Positions 1-64,000 of a stretch of DNA of 64,000 nucleotides are shown here, one piece after another. The notes below the pieces were generated by a model. That model saw nothing but the letters and a program-made list of their open reading frames with translations. It searched no databases and was not told where the DNA came from. Source of the DNA: Alphaproteobacteria bacterium (GTDB taxonomy: Bacteria > Pseudomonadota > Alphaproteobacteria > UBA828); contig CBDEUP010000007.1 in the NCBI GenBank assembly GCA_965243315.1, positions 2,343,500-2,407,499 on the forward strand. Reading direction: 5' to 3'. The position numbers were made by a program, and so were the translations under genes. Each line of letters opens with the position of its first letter. Within the stretch, counting starts at the first letter, position 1.

Positions 1-84
1 TCGCGGCGTTACGATACACTCTCGGGCCTCCTACGGCCCGCGATTCTCTCGCGGAATTTCTTGGAATTTGGCCATTTTTGGCGC

Positions 85-113
85 TTGACGGTGAATAGGC
101 CCATCACTAGGAT
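85..113 (+). promoter_or_regulatory. candidate sigma70-type promoter for the str operon (TTGACG-N17-TAGGAT)
   Basis: TTGACG at 85-90 and TAGGAT at 108-113 are separated by a 17-nt spacer, about 180 nt upstream of the rpsL start. Motif match only. Confidence 0.35.
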
Positions 114-291
114 GCGCCACCCTCTTGCCGACGAGGCTGGTCGGCGCGCCTCTGGGTGCCCGCCGCCACGCCTTGTGATCGAGAGAGTTTCCGAAGGGTC
201 GGCGCAGGCCGGCGGCGGGGAAGCGGGCAGATCCCGATTTTCCCGGTCCACCTGCACGCGCCGCACTGTCTGTTGAACTTGGAACGCCGCG

Positions 292-663
292 ATGCCGACG
301 ATCAACCAACTGATTCGCAAGCCGCGTACGGCGCCTGCCGCACGAAACAAGGTGCCGGCGCTGCAGGCCTGCCCGCAGAAACGCGGCGTGTGTACCAGGG
401 TCTATACGACCACGCCGAAGAAGCCGAACTCGGCACTGCGCAAGGTCGCGCGCGTGCGACTGACCAACGGATTCGAAGTCACGAGCTACATCCCCGGCGA
501 GGGGCACAACCTTCAGGAGCATTCGGTGGTGATGATTCGCGGCGGGCGGGTGAAGGACCTGCCCGGCGTGCGTTATCACATCATACGCGGCTCGCTCGAC
601 ACCCAGGGTATCCAGGACCGCCGCCAGCGGCGCTCCAAGTACGGCGCTAAACGGCCCAAATAA
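292..663 (+). CDS. rpsL: 30S ribosomal protein S12
   Basis: 123-aa [15 protein letters not shown]...[33 protein letters not shown] is the classic S12 sequence. It heads an rpsL-rpsG-fusA-tuf order. Confidence 0.98.
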
Positions 664-1155
<492 letters not shown>

Positions 1156-1180
1156 GCGCAGGCGTTCGCGGACAAGAACA

Positions 1181-3256
<2,076 letters not shown>

Positions 3257-3301
3257 TTGCGTGACCACGACCAAGAAAAGACCTCCTGAGAGAGAGCACC
3301 G

Positions 3302-4492
3302 ATGGCCAAGGAGAAGTTTGAGCGTACGAAGCCGCACTGCAACGTTGGGACGATTGGTCATGTTGACCATGGCAAGACGACGTTGACGGCGGCGATTACG
3401 AGGGTTCTGGGCGAAGCAGGCGGCGCGGAGTTCGTGTCGTTTGACGAGATCGACAAGGCGCCGGAGGAACGCGAGCGCGGGATCACGATCGCGACCGCGC
3501 ATGTCGAGTACGAGACGGCGAACCGCCACTACGCGCACGTGGACTGTCCGGGCCATGCGGACTACGTGAAGAACATGATCACGGGTGCGGCGCAGATGGA
3601 TGGCGCGATCCTGGTCGTGTCTGCGGCGGACGGCCCGATGCCTCAGACGCGGGAGCATATTCTGCTTGCGCGTCAGGTGGGCGTTCCCGCGCTGGTGGTC
3701 TACATGAACAAGGTGGATATGGTGGACGACGAGGAGATCCTGGACCTTGTCGAGCTTGAGGTTCGGGAGCTTCTGTCCGCGTACGAGTTTCCGGGCGACG
3801 ACATTCCTGTGATCCGTGGGTCTGCGCTGGCGGCGCTCGAGGGTGGCGACGCGGCGACGGGCCGAGGCTCGGTCCTGGAGCTGATGGCGGCGGTTGACGA
3901 CTACGTACCGCAGCCCGAGCGCCCGAAGGATCAGCCGTTCCTGATGCCGATCGAGGACGTGTTCTCGATTTCGGGTCGTGGGACGGTTGTGACGGGTCGG
4001 ATCGAGCGCGGCGTTGTGAAGGTGGGCGACGACGTCGGGATCATCGGCATCCGCGAGACGACGAAGACGGTCTGCACGGGCGTCGAGATGTTCCGGAAGC
4101 TGCTGGATCAGGGCGAGGCCGGCGACAACGTGGGCGTCCTGCTTCGAGGAACGAAGCGGGACGAGGTTGAGCGCGGCCAGGTGTTGGCGGAGCCCGGGAC
4201 GATCACGCCGCACACGCGATTTGAGGCAGAGACGTACATCCTGACGAAGGACGAGGGCGGGCGTCACACGCCGTTTTTCTCGAACTACCGCCCACAGTTT
4301 TACTTCCGGACGACGGACGTGACGGGGACGATTGGGTTGCCGGAGGGCACCGAGATGGTGATGCCCGGCGACAACGTGACGATGCAGGTCGATCTGATAG
4401 CGCCGATCGCGATGGACGAGGGCTTGCGCTTCGCCATCCGCGAGGGCGGGCGCACCGTCGGCGCAGGCGTCGTCGCCAAAATCGTCGAGTAG
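3302..4492 (+). CDS. tuf: elongation factor Tu
   Basis: 396-aa ORF with [18 protein letters not shown] and NKVD motifs. Follows fusA. Confidence 0.98.
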
Positions 4493-4529
4493 AGCCAAAC
4501 CGAGGCGGACAAGAGGCCGGGCACGCACG

Positions 4530-4844
4530 ATGGCCATCGACAGCCAAAACATCAGGATCCGCCTCAAGGCGTTCGATCACCGGGTGCTCGACGCGTCCAC
4601 GAGCGAGATCGTGAACACGGCCAAGCGCACCGGCGCGCAGGTGCGCGGCCCGATCCCGCTGCCGACCCGGATCGAGAAGTACACGGTGCTGCGCTCGCCC
4701 CATATCGACAAGAAGTCGCGGGAGCAGTTCGAGATTCGCACCCATAAGCGGCTGCTCGATATCGTCGATCCCACGCCGCAGACCGTCGATGCGCTCATGA
4801 AGCTCGACCTCGCGGCCGGCGTCGACGTCGAGATCAGGCTTTAG
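4530..4844 (+). CDS. rpsJ: 30S ribosomal protein S10
   Basis: 104-aa [17 protein letters not shown]...[11 protein letters not shown] is the S10 pattern. First gene of the S10 operon order. Confidence 0.97.
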
Positions 4845-4853
4845 GAGGGCGTC

Positions 4854-5717
4854 ATGGCCGGCCAGGCTGCAGCGCGCAGGCGCACGGGCGTGATCACCGA
4901 GAAGCTCGGCATGTCCCGTGTCTTCAACGACGCCGGCGAGCATGTGCCGGTGACCGTGCTGCGCGTGGACGGTTGCCAGGTCATCGCCCAGCGGACGCCT
5001 GACGCGGGCGGCTATGTCGCGCTGCAGCTCGGTGCGGGCCGGGTCAAGGTCAAGAACACGCCGCGCGCACTGCGCGGCCACTTCGCCAAGGCGAAGGTCG
5101 AGCCCAAGCGCCACGTGGTCGAGTTTCGGGTGAGCGAGGATGCGCTGGTGGATGTGGGCGCCACGCTCGGCGCCGATCACTTCGCCGCCGGCCAGTTCGT
5201 CGATGCGGTCGGCACCTCCATCGGCAAGGGTTTTGCTGGCGGCATGAAGCGGCACAACTTCTCGGGCCTGCGCGCGAGCCACGGCGTCTCCGTCTCGCAC
5301 CGCTCCCACGGCTCGACCGGCCAATGCCAGGACCCCGGCAAGGTCTTCAAGGGCAAGAAGATGGCGGGCCAGCTCGGGAACGCACGCGCGACCGTGCAGA
5401 ACCTCGAAGTCGTGGCAACGGATGCCGAGCGGGGCCTGATCATGGTCAAGGGCGGCGTCCCCGGCCCCAAGGGCGGTGTCGTGCTGCTCTCCGACGCGAA
5501 GAAGCGCAGCCTGCCAGACGACGTGCCGTTCCCTGCAGGGCTCTTCGTACCGCCGGAACCGGAGGCGGCAGACCCCGAGCCCGAGCCCGAGGACGACGCT
5601 CCCGCCGCCGAGGCTGAAGCCGAGGCCGAGAGTGCGCCCGCCGAGGCGCAGGAGGAGGACGACGGCGAGGCCGCCGCTGAGGACTCTGCAGAGGGCGACG
5701 AGGAGGAGGCCTCGTGA
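4854..5717 (+). CDS. rplC: 50S ribosomal protein L3 with a long acidic C-terminal tail
   Basis: 287-aa ORF. The L3 core ([13 protein letters not shown]...[17 protein letters not shown]...) is followed by about 55 aa rich in E, D, A and P. Confidence 0.95.
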
Positions 5718-6334
5718 AGGTCGACGTCATCGACTTCAAGGCCAAGCGCGTCGGCGAGATCGAGCTCGCGGATGAGGTGTTCGGCGCGCCCGTGCGGCCC
5801 GACCTGATGCAACGCACCGTGCGCTGGCAGCTCGCCAAGCGCCGCGCCGGCACGCACAAGACCAAGTCGGTGGCGGAGACTCGCGGGTCCACGCGCAAGC
5901 CCTTCAAGCAGAAGGGTACGGGCCGCGCCCGCGCGGGCTCCCGCCGGGCGCCGCACCATCGGGGCGGCGTGGCGATCTTCGGTCCCGTGCTGCGCGACCA
6001 CGCGCACAAGCTGCCCAAGAAGGTGCGCAAGCTCGCGCTCAAGTCCGCACTCTCAAGCAAGCAGGCAGACGGCAAGCTCTCGATCGTGGAATCCCTCGAC
6101 CTCGGCTCGGCCAAGACCCGCGTGCTCGCCAATCGCATCGCGCGCCTCGGCTGGTCGTCGGCGCTGGTCATCGACGGCGACGAGGTCGATGCCGGCTTCG
6201 CCAGGGCCGCGGGCAACCTGACCGCGGTTCAGGTGCTCCCGCAGCTGGGCGCCAACGTCTACGACATCCTTCGCCGCGATCACCTGGTGCTGACCCGGAG
6301 TGCGGTGGAAAGCCTGCAAGCGAGGCTCGCATGA
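5714..6334 (+). CDS. rplD: 50S ribosomal protein L4
   Basis: 206-aa ORF. The GTG start overlaps the rplC stop. L4-like sequence in the S10-operon position. Confidence 0.96.
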
Positions 6335-6636
6335 GCGTCGAGCCCAAAGAGCGCTGGTACGACACGATTCTTGGTCCAGTCGTGACCGAGAAGTCCACTC
6401 AGGGCTCGATGTACAACCAGGTTACCTTCAAGGTGCGCACCGACGCGACCAAGCCTCAGATCAAGGAAGCCGTGGAAGGGCTGTTCGAGGTCAAGGTGAG
6501 GAAGGTCAACACCAGCATGGTCAAGGGCAAGGTCAAGCGCAGCCCTCGCGGCCGGCTGGGCAAGCGCTCGGATTGGAAGAAGGCGACGGTTTCGCTCGGC
6601 GAGGGCGATACCATCGACGTGATGACCGGGCTCTAG
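6331..6636 (+). CDS. rplW: 50S ribosomal protein L23
   Basis: 101-aa ORF. The ATG overlaps the rplD stop. L23-like sequence and position. Confidence 0.96.
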
Positions 6637-6639
6637 GCG

Positions 6640-7467
6640 ATGGCACTCAAGAACTACAAGCCGACCACGCCGGGGCGCCGCCAGCTCATCCTGGTGGACC
6701 GCTCCGACCTCTGGAAGGGGAAGCCGGTCAAGAAGCTGACCGAGGGATTGAGCCAGAAGGGCGGGCGCAACAGCGACGGCCGCATCACCATGCGCCACCG
6801 CGGGGGCGGGCATAAGCGCCGCTACCGCAAGATCGACTTCAAGCGGCGCAAATTCGATGTGCCGGCGACCGTGGAGCGGCTTGAGTACGACCCCAACCGC
6901 TCAGCCTTCATTGCGCTGATCCGCTACGAAAACGGTGAGCAGGCCTACATCCTCGCCCCGCAGCGGGTCTCACCGGGCGACAAGGTGGTTTCCGGCGACC
7001 GCTGTGACATCAAGCCCGGCAACGCGATGCCGATGAGCAACATTCCCGTCGGCACGATCATCCACAATGTCGAGATGAAGCCGGGGAAGGGCGGCCAGAT
7101 CGCGCGCTCCGCCGGCAACTACGTGCAGCTGGTCGGCAAGGATCAGGGCTACGCCCAGCTCAGACTGCCGTCGGGCGAGCAGCGTATCGTCCATGGCCGA
7201 TGTATGGCCACCATCGGCGCAGTCTCCAACCCGGACAATCAGAACACCAATCAGGGCAAGGCCGGCCGCATGCGCTGGAAGGGTCGGCGACCCAAGGTGC
7301 GCGGCGTCGCCATGAACCCGGTGGACCATCCCCACGGCGGCGGCGAGGGCAAGTCCTCCGGCGGGCGGCATCCGGTCACTCCCTGGGGCGTGCCCACCAA
7401 GGGCAAGCGCACGCGCAGCAACAAGAGAACCGACCGCTTCATCATGCGGCGTCGGGGCAAGAAGTAG
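6640..7467 (+). CDS. rplB: 50S ribosomal protein L2
   Basis: 275-aa ORF. ...[19 protein letters not shown]... is the L2 signature. Confidence 0.98.
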
Positions 7468-7482
7468 GGCGGGGGACAGTCG

Positions 7483-7761
7483 ATGGCGCGTTCCGTATGG
7501 AAAGGCCCCTTCGTCGACGGCTATCTTCTCAAGAAGGCCGAAGAGGCGCGGGCGACCGGCCGCAAGGACATCATCCGCACCTGGTCGCGGCGCTCGACCA
7601 TCCTGCCGCAGTTCGTGGGCCTCACCTTCGGGGTCTACAACGGGCGCAAGTTCCTGCCCGTGCTGGTCAACGAGAATATGGTCGGCCACAAGTTCGGCGA
7701 GTTCTCGCCGACGCGGGTCTTCCACGGCCATGCCGGCGACAAGAGGGCGCGGCGGGGCTGA
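7483..7761 (+). CDS. rpsS: 30S ribosomal protein S19
   Basis: 92-aa [15 protein letters not shown]...[11 protein letters not shown] is the S19 pattern. Confidence 0.97.
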
Positions 7762-7763
7762 TC

Positions 7764-8144
7764 ATGGGCAAGACCGCGCGAACCCGGCGGCTCGGCGAGA
7801 CCGAGGCCCAAGCGGTGATCCGGAACCTCCGGATCAGCCCGCAGAAGCTCGGCCTTGTCACCGAGACCATCCGCGGGCGCCCGGTGGGCGAGGCGCTGCT
7901 CACGCTGGCGCATTCTCGCCGCCGCATCGCCGGCGACGTGCGCAAGTGCCTGCAATCGGCCATCGCGAACGCGGAGAACAATCACGAATTGGACGTGGAC
8001 CGGCTCGTCGTCGCGGAAGCGACGGTCGGCAAGGGTTTGGTGATGAAGCGCTGGCGGCCCCGTGCGCGCGGCCGGGTCGGGCGCGTCATGAAGCCGTTCA
8101 GCCATCTCACCATCGTGGTGCGCGAACGCGCCAAGGGGGCCTGA
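7764..8144 (+). CDS. rplV: 50S ribosomal protein L22
   Basis: Internal ATG at 7764 in the 7200..8144 ORF frame gives 126 aa: [29 protein letters not shown]..., which is L22-like. The longer ORF would overlap rplB and rpsS, so it is rejected. Confidence 0.93.
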
Positions 8145-8821
8145 TGGGTCAGAAGGTCAATCCCGTCGGGCTGCGTCTCGGCATCAACCGTACCTGGGAT
8201 TCGCGCTGGTATGCCGACGACGATTACGCCCAGTTGCTGCACGAGGACCTGCAGATCCGCAAGTTTCTGGTCGATCGGCTGAACCAGGCAGGCATCGGGC
8301 GCGTCGTCATCGAGCGCCCGGCCAAGAAGGCGCGCATCACCATCCATACAGCCCGGCCGGGCGTCGTGATCGGCAAGAAGGGTGCTGACATCGAGCGGCT
8401 GCGCACCGACATCACCAAGATGACGGGCAGCGACGTTCATCTGAACATCGTCGAGATCCGCAAGCCCGAGATCGAGGCCAAGCTGGTGGCCGAGAACATC
8501 GCTCAGCAACTCGTGCGCCGGGTCGCGTTCCGCCGGGCCATGAAGCGGGCGGTGCAGTCCGCGATCAGGCTCGGTGCGCAGGGCATCCGCATCAACTGCG
8601 GCGGCCGCCTCGGCGGCGCCGAGATCGCGCGGACCGAGTGGTATCGCGAGGGCCGGGTGCCGCTCCACACGCTCCGGGCCGACGTGGACTTCGGGCTCGC
8701 CACGGCGCGCACGGCCTACGGCACCTGCGGTGTCAAGGTCTGGGTGTTCAAGGGCGAGATCATGGCGCACGACCCCATGGCGCAGGACAAGCGCGCCATG
8801 GAGCAGGCCACGCCCCGCTAG
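8144..8821 (+). CDS. rpsC: 30S ribosomal protein S3
   Basis: ATG at 8144 overlaps the rplV stop (TGATG). [24 protein letters not shown] is the canonical S3 N-terminus. Confidence 0.96.
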
Positions 8822-8848
8822 GGCCGGACGGGGACCGGGGACCGAGTC

Positions 8849-9271
8849 ATGCAGCAGCCGAAATCCACCAAGTACCGCAAGGCCCACAAGGGCCGCATCC
8901 ACGGCAAGGCCAAGGGCGGCTCGCAGCTCAACTTCGGCGCCTACGGGCTCAAGGCAATCACGCCCGGTCGCATCACGGCACGCGAGATCGAGGCCGGCCG
9001 ACGCACCATCACGCGCCACATGAAGCGGACCGGCAAGATCTGGATCCGCATCTTTCCGGACGTGCCGGTCTCGACCAAGCCTGCCGAGGTGCGCATGGGC
9101 AAGGGCAAGGGCACGCCGGAATACTGGGTCGCCAAGGTGAAGCCCGGCCGCATCATGTTCGAGGTGGACGGCGTGCCGCGCGCGGTGGCGGAAGAGGCGT
9201 TCCGCCGCGCGTCCGCGAAATTCAGGGTGCAGACCAGGGTCGTGTCCCGGCTCGGCGAAGGGGCGTCCTGA
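8849..9271 (+). CDS. rplP: 50S ribosomal protein L16
   Basis: 140-aa ORF with an L16-like sequence (...[24 protein letters not shown]...). Confidence 0.97.
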
Positions 9272-9477
9272 TGAACGGCGTCGAAGTCCGCCTCAAGACC
9301 GACGACGAGCTCCATACGATGCTGCTCGCGTTGAAGAAGGAGGCGTTCAACCTGCGCTTCCAGCGGGCGTCCGGCCAGCTCGAGAACACCGCGCGCATGC
9401 GCGCCGTGAGGCGCGACGTGGCCCGCATCAAGACGATTGTCGCCGAGCGCAAGCGCGCGGCCGGCGGCGAAGCCTGA
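9271..9477 (+). CDS. rpmC: 50S ribosomal protein L29
   Basis: ATG at 9271 overlaps the rplP stop. 68 aa with ...[20 protein letters not shown]..., which is L29-like. Confidence 0.93.
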
Positions 9478-9508
9478 GGATTTGGGAGATGGGTGGAGGA
9501 GAGCTGGC

Positions 9509-9757
9509 ATGCCGCGCCGTGTAATGCGGGGAACCGTGGTCGGCGACAAGGCGGACAAGACCGTTGTCGTCCGCGTCGATCGCCGCGTGATGCATCCGCT
9601 CTACAAGAAGGTCGTGCGCCGCTCCAAGCGCTACACCGCGCATGACGACGCCAACAGGCACAAGGTCGGCGACATCGTGCAAATTCGCGAATGCGCCCCC
9701 ATCTCCAAGCGCAAGCGCTGGATCGTGCTCGACGAAGCCGGCGCCGAGCAGGGCTGA
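9509..9757 (+). CDS. rpsQ: 30S ribosomal protein S17
   Basis: Internal ATG at 9509 gives 82 aa: [34 protein letters not shown]..., which is S17-like. Confidence 0.93.
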
Positions 9758-9790
9758 ACGGCGCGGTAGAGAGCGGAAGGGTCGAGTGAC

Positions 9791-10159
9791 ATGATTCAGA
9801 TGCAGACGAATCTGGATGTCGCTGACAATTCCGGTGCGAGACGCGTGCAGTGCGTGAAGGTGCTGGGTGGGTCGAAGCGCAAGACCGCCTCGGTGGGCGA
9901 TACCATCGTGGTCACGGTCAAGGAGGCGATCCCGCGCGGCAAGGTGCGCAAGGGCGAGCTTCACCGTGCCGTCATCGTGCGCACCGCGAAGGAAATCAGG
10001 CGCCCGGACGGCAGCGCGATCCGCTTCGATCGCAATGCGGCCGTGCTCATCACCCCCCAGGGGGAGCCGATCGGGACCCGCATCTTCGGGCCGGTGACCC
10101 GCGAGCTCCGTCAGCGCCAGTACATGAAGATCATCTCACTCGCGCCCGAGGTGCTGTAG
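9791..10159 (+). CDS. rplN: 50S ribosomal protein L14
   Basis: 122-aa [33 protein letters not shown] is the L14 signature. Confidence 0.98.
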
Positions 10160-10165
10160 GCCGCC

Positions 10166-10489
10166 ATGCGCAAGCGAAAGATACGCAAGGATGACGAGGT
10201 CATCGTCCTGACCGGGCGAGACAAGGGCAAGCGCGGCGCCGTGCTCCGGATCATCACCAAGACCGACCGCGTTCTCGTCGAGGGCGTCAACGTGACCAAG
10301 CGCCACGTCAAGCCGACGCAAGGCGATCCGCAGGGCGGCATTGTCGAACGCGAGGCGCCGATCCATATATCGAACGTGGCTCTGATCGATCCCGAAAGCG
10401 ATCGGGCGACCCGGGTGCGCTACAAGAATCTCGAGGACGGGCGCAAGGTGCGCGTCGCCGCCCGCTCGGGGGAAGTGATCGATGTCTGA
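10166..10489 (+). CDS. rplX: 50S ribosomal protein L24
   Basis: 107-aa ORF with a KOW-type L24 sequence ([20 protein letters not shown]). Confidence 0.96.
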
Positions 10490-11078
10490 AGCGAACGGCC
10501 AGAACGGCGGCCAGGTGAACGGCGAGGCGAAGGGCCCGAGCCGGCTGAAATTGCTCTACGAGAGCGAAATCAGGCCCGGTCTGATACAGCAGTTCGGCTA
10601 CACCAACATCATGCAGGCGCCGAAGCTGGACAAGATCGTGATCAACATGGGCGTCGGCGAAGGAGCCACGGACAACAAGAAGATCGATGCCGCGGTTCAG
10701 GACATGACGCTGATCGCGGGCCAAAAGCCCATCGTCACCAGGGCGCGCAAGTCGGTCGCCGCGTTCAAGGTGCGCACCGGCATGCAGGTCGGCTGCAAGA
10801 CCACGCTTCGGCGCGAGCGGATGTACGAGTTCCTCGACCGGCTGGTCACGATTGCCTTGCCGCGTGTGCGCGATTTTCGCGGCCTGTCGGCCCGCGCCTT
10901 CGACGGCCGGGGCAACTACGCGTTAGGCCTGAAGGAGCAGATCATCTTTCCCGAGATCGACTACGACAAGGTCGATCAGGTGCGTGGATTGAATGTCGTC
11001 ATTTGCACGACGGCGAGGACCGATGACGAGGGCCGGGCGCTGCTTGCTGGCTTTCAATTGCCGTTCGTCGGCCAGTAG
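10482..11078 (+). CDS. rplE: 50S ribosomal protein L5
   Basis: 198-aa ORF with an L5 core (...[10 protein letters not shown]...[20 protein letters not shown]...). The N-terminal 15 aa and the exact start are uncertain. Confidence 0.93.
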
Positions 11079-11100
11079 GGCAGAGGGGCCGGGCTGAGAG

Positions 11101-11406
11101 ATGGCGAAGAAGAGCACGATCGAGAAGAACAAGCGGCGCCAGCGGATGGCGAAGCGGGACGCGGCCAAGCGGGCGGACCTGCGCGCCATCGTGCGCGACC
11201 GTTCGCTGCCGGCGGAGGAGCGCTTCGCGGCGCAGCTCAAGCTCGCGAAGCTGCCGCGCAACGGCGCGCAGGTGCGGGTGCGGAACCGCTGCGGGTTGAC
11301 CGGCCGGCCGCGCGGCAACTACCGCAAGTTCGGACTCTCGCGCATCGCGCTCCGGGAGCTCGCCTCGGCGGGTCAGGTGCCCGGCATGGTCAAATCGAGC
11401 TGGTGA
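11101..11406 (+). CDS. rpsN: 30S ribosomal protein S14
   Basis: 101-aa ORF. Long-form S14 ending ...[24 protein letters not shown]. Confidence 0.96.
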
Positions 11407-11416
11407 GGCGCAGGCC

Positions 11417-11812
11417 ATGATGACCGATCCCCTGGCGGACATGCTGACCCGTATTCGGAACGGGCAGCAGGCACGTAAGTCCGCCGTCCTGTCGCCGGCG
11501 TCCAAGCTGCGCGCTGGCGTGCTCGATGTCCTTCAGCGCGAAGGCTACATCCGCGGCTATTCGAAGACGGAATCGGACACCGGCAAGCCGGCGTTCTCGA
11601 TCGAGCTCAAGTATCAGGAAGGCCGCCCGGTGATCGCCGAGCTCCATCGGGTGTCGAAGCCCGGACGGCGGGTCTATTCGGGTATCAAGGACCTGCCGCG
11701 TTACTACGGCGGTCTCGGAATCTCCGTTCTGTCGACGCCGCGCGGCGTGCTTTCGGACAACGAGGCACGCCAGCAGAACGTGGGCGGCGAAGTGCTCTGC
11801 CGGGTGTTCTGA
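11417..11812 (+). CDS. rpsH: 30S ribosomal protein S8
   Basis: 131-aa ORF. ...[14 protein letters not shown]... is the S8 N-terminal signature. Confidence 0.97.
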
Positions 11813-11813
11813 G

Positions 11814-12347
11814 ATGTCCCGCGTCGGCAAGAACCCGGTTGCTATCCCGGATGGCGTCGAAGTGACGATCGACGGCACTGCGGTCGCGGTGAGCGGCAAG
11901 CTGGGCCGCCTCGAGGCCACCATCGCGTCCGAAGTGAGCGCCGTGCTCGAAGCCGGCCAGGTCTCGGTCACGCCGCGCGGGGACGACAAGCGCTCGCGTC
12001 AGCTGTGGGGGCTCACCCGGAGCATCATCAACAACATGGTTGTGGGCGTGAGCCAGGGATTCCACAAGGACCTGCAGATCGAGGGCGTCGGCTACCGGGC
12101 CGCGGTCGAGGGCAAGACCCTCACGCTCGATCTCGGCTACAGCCACAGGGTCCGCTACCCGATTCCCGATGGCATCCAGATCACGTGCGAGCGGCCGACG
12201 GCGATCAGGGTCGCCGGCTATGACCGCCAGGCGGTCGGCCAGGTCGCCGCCGAGATTCGTGCCTTCCGCAAGCCCGAGCCCTACAAGGGCAAGGGCATCC
12301 GCTATGTCGGCGAGTACGTCCGGCGCAAGGAGGGCAAGAAGAAGTAG
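11814..12347 (+). CDS. rplF: 50S ribosomal protein L6
   Basis: 177-aa [20 protein letters not shown]... is L6-like. spc-operon order. Confidence 0.97.
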
Positions 12348-12349
12348 CC

Positions 12350-12700
12350 ATGAGCAGGACCGACTTCAATAAGCGCAAGCAACGGGTGCGGTTCAGGTTG
12401 CAGGCAGCCGCCGGCGGCAGGCCGCGGCTCTCGGTCTTCCGCTCCAACCGCCACATTTACGCCCAACTCATCGACGATGGAGAGGGCAGGACCGTGGCTG
12501 CTGCATCAACGGTGGAAGGCGCGCTGCGCGGCCAGAAGGGAGCGGACCGCGAGGCCGCCGGCCGTGTCGGCGCACTCATCGCCGAGCGTGCGCTGGCGGC
12601 CGGGCACAAGGAGGTCGTGTTCGACCGCGGCGGATACCAGTATCACGGGCGCGTCAAGGCGCTCGCCGAGGCAGCCCGCGAAGGCGGCCTCTCTTTCTAG
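12350..12700 (+). CDS. rplR: 50S ribosomal protein L18
   Basis: 116-aa ORF with L18-like ...[18 protein letters not shown]...[23 protein letters not shown]. Confidence 0.96.
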
Positions 12701-12714
12701 GGGAAGGGCCCGGT

Positions 12715-13299
12715 ATGGCACGACCAGGCATGGAGCGGGATCGAGATCGGGATCGCGGCGGTCGCGGACGTGACCGCGAAGAGCCCGAGCTTCTGGACAA
12801 GCTGGTCAGCATCAACCGCGTCGCCAAGGTGGTGAAGGGCGGCCGGCGCTTCGGCTTCTCGGCGCTCGTCGTGGTCGGCGACCAGCGCGGCCGCGTCGGC
12901 GGCGGCTCGGGCAAGGCGCGCGAGGTGCCGGAGGCCATCCGCAAGGCCACTGAGCAGGCCAGGCGCCGCATGGTCCGCGTGCCGCTTCGCGAGGGGCGCA
13001 CGCTGCATCACGACGTCCAGGGTCGCTTCGGCGCGGGCAAGGTGATCATCCGCGCAGCACCTCCCGGTACCGGCATCATCGCCGGCGGGCCGATGCGCGC
13101 CGTGTTCGAGATGCTGGGCGTGAAAGACGTGGTCGCCAAGTCGGTGGGCACGTCCAACCCGCAGAACATGGTCAAGGCGACCTTCGATGCGCTCGGGCGC
13201 TGCCACTCGCCGCGGGCCGTTGCCGCCAAGCGCAACCGCACGGTGGGCCAGATCTTCGGCCAGAGCGACTCCGCCAAGGAGCAGAAGGAGCAGGCGTAG
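12715..13299 (+). CDS. rpsE: 30S ribosomal protein S5
   Basis: 194-aa ORF. ...[24 protein letters not shown]... is the S5 core, preceded by the R/D-rich N-terminal stretch typical of alphaproteobacteria. Confidence 0.96.
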
Positions 13300-13302
13300 G
13301 CC

Positions 13303-13524
13303 ATGGCACGGAGCAAGAAGGCCGCCGCGGCGCCCAAGGTGCGGGTGACCCAGATCGGCAGCCCCATCGGCCGGCCGGCGAATCAGCGCGCCACCCTGGT
13401 GGGCCTCGGCCTGAACAAGATGCACCGGAGCCGCGTTCTCGAGGACACGCCCTCGGTGCGCGGCATGATCGACAAGATTCCGCACCTCGTGCGGGCCGAG
13501 CCGGTGGACGCGGAGGCTGAGTGA
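13303..13524 (+). CDS. rpmD: 50S ribosomal protein L30
   Basis: 73-aa ORF with L30-like ...[25 protein letters not shown].... Confidence 0.93.
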
Positions 13525-14027
13525 TGAGGCTGAACGAACTCGCTGACCGCGCCGGCGCGTCCAAGAAGGGACGCAGGCTCGGGCGCGGCATCGGCTCGGG
13601 CCGCGGCAAGACCTCGGGGCGCGGCCACAAGGGCCAGAAGTCGCGGGCCGGCGTTGCCCTCAAGGGTTTCGAGGGCGGCCAGATGCCGCTCTACCGGCGC
13701 CTGCCGAAGCGGGGTTTCACCAACGCCCGCTTCCGCAAGACCTTCGAGACCGTCAACATCGGGCGCCTGCAGGAGGCGATCGAGAGCGGGCGGATCGACG
13801 CGGGCGTTCCCGTGACCGAGGCCGCGCTGGCTGCGGCCGGGCTCACGCGCGGGCGGCACGGCGTGCGGCTGCTCGCCAAAGGCCGGATCGAGAGCGCGGT
13901 TGCCGTCGAGGTCACGGGCGCGTCGAAGGCGGCCATCGCCGCGGTGGAAGCCGCCGGCGGCTCGGTGGCCCTCAGTGGCGCGGCTAAGGCCGGGAAAGCG
14001 GCCGAGGAAACGGCAGAGGACGCCTAA
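13521..14027 (+). CDS. rplO: 50S ribosomal protein L15
   Basis: 168-aa [41 protein letters not shown] is L15-like. Confidence 0.96.
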
Positions 14028-14032
14028 CGAAC

Positions 14033-15376
14033 GTGGCTTCGGCAGCCGAACAACTCGCTGCGAACCTCAACTTCGGGGCCTTCGCTAAGGCGAAAGAGCT
14101 TCAGAAGCGCCTGCTGTTCACGCTCGGCGCTCTGATCATCTACAGGCTGGGCACCTACATCCCCATCCCGGGCATCGACCCGGTGGTGCTCGACGAGGTG
14201 TTCCAGCAGCAGGCTGGCGGCATTCTCGGCATGTTCAACATGTTCGCCGGCGGTGCGCTCGGGCGCATGACCATCTTTGCGCTCAACATCATGCCGTACA
14301 TTTCGGCGGCCATCATCATCCAGCTGATGACGACGGTCTCGCCGCACCTCGCCCAGCTCAAGAAGGAGGGCGAGGCCGGGCGCAAGAAGATCAACCAATA
14401 CACCCGCTACGGCACCGTCTTCCTCGCCGCGCTGCAGGCATTCGGCATCTCGTCGGGCCTTGAGGGCTACAGCGGCCAGAGCGGCGACCTGGTGCTGGAT
14501 CCGGGCGGATTCTTCCGCCTGACCACGGTGGTGACGCTGACCGGCGGCACCATCTTCCTGATGTGGCTGGGTGAGCAGATAACCGCCAGAGGGGTCGGCA
14601 ACGGCATATCGCTGATCATCTTCGCCGGCATTGTGGCGGAGCTACCGGGCGCGCTCGCGAGCACGCTGGAGCTCGGGCGAACCGGTGCGCTCTCTGCGGT
14701 CGTGCTCATCGCGCTCTTCGTCATGGCGATCGCGGTCATCGGCTTCATCGTCTTCATCGAGCGGGCGCAGCGCCGCATCGTTGTGCAATACCCCAAACGA
14801 CAGGTGGGCCGCCGCATGTTCGGCGGCGAGCAAACCCATCTGCCGTTGAAGGTCAACACCGCCGGTGTGATCCCGCCGATCTTCGCAAGCTCGATCCTGC
14901 TGCTGCCGATCACCGCGCTCAGCATCAATGCGGGTTCCGGGCCCGAGTGGCTGACGGCGCTGACCAGCTATCTCGGTCGCGGCCAGCCGATCTACATGAT
15001 CATCTACGCGGCGGCGATCATCTTCTTCACGTACTTCTACACCTCGGTCGTGTTCAATCCCGAAGATACGGCCGATAATTTGAAGAAGAATGGCGGTTTC
15101 ATACCCGGAGTCCGTCCAGGCAAGAACACCGCGGAATATCTCGACTACGTGCTCACCCGGCTGACCTTCTGGGGCGCTCTCTATCTAGCGGCAGTGAGCC
15201 TTCTGCCCGAGCTCCTGATCTCGCAATACGCGGTGCCGTTCTACTTCGGCGGGACGAGTCTGCTCATCGTGGTCACCGTCACCATGGACACCGTGGGACA
15301 GATCCAGTCCCACCTCCTCGCCCATCAGTACGAGGGGTTGATCAAGAAGGCGAAGCTCCGAGGGAGCCGGCGTTGA
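14033..15376 (+). CDS. secY: preprotein translocase subunit SecY
   Basis: 447-aa multi-TM ORF with a GTG start. SecY-like sequence (...[24 protein letters not shown]...). Lies after rplO. Confidence 0.97.
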
Positions 15377-16020
15377 ACCTGATCCTTCTCGGCCCACCGG
15401 GGGCGGGCAAGGGCACGCAGGCGCAACGACTGGTCGAGCGTTTCGGCATCGTCCAGCTTTCCACGGGCGACATGCTGCGGGCGGCGGTGAAGGCCGGCAC
15501 CGCGCTCGGCACTCAGGCCAAGGTGATCATGGAGGCGGGCGAGCTGGTGCCGGACGATCTCATGGTCGCTCTGATCGCGGAGCGAATCGACGAGCCGGAC
15601 TGCGCCAATGGCTTCATCCTCGACGGCTTCCCGCGCACGGTGGCGCAAGCCGACGCGTTGGATGCCATGCTGGCCGACCGTGGGCTCGCGCTCGACAGGG
15701 TGGTCGCCATCGAGGTGGACGAAGAGGCGCTGATCGAACGTATCGTCGGCCGCTTCTCCTGCGCCGACTGCGGAGCCGGCTACCACGATCAATTCAACCG
15801 GCCGAGCATCGAGGGCGTTTGCGACCAGTGCGGCAGCACGAACTTCACGCGCCGGGCGGACGACAACCGCGAGACCATGGTTGCGCGCCTCGCCGCCTAC
15901 CATGAGCAGACGGCGCCGATCATCCCGCACTACGAGGCCGGCGGCCGCTTCGCCCGGGTCGATGGCTCTGGCGGTATAGACACCATCACGGCGGCCATCG
16001 CCGCCGCGCTTCAGGACTGA
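15373..16020 (+). CDS. adk: adenylate kinase (Cys4 zinc-lid type)
   Basis: 215-aa ORF. The TTG start overlaps the secY stop. P-loop [10 protein letters not shown] and lid motif CADC-x16-CDQC are present. Confidence 0.96.
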
Positions 16021-16026
16021 GACGCG

Positions 16027-16046
16027 GCGCGGGCCGCTGCCCGCGC
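16027..16046 (+). terminator. GC-rich hairpin after adk (possible terminator, no U-tract)
   Basis: GCGCGGGC-CGCT-GCCCGCGC forms a perfect 8-bp stem 7 nt after the adk stop. It is followed by CCGGCG rather than Ts, so the function is uncertain. Confidence 0.3.
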
Positions 16047-16063
16047 CCGGCGCTGCCGCTGCC

Positions 16064-16750
16064 ATGCCCCGCAAGAGACTGACGCATTTAATGGCGCGGC
16101 GCGCGATCATCGACGCCGCCCTCAGGACCGACGCAATCGGCCTCAATCACGGGACCGCAGGCAACATCGGATTCCGGGTGGGCAAGAGGTTCCTGGTCAC
16201 GCCCTCCGGTCTCTATTACGACACGATGACGCCCGCCGACATCGTCGAGATGGATCTTGAGGGCCGCCAGTGGGGCACGCGAATCCCCACCAGCGAATGG
16301 CGCTTCCATCGCGATATCTTCGCCTCGCGGCCGGATGTGAACGCGATCCTCCACAGTCATTCGGTTCATTGCACCGCGCTCGCCGTGCACGGGATGGAGA
16401 TTCCGGCTGTTCACTACATGGTAGGAACCGCGGGAGGCACAAACATCCGCTGCGCGCCCTACCGCACGCCCACGACCCAGGCGCTCTCCGACGTGGCTGT
16501 CGAGGCGCTCAAGGACCGACGCGCCTGCCTGCTACAGAATCACGGCGCCATCGTCCTGGGCGAGACGCCGGATGACTGCGTCAACCTGCTCATCGAGGTC
16601 GAGTATCTGGCGGAGCTCTATTGCCGCTCGCTGACCATCGGCGCTGCCACTGGCAAGGAGCCAAAGGTCATCTCACAGCGCAAGATGGCCGAGGTGCTGG
16701 AGATGTTGAAGACCTACGGCCAGCAGCCCGACCCAGACAGCGCGGGGTAG
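16064..16750 (+). CDS. class II aldolase/adducin-domain protein
   Basis: 228-aa ORF. Fuculose-phosphate-aldolase-like pattern: ...GNIGFRV..., ...NAILHSHSVHCTALAV..., ...LLQNHGAIVLG.... Confidence 0.85.
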   Translation: MPRKRLTHLMARRAIIDAALRTDAIGLNHGTAGNIGFRVGKRFLVTPSGLYYDTMTPADIVEMDLEGRQWGTRIPTSEWRFHRDIFASRPDVNAILHSHSVHCTALAVHGMEIPAVHYMVGTAGGTNIRCAPYRTPTTQALSDVAVEALKDRRACLLQNHGAIVLGETPDDCVNLLIEVEYLAELYCRSLTIGAATGKEPKVISQRKMAEVLEMLKTYGQQPDPDSAG

Positions 16751-16832
16751 GGAGAGCGCCGGCCCACTCCGCCGGCACGTGTCAGCCACCGCCAATCAGA
16801 CCGTTTGCCCGCCGTACCGCCGCGAGGAACTC

Positions 16833-17270
16833 ATGGACCACGAGACAGACGCGCACGGCATCCCGATAACAGCGCTCCGGCAGGACCACGCCTTCAAGGC
16901 GGTCGATGATTACAACGTCCGCATGTACATCCTGCCGCACCTGGCCGACCCCGAGAGCCGCGCCAGGATCATCGCCGAGCACAAGGCCAATCCGCTCTAC
17001 CGCCCGACCCGGCCGGGGGAGCCCGCGCCGATCTACAGCCAAGTCCTGGTCCGCCTGATCGACAAGCTCCGCGTGGTGCCGACTGCGGGCAAGCACATCA
17101 TCGTCGAGACCGAGCCCGGCAGCGAATACACCATCGCGCTGCTGCCGGAAGTGCGCGGCGAGACCGTCGTGCTCACCGAGGAAACCTACGCGACAAGGGG
17201 CGAGGCCGACCACGCGATCTTCCTCAAGCGTCTGCGGGCGCTGCTCGCCAGCTACGGCATCGAGATGTAG
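16833..17270 (+). CDS. hypothetical protein; positional candidate for the small subunit of the DMFase-like enzyme
   Basis: ATG at 16833 is preceded by GAGGA. 145 aa ending 12 nt before the large-subunit-like gene. I recognise no motif. The ORF track starts it at 16779. Confidence 0.6.
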   Translation: MDHETDAHGIPITALRQDHAFKAVDDYNVRMYILPHLADPESRARIIAEHKANPLYRPTRPGEPAPIYSQVLVRLIDKLRVVPTAGKHIIVETEPGSEYTIALLPEVRGETVVLTEETYATRGEADHAIFLKRLRALLASYGIEM

Positions 17271-17282
17271 GAGCGCGATCTG

Positions 17283-19676
17283 ATGAGCGACAAGCAGGAC
17301 CGCATGCTCCGCATTACCGGCTACTCGGACCGCCTCTCGGTCCGGCCGGGCGAGGCCATCACCTTCTACGTCCATTCCGAAGAGGACGAGGCCTACGAGG
17401 CGCAGATCGTGCGCCTGATTCACGGCGACACGAGCCCCGAAGGGCCGGGCTTCAAGGAGGAGCCAGTCGAGGCGGCCGTGAACGGCGCGTGTCCCGGCGC
17501 GCATCAGCGGATCGACGCCGGCAGCTACGTCATCGTGCCCCACGACGAGCGGCTCGCGGTCGAGAGCTTCACGCTTTGCACCTACGTTTATCCGACGCTG
17601 CCGGCGCTCGGGATGCAGGGCCTGCTCACCAAGTGGAACGAGGCGGACGGCACGGGATACGGCCTCTTCATCGACGAAAACGCCACGGTCTGCCTGCGGA
17701 TTGGCCGGGGCGCCGGCGCCGAGGAGCGTGTCTCCTGCGAGCGCCCGCTCTTCCGCAACGTCTGGTATCAGGTGACCGCCGCCTACGATGCGGCGAGCGG
17801 GCGTGTCCGGCTGGTCCAACGGCCCTGGGTGACGCAGGCCAACGGTGGCTTCGGCATGAGCCTGATCCATCCGCTGGAGGACACGACGGCCGAGGTCGAA
17901 ACACACGTCAAACCCGGCGCGCCGGCGCCCAACGCCTGCCCCTTCCTGATGGCCGCGAGCGTGGCCGAGCTGGACTCGGGCCGCAGCATCTTCGGCGCCC
18001 ACTTTGCGGGGCTCGCCGAGCCCTGGCCGATCCCGATCCATACCCACAAGTTCAACGGCAGGCTGGATCGCCCCAAGCTCGCAAACCGCGCACTGACGCA
18101 GGCGGAGATCGACGCCCTCCTCGCCGGTGCCGGCATCGACCATCTGCCGCTCGCTGCCCGCGACCCCGTCATCGGCGCCTGGGATTTCACCGCCAACATC
18201 CGGGACAACGCGGCCTCCACAGAGATCGTCGACACGGGCCCGTTCGCGCTCCACGGCCGCGGCGTCAACATGCCGGTCCGCGCCATGCCGGGGTTCAACT
18301 GGACCTCGGACACCATGAGCTATCGCCACGGGCGGGACGAATACGGGGCCATCCACTTCCACGACGAGTCGGTCGACGACGCGCGCTGGGAGCCCGCCTT
18401 CACCTTCACGATGCCGGACGACCTGAAGAGCGGTGTCTATGCCGCGCGGCTTCGGATTGGCGGCGTCGAATCGCCCGAGACCGAGGACTATCTGCCCTTC
18501 TTCGTCCGCCCGCCTGCGAGCGGGCCCACCGCGCGCATCGCGCTGGTGATGTCGACGGTGAGCTATCTCGCCTACGCCAACGACAATCTGGGCGTGACCT
18601 CTCCCGTCGCCCAGCTGCTTACCGCCCGCGCGCCGATGCTGCAGCCGAGCGATCTGCTGCTGAACAAGAAGGAAGCCTACGGCCTCGGCACCTATTCAAC
18701 CTATCGGGACGGCTGGGGCGTAAACATCTCGTCGGCGCTCCGCCCGATCCTCAACATGCGGCCCAAATACTCGCACCTGTTCTCGCCCTCGGTCTGGCAG
18801 TTCAACGCGGACCTGCATCTGGTCGATTGGCTGGAGGCGTTGGGCTACGCGGTCGACATCCACACCGAGGAGGACGTGCATCGGGAGGGTGTCGGCTTGC
18901 TCGGCCAGTACCGCGTGGTTCTGACCGCCCACCACCCTGAGTACGTCTCGGAACGGATGATGGACGCGTTCCAGGAGTACCAGCTCCGGGGCGGGCGCTG
19001 GCTCTATCTCGCGGCCAACGGCTTCTATTGGGTGACCGAGTTCCATCCGGAAAACCCGAACCTCGTCGAGGTGCGGAAGGGCGATCAGGGCTCGCGCGCC
19101 TGGACCGGCATGCCCGGCGAATACTGCAACGCCTTTGATGGCAAGCACGGCGGCGCGTGGCGCATCCGCGGGCGGCCGATGGCGAACCTGCTGGGTGTGA
19201 CCTTCACCTCGTTCGGGCTGACGCAGTCCTCCTACTACCGCCGCGCGCCGGACAGCGAGCGGGAGGAATGTGCCTGGATCTTCGAGGGCGTCGGCCGCGA
19301 CGAGCCCATCGGCGACTTCGGGCTGATCGGCGGCGGTGCCGCGGGCCTTGAGCTGGACCGCGCCGACCTGGAGCTCGGCACACCCCACCGCGCCTTCCTG
19401 CTGGCCCATTCGGAGGGCCATTCCGACATCTTCGTGCCGGTGACCGAGGAGATCACCTACTCATCCCGCGGTCAGCTCCTCACCGGCACCGGCGAGAGCA
19501 ACCCGAAGATCCGGGCGGACATGGTGTACTTCAAGACGCCGCAGGAGGGCGCGGTCTTCTCCGTCGGCTCGATGGCCTGGTGCGGCTCGCTCTCCCACAA
19601 CGGATACGACAACAACGTCTCCCGCATCACCAGGAACGTGATCGACGGCTTCCTGCGCGACGGCCCGTTACCGTAA
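17283..19676 (+). CDS. N,N-dimethylformamidase large (beta) subunit-like protein
   Basis: 797-aa ORF. The N-terminal region looks LamG/concanavalin-like (...[27 protein letters not shown]...[18 protein letters not shown]...). The C-terminal half resembles the DMFase large-subunit family from recollection (...[17 protein letters not shown]...[11 protein letters not shown]...[12 protein letters not shown]...). Confidence 0.7.
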
Positions 19677-19749
19677 CGCGAACGTGATTGAACGGCCTCC
19701 GACCTGCGGATACCATCGCGGCAGGGCTGAGAACGGGGGATCACCGACT

Positions 19750-20358
19750 ATGGCACACGATCACGCCCACAACGCTCCGCCATCCGAGACGGCGATGAGG
19801 GTCAAGGCCCTGGAGACGCTCCTCACCGAGAAGGGCCTGCTCGACCCCGCCGCCATCGACGCATTGGTGGAGACCTACGAGACGAAGATCGGCCCGCGCA
19901 ACGGCGCCAAGGTGGTGGCACGGGCGTGGACCGACCCGGATTACAAGCAAAGGCTGCTTGAGGACGGGAGCGCGGCGATCGCCGAGCTCGGCTTCAGCGG
20001 CGTGCAGGGCGAGGACATGATCGTCGTCGAGAACACCGATGACGTGCACAACCTGGTCACATGCACGCTCTGCTCCTGCTATCCGTGGCCGACGCTCGGG
20101 CTGCCGCCCATCTGGTTCAAGAGCGCCCCCTACCGGGCTCGCTCGGTCATCGACCCGCGCGGGGTGCTCGAGGAATTCGGCGTCGAGGTCTCCGACGATA
20201 TCGAGATACGGGTGTGGGACAGCAGCGCCGAGCTCCGCTACCTGGTGCTGCCGCAGCGGCCTGCGGGGACGGAAGGCCTGAGCGAGGACGAGCTGGCGGC
20301 GTTAGTGACCCGCGATTCCATGATCGGCACGGCGCTGGTCGAAGCGCCCGCGAGCTGA
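19750..20358 (+). CDS. nthA: nitrile hydratase alpha subunit, cobalt type
   Basis: ATG at 19750 follows GGGGGA. 202 aa. The metal site [11 protein letters not shown] (codons 20062-20079) is the Co-type CTLCSC motif. ...[22 protein letters not shown]... is typical NHase alpha. Confidence 0.92.
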
Positions 20359-20385
20359 CCAGCCGGTTCCGAAGGGAGCACAGCG

Positions 20386-20700
20386 ATGAACGGAATCCAC
20401 GACATGGGCGGCATGCAGTGCATGGGCCCGATTATTCGTGAGGAAAATGAGCCCCGGTTCCACGAGGAGTGGGAAGGTCGGGTCTTCGGTATGTTCTTCA
20501 CCAACTTCGCCGAAGGCCACTTCAACGTGGACATGTTCCGCCACGCCATCGAGCGGATGGGCCCGGCCGAGTACCTGGAGACCTCGTATTACGAGCACTG
20601 GCTGCACGTCTACGAGACTGTGCTGGTGGAACGGGGCATCCTGACCCAGGCCGAGATCGACGAGAAGATCGCGAGCCTTCGCGAAGCGGGAGAGTCGTGA
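20386..20700 (+). CDS. nthB: nitrile hydratase beta subunit, N-terminal half as a separate ORF
   Basis: 104 aa. MNGIHDMGGM...EPRFHEEWEGRVFGM...YYEHWL is the canonical NHase-beta N-terminus. The TGA stop at 20698-20700 overlaps the next ATG. Confidence 0.88.
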   Translation: MNGIHDMGGMQCMGPIIREENEPRFHEEWEGRVFGMFFTNFAEGHFNVDMFRHAIERMGPAEYLETSYYEHWLHVYETVLVERGILTQAEIDEKIASLREAGES

Positions 20701-21053
20701 TGCCAACTCTGACGCCTGACATGGTTCCGGGCCTGGTCGCCGGCGGCGCGTCCTGCCGTATGGATGTGGACGTCGCACCGAAGTTCAAGGTCGGCGACAC
20801 GGTCAAGGCCCGCGACATCAATCCCGTGTCTCACACCCGGCTGCCGCGTTATATCCGGGGCAGAACCGGACGGATCGAGCGCGATCACGGCGTCTTCGCG
20901 TTCCCGGACACCTCGGCCGCATCGGGCACCCACAGCGACCCTCAGCACGTTTATAGCGTGCGGTTCGAGGGGAGCGAGCTCTGGGGCAACCACGCGAACG
21001 CGAACGCCTGCGTCTACATCGATCTCTTCGACGACTATCTCGACAGTGCATGA
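20700..21053 (+). CDS. nthB: nitrile hydratase beta subunit, C-terminal half as a separate ORF
   Basis: ATG at 20700 (TGATG overlap). 117 aa. ...KFKVGDTVKARDINPVSHTRLPRYIRGRTGRIERDHGVFAFPDT...YSVRFEGSELWG matches the NHase-beta C-terminal SH3-like domain. Confidence 0.85.
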   Translation: MPTLTPDMVPGLVAGGASCRMDVDVAPKFKVGDTVKARDINPVSHTRLPRYIRGRTGRIERDHGVFAFPDTSAASGTHSDPQHVYSVRFEGSELWGNHANANACVYIDLFDDYLDSA

Positions 21054-21427
21054 GCGCTGCGGAATCGGCTGACGACCTGCCGCAGCTTCCCTGGGACGCC
21101 GAAGACGGGCCGGTCTTCAAGGAGCCGTGGGAGGCGACCGCCTTCGCCATGGCGGTCCGGCTGTCGGAGGCCGGCAAGTTCACCTGGTCGGAGTGGGTCG
21201 ACTACCTCTCTGCCGAGATCGCCGCGGCGAAACGGAGAGGCGATCCCGATCTAGGCGACCGCTATTACGAGCACTGGCTGAGCGCGCTTGAGAAGCTGGT
21301 GATCGACAAGGGGCTCGGGTCCGAAGCGGAGCTTGCCAACCTCAAGCATGACTGGACCGAAGCAACCATCCACACTCCCCACGGCCAACCCATCGGGTTG
21401 AAGAAGCGCACGCCGTCCGGCCAATAG
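21050..21427 (+). CDS. nitrile hydratase accessory (activator) protein-like
   Basis: 125 aa. 4-nt overlap with the preceding gene. ...PVFKEPWEATAFAMAVRLSEAGKFTWSEW...YYEHWLSALEKL... resembles the beta-homologous NHase activator family. Confidence 0.8.
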   Translation: MSAAESADDLPQLPWDAEDGPVFKEPWEATAFAMAVRLSEAGKFTWSEWVDYLSAEIAAAKRRGDPDLGDRYYEHWLSALEKLVIDKGLGSEAELANLKHDWTEATIHTPHGQPIGLKKRTPSGQ

Positions 21428-21487
21428 AGAAAGTGACGCTACTTCCCTGATACGATTGCGCCATCCGGCGCAGCGAGGAGACGACAA

Positions 21488-22672
21488 GTGCCAGGACCGC
21501 TCGACGGCTACCGCGTCATCGACCTCACGTCGATGGTCTCGGGCCCCTTCGCCACGATGATGCTGGGCGACCAGGGCGCCGAGGTGATCAAGGTGGAGGC
21601 CATCGGCCAGGGCGATCACACGCGCACCGGCAGCAACCGCTCCAACGGGCTCGCCTCGGGCTTTCTGAACGTCAACCGCAACAAGCGCTCGATCGCTGTC
21701 AACCTGAAGGACCCGCGCGGTCGCGACGCCGTGATCCGTCTCGCGGAGAGTGCCGACGTCTTCATCCAGAACTTCCGGCCGGGCGTTGTCGAGCGACTGG
21801 GAGTCGCTGAGCCCGACATCCGGGCCGCCAACCCCGAGATCGTCTACGTCTCGATCAACGGCTTCGGAGAGACCGGCCCCTACGCGGACAAGCGCGTCTA
21901 CGACCCGATCATCCAGGCCGCGTCGGGGCTGGCCTCGGTCCAGGGCGGCTCGGACGATGCGCGTCCCCGTCTCGTGCGCACCATCCTGCCCGACAAGCTG
22001 ACGGGTGTGACCGCAGCCCAGGCCGTCACCGCAGCGCTTCTCGCGCGCGAGCGCACGGGCCAGAGCCAGCACGTGCGCCTCTCCATGCTCGATGCCGTGG
22101 TCTCGTTCCTCTGGGCGTCGGACATGGGCGGCCAGACCTTCCTGGAGCAGGCGCCGACGGAGCAGCGGGCGGCGAGCTTCATCGACCTGATCTACGAGAC
22201 CAAGGACGGCCACATGAGCGTGGCAGTCATGAGCGACCGAGAGTGGGTCGGGCTCACGCGCGCGCTGGAGCGGCCCGAATGGCTGGAGGACGCGCGTTTC
22301 AGGACGCCGGCGCTGCGCGATGAGAATATCGACGATCGCCTCTCGCTCACCCAGGAGGTGCTGCGAACCCGGACCACCGACGAGTGGATGGAGCGGCTGG
22401 AGGCCGAGGGCGTGCCCTGCGCGCCGGTGCTGACTAGGACCGCGCTGGTGGAGCACCCGCAAGTCGCTGCCGCCGGCACGCTGGTCGAGCTCGATCATCC
22501 CGTCGCAGGCAAGATGCGCCAGGCGCGGCCGGCGGCGCGCTTCGAGACGACGCCGAGTTCCATCCGCCGCGGCGCACCGATGCTCGGCGAGCACACGGGG
22601 GAGCTGCTCGCCGAGGCCGGGCTATCCGCAAGTGAGATCGCCGCGCTGCACGAGGCCGGCGTCGTCGCCTGA
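21488..22672 (+). CDS. family III CoA-transferase (CaiB/BaiF-like)
   Basis: 394 aa. GTG start after GAGGAG. The N-terminus PLDGYRVIDLTSMVSGPFATMMLGDQGAEVIKVE is typical of the family. Confidence 0.88.
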   Translation: MPGPLDGYRVIDLTSMVSGPFATMMLGDQGAEVIKVEAIGQGDHTRTGSNRSNGLASGFLNVNRNKRSIAVNLKDPRGRDAVIRLAESADVFIQNFRPGVVERLGVAEPDIRAANPEIVYVSINGFGETGPYADKRVYDPIIQAASGLASVQGGSDDARPRLVRTILPDKLTGVTAAQAVTAALLARERTGQSQHVRLSMLDAVVSFLWASDMGGQTFLEQAPTEQRAASFIDLIYETKDGHMSVAVMSDREWVGLTRALERPEWLEDARFRTPALRDENIDDRLSLTQEVLRTRTTDEWMERLEAEGVPCAPVLTRTALVEHPQVAAAGTLVELDHPVAGKMRQARPAARFETTPSSIRRGAPMLGEHTGELLAEAGLSASEIAALHEAGVVA

Positions 22673-22688
22673 GTTTCATGGTTTCCAT

Positions 22689-24233
22689 ATGAGCTGGGAG
22701 AAGGAGGTCGAGGAGCTCGCGCAGAAGCGCGCGCTCGCCCAGGCGCAGGGCGGAGAGGAGGGAGTCGCCCGTCAGCACGCGAGAGGGCTGCTCACGATCC
22801 GCGAACGGATCGACGCCATGCTCGATGGCGGCTCATTTCAGGAGCTGGGCGGTGCCTCGGGTGACGCGACTTGCGACGGAGACGGGCGGCTCGTCGACTT
22901 CTCGCCGGCGAACTTCGTGCTCGGCTTCGGCACGGTCGACGGGCGCCGTTGCGTGATTGGCGGCGAGGATTTCACCCTCCGGGGCGGCTCGCCCAACGAG
23001 GCGGGCCTACGCAAGAGCGTCTATGCGGAGGAGCTCGCCTGCACCTACCGCGTGCCGTTGGTGCGCCTGCACCAGGGCGCGGGCGGAAGCGTCGCCGGCT
23101 CCGGCTCCAAGACGGTGGGCACGCCGGTCAACGCCCCGCCGCGCTTCGCCTCCGTGGCGCGTGCGATGGCGACCGTGCCGGTCGCCTCGGCGGGGCTCGG
23201 CGCGGTCGCGGGCTTGCCGGCGGCGCGCCTGGTGGCCTCGCACTTCTCGGTGATGACCGAAACGACGCAGGTGCTGGTCGCTGGCCCCGCCGTGGTCGAG
23301 CGCGCGCTCGGCCGCCGCCCGAGCAAGGAGGCGATGGGCGGCCCGGAGGTGCATGCCAGGAACGGCGTCGTCGATAATCTGGTGGCGGACGAGCAGGCAG
23401 CTTTCGCCGAGATTCGCCGCTTCCTGAGCCACCTGCCACCGAATGTCTGGGATCTCCCGCCTTGCACGGCGACCAACGATCCGTCTGACCGGTGCGCCGA
23501 AGAGCTGATCGAGATCGTGCCGCGCAACCGGCGAAAGCTCTACGACATGCGGCGCGTGATTGCGCTGACGCTGGACGAGGGCTCCTTCTTCGAGATGGGG
23601 CGGCTCTACGGGCAGGGCACAATCACCGGCCTCGCCCGGCTCTCGGGCCAACCGGTCGGCGTGCTCGCCAACGACTGCTGGCACCTGGCCGGCGCCATGA
23701 CCGCAGCGGGCTCCCAGAAGACGCGCCGCTTCATAGAGCTCTGCGACACGTTCCACTTGCCCATCGTGAGCCTGGTCGACGAGCCCGGCTTCATGCTGGG
23801 CACGGAGGCGGAGAAGGCCGGCACGATCCGCTTCGGCGCAGCCGCCGTGTTGGCGGCGGCGAGCTCGGTGGTGCCCTGGGCGTCGGTGATCGTGCGCAAG
23901 GCACACGGCGTCGCCGTGGCCGCACATTTCGGCCCGGACGGCTTCGTCGTCGCCTGGCCTTCCGCCGAGATGGGCGCGCTGCCGGTCGAGGGCGGCGTGG
24001 CGGTGGCCTTCGGCCGCCAGATCGCCATGGCGGACGACCCCAAAGCCGAACGCGAGCGGCTCGAGGAGGAGATGTTGGAACGGCAGTCCCCGGTGCCGCG
24101 CGCGGAGAGTTTTTCCTTCCACGACCTCATCGACCCGCGCGAGACCCGCCCCGTGCTCTGCGACTGGATCGCCCGCGTCCAGCCTCTGCTGCCTCGCCTC
24201 AAGGGCCCGACGAGCTTTCCCGTGCGGCCTTAG
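22689..24233 (+). CDS. carboxyltransferase-domain protein (acyl-CoA carboxylase beta / acyl-CoA decarboxylase alpha family)
   Basis: ATG at 22689 gives 514 aa. ...ARGLLTIRERIDAMLDGGSFQELG...VIGGEDFTLRGGS... and a second half ...ITGLARLSGQPVGVLAND...FIELCDTFHLPIVSLVDEPGF... match the two-domain carboxyl_trans pattern. Confidence 0.85.
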   Translation: MSWEKEVEELAQKRALAQAQGGEEGVARQHARGLLTIRERIDAMLDGGSFQELGGASGDATCDGDGRLVDFSPANFVLGFGTVDGRRCVIGGEDFTLRGGSPNEAGLRKSVYAEELACTYRVPLVRLHQGAGGSVAGSGSKTVGTPVNAPPRFASVARAMATVPVASAGLGAVAGLPAARLVASHFSVMTETTQVLVAGPAVVERALGRRPSKEAMGGPEVHARNGVVDNLVADEQAAFAEIRRFLSHLPPNVWDLPPCTATNDPSDRCAEELIEIVPRNRRKLYDMRRVIALTLDEGSFFEMGRLYGQGTITGLARLSGQPVGVLANDCWHLAGAMTAAGSQKTRRFIELCDTFHLPIVSLVDEPGFMLGTEAEKAGTIRFGAAAVLAAASSVVPWASVIVRKAHGVAVAAHFGPDGFVVAWPSAEMGALPVEGGVAVAFGRQIAMADDPKAERERLEEEMLERQSPVPRAESFSFHDLIDPRETRPVLCDWIARVQPLLPRLKGPTSFPVRP

Positions 24234-25609
24234 TTCGCCATCGCCCGAGCACGTTCCCCAAGCGAGCGGCTGAACGGGCAGTCCGGCTTTAGCGATATGC
24301 GTTCGTTCGAGAGTGCTTGCGCGAGGCCGTGCTGGCCGTCGCGGATCGCCGCCTCGATCAGCGTTCGGTGCACGATGTCGCGCTGGGCGTGGCTGCCCCC
24401 GAAGGCTTGGGCCCGGTAGCGCACGGGCATCAGCAGGTCCACCGTCTCGCCATAGCGCTCGGCGCCGAAGGCGCGGACCGCTCGCACGATGGGCAGCCCC
24501 ACCTCGCGGGTCATGCGAGCGTTGCTGCCCTGTCCTTCCGCCACCGCTGCCGCGGCCTGTTCCAGCGCATCGGCAGCCTCGTCCCGGCTAGTGGCGACGT
24601 AGGCCATCGCCGCGTGCATGTCGTTGAACGCGTAGAAGCCGTGCTCGGCCAACGCCTCGTAGGTCGCAGCGAGCTTCTCATAGCGATCACCCGTCTCGAT
24701 CCCGCGCAGGTGGAGGCGCCAAAGCAGCGCGGCCGCATCCAGCATCTCCAGCTGGACCTCCGAAGCCTCGGGCCGGATCGCCGCGTCGTAGATTTCGAGC
24801 ACGCGGTCGAAACGATCGCTGTCGAGATTGAAGAGGGAGACGTGCCACCAGTTGTGGAAGGCGAAGCCGTTGTCGTCCTGCGCCCAATGGGTCCGGCGCC
24901 CTTCCATGAAGGCGATGCCTTCCTCCTGCCGGGCCTGCATCTCCATGATGTGGCACACTGCGTGCTGAGCCCAGCAGTCGTCCGGCTCCAGGTCGATGGC
25001 CTGCCGACCGGCGTCCTCCGCCGCGCCGTAGTCGCCGCACTCCTCCAGCCCGAAGGCGGCCATGCCCAGCAGGAAGCCGTATCCGGGGTCGTCTCTGGTG
25101 TAGGCCGGGAGCGCGCGGGCGACGCGGCCGCGCAGGTTGTCCCGGTTGCCGAGGAAGAAGTCGGAGAGATGGCCGACCTGGAGCGCCACCACGTCACGCG
25201 GCTCGTCGGCGACGATGCGGTCGAGCCGTGCCGACATCCCGTCCCAATCGCCGGCGGTCCAGTCCGCGATCGCCGCGATGTGGGCGCGTTCGCGCTCCGT
25301 GGCCGTACCCCCAAGTTCGTCGAGGCGGCCAAGCATCGCCTCGACGTCGGGGAGCACGCTCTGCTCCCAGAGCATGGTGTGCATCTCGGCGCGGAAGATA
25401 TGCCCCGCGACGAAGTCGGGATCGTCTGCCAGTGCCCGGTCGATGGTCTCGACCGCATCGCCCCGGTAGCACTGGAACTGGCGTATCGCCTCCTCCAGAA
25501 TCTCCAGGCTCTTGGGATTGGTCGCCGATGTCGGCACGCCGCGCGCGTCACTCAGGGCCACGGATCTGTCCTCTTCGTCGTCTTGAGCCGAGGCGAAGCA
25601 AGCCAGCAA
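24230..25609 (-). CDS. tetratricopeptide-repeat protein, TTC38-like
   Basis: 459 aa. Helical TPR-like sequence (...FGLEECGDYGAAEDAGRQAIDLEPDDCWAQHAVCHIMEMQ...) recalled as the TTC38 family. The stop overlaps the stop of the convergent carboxyltransferase gene. Confidence 0.7.
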   Translation of the reverse strand: MLACFASAQDDEEDRSVALSDARGVPTSATNPKSLEILEEAIRQFQCYRGDAVETIDRALADDPDFVAGHIFRAEMHTMLWEQSVLPDVEAMLGRLDELGGTATERERAHIAAIADWTAGDWDGMSARLDRIVADEPRDVVALQVGHLSDFFLGNRDNLRGRVARALPAYTRDDPGYGFLLGMAAFGLEECGDYGAAEDAGRQAIDLEPDDCWAQHAVCHIMEMQARQEEGIAFMEGRRTHWAQDDNGFAFHNWWHVSLFNLDSDRFDRVLEIYDAAIRPEASEVQLEMLDAAALLWRLHLRGIETGDRYEKLAATYEALAEHGFYAFNDMHAAMAYVATSRDEAADALEQAAAAVAEGQGSNARMTREVGLPIVRAVRAFGAERYGETVDLLMPVRYRAQAFGGSHAQRDIVHRTLIEAAIRDGQHGLAQALSNERISLKPDCPFSRSLGERARAMAN

Positions 25610-25651
25610 TTCGGCGATCCGTCCAGCCGTTTCGGGCCGAGGGTAGGGTCG

Positions 25652-26848
25652 TCACGCGGCGCGCGTACGCCACGAGAGGCTTGCGGCCAGCGCGGCGGCG
25701 ACGGCAAGCGCGGCCGTGGCCAGCAGCGACGGCACCAGGTAACCGCCGAGCGCGTCGAAGAGCACGCCGGCGAGCGTCGGGCCCACCATCTGGCCCAGCC
25801 CCCAGGCCGCGGTCATCAGCGCCAGATTGCGGCGCGGGTCACCGGCCGAGCGGTGGCGGGCCTCGATGAGCCCAATCGCCGTCAACCCCACGAATGTCCC
25901 GCCGAGCAGGCCGGACGCGAGCAGGATCGACCAGACGCCACCGCCCAGCACGCTGAGCGCAACGCCCACCGCCTCGATCAAGCAGCCGACCGCGAAGGCG
26001 CGCTCATTGCCCCAGCGCCGCCCGGCCCAGCCCCAGAGCGCCACCGAGGGCGCCGCCGTCAATCCGACGCAGAGCCAGACCCAATGCTCCACCGGCTGCA
26101 GCACGGGATCAGCGCGCACCATGTCGGAGACGAAGGTGGCGGTGATGACATAGCCGAAGCCGACCAGGCCGTAGGCGAAGATCAGCCGGAAGAGACCACC
26201 GTCCCTCGTGTCGGTCCGGGCGCTTGGCGCTGCCGTTGCCCTCCCTTGCGGCCTCGGCAGCAACGCCGCAACCGGGATCGAGAGAGCGAGGCAGAGTACA
26301 CCGCAGAAGAACCACGGGCTTTGCCAGTCACCGGCTCCCGATGCCGCCGCCGGCACCGCCAGGGAGGAAATCGCGATACCGCTGCCCACGCCCGCATACA
26401 TCACCGCGGCCCAGCCATCCCGGCCATCGGCGGCAAGCCGGTCCATGACCAGGGAGGACGCGAGCACCATCACCAGTGCGCCGGCGGCCCCGCCCACGAA
26501 GCGCAGGAACAGGAACGCGCCCAGGCTCGTCGTGAACGTCATGGCGCCGGCGCTGAGCCCGCTCACCGCGAGCGCGCCCAGCAGCCAGAAGCGCGCATCG
26601 CCCGGCACCGCCCGCCACGCCGCCGCGAGCGCGCCCAGGAGGTAGCCCAGGTAGTTGGCCGAGGCGATCAGGCCCGCCTCCGACTTGGCGAGGTCGAGGC
26701 CGGCGGTCATGTAGGGCAGGATCGGCGTGTAGGCGAAGCGTCCGATGCCGATTCCGACCGCCAGCGACAGAAGGCCCGCCAGAGCCAGCAGCGCCGGATG
26801 GCGGGCGCGTCGCGGCTCCATCAGAGCGTCCGATGCCGGGGACCGCAA
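25652..26848 (-). CDS. MFS transporter, YbfB/YjiJ-like
   Basis: 398 aa with about 12 hydrophobic segments. The N-terminus ...GIGIGRFAYTPILPYMTAGLDLAKSEAGLIASANYLGYLLGA is typical of the YbfB/YjiJ family. The start could be the internal ATG (MEPRR) at 26821. Confidence 0.8.
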   Translation of the reverse strand: MRSPASDALMEPRRARHPALLALAGLLSLAVGIGIGRFAYTPILPYMTAGLDLAKSEAGLIASANYLGYLLGALAAAWRAVPGDARFWLLGALAVSGLSAGAMTFTTSLGAFLFLRFVGGAAGALVMVLASSLVMDRLAADGRDGWAAVMYAGVGSGIAISSLAVPAAASGAGDWQSPWFFCGVLCLALSIPVAALLPRPQGRATAAPSARTDTRDGGLFRLIFAYGLVGFGYVITATFVSDMVRADPVLQPVEHWVWLCVGLTAAPSVALWGWAGRRWGNERAFAVGCLIEAVGVALSVLGGGVWSILLASGLLGGTFVGLTAIGLIEARHRSAGDPRRNLALMTAAWGLGQMVGPTLAGVLFDALGGYLVPSLLATAALAVAAALAASLSWRTRAA

Positions 26849-26878
26849 TCGCGCCCCCCGACGCCACGGGTTACGAAC

Positions 26879-27565
26879 TCAGAGGATCGTGGCGTCCAGC
26901 ATCTGATGCGCCGCGTCGGTCGGGCCCCATACGCTGTCCGGGTGAAACACCAGCACGTCGAGTGCGTCTTCGCCGGTCTCGAAATGGTGACGCTCCCCTG
27001 CGGGAATTTTCCACGCCATGCCAGGGTGCAGGACCATTGGAGCCCCGGATTCATGGTGCGCCAAACCTCGGCCCCGAACCACCATTCCGATGCGATCGCT
27101 CGGATGATGATGCTCGGTCTGCACGGTACCGGCAACGATGTGCAGGTGGTTCACGCACGGATCGCCTTTTTGGGGTGGCATGACAAGCAGCGAGGACGAA
27201 CAGCCGTCGATGTACTTGTTGCGTCCGACATCCTCTACGTAGCCGCCGCACGGCGGCAGGGCCATGCCGGCGTCGAGAATGAGCATCTCGTTACGGCGGT
27301 AGGGTGGCATGAGAAACCCGCCCACCGAGAATGCGGGCCGCATGTCATGCAGGACCGTGTTCAGGTTGTCCGGATTTCCCCAAAGGGCCAGCTCGAAGAA
27401 GCACACCTGGTCAGGAGAGGGATTGCGGGCGACCGTTGCCGCGCCTGCGGTTGCGAGTTCCTGCACGGAGCCCTCCCGCGCTGTTGAGGCTTCAGGACTC
27501 GATGTGGGGCGGCCTCGACAAAGCCGCCAATACCGTTTTCTGTCGGTATAGATAATGAATTCCAA
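26879..27565 (-). CDS. cupin-domain protein (start uncertain)
   Basis: The C-terminal part ...HHHPSDRIGMVVRGRGLAHHESGAPMVLHPGMAWKIPAGERHHFE... looks like a cupin metal motif. The ORF-track start is a TTG in an AT-rich stretch, and internal ATGs are possible. Confidence 0.6.
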   Translation of the reverse strand: MEFIIYTDRKRYWRLCRGRPTSSPEASTAREGSVQELATAGAATVARNPSPDQVCFFELALWGNPDNLNTVLHDMRPAFSVGGFLMPPYRRNEMLILDAGMALPPCGGYVEDVGRNKYIDGCSSSLLVMPPQKGDPCVNHLHIVAGTVQTEHHHPSDRIGMVVRGRGLAHHESGAPMVLHPGMAWKIPAGERHHFETGEDALDVLVFHPDSVWGPTDAAHQMLDATIL

Positions 27566-27681
27566 TGAAGCGCTGTCCCTGGCGATTTCCGCCGCGCTTC
27601 GTCAAGACTCAACCAAGGTGGTATGACTCCCATTCAATGGTGCCCGCGTGCGGGTTTCCATGCGCCCGTGACTAAGGAGCA

Positions 27682-28083
27682 ATGCCGATGTCTGCAAGAA
27701 GCGTCGTGGAGGGCTTCCTCGGCCAGCTCGCGGGCGGAGACGCCGCCGCCATCGTCGCCATGTTCACCGACGACGCGGTGATCGACATGCCGGGCGGCGC
27801 CGACCTGCCCTGGGCGGGGTGCTGGCAGGGCCGAGCGGCGATCGAGGACTACTTCCAGGTCATGCCGGCTGCGCTCGCCATGCACGAGCACGTCATCAAG
27901 ACCTGGGTCGTCGACGGCGACACCGTTTCCGTCAACGGCGAGGAGGCCGGATCGTCGAAAGTCAGTGGCAAGCACTACCGCGCGAAGTGGTGCTGGGTCT
28001 TCACCGTGCGCGACGGCAAAATCGCCGTCTGGGACGCCTACGAGGACACGCAGGCGCTCTCTTCCTGCGGCCCCTGGCGCTAG
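27682..28083 (+). CDS. SnoaL-like / NTF2-fold protein
   Basis: 133 aa. ...VVEGFLGQLAGGDAAAIVAMFTDDAVIDMPG...KWCWVFTVRDGKIAVWDAYEDT matches the SnoaL/ketosteroid-isomerase-like pattern. GGAG lies upstream. Confidence 0.72.
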   Translation: MPMSARSVVEGFLGQLAGGDAAAIVAMFTDDAVIDMPGGADLPWAGCWQGRAAIEDYFQVMPAALAMHEHVIKTWVVDGDTVSVNGEEAGSSKVSGKHYRAKWCWVFTVRDGKIAVWDAYEDTQALSSCGPWR

Positions 28084-28095
28084 GCGATTAGCCGC

Positions 28096-29355
28096 TTGGC
28101 CGGCACGGACGAAACCGAGGTGAGCGGCGCTGCAGAAGGCGGTGCGGCGAGCACCCACGTGACCCGAACTCGCTGGAGCGTCGTCGCGGGCGCAATCTTT
28201 GTAAGCATCATCGTCGGCTACGCCGTCGGCAAGGTGCCGCCGACCATCGGGCTGGTCTCCGACGAGTTCGGGCTCGACAAGATCGCCGCCGGCTGGCTCG
28301 CCTCCATCTTCTTCGCCTACGGTGCGGGCTTCGGCGTGCTGACGGGGATGACCGGGTCGCGCGTCGGCGCTCGCGCGCTTCTGCTGACGGGCGCTCTCGT
28401 TCTTGTCTTGAGCGGTGTCGCCGGCGCTCTCGCGACCAGCGCTGCCGTGCTGCTCGCGGTCCGGGTCTTCGAGGGGATCAGCTTCGCCGCCATCGTGGCC
28501 TCGGCCCCCAAGATCACCGTCGACGCCTCGCGGCCCGAGGATCGCAACCTCACGCTTGGCATCTGGAGCGGCTACATGCCGGGCGGGATGGCGCTCGCCA
28601 TGATCGTGGCGCCCTTCCTCGCCGAGCCGTTGGGCTGGCGCTGCCTTTGGTGGCTCATGGCCGGCGCGGCGCTGATTGCGACGGTGCTCGCGGTGGTGGG
28701 TACCGCGCGCCGGCGCTGGCCCGAGCAGCCGCGCCGAGACGCAGACGCGGGCTTCGACTGGGCCGGTGTGCGGGCGACGCTGCCGGTCGGCGCACTCTGG
28801 CTCTTCGGCGGCGCCTTCCTGCTTTTCACGATCCAATGGTTCGCGATCGCCGCGTGGCTGCCGACCTTCCTGACCGAGACGCAGGGCCGAGGGCCCGTCG
28901 GCGCCGCGCTCTTCTCGGCGCTGGTGGTGGGGATGAACGTCACCGGCAACATGATCGGCGGCTGGCTGATGCACCAGGGGGTGCCGCGCTTCGCTCTGGT
29001 TGGGGCGGCGAACGTCATCATGGCCGTCAGCGGCGCGTTGATCCTTGCGGGCTTCGTGCCGGACGACGCCAAGATCCCGCTCGCAATTATTTTCAGCGGC
29101 GGCAGCGGCATCCTGCCTGCGGCCGCGTACGCGGGCGCGGCGAAGCATGCGCCGAAGCCGGCTCTCGTGACGATGGCCAACGGCTTCATGGCCCAGGGGG
29201 CGGCAATTGGCATGTTGCTGGGGCCGCCGCTGATGGCCGTGGTGGTCGGCGGCCTCGGCAGCTGGGAGGCCGCCTGGTGGTGCATGCTGATCTGCCCGGC
29301 CATTGGCCTTGCCATCACGGCTCGCCTGTTCGGGATCGAACGCCGCGAACTGTGA
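28096..29355 (+). CDS. MFS transporter
   Basis: 419 aa with about 12 TM segments. TTG start per the ORF track, and the true start is uncertain. Confidence 0.78.
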   Translation: MAGTDETEVSGAAEGGAASTHVTRTRWSVVAGAIFVSIIVGYAVGKVPPTIGLVSDEFGLDKIAAGWLASIFFAYGAGFGVLTGMTGSRVGARALLLTGALVLVLSGVAGALATSAAVLLAVRVFEGISFAAIVASAPKITVDASRPEDRNLTLGIWSGYMPGGMALAMIVAPFLAEPLGWRCLWWLMAGAALIATVLAVVGTARRRWPEQPRRDADAGFDWAGVRATLPVGALWLFGGAFLLFTIQWFAIAAWLPTFLTETQGRGPVGAALFSALVVGMNVTGNMIGGWLMHQGVPRFALVGAANVIMAVSGALILAGFVPDDAKIPLAIIFSGGSGILPAAAYAGAAKHAPKPALVTMANGFMAQGAAIGMLLGPPLMAVVVGGLGSWEAAWWCMLICPAIGLAITARLFGIERREL

Positions 29356-29374
29356 CCCCGGAGCGAAGCCTGGG

Positions 29375-30313
29375 CTAGGAGCGCGCGGTGTCGACCGAGC
29401 GGCCGGCGAATATCTCGCCGCGCTGAATCACCAGGCTTGCCGCCAGCACGATGACGACACCGGGGATGGTGAGCATGCTCGGCAGGCCCTTGCCCAGCGC
29501 CCAGTCGATGACGAGCACGAGGGCTGGCAGAACGTAGCTGTATGACTGGACGCGGGTCGGGCCAATTCTGATGGTGCCCCACTGCATCAGGAACGAGGCG
29601 ATCACTGTCGAGCAGATCGCGACGAAGACGACCCCGCCGTAGGCGAAGAGCGGTGCATCCATCCACGCCGTGGTCCATAGCGCTTCGTTCGCGATGAGCA
29701 GGAACAGCACAGCGTTGATGGTCGCGATCCAAAAGGTCATGACCAACACCGGCTCGCCCCGGTGGAAGAGCTTGACCAGTGGGCTGTAGAAGCCCATCGC
29801 GACGCAGCCGGCGAAGTAGATCAGGTCGCCTTCGTTGAGGTCGAGGGCGACGAAGCGGTCCCAATCGCCGCGGAAGACGACCCATAGCGCACCGATCAGG
29901 CCGATACCGAGCGCCGCGAGACGATGCCAGCCCAGCCGCTCGCCGACGAGGATCGCACCGGCGATCGCCGTGAGGCCGGGGATCAGGGTCGAGATCGCGC
30001 CGGTGTTGAGCGCGCTGGTGGTACGCAGGCTGTAGAACATGCACCAGAAGAATGCGACCAGCGACGTGCTGATCGCCGCGTAGCCCGCAAGCGTGCGCCA
30101 ACCCGGCCAGGCGATGCCGTGGCGCCAGGCGACCAGCGGCGCGAAGATCGCCATCGCCAGACCGAAGCGGATGAACATTAGCGCGCCGGTGTTCAGCTCG
30201 TTGGCGATGGCCTCGCCCACCGGATAGCTGAACGAGATAAGGAACATGGCGACGAACACCGCGGCGTGGACACCGGGCGTGGAAACGTCGCGCGGGGGCT
30301 GGGACTTCGTCAT
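29375..30313 (-). CDS. EamA/DMT-family transporter
   Basis: Internal ATG at 30313 (MTKSQPPRD...) gives 312 aa with two EamA-like 5-TM halves. The 184 aa upstream in the ORF track are non-membrane-like and run antisense to the hsp20 leader, so they are rejected. Confidence 0.8.
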   Translation of the reverse strand: MTKSQPPRDVSTPGVHAAVFVAMFLISFSYPVGEAIANELNTGALMFIRFGLAMAIFAPLVAWRHGIAWPGWRTLAGYAAISTSLVAFFWCMFYSLRTTSALNTGAISTLIPGLTAIAGAILVGERLGWHRLAALGIGLIGALWVVFRGDWDRFVALDLNEGDLIYFAGCVAMGFYSPLVKLFHRGEPVLVMTFWIATINAVLFLLIANEALWTTAWMDAPLFAYGGVVFVAICSTVIASFLMQWGTIRIGPTRVQSYSYVLPALVLVIDWALGKGLPSMLTIPGVVIVLAASLVIQRGEIFAGRSVDTARS

Positions 30314-30469
30314 GGCGCGCCACCGTGGCGCAGGGCCGCGCACAGGTCCAGCGCGGGCCTCGCGCGCCGGGCTTGAAACGCGGTTAGCGCATAACCAAGT
30401 GATTGGTGCCCGAGGGGGTGCCACGGATTGGGCTCCCGGCAGGGCATGGAACCGGTCCGGCCATAACGG

Positions 30470-30511
30470 CGGACCACTGACTGACTTGCTTATGAAAGGA
30501 GTCACATCATG
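30470..30511 (+). promoter_or_regulatory. ROSE-like RNA thermometer hairpin occluding the hsp20 Shine-Dalgarno and AUG
   Basis: GACUUGCU (30483-30490) can pair with AGGAGUC (30497-30503), leaving G30488 bulged. UGA (30478-80) pairs with UCA (30507-09), next to the AUG at 30509. The CUUGCU / bulged-G / AGGAG arrangement is the hallmark of ROSE elements upstream of alphaproteobacterial small-HSP genes. Confidence 0.45.
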
Positions 30512-30961
30512 CGTGCATTCGATCTTTCCCCGCTCTTCAGCACCACGGTCGGTTTCGACCGGATGGCCCGGCTGCTCGAGCAGGTGCCGAGCGAGACGGC
30601 GCCGACCTATCCGCCCTACAACATCCAGAAGATGGACGAGAACGCTTACCGCGTGACGCTGGCCGTCGCCGGCTTCGGCGATGACGAGATCAGCATCGAG
30701 GTGAAGGAGAACCTGCTCACCGTCGCGGGCAAGTTCGCCAAGGAGAATGGCGCGAACGAGAGCTATCTCCACCGTGGCATCGCCACCCGCGCGTTCGAGC
30801 GGCGCTTCAACCTCGCCGATCACATCCAGGTGACGGGCGCGGCGCTCGACAAGGGGTTGCTGCACATCGACCTGGTGCGCGAGCTCCCCGAAGCGCTCAA
30901 GGCGCGCAAGATCGCCATTGAGACCGGCGGCCAGAAGCGGATCGACCGCAAGGCCTCCTGA
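30509..30961 (+). CDS. small heat-shock protein, Hsp20/IbpA family
   Basis: 150 aa with an alpha-crystallin domain (...PPYNIQKMDENAYRVTLAVAGFGDDEISIEVKENLLTVAGK...RAFERRFNLADHIQVTGAALDKGLLHIDL). Confidence 0.93.
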   Translation: MRAFDLSPLFSTTVGFDRMARLLEQVPSETAPTYPPYNIQKMDENAYRVTLAVAGFGDDEISIEVKENLLTVAGKFAKENGANESYLHRGIATRAFERRFNLADHIQVTGAALDKGLLHIDLVRELPEALKARKIAIETGGQKRIDRKAS

Positions 30962-31006
30962 TCGGCCGGGATCGCCGGATCGTCTTGCGATCCTGGTGAA
31001 GTGAGT

Positions 31007-31038
31007 GGGGCGCGGGCCAATAGGCTCGCGCCCCTTTG
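31007..31038 (+). terminator. intrinsic terminator after hsp20
   Basis: GGGGCGCGGGCC-AATA-GGCTCGCGCCCC forms an approximately 12-bp stem followed by TTTG, about 45 nt after the hsp20 stop. Confidence 0.6.
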
Positions 31039-31201
31039 CTATTGGCGCCGCCCTCTTCGAGCGCGTTGGCGGCGCATTCGTACCACTACGTAGGGCAGCA
31101 TAAATTTCTGCGTAGAAATGGTCGCAGGCGTTTCTCCGTGCTAACGTGCGCGCGGACCGAGCGGCGCGCCCTCCGGGCGCGCCTGGTTCTGATGCGGGAG
31201 G

Positions 31202-32572
31202 ATGGAAATGGCATTGAGGAACGGATTGCGTCGCGGCATGAGCGGAGTGCTGGCTGCGGCAGTGGTTGCCGGCGGGCTTTCGGTGGCGGCCACGACGACT
31301 TTCACCAGCGGCGAGGCTCAGGCGCAGGACGAGCAGTTCATTCCCCTGCTCGTCTACCGGACCGGGCCTTACGCGCCCAACGGCATTCCAGCCGCGAACG
31401 GCGCGCTCGACTATTACACGCTGATCAACGAACGCGACGGCGGGGTCAACGGCGTCGCGCTCGCCTTCGAGGAGTGCGAGTACCGCTACGACACGAAGCT
31501 CGGCGTCGAGTGCTACGAACGCCTCAAGAACCAGGGGCCGACGGGGGCGTCAATCGTCATGCCGCTGTCCACTGGCGTGACTTATCAGCTCAACCCGAGG
31601 GCGCCGGTTGACCAGATTCCGGTGCACTCCATGGGTTACGGGCAGACGGCGGCCTCGGACGGGCGCGTCTTCCCGTGGACCTTCACCTTCCCCACCACGT
31701 ACTGGAGCCAGGCTTCGGCCTTCATCAAGTTCGTGGGTGCCGAGGAAGGCGGCATGGAGAATCTGGCGGGTAAGACGATCGCGCTGATCTACCACAACAG
31801 CCCCTACGGCAAGGAGCCGATCCCCACCCTTCAGGTGCTGGCGGAGAAGTTCGGCTACACGCTCGAGCTGCTTCCGGTCGACCATCCGGGGCAGGAGCAG
31901 CGGGCGACCTGGCTGCAGATTCGCAAGATCAGGCCCGACTGGACCTTCCTGTGGGGCTGGGGCGTGATGAACCAGGTCGCGCTCAAGGAAGCCGCCGCCA
32001 TCGCCTATGACATGAATCGTCTGATCGGCGTGTGGTGGTCTTCCAGCGAGTCCGACGTGGTACCGGCCGGCGACGATGCCATCGGCTATCGGGGCGGCTC
32101 GTTCCACTCGCCGGGCGCGGGCTTCGCGCTCCACGACGAGATCCTGCAGAGCCTCTACGGCGGCGACGCGGCGGCAGCGGCTGAGAAGAACTTCGGCGAA
32201 GTTCTCTACAACCGCGGGCTCCTCAGCTCCGTCTACACCACCGAGGCGATCCGCACCGCTCAGGCCAAGTACGGCAACCGGCCGCTCACCGGCGAAGAGG
32301 TGCGCTGGGGTCTGGAGAACCTCGACCTGACCGAGGAGCGGCTGGCGGAGCTCGGCCTCGCCGGCTTCACCCCGCCGGTGAAGATCACCTGCGAGGACCA
32401 TGAGGGCAACGGCCCCGTGATCATCCAGCAGTGGGACGGTGAGAACTGGAACATCGTCAGTGACTGGATCGAGCCCATGCAGGATGTCGTGCGCCCGATG
32501 ATCGAGGCGGCGGCAGCCCAGTACGCGGAGGAGAACAACATCACCCCGCGCGACTGCTCGCAGGAGATGTGA
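31202..32572 (+). CDS. ABC transporter substrate-binding protein (type I, branched-chain-amino-acid/amide family)
   Basis: 456 aa with a signal-like N-terminus (...VLAAAVVAGGLSVAATTTFTSGEAQAQ). First gene of a five-gene ABC operon. SD spacing favours the second ATG at 31208. Confidence 0.85.
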   Translation: MEMALRNGLRRGMSGVLAAAVVAGGLSVAATTTFTSGEAQAQDEQFIPLLVYRTGPYAPNGIPAANGALDYYTLINERDGGVNGVALAFEECEYRYDTKLGVECYERLKNQGPTGASIVMPLSTGVTYQLNPRAPVDQIPVHSMGYGQTAASDGRVFPWTFTFPTTYWSQASAFIKFVGAEEGGMENLAGKTIALIYHNSPYGKEPIPTLQVLAEKFGYTLELLPVDHPGQEQRATWLQIRKIRPDWTFLWGWGVMNQVALKEAAAIAYDMNRLIGVWWSSSESDVVPAGDDAIGYRGGSFHSPGAGFALHDEILQSLYGGDAAAAAEKNFGEVLYNRGLLSSVYTTEAIRTAQAKYGNRPLTGEEVRWGLENLDLTEERLAELGLAGFTPPVKITCEDHEGNGPVIIQQWDGENWNIVSDWIEPMQDVVRPMIEAAAAQYAEENNITPRDCSQEM

Positions 32573-33385
32573 CGCTACAATCGGAGAGTGTGGCCGGGGG
32601 TGGCGGCGAGGAAACCGCTGCCACCCCTGAGGCCCTGCTGCGTCTCGACGCGGTCGAGGTCGTCTATGACCATGTGATCTCGGTCCTGCAGGGCGTCAGC
32701 ATCGCCGTCCCCGAAGGGGGGATCGTCGCCCTGCTGGGGCCGAACGGCGCCGGCAAGTCCACCACGCTCAAGGCGGTCTCCAACCTGTTGCGCGTTGAGC
32801 GGGGCGACATCACCGGGGGTCAAATCCACTTCCGGGGCGAGCGCATCGACAAGCTCGCGCCGGGCGACCTCGTGCGCCGCGGCATCATCCAGGTGATGGA
32901 GGGGAGGCGCTGCTTCCCCCATCTCACGGTGCACGAAAACCTGTTGACCGGCTCCTATACCAGGAAGGACGGCAAGGCGGCGGTAAGCGCCGATCTTGAG
33001 CGGGTCTATGCGCACTTCCCCGCCCTTGCCGAGCGGCGTCGCATTCTCGCGGGCTTCATCTCGGGCGGCGAGCAACAGATGCTCGCCATCGGCCGCGCGC
33101 TGATGTCGCGGCCAACCATGGTCCTGCTCGACGAGCCCTCCATGGGCCTGGCGCCGCAGGTGGTGGCTCGGATTTTCTCGGAGGTCCGCCTACTGAACCG
33201 GGAGGAGGGAGTCACGTTCCTGCTTGCCGAGCAGAACGCCAACGTGGCCCTCGGCGTGGCAGACTACGGCTACATCATGGACAGCGGCCAGATCGCCCTG
33301 GAGGGCACGGCGGCGGAGCTCCAGGGCAACCCGGCGGTGAGAGAGCACTATCTCGGCCTCTCGCACGCCGCTGAGGCTGAGTCGG

Positions 33386-33408
<23 letters not shown>
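32569..33408 (+). CDS. ABC transporter ATP-binding protein (LivF-like)
   Basis: 279 aa with Walker A GPNGAGKST, signature ISGGEQQML and Walker B VLLDEPS. The GTG start overlaps the upstream stop. Confidence 0.9.
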
Positions 33409-34209
<801 letters not shown>

Positions 34210-34213
<4 letters not shown>

Positions 34214-35148
34214 TGGAGTTTCTCTGGGACTTCTTCGTCGCGCCCTTCCTCGACATGATCGACTTCCCGATATTCCTGGCCGAGGTCGCGGTCTCCGGCC
34301 TGCTCACCGGCGTGATGTACTCGCTGGTGGCGCTCGGTTTCGTGCTCATCTTCAAGGCCTCGCAAGTGTTCAACTTCGCGCAGGGCGCGATGGTTCTGTT
34401 CGCCGCGCTCACCCTTGTGGGACTGATGGAGCACGGCGTCCCGGTCTGGGGCGCGCTGCCGGTCACGGCAATCGTCATGGTCGCGCTCGCCTTCGCGATC
34501 GAGCGCGGGATGCTGCGCCCGCTGATCAATCAGCCGCCGATCACGCTCTTCATGGCGACCATCGGGCTGAGCTTCCTGCTCGAAGGCGCTGGCGAATGGG
34601 TCTGGGGCTCCAACGTCAAGGCGCTTGACCTCGGCATCCCGAATTCGCCGGTCGATGTCGGTGGCATGCTGCTCAACGAATTCGATCTCATCGCCGCCCT
34701 GGTGGCGGCGGTGCTGGTGACGGCGCTGGCGTTGCTCTTCCAGCACACGCCCATGGGCCGCGCGCTCAGGGCGGTGGCCGACGATCCGCAGGCGGCGCTC
34801 TCTCTCGGTATCTCGCTCAGGACCATCTGGATCATCGTGTGGTCGGTGGCGGGGGTCGTCGCCATCGTCGCCGGTATCATGTGGGGCGCGAAGAGCGGTG
34901 TGCAGTTCAGCCTGTCGCTGATCGCGCTGAAGGCGCTGCCCGTGCTCATCCTGGGCGGGCTGACCTCGGTTCCCGGCGCGATCGTCGGCGGGCTCATCAT
35001 CGGCCTCGGCGAGAAGGTTGCCGAAGTCTATTGGGGTCCGGTGATCGGCGGCGCGATCGAAAACTGGTTCGCCTACATGCTGGCGATGCTGGTTCTCATG
35101 TTCCGGCCCCAGGGCCTGTTCGGCGAGAAGATCATCGAGCGGGTGTGA
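34210..35148 (+). CDS. ABC transporter permease (LivH-like)
   Basis: 312-aa hydrophobic ORF. 4-nt overlap with the upstream ATPase gene. Confidence 0.88.
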
Positions 35149-36200
35149 CTGTGCTCAGCTATTTCAACGACCTCTATGGCACCTTCTTCGCGACCCGTTC
35201 GCGCACGATCAATACCGTCTTCGTGACCGTGATCTCGTTGCTCGCGCTCTTCGCCGTTCCGACGCTCGCAAACGAATACTGGCTGCAGGCGATCCTGATT
35301 CCGTTCCTGATCTTCGCGCTCGCGGCGCTTGGGCTCAACCTGCTCACTGGCTTCGCCGGTCAACTCTCGCTCGGCACCGGCGGCTTCATGGCGGTCGGTG
35401 CCTACGCCGCCTTCAAGATGACGACCGCGTGGCCCGGCCTCGACATCATCTTGATCTTCTTCATCTCGGGCTTCTTCGCCGCCGGTGTCGGCATCCTGTT
35501 CGGGCTGCCGAGCCTGCGTATCAAGGGCTTCTACCTGGCGGTGGCGACGCTGGCAGCGCAGTTCTTCCTGATCTGGCTCTTCAACCGGGTGCCGTGGTTC
35601 TACAACGACAACCCGTCGGGTACGATCACGGCGCCGCCGCGCACCTTCGCAGGCGTCATGGTCACCGGGCCCGAGGCCGCCGCAGAGGTGCGCTATCTGG
35701 TGGCGCTCGTCTTGTTGGCGGTCTTCGTCTTCTTCTCCTGGAATCTGATGCGGAGCCGCTTCGGCCGTGCCTGGATGGCGGTGCGCGACATGGACGTGGC
35801 TGCCGAGATCGTCGGCATCCCGCTGCTCCGCACCAAGCTGCTCGCCTTCGGCGTGAGCTCCTATCTGTGCGGCGTCGCCGGCGCGCTCTTCGTCTTCCTC
35901 TATCTGGGCAGCGCCGAGACCATCGCCTTCGACGTCAACGTCTCCTTCCTCGTGCTCTTCATGATCATCGTGGGTGGCCTCGGCTCGATCACGGGCTCCA
36001 TCATCGGTGCCGCCTTCATCACCATCCTGCCGATCTTCCTGACCAATCTGAACCCGATCCTGGGCATCGACCTCGCCGTGGACCTCGCCAAGCATATCGA
36101 GGTCATCATCTTCGGCGGCCTGATCATCGTGATCCTGATCCTCGAGCCGCACGGCATGGCGCGCCTCATCCAGATCTCGCGAGAGCGCCTCCGCATTTAG
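35145..36200 (+). CDS. ABC transporter permease (LivM-like)
   Basis: GTG at 35145 overlaps the upstream stop (GTGA); 35151 is an alternative. About 351 aa, multi-TM, with ...LNLLTGFAGQLSLGTGGFMAVGAYA... typical of LivM-type permeases. The ORF-track N-terminus (34839) overlaps the previous gene and is rejected. Confidence 0.85.
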   Translation: MTVLSYFNDLYGTFFATRSRTINTVFVTVISLLALFAVPTLANEYWLQAILIPFLIFALAALGLNLLTGFAGQLSLGTGGFMAVGAYAAFKMTTAWPGLDIILIFFISGFFAAGVGILFGLPSLRIKGFYLAVATLAAQFFLIWLFNRVPWFYNDNPSGTITAPPRTFAGVMVTGPEAAAEVRYLVALVLLAVFVFFSWNLMRSRFGRAWMAVRDMDVAAEIVGIPLLRTKLLAFGVSSYLCGVAGALFVFLYLGSAETIAFDVNVSFLVLFMIIVGGLGSITGSIIGAAFITILPIFLTNLNPILGIDLAVDLAKHIEVIIFGGLIIVILILEPHGMARLIQISRERLRI

Positions 36201-36367
36201 CCCCATCGCGCCGCCCTGCCCTGCGGTTCGGCACCCTGGAACATGGTGCTATGCAAGCCATGCGTCGTTCGAGTCAGGATCGAGCAATGCAGCGACTGTT
36301 CTGCCGTGCGGGAACGTGCATCCGCGCCCGCGACCCTTTGCCAGCAGGCGCCTCTGGCGCACGCGAC

Positions 36368-36453
36368 ATCCCACTTATCCCACTTAATCCCGGTGAATCC
36401 CGCTTTATCCCGGTGAATCCCGGCGAATCCCAGTGAATCTCGGTAAATCCCGG
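36368..36453. repeat. array A: 9 tandem units of a 10-bp-phased ATCCC repeat
   Basis: Read directly: ATCCCACTT / ATCCCACTTA / ATCCCGGTGA / ATCCCGCTTT / ATCCCGGTGA / ATCCCGGCGA / ATCCCAGTGA / ATCTCGGTAA / ATCCCGG. It lies in the 301-bp spacer between two convergent ABC operons. Confidence 0.9.
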
Positions 36454-36501
36454 AAAGAATTGTTGCTTTGCGCGCCTCGCGGGCCATTGGTGAGTATCGC
36501 C

Positions 36502-37848
36502 TCAGCGGCCGCGCCGTTCCGGAATGATGCCGCGCGGGCTGAAGCGCATGACGACGAGCAGGATCAGCCCCATCACGATGAGGCGCATGTAGGCCGCACT
36601 GTCGAGCAGGTGGGCGCGGAGCGGGCTGTCCTCGGGCAGGCCGGCGGTGATCGCGTCCATCAGCCAGAAGCCGGCGGGCTCGGCCTCGACCCACACGAAC
36701 CAGACCAGGAAGCCGCCGAACACGGCGCCCCAGTTGTTGCCCGAGCCGCCGACGATCACCATCACCCAGACCAGGAAGGTGAAGCGGAGCGGCTGATAGC
36801 TGCCCGGCGTGAACTGCCCGTCGAGCGTGGTCAGCATGGCGCCCGCAATCCCCATTACCGCCGCGCCCAGCACGAAGATCTGCATGTGGCGCCGGGTCAC
36901 GTCCTTGCCCATCGCCGCCGCTGCGTCCTCGTTGTCGCGGATGGCGCGCATCATGCGCCCCCAGGGCGAGTTCAGCGCGCGCTCGGCGAGCCAGACGATC
37001 GCGATCAGGACCAGCGCGAACAGCACCGCGTAGCAGAGCTTCACGAAGATGCTGGAGCCCGTGATCGGGTCCGCGCCGAGCCAGTGCACCAGATCGAGAA
37101 ACCAGGCGCTCTGCTGCAGGTCGATCTCGTAGGGTACCGGCCGGTCGAGGCCCGTGACGTTCTTCACGCCGCGGCTGAGCCAATCCTCGTTCTTGATGAC
37201 GGTGATGACGATCTCGGCAATGCCGAGCGTGGCGATGGCGAAGTAATCGGAGCGCAGGCCGAGCGCGACCTTGCCGATGAGCCACGCAGCGCCGGCGGCG
37301 AGCAGACCGCCGACCGCCCAGGAGAGGATGATCGGCAGGCCGGCGCCGCCCAAATAGCCGGTGGTGGCGCTGTCGATGCGTTCGATGTCGTCCACCGCCG
37401 GGTCGAAGAAGATGCGGGCGATGAAGAAGCCGGCGACGAGGACGATCGCCGTCCCCGCTGTGCGTAGCAGCTTCCTCCGCACGAAGCGGCGCAGCAGGAC
37501 GATCAGCAGCGCGGCGGCCACCACCACCGCGAGCGCGATGCCGAGATCCGTGCCACCCGCCGACCATGCCTCCGCCACCGGCGACTGCGAGATGAGCACG
37601 CCGGCCAGGCCGCCGAGCGCGGCGAAGCCCATTACGCCGACGTTGAGCAGGCCGGCGTAGCCCCACTGCATGTTAAGGCCGAGAGCCATGATCGCGGAGA
37701 TCAGGCAGAGGTTGAGGATCGAGAGGCTGACCACCCACGACTGGCCGACCCCGACCGCGATCAGCAGCATTGCCATGCCAGCGAAGAGCAGCGGCGTGCG
37801 AAGCCTGGGCGTGCTGCGGAGCCAGGGCGCGTGGATCGGGGTCCTCAT
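36502..37848 (-). CDS. ABC transporter permease (LivM-like)
   Basis: 448-aa multi-TM ORF with ...LNMQWGYAGLLNVGVMGFAALGG.... Last gene of a five-gene - strand operon. Confidence 0.87.
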   Translation of the reverse strand: MRTPIHAPWLRSTPRLRTPLLFAGMAMLLIAVGVGQSWVVSLSILNLCLISAIMALGLNMQWGYAGLLNVGVMGFAALGGLAGVLISQSPVAEAWSAGGTDLGIALAVVVAAALLIVLLRRFVRRKLLRTAGTAIVLVAGFFIARIFFDPAVDDIERIDSATTGYLGGAGLPIILSWAVGGLLAAGAAWLIGKVALGLRSDYFAIATLGIAEIVITVIKNEDWLSRGVKNVTGLDRPVPYEIDLQQSAWFLDLVHWLGADPITGSSIFVKLCYAVLFALVLIAIVWLAERALNSPWGRMMRAIRDNEDAAAAMGKDVTRRHMQIFVLGAAVMGIAGAMLTTLDGQFTPGSYQPLRFTFLVWVMVIVGGSGNNWGAVFGGFLVWFVWVEAEPAGFWLMDAITAGLPEDSPLRAHLLDSAAYMRLIVMGLILLVVMRFSPRGIIPERRGR

Positions 37849-38861
37849 GACAGCACCCGCCCGCGGAAAATCCCGGTCGGGCGCACCAGCAGCACGACCA
37901 CCAGAATGACGAAGGAGATTGCGAGCTTGTAGTCGGTCGACAACAGCTGCATGAGCCCGCTCGGCTCCCAGCTCTCGGGCACCAGGTAGCGCAGGAACTT
38001 CTTGTAGGCGTATGTCACCGCGGTCTCGGAGAGTGCCACGATGAAGCCGCCGGCGACCGCGCCGATGGGGTGGCCGATTCCGCCCAGGATCGCCGAAGCG
38101 AAGATGGGCAGGAGCAGCTGGAAGTAGGTGAAGGGCTTATAGCTCTTGTCGATGCCGTACATGGTGCCGGCCACCGCAGCCAGGGTGGCGGCGATCAGCC
38201 AGGCGTAGAACACCACGCGGTCCGGGCTCACGCCCGATAGCAGCGCCAGGTCCTCGTTGTCAGAATAGGCGCGCATCGCCTTGCCGGCCCGCGTCCGGTG
38301 CAGGAACCAGAAGAGCGCGGCCACCGCGATCGCGGCGACGGCGAGTGTCAGCCCCTGCGAGAGCTTGATCGCGAGGCCTTCCTTCAGCCCGGTCGCGGCC
38401 TTGAATTCGGAGGCCTTGATGATGAAGCGCGCGCCGTCGGCGAGGCGCCGGTCGTCGGGGCCGATGATGAAGCGGACGATGCCTTGCAACGCGAACATCA
38501 CGCCGACCGAGGCGATCAACAGGATCACCGGCGGGCTCTTGCGCCGCCGGTAAAAGCGGAAGACGACGCGGTCCGCAGCCAAGTTGAAGGCGGCCGCGCC
38601 CACGATCCCAAAGGGCAAGGCGATGAGCGCCGTCGGCAGCGGCGCGATTCCGACGTCCATCCCCTGGAACCACCACGTGGTCAGCAGCACGACCATAGTG
38701 CCGAACGCCATCACGTCGCCGTGGGCGAAATTGGCGAAGCGCAGGATACCGAAGATCAGCGTGACCCCGAGGGCACCGAGGGCGAGCTGAGAGCCATAGG
38801 CGACGCCCGGCACGATGACGAAATTCAGCAGCAGGACAATCGCGTTCGCGACGTCGGTCAT
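37845..38861 (-). CDS. ABC transporter permease (LivH-like)
   Basis: 338-aa hydrophobic ORF. 4-nt overlap with the downstream permease gene. Confidence 0.87.
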   Translation of the reverse strand: MTDVANAIVLLLNFVIVPGVAYGSQLALGALGVTLIFGILRFANFAHGDVMAFGTMVVLLTTWWFQGMDVGIAPLPTALIALPFGIVGAAAFNLAADRVVFRFYRRRKSPPVILLIASVGVMFALQGIVRFIIGPDDRRLADGARFIIKASEFKAATGLKEGLAIKLSQGLTLAVAAIAVAALFWFLHRTRAGKAMRAYSDNEDLALLSGVSPDRVVFYAWLIAATLAAVAGTMYGIDKSYKPFTYFQLLLPIFASAILGGIGHPIGAVAGGFIVALSETAVTYAYKKFLRYLVPESWEPSGLMQLLSTDYKLAISFVILVVVLLVRPTGIFRGRVLS

Positions 38862-38864
38862 GGG

Positions 38865-39569
38865 CTACCGGCCGAGGAACGAACGTCGGACTTCGGGGTC
38901 GGCGAGGAGCGCCTCGCCGGTGTCCGTGTGGCGGTTCTGGCCGGTGACGAGCACATAGCCGCGATCGGCGATGGTAAGCGCCTGGGCGGCGTTCTGCTCG
39001 ACCATCAGGATGGCGATGCCGGTCGCGCGGATCTCCAAGATGCGGTCGAAGAGATCGTCCATGACGACGGGCGAAACGCCGGCGGTGGGCTCGTCCAGCA
39101 TGAGCAGCCGGGGCTCGGTCATCAGCGCCCGGCCGATGGCCACCTGCTGGCGCTGGCCGCCGGAAAGCTCGCCGGCGGATTGGCGCCGCCTCTCCTTCAG
39201 GATCGGGAAGAGGTCGAAGACCCGCGCCATGGTGTCGGCCACACCGACGTCGCGGATGTAGGCGCCCATCTCCAGGTTTTCCTGAACGGTCATGGTGGTG
39301 AAGACGTTGCGCTCCTGCGGCACGAAGCCCATGCCCTTGCGCACGCGCTCCTGCGGGCTGAGCCGGGTGATGTCCTCGCCGTCGAGCCGGACCGTGCCCT
39401 CCCTCAGCACGATCATGCCGAAGACCGCCTTCATCGCGGTCGATTTGCCCGCGCCGTTGGGCCCAACGATGACCGCGACCTCGCCCTGCTCGGCCTCGAT
39501 GGTGCAGTCGCGGATGATGTCCGCGCCGCCATAGCCGCCAGACATGCCTTCGCCAGTGAGAAAGCTCAT
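38865..39569 (-). CDS. ABC transporter ATP-binding protein (LivF-like)
   Basis: 234 aa with Walker A GPNGAGKST, signature LSGGQRQQV and Walker B LMLDEPT. Confidence 0.9.
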   Translation of the reverse strand: MSFLTGEGMSGGYGGADIIRDCTIEAEQGEVAVIVGPNGAGKSTAMKAVFGMIVLREGTVRLDGEDITRLSPQERVRKGMGFVPQERNVFTTMTVQENLEMGAYIRDVGVADTMARVFDLFPILKERRRQSAGELSGGQRQQVAIGRALMTEPRLLMLDEPTAGVSPVVMDDLFDRILEIRATGIAILMVEQNAAQALTIADRGYVLVTGQNRHTDTGEALLADPEVRRSFLGR

Positions 39570-40405
39570 GATGCACCCGCGCCGCGCCGCCGGCCGCGGC
39601 CGAGGTAGGAATCGATCACCCGCTGGTCTGCCTTGACCTCCGCCGGCGAGCCCTGGGTCAACACCTTGCCCTCGGCCATGACAATCACCGGCTGGCAGAG
39701 GCGCGAGATGAAATCGATGTCGTGCTCGATCATGCAGAAGGTGTAGCCGCGCTCCCGGTTGAGGCGGAGGATGGCATCGCCGATGGACCGCAGCAGCGTC
39801 CGGTTGACGCCGGCGCCGACCTCGTCGAGGAAGACGATCCGGGGCTCGGCCATCATCGTCCGGCCGAGCTCCAGGAGCTTCTTCTGCCCGCCGGAAAGCG
39901 CGCCCGCGCGCTCGGTGGCGACCCGTTCCAGGCCGAGGAACGTAACCACGTCCCAGGCCCGGTCACGAATCTCCGCTTCCTGGGTACGCACCTTGCCGCG
40001 GCGAAACCAGGCGTTGACCAGGGTCTCGCCGGCCTGGCCGCCCGGCACCGTCGTCAGGTTCTCGAGGACCGTCAGGCTTGAGAACTCGTGCGCGATCTGA
40101 AAGGTGCGCAGAACGCCCCTGTGAAAGAGTTGGTGCGGCTTCAGGCCGGTGATCTCCTGTTCCTGCAGGAACACCCGGCCCTCGGAGGGCGGATACACTC
40201 CGGCGATGACGTTGAAGAGGGTGGTCTTTCCGGCGCCGTTGGGGCCGATCAGCCCGGTGATCGACCCCTCTTCAATCTCCACGGTGACGCCGTCGACGGC
40301 GCGGATGCCGCCGAAATGCAGATGCAGATGCTCGACCCGGATCATGGCAGGCGCGCGGTTCGCGCTGCCCCCCGGGGCAGGGGATGCGGCCGGCGGCCCG
40401 GTCAT
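39566..40405 (-). CDS. ABC transporter ATP-binding protein (LivG-like)
   Basis: 279 aa with Walker A GPNGAGKTT, LSGGQKKLLE and VFLDEVGAG. The start may be the internal ATG at 40345 (MIRVEHLHLHFGG). Confidence 0.88.
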   Translation of the reverse strand: MTGPPAASPAPGGSANRAPAMIRVEHLHLHFGGIRAVDGVTVEIEEGSITGLIGPNGAGKTTLFNVIAGVYPPSEGRVFLQEQEITGLKPHQLFHRGVLRTFQIAHEFSSLTVLENLTTVPGGQAGETLVNAWFRRGKVRTQEAEIRDRAWDVVTFLGLERVATERAGALSGGQKKLLELGRTMMAEPRIVFLDEVGAGVNRTLLRSIGDAILRLNRERGYTFCMIEHDIDFISRLCQPVIVMAEGKVLTQGSPAEVKADQRVIDSYLGRGRRRGAGAS

Positions 40406-40438
40406 CGCTGCCCGAGCCGCCGTCCGTCATTGCGCGAT

Positions 40439-41647
40439 CTAGCGGATTTCCTTGGTCATGAAGGCGCCGCCCTCGACCTCCATCACCGCGTAGGAGCCAG
40501 CGGCCTCGCCCACATCGGTGAGCTCGACGTTGGTCGCACCCTGATAGTCGATCTCGCCGCCGTCGGCGAGGATTTGCAGTGCCTTGCCGAGCTCACCCGG
40601 TCCGATCGGCTCGCCCGGCGCGTTGGCAACGTCCAGCACCTTGGATGCGGATGCACCGCGATCGGCCGTGCCCGCCGCCTGCATGGAGAGCGCGATCAGC
40701 GCCGCGGCGTCGTAGGACTCACCGCGGAACGGGCCGTCGCCGTCCACGCCGTTGGCTGCCGCAAGTTCGACGAATGCCGCAGCGCCCGCAGAGGCCGAGC
40801 CCGGCGCGGTGCCGATGGTGCCCGTCAGCGCGTCGCCAATCGATTCGATCAACGAGTCTCCGATCATGCCGTCGCCGACGATGAAGTTCTCGAAGGCGCC
40901 GGTGTCGACGGCCCCCTGGATGATCCCCTTGCCGCCCTGGTCGATATAGCCGAAGACCACGAGGTGTTCCGCGCCCGAGGCGGCGAGCGCGCCCACCTCG
41001 GCCGAATAGTCACCCTTGCCGTCCTCATGCGCCGCCGAGATTTCGACTGTGCCGCCGAGGGCGGCGAACGCCTCGCCGAAGCTGCCGTCGAGGCCCTTGC
41101 CGTAGTCGTTGTTGGTGTAGGTGACCGCGACGCTGTTGATGCCCCGCTCGATCAGGACCTCGGCGAGCACCTGCCCCTGCCGCGCATCCGACGGCGCGGT
41201 GCGGAAGAAGAGGCCGTTGTCTTCGATCGTGGTCAGCGCCGGCGAGGTCGCCGACGGCGAGATGATGACCACGCCGTTCGGCACCGCGACGTTGTTGGTG
41301 ATGGCGATGGTGACGCCCGAGCAGTCGGCACCGAAGATCGCGGCGACACCGTCAGAGGTGACCAGGCGCTCCGCCGCAGCGGTCGCGGCGGCGGCGTCGA
41401 TGCAGGTCGAATCGCCTCTGACCGGAACCATCACCTTGCCGCCGAGGAAGGCGCCTGAATCCGACACTTCCTTCATGGCCAGCTCGGCCGAATCCCCCAT
41501 GGGGGGCGTCAGCGACTCGATCGGCCCGGTGAAGCCGAGAATGACGCCGACCTTCACCTCGTGGCCGTCGGCCTTGGCGTCCGGCGCGAGCCCAAAACAA
41601 AGCGCAGCGGCAGCCGCGACAAGTGTAACTCGCCAATTCCTTCTCAT
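40439..41647 (-). CDS. ABC transporter substrate-binding protein (LivK-like)
   Basis: ATG at 41647 follows GGGAGG. 402 aa with the signal peptide MRRNWRVTLVAAAAALCFGLAPDAKA, then ...VKVGVILGFTGPIES... typical of the Leu/Ile/Val-binding family. Confidence 0.88.
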   Translation of the reverse strand: MRRNWRVTLVAAAAALCFGLAPDAKADGHEVKVGVILGFTGPIESLTPPMGDSAELAMKEVSDSGAFLGGKVMVPVRGDSTCIDAAAATAAAERLVTSDGVAAIFGADCSGVTIAITNNVAVPNGVVIISPSATSPALTTIEDNGLFFRTAPSDARQGQVLAEVLIERGINSVAVTYTNNDYGKGLDGSFGEAFAALGGTVEISAAHEDGKGDYSAEVGALAASGAEHLVVFGYIDQGGKGIIQGAVDTGAFENFIVGDGMIGDSLIESIGDALTGTIGTAPGSASAGAAAFVELAAANGVDGDGPFRGESYDAAALIALSMQAAGTADRGASASKVLDVANAPGEPIGPGELGKALQILADGGEIDYQGATNVELTDVGEAAGSYAVMEVEGGAFMTKEIR

Positions 41648-41804
41648 GATGCGTGCCTCCCTGTCCGAGGGTTGCGGCCGCACGCTCCAGCGATGGCGCG
41701 GTGCGCCGACCGGTTCGCAAATCATAGCGCGCTTTGACCGGTGTTTCGAACGGATTGGGTAATCGATTCATGCGTCGTGATCTGCGGTTGCCCTGGTTCG
41801 CGCG

Positions 41805-41833
41805 TTGACGGGCTAAGGGGCAGGGACTATCTC
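41805..41833 (+). promoter_or_regulatory. candidate sigma70-type promoter for uvrC (TTGACG-N17-TATCTC)
   Basis: TTGACG at 41805-41810, a 17-nt spacer, then TATCTC at 41828-41833, about 35 nt upstream of the uvrC ATG. Motif match only. Confidence 0.3.
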
Positions 41834-41866
41834 TCAAGCCTAGCGGCGCACCAGGCGGACGACGCG

Positions 41867-43801
41867 ATGGTGGACGTGCAGATCGAGCGGCCGACCACGT
41901 CCGTCACGGACGATGCGGCGGCGCTCGCCGACCCCGGCGTCTCGCTGGAGCGCGGCGTCGTGGCGTTGCGCGCGGCGCTGGGGACGATGCCGGCAGGCGC
42001 CGGCGTCTACTGCATGCGCGACCGGCACGAGAAGCCGCTCTACGTCGGCAAGGCCAAGAGCCTGAAGAAGCGGGTCGCGACCTACGTCAACGTCCGCACG
42101 CTCTCCGTCCGCCTGCAGCGCATGATCGCCGCCACGGCCTCGGTCGAGGTAATCACCACCGAAGGCGAGGTCGAGGCGCTCCTACTCGAAAGCAACCTGA
42201 TCAAGCGGCTCAAGCCGCACTACAACATCCTGCTCCGGGACGACAAGTCGTTCCCCTACATCCTGCTCCGCCGGGGCCACAACTGGCCGCAGATCACGAA
42301 ATACCGGGGTGCCAAGAGCGGGGAAGGGGACTACTTCGGCCCGTTCGCCTCGGCTGGCGCGGTGGACCTCACGATCAACGCGCTGCAACGCGCGTTCCCG
42401 TTGCGCTCGTGCTCGGATTCGGTGCTGGAGAGCCGCACCCGGCCCTGCCTGCAGTACCAGATCAAGCGCTGCACCGCGCCCTGCGTCGGCCGCATCAGCA
42501 AGGTTGACTACGACGGGCTGGTGGAGGAGGCGCGGGCCTTCCTCGCCGGACGCAGCCGGGAGGTTCAGCACCGCCTCACGCAGCGGATGACCGCCGCGAG
42601 CGATGCGCTGGAATTCGAGACGGCCGCAGCCTACCGCGACCGCATCAAGGCCCTTGCCCACATCCAGATGCGCCAGGGCATCAACCTGCCCTCCATGGGC
42701 GATGCCGATGTCGTCGCCATCCACGACGAGGCGGGCCAGGCCTGTGTGCAGGTCTTTTTCTTCCGCTCCGGGCAGAATTACGGCAACCGGGCGTTCTTCC
42801 CGCGCCACGCGGCGGATGAGCCGGCCGAGGCGATCCTCCGCGCCTTCATCGGGCAATTCTACAGCGCGCGGGAGGCGCCGCCGCTGGTCCTGGTGAACCG
42901 GCCGCTGGCGGAGGCTCCGCTGCTCGCCGAGGCGCTCACGCTCAAGGCGGAGCGGCGAGTGAGGCTGCATCGCCCGCAGCGCGGCGAAAAGCGCAAGCTG
43001 GTCGAGGACGCCGAGCGCAACGCGCGGGAGGCGCTTGCCCGCAGGCTCGGCGAGAGCACGGCGCAGCGGCGCCTGCTGGAGGCCCTGGCTCAGAAGTTCG
43101 GGCTGGAGGGCACCCCCGACCGAATCGAGGTCTACGACAACAGCCACATCTCGGGCACCGATGCGGTCGGCAGCCTGATCGTCGCGGGGCCAGAGGGCTT
43201 CATCAAGAACGGCTATCGCAAGTTCACGATCCGGTCTGCGGCGGCACCGGACCCGGCTGCGCCCGGCGATGACTATGCCATGATGCGGGAAGTGCTAACC
43301 CGCCGCTTCTCCCGCCTGATCAAGGAGGACCCCGGCCGTGCCGGCGAGTCGTGGCCGGACCTGGTGCTGATCGACGGCGGCGTGGGACAGCTGAGCGAGG
43401 CGCGGCGGGTGTTCGCCGATCTCGGCATCGCCGACCTCGCCGTCGCGGCCATCGCAAAGGGGCCGGATCGCAACGCCGGCCGTGAGCGCATCTTCCTGCC
43501 CGACAGGCCGCCAATCTCGCTCGGCACGCGCGACCCGCTGCTCTACTTCCTGCAACGCCTGCGGGACGAGGCGCATCGCTTCGCCATCGGCACCCATCGT
43601 GCCAAGCGCGCCAAGGCGCGCGTCCGGTCGGCGCTTGACGAGATTCCGGGCATCGGCCCCCGGCGCAAGAAGGCGCTGCTCCACCGCTTCGGCTCGGCAC
43701 GGGGCGTGAGCCAGGCGGGCCTCGCTGATCTCGAGACCGTGGACGGCATATCGGGCACGGTCGCGCGCGCGATCCATGACCACTTCCGCGCCGATCGCTG
43801 A
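41867..43801 (+). CDS. uvrC: excinuclease ABC subunit C
   Basis: ATG at 41867 gives 644 aa. GIY-YIG region GVYCMRDRHEKPLYVGKAKSLKKRV, a UVR-like segment, and C-terminal HhH ...IPGIGPRRKKALLHRFGS.... Confidence 0.95.
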   Translation: MVDVQIERPTTSVTDDAAALADPGVSLERGVVALRAALGTMPAGAGVYCMRDRHEKPLYVGKAKSLKKRVATYVNVRTLSVRLQRMIAATASVEVITTEGEVEALLLESNLIKRLKPHYNILLRDDKSFPYILLRRGHNWPQITKYRGAKSGEGDYFGPFASAGAVDLTINALQRAFPLRSCSDSVLESRTRPCLQYQIKRCTAPCVGRISKVDYDGLVEEARAFLAGRSREVQHRLTQRMTAASDALEFETAAAYRDRIKALAHIQMRQGINLPSMGDADVVAIHDEAGQACVQVFFFRSGQNYGNRAFFPRHAADEPAEAILRAFIGQFYSAREAPPLVLVNRPLAEAPLLAEALTLKAERRVRLHRPQRGEKRKLVEDAERNAREALARRLGESTAQRRLLEALAQKFGLEGTPDRIEVYDNSHISGTDAVGSLIVAGPEGFIKNGYRKFTIRSAAAPDPAAPGDDYAMMREVLTRRFSRLIKEDPGRAGESWPDLVLIDGGVGQLSEARRVFADLGIADLAVAAIAKGPDRNAGRERIFLPDRPPISLGTRDPLLYFLQRLRDEAHRFAIGTHRAKRAKARVRSALDEIPGIGPRRKKALLHRFGSARGVSQAGLADLETVDGISGTVARAIHDHFRADR

Positions 43802-43841
43802 GGGCGCCGGGGCGCTGGAGCCCGTGCCGGAGGCCGATCTG

Positions 43842-44426
43842 ATGCGTGTAGCGAGCTGGCCCAACGCGGTCACGGGGCTTCGCATCGTCATGGTCCCAGT
43901 GCTCGTCGGATCGTTCTTCATTGCCGGCGCGAGCGGGCTCTGGCTCGGCTTCGCGGTCTTCGCCGCGGCGGCGCTTAGCGACTTTTTCGACGGCTGGCTG
44001 GCACGCAGACTCGATCAGCATTCGCTATTGGGGCGCATCCTCGATCCCATCGCCGACAAGCTCCTGGTGGCGGCGGCGCTGGTCATGCTCGCCACCGACG
44101 GCCGCGCGCCGGTGATCGCCGTGGTGGCGATCCTCGCACGCGAACTCCTGATTTCCGGACTTCGGGAGGCGCTCGCCGGCAAGGTGGCGCTCCCGGTCCA
44201 GCCGTTGGCCAAGTGGAAGACCGCCGCGCAGATGGTCGCCATCGCCCTGCTGCTGCTGGCGCCGGCCATCGCGCCCTGGCTCACCGAGGCCACAGGCACC
44301 GGGCTTACCCACGCCGGCGAAGGGTTGCTGTGGCTCGCAGTGGTACTGACCTGGGCCAGCGCGATCGGCTATGTTCGGGCAAGCGTGCGCGGCCTGCGAG
44401 CCGCGCGCCCCAAGCAGGAGGAGTAG
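43842..44426 (+). CDS. pgsA: CDP-diacylglycerol--glycerol-3-phosphate 3-phosphatidyltransferase
   Basis: CDP-alcohol phosphatidyltransferase motif DFFDGWLARRLDQHSLLGRILDPIADK. The start is ambiguous: ATG at 43842, or at 43776 overlapping the uvrC end. Confidence 0.9.
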   Translation: MRVASWPNAVTGLRIVMVPVLVGSFFIAGASGLWLGFAVFAAAALSDFFDGWLARRLDQHSLLGRILDPIADKLLVAAALVMLATDGRAPVIAVVAILARELLISGLREALAGKVALPVQPLAKWKTAAQMVAIALLLLAPAIAPWLTEATGTGLTHAGEGLLWLAVVLTWASAIGYVRASVRGLRAARPKQEE

Positions 44427-44975
44427 GTGCGCCGGTTCGGGGTCACGGGGCTGAGCGACAGCGGCAAGACCACACTGGTGTGCCGGCTGCTGCCGCAGCT
44501 GCGCGCACGGGGCCTGCGCGTCGCCACCGTGAAGCATGCCCACCACGGCTTCGATCTGCTGCCCGAGGGACATCCCGCACGGGCGTGGCGTGCGGCCGGC
44601 GCCCGCGACATCGTGCTGGCGGGGCTGGATCGCTTCGCCCATCTCCGCGAAACGGGCGACGACGGCGAGCCGCCCCTGGACCGACTGCTCGAGCAATTGG
44701 AGCCGGCCGACCTCGTGCTGATCGAGGGCTACAAGCGGGGCGGCCACGACAAGATCGAGGTGCGCCGCGGCGCGGGCGATGAACCGCTCCTTGCGGCTGC
44801 GGACCCCACTGTCGTCGCCATCGCCAGCGACCGGCCCGTGCCGGAGGCGGCCACTCTCGGGCGCGCGGTGCCGGTATTCGACATCGACGACGTGGCGGCA
44901 ATCGCCTCGTTCGTGGTGTCGCACTGCGGCGCCGCGGAGAGCGACGAACCGATGTTGGCCCATGGCACAGCTTAG
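44427..44975 (+). CDS. mobB: molybdopterin-guanine dinucleotide biosynthesis adaptor protein MobB
   Basis: 182 aa with a GTG start. P-loop GLSDSGKTTL and ...ATVKHAHHGFD... are typical of MobB. Confidence 0.88.
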   Translation: MRRFGVTGLSDSGKTTLVCRLLPQLRARGLRVATVKHAHHGFDLLPEGHPARAWRAAGARDIVLAGLDRFAHLRETGDDGEPPLDRLLEQLEPADLVLIEGYKRGGHDKIEVRRGAGDEPLLAAADPTVVAIASDRPVPEAATLGRAVPVFDIDDVAAIASFVVSHCGAAESDEPMLAHGTA

Positions 44976-46218
44976 CGACGACTGCTTCGCATTCGGCGGT
45001 GCACTGACTCCAGCGGCGGACGCGCTCGCGCAGCTCGAGAGCGTCGTCCACCCCATCGCAGAGACCGAGACCGTGGGCCTGAAGGCGGCGAACGGGCGCA
45101 TCCTGGCGGAGACCGTGATCTCCGAACGCGCGGTGCCTCCGCACGACAATGCCGCCGTCGACGGCTACGCGGTCTTCTTCGACGATCTCAATGCCGCAGA
45201 CGACACGCGCCTGCCCTGCACCGGGCGGGTTGCGGCCGGGCACCCCCTTGGACGACCCGCCGAGAGGGGCGAGGCGATCCGGGTCTTCACCGGCGCACCG
45301 ATGCCGCCTGGTCCCGATACCGTGTTGATGCAGGAGGACTGCCGCGTGGACGGCGATGCGGTCATCGTGCCGCCCGGCATCAAGCGCGGCGCCAACCGGC
45401 GGAACGCAGGGGAGGACATCGCGCCCGGCACGACCATCCTCACCGCAGGCCGAGCGCTCAGGCCGCAGGACGTGGGCCTCGCCGCCTCCATCGGACGCAC
45501 CGAGCTCACGGTCTTCCGGCGGCTCAGGGTGGCGATCTTCTCCACCGGCGACGAGGTCTATGAGCCGGGCGCGGCGCTCGGCGAGGGCGGCATCTACGAC
45601 TCCAACCGCTACGTCATCGCCGGCCTCGCGGAGCGGCTAGGCTGCGCCGTCACCGACATGGGCATCCTGCCCGACAGGCTTGACGCGATCACCGACGCGC
45701 TGGCCGAGCGGAGCCGCGACCACGACCTGCTGCTGACCTCCGGCGGGATGTCGACCGGCGACGAGGACCACGTGAAGGCTGCGGTGGAGGCCCTCGGCCA
45801 TCTTCACTTCTGGCGCCTCGCCATCCGGCCGGGGCGGCCCATCGCCTTGGGCCAGGTCGGGCGCGTGCCCTTCATCGGACTGCCCGGCAACCCGGTAGCC
45901 GTCATGGTCACTTTCCTGCGCTTCGCGCGCCCGCTGATCCTGCGCCTCGGCGGCTGCACCGAGGTGGAGCCCGCGCACTATCGGGTGCCGGCGGGGTTCG
46001 ATTACAAGAAGAAGCGGGGGCGGCGAGAATGGCTGCGAGCGCGGCTCTCGACGCAGCCGGACGGCACCCTCGGGGCGGAGAAGTTCGCCCGAGACGGCGC
46101 CGGGATACTCACGTCGGCTGTCTTCGCCGACGGGTTGATCGAGCTGCCGGAAGACCTCACCTCGCTTAGCGCGGGCACGATGGTGGACTTTCTCCCGTTC
46201 AACGAGATGTACCGATGA
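44962..46218 (+). CDS. moeA: molybdopterin molybdotransferase MoeA
   Basis: ATG at 44962 gives 418 aa. ...PPHDNAAVDGYAV..., ...LLLTSGGMSTGDEDHV... and ...GLPGNPVAVMVTF... are MoeA hallmarks. Confidence 0.92.
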   Translation: MAQLSDDCFAFGGALTPAADALAQLESVVHPIAETETVGLKAANGRILAETVISERAVPPHDNAAVDGYAVFFDDLNAADDTRLPCTGRVAAGHPLGRPAERGEAIRVFTGAPMPPGPDTVLMQEDCRVDGDAVIVPPGIKRGANRRNAGEDIAPGTTILTAGRALRPQDVGLAASIGRTELTVFRRLRVAIFSTGDEVYEPGAALGEGGIYDSNRYVIAGLAERLGCAVTDMGILPDRLDAITDALAERSRDHDLLLTSGGMSTGDEDHVKAAVEALGHLHFWRLAIRPGRPIALGQVGRVPFIGLPGNPVAVMVTFLRFARPLILRLGGCTEVEPAHYRVPAGFDYKKKRGRREWLRARLSTQPDGTLGAEKFARDGAGILTSAVFADGLIELPEDLTSLSAGTMVDFLPFNEMYR

Positions 46219-46475
46219 CGCTGCTCTATTTCGCCTGGGTGCGGGAGCGGATCGGCCTCGATACGGAAGAGATCGCGCTTCCCGCCGATGTGCAGACCGT
46301 GGCGGCGTTGCTCGACTGGCTGCGGAGCCGCGGCAGCGGCTATGCCAGCGCGCTCGAAGACCTCTCAGTCATCCGCGTCGCGGTCAATCAGGAGTTCGCC
46401 ACACCAGATCGCGCCGTTGCCGATGACGACGAGGTCGCGCTGTTCCCGCCGGTGACGGGCGGAGGTCGGCCGTGA
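46215..46475 (+). CDS. moaD: molybdopterin synthase sulfur-carrier subunit MoaD (C-terminus GGGRP)
   Basis: 86 aa, ThiS/MoaD-like, ending ...LFPPVTGGGRP. 4-nt overlaps with moeA and moaE. Confidence 0.88.
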   Translation: MTLLYFAWVRERIGLDTEEIALPADVQTVAALLDWLRSRGSGYASALEDLSVIRVAVNQEFATPDRAVADDDEVALFPPVTGGGRP

Positions 46476-46936
46476 TCCGCGTCCAGCGCGAGGACTTCGA
46501 CATCGGCGCCGAGATCGAGGCGCTCGCGGGCGGCAGGGACGATATTGGTGCCGTTGCATCGTTCGTCGGCATCACCCGCGCCGACGCGGGCAAGGACCCC
46601 GGCGACACGGTCACCGCGATGACGCTGGAGCACTACCCGTCAATGACAGAGAAGCAGCTCGCGGACATCGAGGCTGAGGCGTGCCGGCGCTGGAACCTCA
46701 CCGCGTCGCTGATCGTCCACCGCTACGGTCGACTCGAGCCCGGCGACCGGATTGTGCTCGTGGTGACTGCGGCGGCACATCGCCGCGCAGCGCTCGATGC
46801 CTGCGCCTTCCTCATCGACTGGCTCAAGACCAAGGCGCCGTTCTGGAAGCGCGAGGAGACCGCCGACGGCGAGCGCTGGGTCGAGGCACGCGCTGCCGAC
46901 GACCGGGCTGCCGAGCGCTGGCACAGCGGGTCATAA
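46472..46936 (+). CDS. moaE: molybdopterin synthase catalytic subunit MoaE
   Basis: 154 aa with a GTG start. ...GAVASFVGITR...LEHYPSMTEKQL...DWLKTKAPFWKRE... is MoaE-like. Confidence 0.92.
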   Translation: MIRVQREDFDIGAEIEALAGGRDDIGAVASFVGITRADAGKDPGDTVTAMTLEHYPSMTEKQLADIEAEACRRWNLTASLIVHRYGRLEPGDRIVLVVTAAAHRRAALDACAFLIDWLKTKAPFWKREETADGERWVEARAADDRAAERWHSGS

Positions 46937-46998
46937 TCCGGCTACCGAACCCTCAAACAACGAAACGCCTGCTCGTCACAGTTAGCACCCCAGTTCTC

Positions 46999-47943
46999 AT
47001 GTCGGTTGTTGAGCGAATTTTGGTTATCAAGCACGGCGCGCTCGGGGATTGGGTCCTCGCCACCGGGTGCTTCGCAGCGATCCGCCGCCATCATCCGTCT
47101 GCACGCATCACCCTGCTGACAACGCCGGCATTCGCCGAGTTGGGCGGACGTTGCGGCTGGTTCGACGAAGTATGGACGGACGAACGTCCGAGCATTCTGG
47201 CGGATCCCCTGGCGTGGATCAGGTTACGCAGACGCCTGATCGAAGGTGAGTTCCTGCGCGTCTACGACCTCCAGACATCGAGCCGCACCGGGCATTACTT
47301 TCGCATGCTGCCGCGCCGAAGCCGGCCCGAATGGTCGGGGATCGCCGCTGGCTGCTCGCATCCGCATCGCAATCCCCAACGGCCGTTCATGCACACGCTG
47401 GAGCGTCAGGCGGAACAGCTCGGCGTTGCCGGCATCGAGAACGTGCCGTCACCCAACCTCGACTGGCTCCACGACGATATCGACGGAATGGTGCCACCCG
47501 GCGCCTTCTCGCTGATCGTGCCGGGGGGGTCGGCACACCGGCCGGAAAAGCGCTGGCCGCTCAAGCGCTTTGCCCACCTTGCGCAGCTCCTGTCCGCACG
47601 CGGCACGTCTCCGGTTCTGATCGGCGCGGCAGCCGAGGCGTCGGTCCTGGACGAAATCTCGTGGCTCGCACCCGGCGCGATCAGCCTGGGCAGTCGCACC
47701 AGCCTGGGTCAGATTGCGGCCTTGGCGCGGCGCGCGGCGTGCGCCGTGGGCAACGACACAGGTCCCATCCATATCGCCGCCGCGGTCGGCTGCCCCACCG
47801 TCGCGCTGTTCGGCGCCGCCTCCGACCCCATCCAATACGGGCCGCGCGGAGAGTCAGTCGAAATCCTGCGCTGTATGCCGCTCGCGGACCTACCGGTTGT
47901 CGACGTCATCGCCGCCGCCGAGCGGATAGCCTCCCGAGCCTGA
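46999..47943 (+). CDS. glycosyltransferase family 9 (heptosyltransferase-like)
   Basis: ATG at 46999 gives 314 aa. ...ILVIKHGALGDWVL... and ...GNDTGPIHIAAAVGCPTVALFG... match the GT9 pattern. Confidence 0.82.
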   Translation: MSVVERILVIKHGALGDWVLATGCFAAIRRHHPSARITLLTTPAFAELGGRCGWFDEVWTDERPSILADPLAWIRLRRRLIEGEFLRVYDLQTSSRTGHYFRMLPRRSRPEWSGIAAGCSHPHRNPQRPFMHTLERQAEQLGVAGIENVPSPNLDWLHDDIDGMVPPGAFSLIVPGGSAHRPEKRWPLKRFAHLAQLLSARGTSPVLIGAAAEASVLDEISWLAPGAISLGSRTSLGQIAALARRAACAVGNDTGPIHIAAAVGCPTVALFGAASDPIQYGPRGESVEILRCMPLADLPVVDVIAAAERIASRA

Positions 47944-47962
47944 CAAAACTGAGAGGCCTGAA

Positions 47963-49213
47963 TTGCCCCAGCCTGCATTGAGCAGAGGCGACGACCACGG
48001 TGAAGCGCGGGGCTTGAGCAGGCCGAGGCGACTCTTGACCGCGATCTTATGCGCGTTTGCCTTGATGTTGCCGATCGTCAGCGTCGTGGCGCCCAAGGGC
48101 ACCGTGGTGCTCTTGCTGCTCGCGGCGGCCCTCGCCGTTCCGACCCATTGGTGGGCGAACAGGCGAATCCCGGTTCCAGATTTGAGGATTGCGATTGCTC
48201 TTGCGCTATTCGTCGCGTGGTGCGCGATCGCTTCAGCCTGGAGTGTCGACACCGCACGCTCTCTTGGGCTCTTGCTCCGCATCACCGTGATCCTCGCGGC
48301 CGGCATGGTGCTGTTCCCTGTAGCGGCCGCATTGGACGAAGCGGCGAGGAGAGAGATCGGCCGATGGCTGGTCGTCGGGTTGGGTCTGGGCCTCGCTTTC
48401 GTGGCCGTGGAGACGGCGCTCGACTATCCGGTGCTTCGATTATTCAAGACGGCGGAACCCGGCAAAGAGGCGGTCTGGTTCAATCGTGGCGCTGTTGCGA
48501 TAGCGATGATTGTCTGGCCGGTGACCGCCTATCTCTGGAAGGGCAGACTTGGCTGGAAAGCCCTCTTAGTTCCCGTTTTGCTCGGAACCGCTTCCCTGTT
48601 TCTGGAAAGCGCGTCAGCGACGCTCGGTTTCGCCGCGGGCGTCGCGGTCGTACTGTTGGCGGTCATTCATTGCAGGGCCGCCCGGACGATCACCATTGCG
48701 GCAACTGTTTTGGCGTTTGTCGCAATGCCTTTCGTAGCTCTGGAATTGCACAATCATGGGTGGCACCGGGCGGACTGGCTGCCCGCATCGGCCCAGCACC
48801 GCGTCGAGATTTGGGACTTCTCCGTCCAGCGTATCGCAGAGCAACCCGTGTTCGGGTGGGGCTTCGACGGTTCCCGTCACATGGGATCGTTGTTCCCCGC
48901 ACCTAGCGACACCGGTCGCGACATCGCGGCCCTGCACCCCCATAGCGCGCCGCTGCAGGTCATGCTCGAACTCGGCGCCGTCGGCGCCGTTATCGCGCTC
49001 GCGTTACTGTGGCTCGTCGTGATGCGTTTAGACCGGGTATCCGACCTCACACGGATATTCGGGCAGGCCCAATTCGCCGCCATAATGGTCATAGGCTCCG
49101 TTTCGCATGGCGCTTGGCAAAACTGGTGGCTCGCGCTGGTCGTTTCCGCAGCCCTTATGATTCCTCTCACCGCAGAACCGAGCGAGCCCAGGGACGTGAT
49201 GGAAAACAATTGA
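47963..49213 (+). CDS. O-antigen ligase (Wzy_C) family membrane protein
   Basis: 416 aa, multi-TM, with ...HPHSAPLQVMLELGAVGAVIAL... resembling the O-antigen-ligase loop motif. The TTG start is uncertain. Confidence 0.75.
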   Translation: MPQPALSRGDDHGEARGLSRPRRLLTAILCAFALMLPIVSVVAPKGTVVLLLLAAALAVPTHWWANRRIPVPDLRIAIALALFVAWCAIASAWSVDTARSLGLLLRITVILAAGMVLFPVAAALDEAARREIGRWLVVGLGLGLAFVAVETALDYPVLRLFKTAEPGKEAVWFNRGAVAIAMIVWPVTAYLWKGRLGWKALLVPVLLGTASLFLESASATLGFAAGVAVVLLAVIHCRAARTITIAATVLAFVAMPFVALELHNHGWHRADWLPASAQHRVEIWDFSVQRIAEQPVFGWGFDGSRHMGSLFPAPSDTGRDIAALHPHSAPLQVMLELGAVGAVIALALLWLVVMRLDRVSDLTRIFGQAQFAAIMVIGSVSHGAWQNWWLALVVSAALMIPLTAEPSEPRDVMENN

Positions 49214-49299
49214 AGTGAGGGGCCCAACCTCCAAGCCGAAATGACGTGTCAGGAAATTTGCGGGAAACCCGCGCCCTCAGACAATGATGCTGCGCACTC

Positions 49300-50181
49300 C
49301 TAGTCCTGTGCGCGCACCCTCGTCGCGTAGTCCGCCATCAGAGTGCGCGTCACCGGCCCTACCTGGAAGTTGTGCTCGTCGATCGCGCCGACCGGCGTGA
49401 CCTCGGCGGCGGTGCCGGTGAGGAAAATCTCGTCGCTCTTAGGGATCTCCTCGGGCATGACGGTGCGTTCCACCACCTCGTAACCGCGCTTTTCTGCCAG
49501 CTCGATGACCGTGCGCCGGGTGATGCCGTCGAGAAAGCATTCCGGCGTCGGCGTGTGAATGACCCCGTCCTGGACGAGGAAGATGTTGGCGCCCGTGGCT
49601 TCAGAGACGTGTCCGCGCCAGTCGAGCATCAGCGCGTCGTGGCAACCCTCCCGCTCGGCTTCGTGCTTGCTGAGGGTGCAGATCATGTAGAGCCCGGCGC
49701 ATTTCGCCTTCACCGGTGCGGTATCCGGCGCCGGCCTGCGCCAGCGCGCGGTCTTCAGCTTGATGCCTCTCGTGACCGCATCTTCGCCGAAGTAGGCCGG
49801 CCACGCCCAGGCGGCGATGGCCACGTGTATCGTGTTGTGCTGCGCCGAAACGCCCATCATTTCGGCGCCGCGCCAAGCCACTGGCCGCACGTAGCCGTCG
49901 CCGATGCCGAGCCTTTCGACGACCAGCTTGGAGGCCTCCACCAGCGTCTCGCAGCTATAGGGGATCTCGAAACCCAGCGCGTCGGCGGAATCCAGGAGGC
50001 GCTGGGTGTGCTCCTCCACCTTGAAGATGCGGCCGTCGTAGACCCGTTCACCTTCGAACACGCAGCTCGCATAGTGCAGGCCGTGGCTCAGCACGTGCAG
50101 CTTCGCGTCGCGCCACGGCACCAGCGCGCCGTTGTACCAGATGTCTCCGTCGCGATCGTCGTAGGGGATGAGGTCGGCCAT
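49300..50181 (-). CDS. ilvE: branched-chain amino acid aminotransferase (class IV)
   Basis: ATG at 50181 gives 293 aa. MADLIPYDDRDGDIWYNGALVPWRDAKLHVLSHGLHYASCVFEGER... is a typical IlvE N-terminus. Confidence 0.92.
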   Translation of the reverse strand: MADLIPYDDRDGDIWYNGALVPWRDAKLHVLSHGLHYASCVFEGERVYDGRIFKVEEHTQRLLDSADALGFEIPYSCETLVEASKLVVERLGIGDGYVRPVAWRGAEMMGVSAQHNTIHVAIAAWAWPAYFGEDAVTRGIKLKTARWRRPAPDTAPVKAKCAGLYMICTLSKHEAEREGCHDALMLDWRGHVSEATGANIFLVQDGVIHTPTPECFLDGITRRTVIELAEKRGYEVVERTVMPEEIPKSDEIFLTGTAAEVTPVGAIDEHNFQVGPVTRTLMADYATRVRAQD

Positions 50182-50254
50182 GGCGCTCACGGATGGTCGG
50201 CGGGTGGTCAGAAAGCTGTTGCGCTCCCTATCATCGGCCTGCATATAAGTCAAC

Positions 50255-50737
50255 GTGACTGACATAAAGGCCGGGCCGAATCCCCTCTATCTGCGTGAAG
50301 ACCAGCTTCACGAGGCGATGGAGCTGCTATTCTTCGCCTATCGGGATTTTACGACCGAATGCGATGCGATCCTCGCGTCCTACGGCTTCGGGCGCGCACA
50401 TCACCGGGTCGTCTATTTCGTCGGCCGCAATCCGGACATCTCGGTCACGGCATTACTGGAAATTCTGAGGATCACCAAGCAGAGCTTGTCCCGGGTGCTC
50501 GGCCGGCTGGTGAAGGAGGGGTTCGTGACGACCCGCCAGGACCCCGCCGACGGGCGCCGCCGGTTGCTCGCCCTCACGGCGAAAGGCCGGAGTCTGGAGA
50601 GCCGCCTATCCGCGACCCAGCGGGCCCGCATCGCCAAGGCTTACCGCAGCGCGGGCGGCGTCGCCGTGGAGGGATATCGGGAGGTGTTGATGGGAATCAT
50701 CGACGAGGCTGACCGGCGCCGCTTCGACCGGCCCTGA
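50255..50737 (+). CDS. MarR-family transcriptional regulator
   Basis: 160 aa with a GTG start. Winged-helix segment ...SVTALLEILRITKQSLSRVLGRLVKEGFV...DGRRRLLALTAKG.... Confidence 0.85.
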   Translation: MTDIKAGPNPLYLREDQLHEAMELLFFAYRDFTTECDAILASYGFGRAHHRVVYFVGRNPDISVTALLEILRITKQSLSRVLGRLVKEGFVTTRQDPADGRRRLLALTAKGRSLESRLSATQRARIAKAYRSAGGVAVEGYREVLMGIIDEADRRRFDRP

Positions 50738-50782
50738 GGCTGGCGTGTCAAATCGGCCTCTTCGTCGGGGGACGATGCGTCG

Positions 50783-51517
50783 ATGAATGGCGAGGGCCCT
50801 GCGGCCGACACTGCCCACCGGGAGGCGCCTCCGGCCGAGGCAGAGCACATCCTGGTGGTGGACGACGACGACCGCATACGCACGCTGCTCGGCCGCTACC
50901 TGCGTGACAACGGCTATCACGTCTCCACCGCGAACTCGGCAGCGGAGGCGTGGGCCAAGCTCGATGGCATGACGTTCGACCTGATCGTTCTCGACGTGAT
51001 GATGCCGGGCGAGTCGGGCGTCGAATTCACGCGCGGGCTGCGTCGCTCGGACGCGGTTCCGGTCCTGCTGCTCACGGCCATGACCGAGCCGGAAGACCGC
51101 ATCGCGGGACTGGAGAGCGGCGCCGACGACTATCTGACCAAGCCCTTCGAGCCACGCGAGCTGCTGCTGCGCGTCGCCACCATCCTGCGGCGCACCGCGG
51201 CTGCGCCCCCTGCGACGCCCGAGACCTGCGTCGTGATGGGGGAAGTCCGCTATTTTCCGGCGCGGGATCAGCTCCTGCGGGGCGACGAGCCGGTACGGCT
51301 GACCACGGCGGAGGCCGACCTCCTCCGCGTCTTCGCTGCCAATCCGGGAGAAACGATGAGCCGGCACGCGCTCAGCGAGCATCTCGGCGGCGGCGCCTCG
51401 CGCCGCGCGATCGACGTGCAAATCGCCCGGCTGAGGCGCAAGATCGAGCCGGAGCCCCAGAATCCGCGTTACCTGCAGACCGTCTGGGGCCGGGGCTATG
51501 TGCTGCGAACCGATTGA
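50783..51517 (+). CDS. OmpR/PhoB-family response regulator
   Basis: 244 aa. Receiver domain (HILVVDDDDRI...DLIVLDVMMPG...) plus a winged-helix output domain (...RRKIEPEPQNPRYLQTVWGRGYVL). Confidence 0.93.
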   Translation: MNGEGPAADTAHREAPPAEAEHILVVDDDDRIRTLLGRYLRDNGYHVSTANSAAEAWAKLDGMTFDLIVLDVMMPGESGVEFTRGLRRSDAVPVLLLTAMTEPEDRIAGLESGADDYLTKPFEPRELLLRVATILRRTAAAPPATPETCVVMGEVRYFPARDQLLRGDEPVRLTTAEADLLRVFAANPGETMSRHALSEHLGGGASRRAIDVQIARLRRKIEPEPQNPRYLQTVWGRGYVLRTD

Positions 51518-51547
51518 GTCGCGGCGTCCGCCGGGGGAGCGTTCGCC

Positions 51548-52876
51548 GTGAACCTGCTACGGACATTCATGCCGCGCGGCCTTTTCTGGCGGGCATTCCT
51601 GATCATGCTCATCCCGCTGATTCTGGTTCAGGCGACGGTGGTCTACATCTTCTTCGAGCGACACTGGGATACGGTGAGCAACCAGCTAGCGCTGGATATC
51701 AGCGGCGATGTCCTCTCCATCATGCGTATGTCGGAAGGCGTGACCGACCCCGCAGAGCGGGCCCGGATCGACGAAATCGCCCGGCGAGAGATGCAGTTCG
51801 GGGTCGTCTTCGAGGATGGCGCGGTGCTGCCCGACGAGGCTCCGCCGCAGAGCGGTGGCATCTCTTACGAAATGCTGCACCGGCAGCTCGACCGGCGCAT
51901 CGGGGCTCCCTACCATCTCGACAGCACCTTGCCCGACAAGGGAATGACCATTCGGGTGCAGCGGTCGGACGGTGTTTTGACCCTGCTGACGACGACCCGG
52001 CGCTTGCGGGAATCAACCACCGTCCTGCCCTTCCTTTGGATGGCAGGGATGGCGCTCGTGGTGACGACGATCGCCGTCTTGTTTCTGCGCAACCAGGTTC
52101 GTCCGATCAGGCGGCTGGCGGCCGCGGCCGACGCGCTGGGCAAGGGTAGGCCCGTGACCGACCTCAAGCCCTCGGGCGCCGCCGAGGTTCGCCTTGCGGG
52201 CGCCGCCTTCCTGGAGATGCAAGGGCGCATTCAGCGTCAGATCACGCAGCGCACCGAGATGCTGGCCGGGGTGTCTCACGATCTTCGGACTCCGCTGACC
52301 CGCGTCAGGCTGCAGCTCGCCATGTTGGCTGACGCGCATCCGAATTCGCGGGCCGAATTCGGCGAATCCGAGCAGGACCTGCTGCTCATGGAGCACATGA
52401 TCGACGAATACATGGCCTTCGCCCGCGGCCAGGGCGGGGAGGCGCCGGTCAGCACCGATCTCGCAGAGATCATCGCCGATGTCACCGCCGATGCCCGCAG
52501 CAAGGGCAGCGCGATCACTCTCGAGGTCGAGCGGCCCCTGGTCATGGCGCTCCGGCCGAACGCCATCCGCCGCTGCCTCACCAACCTGATCGAGAACGCC
52601 GTGCATCACGGCAAGGAGGTCGCGATCAGCGCCGTTCGCCGGGACGACATCGTCTCGGTCGCGGTCGAGGACGACGGGCCGGGCATTCCCGAAGACCAGC
52701 GGGAAGAGGTATTCAAGCCATTCTTCCGGCTCGATGACGCACGCAATCCACGCACGGGCGGTGCCGGCCTCGGGCTTGCGATTGCGCGCGACGTCGCCCG
52801 CGGGCACGGGGGCGACATCCGCATGAGCGGCGCCTCGCTCGGCGGCCTTCGCGCCGAGCTACGCCTGCCGGTCTAA
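51548..52876 (+). CDS. EnvZ-like sensor histidine kinase
   Basis: 442 aa with a GTG start. Two TM segments, H-box VSHDLRTPLT, N-box NLIENAVHHG, and G-boxes DDGPGIP and GGAGLGLAI. Confidence 0.92.
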   Translation: MNLLRTFMPRGLFWRAFLIMLIPLILVQATVVYIFFERHWDTVSNQLALDISGDVLSIMRMSEGVTDPAERARIDEIARREMQFGVVFEDGAVLPDEAPPQSGGISYEMLHRQLDRRIGAPYHLDSTLPDKGMTIRVQRSDGVLTLLTTTRRLRESTTVLPFLWMAGMALVVTTIAVLFLRNQVRPIRRLAAAADALGKGRPVTDLKPSGAAEVRLAGAAFLEMQGRIQRQITQRTEMLAGVSHDLRTPLTRVRLQLAMLADAHPNSRAEFGESEQDLLLMEHMIDEYMAFARGQGGEAPVSTDLAEIIADVTADARSKGSAITLEVERPLVMALRPNAIRRCLTNLIENAVHHGKEVAISAVRRDDIVSVAVEDDGPGIPEDQREEVFKPFFRLDDARNPRTGGAGLGLAIARDVARGHGGDIRMSGASLGGLRAELRLPV

Positions 52877-52885
52877 CTTACAGAC

Positions 52886-53530
52886 TTACCCGGCTCCTGC
52901 GGCCTGGGTGTCGCGCCACTCGCGGCTCGGCGCGAGACGGCAGAGCGAGCGCGTCATGCGGTCGAGGCGCTTGAGCCTGCGGTCGAGCACGGCCATGGTG
53001 CGCGCCATGTCCTCGCTGTCGTCGTGGAGCCAGACCCGGAGCATGGAGAGGTAGAGCGCACACAGCGCCTTGGCTCGCAGTTGGCCTCGCAGACCGGCGC
53101 TGCTCAAATCGGCGGCTTCGAGCATCCAGCGCATCGAGCGCCGCAGCGCCAGCGACGCGCACAGCATCGCTTCCAGGTCCGGCGGGGTGCTCCGCACGAT
53201 TGCAACGGCCCCTTCCCTATGGGCATTCAGCAGATCAAAGCGCTTCATGAGGACATCGAACAGGCGCTCGGTGGCCGGCCGGCCGGCCATCTCCGGATCC
53301 CGCGCTGCCAGCACCTCGCGGTCGATGTTGGCAAAGTAGGCCGCGACGATCGCGGCCTTGGAGGAAAACTCTGCGCGCAATTCCGCAAGCGAGACGCCGG
53401 CCGCCTCGGCGATGTCGCCAAGCCCGACTCGTGCCCAGCCACGGCTCGCGGCCAGTGTCAGTGCGCTCTCGATAATGGCCTGGCGTGCGTCCTTGCGCTT
53501 GCCGGCCCCTGCTGCAGTTTTCCTCGGCAT
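52886..53530 (-). CDS. TetR-family transcriptional regulator
   Basis: 214 aa with an N-terminal HTH ...ALTLAASRGWARVGLGDIAEAAGVSLAELRAEF.... Confidence 0.85.
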   Translation of the reverse strand: MPRKTAAGAGKRKDARQAIIESALTLAASRGWARVGLGDIAEAAGVSLAELRAEFSSKAAIVAAYFANIDREVLAARDPEMAGRPATERLFDVLMKRFDLLNAHREGAVAIVRSTPPDLEAMLCASLALRRSMRWMLEAADLSSAGLRGQLRAKALCALYLSMLRVWLHDDSEDMARTMAVLDRRLKRLDRMTRSLCRLAPSREWRDTQAAGAG

Positions 53531-53613
53531 GGTTTTGGGCCTCGTCGCCGTCGCCAGTGCCTGAAGTGTAGGACGCCCGAAATCCGGGGGTCAACGCGTC
53601 TGCGACGGGCCGG

Positions 53614-54435
53614 TTACGACGGGGCGAGGGCGCGCCCGCGTTCGGTGGCGGCGCGAACCGCGCGGGTCATGAGCGGGCTGAGCCCATCCGCCGCCATCAG
53701 GACCGCGAGCGCGGCTTCGGTGGTGCCGCCGGGGCTGGTCACGTTGCGCCGAAGCTGGGCAGCATCGTCTTCCGCCTGAGCCAGCAGGGCACCGGCGCCG
53801 CTCACCGTGCGCTCGGCCAGCAAGCGCGCGAGGTCCGCCGGCAGCCCGGCGTCGACGGCGGCCTCGGCCAGACATTCCGCGAGCAGGAAGACGTAAGCTG
53901 GCCCACTGCCGGAGACCGCCGTCACCGCATCCATGTGATACTCGTCGTCGATCCAGGCGACGGCGCCCACCGCCCCCAGCAGCCCCTCGCAGAGCACCTT
54001 CTGATCCCAGCTAGCGACCGAATTGGCCCAGGCGACGGTCATGCCCTCACCGATGGCGGCCGGCGTGTTGGGCATGGCGCGGACGATGGCGACATCGCCG
54101 AGGTCCCGCTCCAGCAAGGCGACGGGCCAGCCGGCTGCGATGGAGAGATGCACGCACTCGGGCCCCCCTAAGCCCGCGTAGTGCGGTACGACCTCTGCCA
54201 TCACCTGCGGCTTGACGGCGAAGACGATCGCTGCGGGATTGAGCGTGTGGGGCAGGTCAGCGGGCTCCTGCACGCGTTCTGCCCCGAGCGGGGCGAGGCG
54301 CGCGGCCACTTGGTCGTCCGGCTCGACGACGGTGAGCTGCGCTGCGTCCAGCGGCCCGCGCAGCCACCCGGCCGCGAGCGCGCCGCCCATCCTTCCGCCG
54401 CCTACCAGGACGATCGGGCCGGTAGACACCGTCAT
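53614..54435 (-). CDS. proC: pyrroline-5-carboxylate reductase
   Basis: 273 aa. ...IVLVGGGRMGGAL..., ...AVSGSGPAYVFLLAECL... and ...VTSPGGTTEAAL... are ProC hallmarks. Confidence 0.93.
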   Translation of the reverse strand: MTVSTGPIVLVGGGRMGGALAAGWLRGPLDAAQLTVVEPDDQVAARLAPLGAERVQEPADLPHTLNPAAIVFAVKPQVMAEVVPHYAGLGGPECVHLSIAAGWPVALLERDLGDVAIVRAMPNTPAAIGEGMTVAWANSVASWDQKVLCEGLLGAVGAVAWIDDEYHMDAVTAVSGSGPAYVFLLAECLAEAAVDAGLPADLARLLAERTVSGAGALLAQAEDDAAQLRRNVTSPGGTTEAALAVLMAADGLSPLMTRAVRAATERGRALAPS

Positions 54436-54938
54436 CAGGCGCTCCCGCGCGGTTCCATGAGCGCCGCCTGAAAGGCGGTCTCGGGCTCGAGGCCGGCCAG
54501 GATTACTTGCTCAAAGGCCGGATAGAAGCGCTCGCACTCACCGACCCCGAGCGTCACGAGATCGACGATCTGGGGATCTTCCACGCCCTGGGTGCCGCGC
54601 AGCAGGAGCGCGTGGCGCCACGTCGGTCGGCCCTCCTCGGCCCAGAGGTCGAAGTGGCCGACCCACAGGCTCTCGTTGATCAGGCTGACCAGGGCGTCGA
54701 CCGTTGGCCGGCGCTCGTCGGGAACGCTCATGTCGAAGCCGCTGGCGAAGTGCAGGACGTCGAGATCGGCGCGGTAGGCGAACCAGAGCTGGTAATCGCA
54801 CCAGCCGCCGGCGAGCGAGCCGGTGATGTCCTCGTCGCCCATGCGCTCGAACGAGAGCCGGCTCGCCATCATCACCCGCTCGACGGCATCGAGCGCGTCG
54901 CTCGAAAGGCGCCCCGATTCCACAAGCGACACCGCCAT
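54435..54938 (-). CDS. YbjN-domain protein
   Basis: ATG at 54938 gives 167 aa. The stop overlaps the proC start by 1 nt. Family assigned from general resemblance and the conserved ybjN-proC pairing in alphaproteobacteria. Confidence 0.6.
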   Translation of the reverse strand: MAVSLVESGRLSSDALDAVERVMMASRLSFERMGDEDITGSLAGGWCDYQLWFAYRADLDVLHFASGFDMSVPDERRPTVDALVSLINESLWVGHFDLWAEEGRPTWRHALLLRGTQGVEDPQIVDLVTLGVGECERFYPAFEQVILAGLEPETAFQAALMEPRGSA

Positions 54939-55076
54939 CCCATCGTCCCGCTGTAGTGCCGGCACACGCGGTACGCACCATTGCCTACCACATGTGACGC
55001 TAACCACAATAAGCTGCGATGGCGAGAGAGAAAATCCCAAAATATTGCGTTTAGGTGTTCCGGTGGCGCCGAGGCC

Positions 55077-55634
55077 CTAGACCGGAAGCTGCGGCGCGGC
55101 TCCGTCCGGGAGAGGGACGCGGTGCTCGTTCAGCGTCATGGCGATCATCGCGTAGTAGCCGTTGAGCGCCGTGAGCTCGACCACGCCGGCCGGACCCAAC
55201 AACCGGAGCGCGTTGTCGTAGGTCTCGTCGCTCACGGCGCGGTTCATTTGCAGCTCGCAGGTGAAGTCGTAGACCGTCACCTCGTCCTCTGCCGAGAGCG
55301 GCGGCGGGCGCCGCTGCTTGATCGCCTCGATCACCGCGTCCGGCAGGCCCGCGCGCGCGGCCTCGGGCGCATGCCAATGCCACTCGTACTGGCACGACCA
55401 GTGGCGGGCCACCGCGAGGATCGCGAGCTCGCTCAAGCGCGGCTCCAGGCCGGTGTCGTAGCGGAGGAGGGCGCCCAGCGCCTGCACACGGTCCGCGAGC
55501 TCGGCATTGTGCATGAACGCCATGAAGAGCGCGGGCACCGTGCCGCGCGGCCCGCTCGCAATCGCGTCGTAGACGCGGCGCTGGTTCGCCGACAGCCCGT
55601 CCACGCTGGGCAACGGCAGGCGGGTTGCGGTCAT
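55077..55634 (-). CDS. carboxymuconolactone decarboxylase (CMD/AhpD-like) family protein
   Basis: 185 aa. ...[26 protein letters not shown]... is typical of the CMD family. Confidence 0.8.
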
Positions 55635-56131
55635 GCCGCTCCCCGCTTCTCGCCGACCGCCTCACGCTCGGCAATCGGCGGCACGAATTGCAGGTCAGTG
55701 TCCCAGGGGAAGAAGATCCAAGTGTCCTGACTCACCTCGGTCACGAAGGTATGCGCCTCGCCCCGCCCGGCCGGCTTGGTGTAGACGCAGGCGAAGTGGG
55801 CCTTCGGCAGCATCTCGCGGACGATACGCGCCGTGGCCCCGGTATCGGCGAGATCGTCGATGATCAGCACGCCCTCGCCGTCGCCCGCCACCGGCTTCAG
55901 GACCTGCGCGGAGCGCTGGTCCTGGTGGTCGTAGGAGGAGATGCACACGGTGTCGATCAAGCGAATGTCCAACTCGCGCGCGACAACCGTCGCCGGCACC
56001 AGGCCGCCACGGGTGACCGCGACGATGCTCCGCCAGGGGCCCAGCTCAGCCAGCCGCCAGGCGAGCGCGCGCGCGTCCCGATGTAGCTGATCCCACGAAA
56101 CCGGGAAGCCTTTTGCATACTTTTCGGTCAT
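55631..56131 (-). CDS. gpt: xanthine-guanine phosphoribosyltransferase
   Basis: ATG at 56131 gives 166 aa. [27 protein letters not shown]... and the PRPP loop [13 protein letters not shown]. The longer ORF-track frame (to 57040) runs antisense to moxR and is rejected. Confidence 0.9.
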
Positions 56132-56260
56132 CTCAATCCCCGTCCTGAGCCGTTTTCCTGCCGGCGCACATGCAACCGGACATCGCACGGCCGGGCAAGG
56201 GCGGCATGACGGTAGCCGCCCCGCCTTTCGGTACCGGCCGGATATGAGTAAGAACGTTCC

Positions 56261-57172
56261 ATGGCCGATCACATGGTGCGGGCGCTGCCGGGCAGCGAAG
56301 CCGAGACGCGGGCGCTCCTCGAGGAGGGGCGCTACGTCGCGGACGGCGCGCTGGTCAAGACCCTCTACCTGAGCTTCGCCCTCGGTCGCCCGCTGCTGCT
56401 GGAGGGCGAGGCCGGCTGCGGCAAGACCCAGCTCGCCGCGACCCTTGCCGAAACGCTTGGCCGTCGACTGCTGCGCCTGCAGTGCCACGAGGGCCTCGAC
56501 TCGGCCGCCGCCGTCTACGAGTGGAACTACGCAGCCCAGATGCTCGCGATTCGCCTCGCCGAGCGTGGCGGGACCGAGCGTGACGCGCTGGCAGAGGACA
56601 TTTTCGGCGAGCGCTTCCTGGTCAAGCGCCCGCTTCTCACGGCGCTCGAGCCCGATCCCCTCGGACCCCCGGTTCTGCTGATCGACGAGATCGACCGGGC
56701 CGATGCACCCTTCGAGGCCTACCTGCTGGAGGTGCTCTCCGAGTTTCAGGTGAGCGTGCCCGAGGTGGGCACGGTGACGGCGGCCGAGCGGCCCGTGGTG
56801 GTCATCACCTCGAATCGCACGCGCGAGGTACACGACGCGCTCAAGCGGCGCTGCCTCTACCACTGGGTCGACTATCCCGACGCAGCGCAGGAGAAGGCGA
56901 TCCTGCGCGCGCGCCTGCCGGGGATCGAGCAACGCTTGAGCGACAACATCGCCGCCTTCATCGAGCGCATGCAGAAGGCCGATCTCGCCACGGTGCCGGC
57001 GCTCGGCGAGGTGATCGCCTGGTCGAGCGCCGTGGTTCAACTCAATCAGATCGAGCTCGACCCCGAGACCATCCGGGCAAACCTCGAGCGTCTTCTGGCC
57101 TATCAGCGGGGCCTCGCGGAGGCCAGTGGCCGCGCCCCAGCGGGGCCCATCCAGCCGGGGCAGCGCCTGTGA
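56261..57172 (+). CDS. MoxR-family AAA+ ATPase (CoxD-like)
   Basis: 303 aa with Walker A GEAGCGKT, Walker [10 protein letters not shown] and ...[19 protein letters not shown].... Confidence 0.88.
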
Positions 57173-58383
57173 GTGTCTGGCAGCAGACGCTCGAGTCCGA
57201 GGCGGGAGGCACGCTCGCGTACAACGTCATGCACTTCGTGCGCGGCCTGCGCGGCGCCGGCCTGCCGGCGGGGCCCGGCAAGACCGTCGAAGCGGTGCGC
57301 GCCGTCGAGGCGGTCGACCCCACCCGCCGCAGCGATCTTTATTGGGCGCTCCACGCGGTGCTGGTCGAGCGACGCGATCAGCACGATCTCTTCGACCAGG
57401 CGTTTCGGCTGTTCTGGCGCGAAATCCGCATGGAGAGCGCGGTCCAGGGGCCGGTCATGGGGACCGACAGGCTGCCCCAGCCGGAGGCGCCGCCGGCGAG
57501 CCGCCGGGCCAGCGAGGCCATCACGCCGCGCCTGCCGGAGGAAGAGGAAAAAGAGGAAAACGTCGAGATTGAGCTCGACGCGGTGCTCACCTTCTCGCCC
57601 CAGGAGGTGCTGCAGGAGATGGACTTCGAGGACATGTCGGCGGACGAGCTGGCCGAGGCCAAGCGGGCGATCGCGGCGCTTCGCCTGCCGATCAAGCCGG
57701 TGCCGACGCGGCGCTTCCGGCCCGATCCGCTGGGCCGGCGCATCGACATGCGCGCCACGCTCCGCGCGAGCCTGCGCTCCAGCGGCGATATGATGCCGCT
57801 CAAGCGCCGCTCGCGCGCCGAGCGGCTGCCGGCGCTGGTGGTGCTCTGCGACGTGTCGGGCTCCATGAGCCGCTACTCGCGCATGTTCCTGCACTTCGTC
57901 CACGCCGTGACCAACGACCGCGACCGGGTGCACAGCTTCCTCTTCGGCACCCGGCTCACCAACATCACGCGCCACCTCCGGCACCGAGACGTGGACGTGG
58001 CCGTCGGCCGCTCGAGCCGGGCCGTGCGCGACTGGTCCGGGGGCACGCGAATCGGTCCCTGCCTCAAGGACTTCAACCATTTTTGGTCGCGCCGCGTGCT
58101 GGCCCAGGGCGCGCTGGTGCTGCTGATCACCGACGGGCTCGACCGCGACGATCTCGGCGTCCTGCAGGCCGAGGTGGAGCGGCTGCACAAGTCCTGCCGC
58201 CGCCTGATCTGGCTCAACCCGCTGCTCCGCTACGAGGGCTTCAAGCCCGAGGCCGGCGGCGTGCGCACGATCCTGCCTCACATCGACGAGTTCCGGCCGG
58301 TCCACAACATCGCGAGCCTGATGGACATCGCCGCCGCGCTGAGTGAACCGTCGGATGCCGAGCCGAGCGCCGCCTGGGCCTGA
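57169..58383 (+). CDS. VWA-domain protein (CoxE-like)
   Basis: 404 aa. The GTG start overlaps the moxR stop. MIDAS-type [11 protein letters not shown] lies in the C-terminal VWA domain. Confidence 0.85.
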
Positions 58384-58480
58384 AGCGGACGCTCCCGCCG
58401 CGATGGCGGCCCGCGGCGCGTCCAACGCGACTTTCATCCTTAGGAGCAAGAATACGACGCGAGCGCATCACCAATTTTAT

Positions 58481-58600
58481 CCGGGATTTGCCGGGATTAA
58501 GTGGGATTAATCGGGATACCGCGGGATGAGTGGGATTTAAGTGGGATCAGCAGGATTGAGTGGGATTGAGTGGGACAAGTGGGATTCCCCTGGGACAAGC
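58481..58600. repeat. array B: about 12 tandem units of a 10-bp-phased GGGAT repeat (inverse orientation of array A)
   Basis: Read directly: CCGGGATTTG / CCGGGATTAA / GTGGGATTAA / TCGGGATACC / GCGGGATGA / GTGGGATTTAA / GTGGGATCAG / CAGGATTGA / GTGGGATTGA / GTGGGACAA / GTGGGATTCCCC / TGGGACAAGC. The unit AAGTGGGAT is the reverse complement of ATCCCACTT in array A. Confidence 0.9.
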
Positions 58601-58855
58601 GGCGGCACCGGCGTGGGGTGCGGAGTGTGGGCGGTTCGCTCGTGCGTTGCATGGCGCGATGTTGACGCACAGACCGCGCTCTATGCACCGCACCATAGTC
58701 AGTCGTGAACCCGTTTCTCGACATTACACAGAGAAATACAGTTCAATTAATCGTTGAAGAACAATGCATTACAAGTTTGTCTTATACCTTCTCTTCTTCG
58801 ATCGCAATTTTCAGATACTAAATAGGTACCATGTCAAATCGAAGCCGCGCGTAGT

Positions 58856-61800
58856 CTACCACTTGGCGCGTACTTCGATCCCGACCGCATGCTCGGGCTC
58901 GGCCATGTCGTTCTCACTTCGCACTGCCTTGACGCCGAAGGAGAGGCCGGGCGCATTCGCGTCCGCAGCCGGCGCGAGTCGCCAGCCGAGCGTATAGTCG
59001 CGCGCGGTATCGGAGAGCCCGAGCCCGGCATGCGGGCTGCCGGTGAAGCGCCCGCCGAGGACCGGCAGGCCCCAGGCCGCCTCCATCGCCCAGCGGGACG
59101 TGGCTTCGCCATTGCCCGTCCGGTCCTCCAGCGGGTCCGGCGCGAACAGCGCATCCAGGCCGCCTTGCGATTGACCGCCCCAGCCCTGGGTGAGCGTCAG
59201 CGACGGGCCGCGCCCGCTCGCCGGGTCGGGGTCCCAGGCCAGCGAGGCCGCGAAGCCTTGATCCTCGAGATCGTCGTTGCCGTGCGCGATCAGCGTGCGG
59301 CCCGAGAGGTCGAGCGAGAGCCCGAGCCTCGGATCGACCCAGGCGATGCCGCCGCCGAGCTCGACCCCGAACCCGGTCTCGGCGTCGCCCCCGTCATGGC
59401 GCGCGCCGACCTCCAGCTTCGGCGTCAGGTGGCCGCCTTCCTCAAGCGCGACGCGCCAGCTCCCCTCCAGCCCCAGCCGCAGCCGGGTCACGTCGGACTC
59501 CGACGCCGCAAGGTCCCGCGTCTTGTCCGATGACGTGCGCGCCCACAAGGCGTCCGAGGTCACCGCCAGGGCCGGGCCGGAGCCTTCCGTGGGCGGCGCG
59601 ATCACGTCGCCGCGCAGGCCCAGCGCCGCCATGGTCCAGTCGATGTCCGCCCTGTAGCTGCCGCCCATCTGGGGCTTCAGCGTCACGTCGCCCGTGCCGT
59701 AGCCGAGCGCGCCCCAGAGCTTGAGGCGCTCCGAAGCCTGCAACGCCGCATAGGGAACCGCCGCCGTCAGCGACGCTTCCACCTTGCCGTTGCCTTCCCG
59801 GACCGCGCCGTCGCAGGCTCTCTGCCTTGCCGGGTCCGTGTCTTCGGCATCCTTGCAGAACTGCGCCAGGGCGCGGGACGCGGCGTGGGGCCGGGGGTCC
59901 GTATCGGCGTAGCCGCCCTCGCCGGCGCTCTGCATCAGCGCCAGCCCGGCCAGCCAGTTGCCGCGCGCATAGTCCGCGCCCAGCATCGCCGTGGTGGCAT
60001 CGCCGTCGAGGGAGAACGCCCCCTCGCGCCCGTCGAAGCTGCCCTGCGCCGCCCGGCCCCAGAAGGCCAGGCTGCCGCCGGACGAGTCCGTCTCCCCCGT
60101 CGCCGTGAAGCTCGACCCCAGCAACGCCTCCTGCACCGTCATGGTGCGGGACTGACCGCTACTGCTGCCGAACCCGTGGGCAGTGCCGAGCCCGCCCGCG
60201 CCGAAGCGGCCGCTGTGGCCGGCGAAGCCGTCATGGCCGGCACCGAAGGCGCGGGCGATGCTGGATTGCGCCCACAGGCCGCTGCGCGACGGGTTGTCCA
60301 TGGCGGCAATCCCGTTCGCCGGCCCGCCCGGCCCGCCGGAGCCTGCCTCGCCAGCCCCGGACCCGGAGCCGAAGGACCCCGATCCGGGATTCAGGCTGAT
60401 CGCCTGCCCGGCGACGGTGCCGTGCGCGCCCGGCGTGCGCGGCGCCGCCATGCGCCCCGCGATGCCGTCCAGAGCCTGCTCCGCCACCGTGCGCCCGAAG
60501 CGCGTCAGCCACGCCGCCGGCATCGGGTCCGAGTTCACGATCGTCCCCACCGCAACACCGTCCGCCACCGTCACCCCGGCGGTCTGGTTTTGCAGCACCA
60601 GCTCGAAGGTCTCCGAACCCTCGTCGTGGCTGTCGTCGAAGATGTAGACCAGCACCTCCTGCTCGGTCTCCTTCGGACCGAAGCGGACGCTCGAGCCGAG
60701 GTCGAAGTAGTCCCGGCCATACCGCGCCGAGACCGGCGTCGACTCACGCGTGCGGTAGCCGACCCAGACCACCTTCCCCGCGGCCTTCGACAGCCGGACC
60801 GTGAACCGCATCATCCGCTCTTTCTCCTGCGCCGTCGCGTCGTCCACCGAGAGCGCCGGCACGGCCGATGCCGCGTCGTTGTCCGCCACCGCCACCGAGG
60901 CCGCGTCGCTGGGCGACGCCGCCACCGTGTAGGCTGTGCCATTGCCGACAAGGGTCGCCGTCACGCTGCCGTCGGGCTCGTCCGCCGTATCGTCCACCGT
61001 CGCCACCGTGAAGGCGGCCTGGGTCTCGCCCTTGGGGATCGTCACTGTCGCCGCGCCCTCGTTGCCGGCCGCCACGAAGTCGGAGCCATTGGCCTCCGAG
61101 ACCGCCAGCCTGATCGTCAAGTCCGCTTGCGCCGCCCGGCTCGCCGTCACCGTGAACGCCGCGTCCGCGCCTTCCGTGATCGAAGCCATCTTCGCCGCGA
61201 TGGCGACCTCCGGTGGCGGCTCCAGGATGGCGAAGCTGACGGCACCCGAGCCCGAAGCCCCACCGCCGAGGCCGGTCGCTGCAAGCGTGCCCAGCCCCAC
61301 CGTCACCGTCTCGCCCGAGCCCTCCGCCGCACTGTCGGCCGCGGCCGTCAGGGTCAGCGTCGCCGAGGCCGCCGACGGGCCGGTGAAGGTCAGGGTCGGG
61401 GCACCGGGTCCTGCAAGGTCGGCATATGCCACCCCCTGCGGGCTCGGGGCCGGTGCCGACAGCGTGTAGTCGTTCCCCAACGTCGCAGCACCGCCGAACA
61501 GGAGCGGCACCGACAGGCGCTCGCCCTCGACCAGCGCGCGCCCGAGCGCCACCGTGAGGGTCTTGCTCCCCGTGGCCTCGGGAAGGTCGCCCGACGGCGC
61601 CGAGAGCGTCACCCCGGTCGCGTCGTCGTCCGCGACCGCCACCGTGGCCGAAGCCGCATCGCCCGGCGTGTAGCCGTCCTTCGCCACCACCGTCGCCGTC
61701 ACCGCACCGCCCGGCCCGTCCGCGTCGTCATCCACCGTCGCGACCGTGAACGTCTTCGACCCCGTGCCTCCGGGCAGCGTCACCGTCCGCTCGCCCAGCG

Positions 61801-64000
61801 CCGACGGGGCCACCGCCCCGCCGCTGGCGCCGATATCGACCGTCACCGCGAGGTCCGCGGCCGGCGCGGGCGCGGCGCTCAGCGTGAACGTCGCAGCACC
61901 GCCCTCCGTCACCGCGCCGCCGGCAGAGACCGACACGTCGGGGGCGGGCTCGTCGTCGTCGCGCACCGCCACTTCCGCTTCACCGTCGCTGCCGTGCGGC
62001 GCGTAGCCAGCGCCGGCCGCCACCGTCGCGGTCACCGAGCCGTCCGGCTCGTCCGCCGCATCGTCCACTGTTGCCACGGTGAACGTCGCGCTGCCGCTCA
62101 CCGGAACCGTCACCGTCCGCGCGCCCGTCGAGACCCCGAACGCGCCCGACGCCGCCACCGTCACGCCGACCTCAAGCGGCGCCGAAGGCGCCGGGCTCGC
62201 GCTCAGCGTGAAGCTCGCAGCGCCGCCCTCCGTCACCGCCGCGCCCGCCGCGATGCTCACCAACGGCTCCGCCGGCGGCGGGTCGTCATCGTCGGCGAGC
62301 GCCACCGACGCCCATCTGTCGCTGTCGTGGGGCGCGTAGCCGGCGCCGGACCGCACGACCGCAGCGATGATGCCGTTCGCCTCGTCGGCGCCGTCGTTCA
62401 CCGTCGGGACCGCGAGGCTGCCCGTGCCGTCCGTCCCGACGGTCACCGTGCGCACCCCGGTCTGCCCGTCGGTCGCGAAGTCGCCGCTGTCGCCCACCTC
62501 GACGGCCACCGAGAGGGCTGTCGACGGCGCCGGGCTCGCGCTCAGCGTGAAGGTCGCCGTGCCGCCTTCCGTCACCGCCGGTCCGCCCGCAATGCTCACC
62601 ACCGGCACGGCCGGCGGCGGCGCCTCAAGGCACTCCAGCGCCGCCGCGAAGCGCCGCCAGCCGCGCTGGCGCGCCGAGGCCGACGTCATCGGCGAGATCG
62701 TGCGCCCGTCCGCCGTCCACTGATCCGGGGTTCGCGCGCCGAACGCCACCAGCACGCTGAACCAGTTCTCCGCATAATCCGGCGGCCGCCACCGGTTCCG
62801 CTTGTAGAGCCGCACCGCCGTCGACTTCAACTCGTCCGACACGCAGGCCGAGGCCGCAGACGACGGGAGCGCCGGGTCGTTGCCGGACACCGTCACGATC
62901 ACGTCCGGCACGGTCACCGCGCCATAGTCCGACGTGCCGGCAACCACCGTATGGGAGACGGTCGCGGTGCGCGCACCGCCCGCATTCTCGTCATCCACCG
63001 CCGTCACCGTCACGGTCCGCGGCTTGTCCCAGTTTACCGGGTTGAAGGTAAGGCGCGCCGGCGAGACCGTCGCCACGGCGGGGTCGCCGCTCGACAGCTC
63101 GAGCGCCACGATGTGGGTCGGCTGGCTCGTCAGCGACACCTCGTAGGAGCCCGCGCCGTCCGGCGCCGCCAGGGCGAGCGACGCGGGCGTCACCTCGATG
63201 CCGCGCGTGTCGTCGTCCTCGATCGTGCCGGCGACCTCCAGCACCCACCGCGTCCCCGAAAGCGTGCCCTCCGCGAACGTGACCTCTTTGGAGTCGGCCG
63301 AGAGCCGCACCACGATCGTCTCGTCCTCCTCGTCCCGGGCGTCGCTAAGGACGCCCAAATGCACAACCTTGTAGGTCTCGCCCGGCGCGAAGTGCACGCG
63401 CGACCGCCCGGTCACATAGTCCTCGCAGTATCCGTAACACGTGTGGACGTTGCTGGCCGTGCCCGTCATGGTGTCGGCGACATCCACGTCCACATCGAGG
63501 CCGCTGGCGGGCGTCAGCGTGAGGGCGAACGGCATATACCTCCCGTAGCCGAGCGGCGGCTCCACCACCGAAGACGTCTCCACCGACAGCACCGGCGGCC
63601 CGTCGTCGCTCGAAATCAGCACGACCGCCAAATTGCCCGGCGCCGGCGCAAGCGCGTTCACCGGATCGGTGAGCGTGACGAAAATGGTCTCCAGGGTTTC
63701 GTGCCGGGGGTCGTCCTTCACCTTGAACACCAGGTCCGCGCTGGTCGAGCCCGGCGGAATGGTCACCGACGTCGACTGCGGCGCCTCGTAGTCCTCCCCG
63801 GCCGCCGCCTTGCCGCTCAACGCGAACTCGAACGTGACCGGCTTGTCGCTCTTCGCGCTCAGCTGCACGGTCAGCACCGCATCCGTCGTCGCGCCCGGAT
63901 TGTCACCCTCGGCGACATCGACCCGCCGCTCGGCAAAGGAAAGCCGCGGCAGGCCGTCGTTGTCCGCGATGCTCACCACCTGCGCGGCCGCCGGCGCCGC
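58856..64000 (-). CDS. giant Calx-beta-repeat autotransporter (5' end outside the window)
   Basis: The reading frame is open from 64000 down to the TAG at 58856-58858. The C-terminal approximately 540 aa look like an autotransporter linker plus beta-barrel (...AWLTRFGRTVAEQ...LAFWGRAAQGSFDG...MLGADYARGNWLAGLAL... ending ...GIEVRAKW). Upstream are repeated approximately 110-aa Calx-beta-type modules (...AAGEDYEA...VKDDPRHETLETIFVTL...; ...YGRDYFDL...IFDDSHDEGSETFELVL...). Confidence 0.85.
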   Translation of the reverse strand, partial: AAPAAAQVVSIADNDGLPRLSFAERRVDVAEGDNPGATTDAVLTVQLSAKSDKPVTFEFALSGKAAAGEDYEAPQSTSVTIPPGSTSADLVFKVKDDPRHETLETIFVTLTDPVNALAPAPGNLAVVLISSDDGPPVLSVETSSVVEPPLGYGRYMPFALTLTPASGLDVDVDVADTMTGTASNVHTCYGYCEDYVTGRSRVHFAPGETYKVVHLGVLSDARDEEDETIVVRLSADSKEVTFAEGTLSGTRWVLEVAGTIEDDDTRGIEVTPASLALAAPDGAGSYEVSLTSQPTHIVALELSSGDPAVATVSPARLTFNPVNWDKPRTVTVTAVDDENAGGARTATVSHTVVAGTSDYGAVTVPDVIVTVSGNDPALPSSAASACVSDELKSTAVRLYKRNRWRPPDYAENWFSVLVAFGARTPDQWTADGRTISPMTSASARQRGWRRFAAALECLEAPPPAVPVVSIAGGPAVTEGGTATFTLSASPAPSTALSVAVEVGDSGDFATDGQTGVRTVTVGTDGTGSLAVPTVNDGADEANGIIAAVVRSGAGYAPHDSDRWASVALADDDDPPPAEPLVSIAAGAAVTEGGAASFTLSASPAPSAPLEVGVTVAASGAFGVSTGARTVTVPVSGSATFTVATVDDAADEPDGSVTATVAAGAGYAPHGSDGEAEVAVRDDDEPAPDVSVSAGGAVTEGGAATFTLSAAPAPAADLAVTVDIGASGGAVAPSALGERTVTLPGGTGSKTFTVATVDDDADGPGGAVTATVVAKDGYTPGDAASATVAVADDDATGVTLSAPSGDLPEATGSKTLTVALGRALVEGERLSVPLLFGGAATLGNDYTLSAPAPSPQGVAYADLAGPGAPTLTFTGPSAASATLTLTAAADSAAEGSGETVTVGLGTLAATGLGGGASGSGAVSFAILEPPPEVAIAAKMASITEGADAAFTVTASRAAQADLTIRLAVSEANGSDFVAAGNEGAATVTIPKGETQAAFTVATVDDTADEPDGSVTATLVGNGTAYTVAASPSDAASVAVADNDAASAVPALSVDDATAQEKERMMRFTVRLSKAAGKVVWVGYRTRESTPVSARYGRDYFDLGSSVRFGPKETEQEVLVYIFDDSHDEGSETFELVLQNQTAGVTVADGVAVGTIVNSDPMPAAWLTRFGRTVAEQALDGIAGRMAAPRTPGAHGTVAGQAISLNPGSGSFGSGSGAGEAGSGGPGGPANGIAAMDNPSRSGLWAQSSIARAFGAGHDGFAGHSGRFGAGGLGTAHGFGSSSGQSRTMTVQEALLGSSFTATGETDSSGGSLAFWGRAAQGSFDGREGAFSLDGDATTAMLGADYARGNWLAGLALMQSAGEGGYADTDPRPHAASRALAQFCKDAEDTDPARQRACDGAVREGNGKVEASLTAAVPYAALQASERLKLWGALGYGTGDVTLKPQMGGSYRADIDWTMAALGLRGDVIAPPTEGSGPALAVTSDALWARTSSDKTRDLAASESDVTRLRLGLEGSWRVALEEGGHLTPKLEVGARHDGGDAETGFGVELGGGIAWVDPRLGLSLDLSGRTLIAHGNDDLEDQGFAASLAWDPDPASGRGPSLTLTQGWGGQSQGGLDALFAPDPLEDRTGNGEATSRWAMEAAWGLPVLGGRFTGSPHAGLGLSDTARDYTLGWRLAPAADANAPGLSFGVKAVRSENDMAEPEHAVGIEVRAKW
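60527..62605 (-). repeat. intragenic tandem array of six approximately 330-bp modules (Calx-beta/Ig-like repeats)
   Basis: Protein modules start PVVSIAGGPAVTEGG / PLVSIAAGAAVTEGG / VSVSAGGAVTEGG / VTLSAPSGDLPEATG / VAIAAKMASITEGAD / LSVDDATAQEKE. Each ends in a D-rich boundary (ADDDD, RDDDE, ADDD, ADND, VNSD). The first three (61621-62605) are also visibly similar at the DNA level. Confidence 0.8.

Follow-up and report, generated by a model that had tools for sequence, protein, structure and literature searches.

The run of nine co-directional + strand genes at 16064-24233 of the window, the whole stretch of 64,000 nt analysed here from an uncultured alphaproteobacterium, lies downstream of the ribosomal-protein/secY/adk operon and raises the question of whether a nitrile hydratase (NHase) and its neighbours constitute one new pathway. 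A sequence-only reading had taken them as one unmatched pathway, leading from nitrile to amide, acid and acyl-CoA and then to a (de)carboxylation or aldol-type step. The present analysis favours, with a probability of about 70%, the view that four separable modules (ald, dmfS-dmfL, nhA-nhB1-nhB2-nhAct, and coaT-cbxT), each already known on its own, became neighbours in one particular lineage. The features are as follows.

16064-16750, + strand: ald, 228 aa, class II aldolase/adducin family (PF00596 Aldolase_II, E 4.6e-52)
16833-17270, + strand: dmfS, 145 aa, DMFase-family amidohydrolase small subunit (PDB 6lvb_B, E 1.6e-6)
17283-19676, + strand: dmfL, 797 aa, DMFase-family Fe(III) amidohydrolase large subunit (PF20254 DMFA2_C, E 5.8e-91)
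19688-19716, + strand: promoter-like element TTGAAC-17 nt-TACCAT, 34 nt 5' of the nhA ATG
19750-20358, + strand: nhA, 202 aa, Co-type NHase alpha (TIGR01323, 314.5 bits versus a cutoff of 249.85)
20386-20700, + strand: nhB1, 104 aa, NHase beta N-terminal half (PF21006 NHase_beta_N, E 2.8e-38)
20700-21053, + strand: nhB2, 117 aa, NHase beta C-terminal half (PF02211 NHase_beta_C, E 4.8e-35)
21050-21427, + strand: nhAct, 125 aa, NHase accessory/activator protein (TIGR03889, 95.6 bits versus a cutoff of 46)
21456-21473, + strand: GC-rich hairpin TTGCGCC-N4-GGCGCAG in the nhAct-coaT spacer, lacking a T-run
21488-22672, + strand: coaT, 394 aa, family III CoA-transferase (PF02515 CoA_transf_3, E 1.5e-112)
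22689-24233, + strand: cbxT, 514 aa, PccB/MmdA-like acyl-CoA carboxyltransferase (PF01039 Carboxyl_trans, E 2.7e-90)

All nine genes were confirmed by a coding-frame GC3 of 0.81-0.91 and by strong Pfam, NCBIfam and PDB matches, and the junctions from ald to cbxT measured 82, 12, 73, 27, -1, -4, 60 and 16 nt in order. The layout and the names given in the sequence-only reading (aldolase-like, DMFase large subunit, NHase alpha, beta halves and activator, CoA-transferase, carboxyltransferase) were thereby borne out, as was its statement that no regulator gene adjoins the nine-gene cluster; the 145-aa ORF that it had left unassigned proved to be dmfS. A 102-aa ORF at 20764-21072, which appeared in the mechanical ORF list, was rejected as spurious; it lay in another frame with a GC3 of 0.63 and had no Pfam match.

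The comparison set comprised 80 related NHase loci, taken from species-representative genomes, together with 83 loci at which cbxT relatives lie and seven that carry DMFase genes, the last at five distinct places. The nearest relatives were MAGs labelled Alphaproteobacteria, Rhodospirillales or Defluviicoccus, with secY 97-99% identical; because these genomes are so closely related, synteny shared among them carries little weight either way. The product of ald matched FucA-type NCBIfam models, all under cutoff (209 bits versus 264). Its gene came directly after adk throughout synteny types A, B and C, even at loci with NHase on the opposite strand; in L013, L015 and L016 it still followed adk although the NHase operon was inverted and about 3 kb away. 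Accompanying the adk side in this manner, ald would be a backbone gene tied to secY-adk and not to NHase.

The predicted products of dmfS and dmfL resembled the small and large subunits of N,N-dimethylformamidase (6lvb) of Paracoccus sp. DMF. DmfL aligned over its full length with 6lvb_A (605 bits), and the residues corresponding to Y399, Y440, E521, H519, N547 and E657, six of the catalytic site, were all kept; in the Paracoccus enzyme the iron ligands are Y399, Y440 and E521 (catalytic-residue roles from PMC7686228). PF26354 DMF_alpha was found in the dmfS orthologues of L005, L006 and L001, the L005 protein being 92% identical, and dmfS was always situated directly 5' of the large-subunit gene. 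Judged by sequence, the 2-Tyr-1-Glu iron site is intact, and DmfS-DmfL would form a heteromeric Fe(III) amidohydrolase that most likely converts an N-substituted small amide or formamide to an amine and a small acid. The family to which DmfL and the Paracoccus enzyme belong also includes AceAB and the N-acetyl-(R)-beta-phenylalanine acylase 8huy, but DmfL was closer (63-70%) to a large uncharacterised group of 797-805 aa, including a plasmid-borne homologue of Aminobacter niigataensis DMFA1 (63% identity); in that group dmfL is followed by a second small-subunit-like ORF and an ABC transporter, both of which are missing here. DMFase relatives at 68-85% identity adjoined a 2OG oxygenase, a hydantoinase or an ABC transporter and never NHase, and even inside the closest clade the pair behaved as a present/absent cassette. 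In L006, dmfL had 58.6% GC and its flanks 45.4%. These two genes may therefore constitute a horizontally mobile cassette.

The four NHase genes were the sole unit constant over the surveyed NHase loci. As the sequence-only reading had placed it exactly, the metal-site motif CTLCSC of nhA (20062-20079) occurred within VTCTLCSC, and the best full-length natural PDB match was the Co-type alpha subunit 3qxe_A (323 bits). The stop codon of nhB1 and the ATG of nhB2 overlapped by one base at 20700 (TGATG), the junction sequence was kept in relatives, and a separate nhB1 ORF was retained in 54 of 78 related loci, so that the split of the beta subunit, which falls at the domain boundary, appears to be natural. 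NhAct came after nhB2 in most of the 80 loci and was displaced or undetected in a few. The promoter-like element preceding nhA, TTGAA(C/G/T)-spacer-TA(A/C/G)CAT, was kept in 25 of 28 aligned upstream regions, in every synteny type and whatever the upstream gene (dmfL, ald or others); L031 and L029 differed, and L020 had a degenerate -35 box (GTGACA). A strict consensus promoter scan did not call this element. The four genes may thus be an autonomous Co-type NHase operon equipped with this promoter-like element, and the enzyme is predicted to convert a nitrile to a primary amide. The hairpin downstream of nhAct, located just 5' of the coaT Shine-Dalgarno sequence, was retained by the majority of type A/B loci; in L014 and L019 it was degenerate. 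Since no terminator was predicted on the + strand between adk and cbxT, read-through co-transcription is possible.

Proteobacterial Co-type NHase operons, reviewed for Ensifer and Variovorax, share the order alpha, beta, accessory protein, the alpha CTLCSC site (TIGR01323 above cutoff) and a TIGR03889-type accessory protein with the present unit, whose closest solved structures were the Co-type entries 3qxe and 4ob1. It differs from them in that beta is encoded by two translationally coupled ORFs meeting at the N/C domain boundary, and that neither an amidase-signature amidase nor a cobalt transporter adjoins it in the window, whereas deeper-branching NHase loci have both, the amidase and CbtA adjoining NHase. 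Separate N- and C-terminal beta polypeptides with one alpha are likewise found in AnhD/AnhE/AnhA of Streptomyces canus and in the plasmid NHase of Microvirga flocculans. The toyocamycin NHase ToyJKL is also a three-subunit nitrile hydratase. The gene order here is alpha, beta-N, beta-C and a dedicated activator, versus beta-N, beta-C, alpha and no activator in S. canus, and alpha between the two beta genes in Microvirga; the arrangement seen here was widespread, as the count of 54 of 78 loci shows.

The two downstream genes form a pair of another kind. CoaT was under cutoff with all NCBIfam equivalogs, its best PDB matches being succinate-hydroxymethylglutarate CoA-transferase (240 bits) and formyl-CoA transferase, with dicarboxylate-type members nearest. 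CbxT, also under every NCBIfam cutoff, matched PDB acyl-CoA carboxylase beta chains at about 250-270 bits and has the full two-lobed domain of the PccB, MmdA and 12S carboxyltransferase subunits; its partner here is a family III CoA-transferase, unlike in those systems, and a biotin carrier is absent from the window. The lack of such a partner had been stated in the sequence-only reading and was confirmed: tblastn with the cbxT-linked BCCP gave nothing better than E 0.5, no E[AS]MK[MLVI] motif occurred in any frame, and the window likewise yielded neither biotin carboxylase nor membrane decarboxylase subunits. Among the 83 loci of cbxT relatives, 32 had a biotin-carrier match, directly 3' of cbxT in nearly all, and at 60-77% identity the next gene encoded a 70-aa biotinyl carrier. 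CoaT adjoined cbxT in five of these loci, in either gene order, and NHase was present in one only (L091); pairs lacking NHase were L089, L098, L103 and L132, and the 4.15-Mb chromosome record of L020 also carries the pair, far from NHase. CoaT-cbxT would constitute a CoA-transferase plus biotin-dependent carboxyltransferase pair, which probably forms the CoA thioester of a dicarboxylic acid and transfers its carboxyl to or from biotin, the carrier being presumably encoded elsewhere in the genome.

The full nine-gene order was found only in L008, L009, L011, L018 and, partially, L012 of the 80 NHase loci. The same order minus dmfS and dmfL occurred in L010 (a locus that ends after nhB2), L014, L019, L032 and, from a metagenome scan, L091. 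In L013, L015 and L016, NHase was convergent with ald-adk-secY and coaT/cbxT were lacking, and L017, L020-L031 and L033 carried the four-gene unit alone. A neighbour-joining tree built for the NHase operon placed the full-cluster loci in one monophyletic group, sister to loci without the DMFase pair; the convergent type came next, and amidase-bearing loci branched deeper. L010 fell inside the full-cluster clade despite lacking the cassette. CoaT-cbxT lay 3' of NHase in a single monophyletic clade only, and behind nhAct in every locus reaching far enough of the two clades with and without DMFase. On this tree each module adjacency traced to a single event, that of DMFase and NHase having arisen once or being polymorphic. 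Parsimony on the same tree, in which the amidase belongs to the deeper clades, suggests an order of events: NHase, ancestrally accompanied by amidase and CbtA, may have moved beside secY-adk-ald with loss of the adjacent amidase, then come to adjoin coaT-cbxT, and the DMFase cassette would have been inserted last, between ald and nhA.

Against this background, a single route for a functionalised nitrile (a cyano-carboxylate, for instance), employing the nine genes together or no fewer than dmfSL, NHase, coaT and cbxT and passing through amide, dicarboxylate and dicarboxylyl-CoA to decarboxylation, is improbable. Its chemistry is plausible in that cbxT is nearest to acyl-CoA carboxylase/decarboxylase carboxyltransferases and coaT to dicarboxylate-type CoA-transferases. 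Also in its favour, all nine share one direction, no gap exceeds 82 nt, no terminator is predicted, and coaT-cbxT stayed 3' of nhAct throughout both clades having it. However, the inference fails the co-conservation test because ald follows adk, and the DMFase and coaT-cbxT genes vary apart from NHase, which was missing from 82 of the 83 cbxT-relative loci (with coaT-cbxT, or cbxT plus biotin carrier). The window also lacks a biotin carrier, and nhA has its own promoter-like element. A neighbourhood survey, proposed with that reading for co-occurrence of aldolase, DMFase-like, NHase, CoA-transferase and carboxyltransferase genes, returned the full order in one shallow clade only, and among the surveyed loci DMFase, NHase, CoA-transferase and carboxyltransferase genes were not seen to come together a second time independently. 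The gene identities and missing partners of the sequence-only reading therefore stand, and its one unmatched pathway is not supported.

A narrower proposal, non-orthologous displacement, in which the DMFase-family enzyme serves as the NHase's amidase partner in this clade (nitrile to amide to acid plus ammonia or amine, with ald and coaT-cbxT as bystanders), is unlikely, though slightly less so. The end of dmfL lies 73 nt 5' of nhA on the same strand, in the slot of the amidase-signature amidase in many classical loci, where a co-directional hydrolase gene directly precedes nhA, but the hydrolase here is of the DMFase family instead. The amidase itself was absent, as the sequence-only reading had observed, from the window (no tblastn match at E 1e-3 to the amidase linked to NHase in sister loci) and also from the 20-kb regions representing the three nearest synteny types, and no close orthologue occurred among the best 120 homologues on the lineage's large contigs, a weak negative; an orthologue adjoined NHase in 28 of 80 loci of several classes. 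The catalytic residues of DmfL are intact, and its family has diverse substrates, such as those of the acetamiprid amidase AceAB and the N-acetyl-beta-phenylalanine acylase. Yet cassette-less relatives, convergent loci and L010 kept NHase with neither amidase nor DMFase adjoining, the pairing being confined to one shallow clade and dispensable within it, the promoter-like element separates dmfL from nhA, characterised family members cleave N-substituted amides whereas NHase makes primary amides, and four independent DMFase contexts lack NHase. Very improbable is a role of both enzymes on host nitriles or N-substituted formamides, such as aeroplysinin-1-type nitriles and terpene formamides of sponges, in detoxification or nitrogen scavenging. 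The isolate labels of the nearest MAGs (RHO and APA bins) hint at sponge metagenomes; for the window itself such an origin would be conjectural. In Aplysina, an aeroplysinin-1 NHase activity of sponge or symbiont origin has been described (PMC3766881), but being Mn-dependent, with 26 and 72 kDa bands and peptides without homology to known NHases, it misfits a Co-type enzyme with predicted subunits of roughly 22, 12 and 13 kDa.

In the modular reading the four modules would be functionally independent, local functional coupling in this one lineage being at most conceivable. The cluster would accordingly represent a mosaic of known modules, not one new nitrile-degrading pathway.

Nine + strand ORFs at 16064-24233, in a window of about 67% GC, had GC3 values of 0.81 to 0.91, as expected of real genes, and gave strong family matches:

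16064-16750, +, ald, class II aldolase-like (Aldolase_II; FucA-like NCBIfam models matched, all below their cutoffs)
16833-17270, +, dmfS, small subunit of the dimethylformamidase (DMFase) family, 145 aa
17283-19676, +, dmfL, DMFase-family large subunit, 797 aa
19750-20358, +, nhA, nitrile hydratase (NHase) alpha subunit
20386-20700, +, nhB1, NHase beta N-terminal domain (PF21006)
20700-21053, +, nhB2, NHase beta C-terminal domain (PF02211)
21050-21427, +, nhAct, NHase accessory or activator protein (TIGR03889)
21488-22672, +, coaT, family III CoA-transferase
22689-24233, +, cbxT, acyl-CoA carboxyltransferase (PF01039)

The junctions, in gene order, were 82, 12, 73, 27, -1, -4, 60 and 16 nt, and thus matched the range of -4 to +82 nt previously assigned to this run in the sequence-only reading. 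The gene families named there also stood, and the 145-aa ORF left without an assignment could now be recognised as a DMFase small subunit. Upstream of the cluster, within 1-16020, were the str, S10 and spc ribosomal operons, with secY-adk as the last genes; downstream, the - strand carried a TPR-like gene and an MFS_4 gene, followed by genes for a SnoaL protein and an MFS transporter. Because rpsM, rpsK, rpoA and rplQ were missing from the Pfam-scanned ORFs in the 48 kb after adk, a rearrangement in this lineage appears to have had a breakpoint in this region; relatives of synteny type C (see below) are inverted here. Two sets of genes for Liv-type (Peripla_BP_6) ABC transporters, in divergent arrangement, were present 7 kb downstream of the cluster, at 31202-36200 (+) and 36502-41725 (-), and the - strand region 58856-63979, with 72-74% GC and a strongly negative GC skew, contained a 1707-aa ORF with one Calx-beta domain match but otherwise unannotated. 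An Rfam search of the window for RNA elements and riboswitches returned nothing at the gathering threshold.

By the alpha motif, both beta domains and the downstream activator, nhA to nhAct were predicted to encode a Co-type NHase. The metal-binding motif VTCTLCSC was located in nhA at 20062-20079, where the CTLCSC site had been placed exactly by the earlier reading; nhA scored 314.5 bits with TIGR01323 (cutoff 249.85) and had solved Co-type NHases as its best PDB matches, and nhAct scored 95.6 bits with TIGR03889 (cutoff 46). The full-length beta equivalog TIGR03888 fell below its cutoff (127.8 versus 152.2) because the N and C domains of beta are on separate ORFs. A frameshift or pseudogene was rejected as the cause of this split, since the nhB1/nhB2 junction was kept in all the close relatives that were aligned, either as TGATG or with the next ATG within a few bases of the stop, and separate beta-N and beta-C ORFs were present in 54 of the 78 surveyed loci of the closest NHase-alpha relatives, in a wide range of alpha- and gammaproteobacterial genera. 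Loci with the split beta (TGATG or TAATG junction) plus activator included those of Rhizobium, Mesorhizobium, Roseobacter, Azospirillum and gammaproteobacterial MAGs. The true beta C-half was 20700-21053; the ORF at 20764-21072, out of frame, lacking a Pfam match and with GC3 of 0.63 and GC2 of 0.82, was discarded for this role. Thiocyanate hydrolase also has a split beta, and was rejected on the model of its NHase-alpha-like gamma subunit (TIGR03887, 173.5 bits versus a cutoff of 291.45). In the literature examined, three-subunit NHases were named only for Streptomyces canus and Microvirga; beta is also split in these, but their gene orders differ from that in the window and the S. canus enzyme has no activator, unlike the cluster with its nhAct.

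Enzymes of the DMFase family are heteromers whose small (about 15 kDa) and large (about 85 kDa) subunits are encoded side by side, and the window has this arrangement in dmfS and dmfL, with a gap of 12 nt. The dmfS product matched 6lvb_B (E = 1.6e-6) and had a 92%-identical orthologue containing PF26354, while that of dmfL aligned end to end with the large subunit of Paracoccus DMFase, 6lvb_A (605 bits). No recorded sequence was identical to the dmfL product. In this alignment, the 2-Tyr-1-carboxylate iron site (Y399, Y440 and E521) was conserved and H519, N547 and E657 were likewise kept, that is, 6 of 6 aligned positions. In DMFase, function is disrupted or lost when Y440, E521, N547 or E657 is mutated, while H519 has been described as essential (PMC7686228). 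Since the iron ligands and essential residues are kept, DmfSL is probably an active Fe-dependent amidohydrolase. Hydrolysis of DMF by DmfSL cannot be deduced from this similarity, because two members of the family have other substrates: N-acetyl-beta-phenylalanine acylase, whose substrate differs from DMF, and AceAB, an acetamiprid amidase that is inactive on DMF. In some DMFase relatives (63-70% identity), one of them on plasmid p1 of Aminobacter niigataensis DMFA1, a second small-subunit-like ORF was observed directly downstream of the large subunit (locus L001, 3235-3660; L003, 12403-12846; L171, 11412-11861), and in L001 and L171 a Liv-type transporter was also found downstream of the DMFase genes; the window cassette differs from those of L001 and L171 in having neither the second ORF nor the associated transporter.

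The coaT product was nearest to dicarboxylate-type family III CoA-transferases. That of cbxT possessed the carboxyltransferase domain PF01039 (E = 2.7e-90), matched PccB- and AccD-type chains in the PDB and was thus predicted to be a PccB/MmdA-like carboxyltransferase. Hundreds of cbxT homologues sharing 60-96% identity were found. Among 83 loci of cbxT relatives, NHase occurred in one (L091), whereas a match to a 70-aa Biotin_lipoyl carrier occurred in 32, directly downstream of cbxT in nearly all; coaT adjoined cbxT in five, in either order, three of these also having a biotin carrier nearby. In the 4.15-Mb chromosome record that carries NHase locus L020, coaT-cbxT had unrelated neighbours and was separated from NHase by more than 1 Mb. 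No biotin carrier was found within the 64-kb window, as had already been remarked. Because the pair, or cbxT with a carrier, was found apart from NHase, coaT-cbxT is predicted to be an independent biotin-dependent module, its carrier being encoded outside the window. A constant third partner besides the carrier was considered and rejected, the neighbours being variable and including a short-chain dehydrogenase, an enoyl-CoA hydratase, a flavin monooxygenase-like protein, TauD and GFA. At L088 (1399-16618), on a 4.06-Mb contig also bearing NHase locus L023, an 85%-identical cbxT adjoined a CoA-transferase fragment, with genes for an ADH, a GFA protein and a SnoaL protein, a pair of DMFase paralogues (42% identity) and a urease cluster nearby; L088 is a second and different case in which DMFase-like genes and cbxT lie together without NHase, and L113 is a third.

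The nhA scan of species-representative genomes, onto which the window proteins were mapped, gave 80 loci (L008-L087), and the closest NHase loci were from MAGs labelled Alphaproteobacteria, Rhodospirillales or Defluviicoccus. Four synteny types were distinguished: type A, with all nine genes (L008, L009, L011, L018 and, in part, L012); type B, with the same order but without dmfS and dmfL (L010, L014, L019, L032 and, from a metagenome scan, L091); type C, without coaT and cbxT and with NHase convergent to ald-adk-secY about 3 kb away (L013, L015 and L016); and type D, in which the four NHase genes stood by themselves. A neighbour-joining tree built on the NHase operon showed A as monophyletic and sister to B, A+B as sister to C, and D as branching deeper. 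Each adjacency thus corresponds to a single node of the tree and gives no independent support for a functional link. The nine genes had been read as one possible pathway leading from nitrile through amide and acid to acyl-CoA and a (de)carboxylation or aldol-type step; the neighbourhood survey showed instead that the modules vary independently and that members of the closest clade differ in whether they carry the cassette, so that no co-conservation beyond shared recent ancestry upheld a single conserved catabolic operon. The combination of aldolase, DMFase, NHase, CoA-transferase and carboxyltransferase was unreported in the literature on NHase with dimethylformamidase, on dimethylformamidase and sponges, and on strain DMFA1; most items on NHase and sponges, judged by title and abstract, appeared to concern other topics.

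The DMFase pair also behaved as a separate cassette. Its left edge was about 35-45 nt past the ald stop and its right edge was the dmfL stop codon, a clean two-gene indel being evident when junctions of type A were aligned with those of type B, with the sequence upstream of nhA kept alike in both types; neither repeats nor insertion-sequence remnants were seen at the edges in the aligned junctions. In dmfL relatives sharing 68-85% identity, the small subunit was always kept where upstream sequence was present, and next to the pair stood genes for a 2OG oxygenase, an ABC transporter, a hydantoinase subunit or an enoyl-CoA hydratase, but in no case NHase. Of the dmfL relatives examined, only L005 (93% identity) had the order secY-adk-ald-dmfS-dmfL in common with the window. 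In L006, a dmfL orthologue (2243-4636, 85% identity) had 58.6% GC and the rest of the contig 45.4%, a difference in composition that is a sign of recent horizontal acquisition of the cassette by this low-GC genome. Locus L010 had no cassette, yet its NHase grouped within clade A, the NHase-tree clade of type A loci; even this clade can thus do without the cassette.

Within 70 nt before nhA, a promoter-like sequence, TTGAAC-17 nt-TACCAT (19688-19716), preceded a GAGGGA-type ribosome-binding site. This promoter-like element was seen by comparative alignment only, a strict sigma-70 consensus scan across the cluster giving no call on the + strand, and was recognisable in 25 of the 28 aligned nhA upstream regions, whatever the upstream gene and in all four synteny types, which fits an NHase-specific promoter. 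Read-through across it may nonetheless occur, since no + strand terminator was predicted across the cluster. In the nhAct-coaT spacer there was a GC-rich hairpin without a T-run (TTGCGCC-N4-GGCGCAG, 21456-21473), kept in most type A and B relatives, with a degenerate form in L014 and L019; it might act as an attenuator, as a processing site or in transcript stability.

These comparisons point to a lineage-specific mosaic of modules assembled stepwise, to which we assign a probability of about 0.7. By parsimony, an ancestral NHase accompanied by an amidase of the signature family and by the cobalt transporter CbtA would have moved beside secY-adk-ald, with loss of the adjacent amidase; NHase would then have been juxtaposed with coaT-cbxT in the A+B ancestor; and, as the last event, the mobile DMFase cassette would have landed between ald and nhA. 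An amidase-signature (PF01425) amidase next to NHase, the trait of the classical operon, was found in deeper-branching loci and not in the window, where tblastn gave no match for this amidase and CbtA was likewise lacking throughout the 64 kb. Many type D loci had such an amidase near NHase and several also had CbtA. Because 28 of the 80 loci, drawn from several classes, had an orthologue next to NHase, the classical pairing is independently conserved and the window combination is not. The list of amidase homologues was dominated by proteins of about 745-880 aa with Amidase and ABC_tran domains (81-82% identity), one named from Immundisolibacterales, which may be real fusions or gene-calling run-through.

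As a residual alternative, the DMFase-like enzyme may now serve as the amidase of NHase: dmfS-dmfL hold the usual position of that gene, and a weak check of the top 120 amidase homologues (cluster representatives) placed no close orthologue on the large contigs of type A, B and C genomes, but the DMFase pair is missing from types B and C and from L010, and the characterised members of its family act on N-substituted, not primary, amides. We consider it improbable that a DMFase-family iron amidohydrolase was recruited as partner of the split-beta Co NHase, replacing the amidase-signature amidase of deeper lineages and, with coaT and cbxT, opening a route for a cyano-carboxylate or similar nitrile into central metabolism; if true, both the pairing of NHase with such an amidase and this class of substrate for the DMFase family would be new, and the new kind of nitrile-to-acid enzyme pair would be of interest for biocatalysis. 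Less likely still are the full nine-gene pathway, given the independent variation of its modules, and a link to sponge nitrile chemistry, as the aeroplysinin-1 NHase of Aplysina does not fit the window NHase in subunit sizes, metal dependence or peptide data (PMC3766881).

With a stepwise mosaic as the preferred reading, each module is of a known kind, and the combination, apparently unreported in the literature covered, is not supported as a functional unit. The case also calls for caution, in that a tight co-directional run of enzyme genes after a ribosomal operon resembles a new pathway until related genomes resolve it into known modules. To our knowledge, three-subunit NHases have so far been treated as rarities in experimental work; the 54 of 78 loci indicate that split-beta NHases with a dedicated activator are common in Proteobacteria. 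The DMFase family, which is known from a degrader of a synthetic solvent, is abundant in uncultured marine bacteria and horizontally mobile among them.
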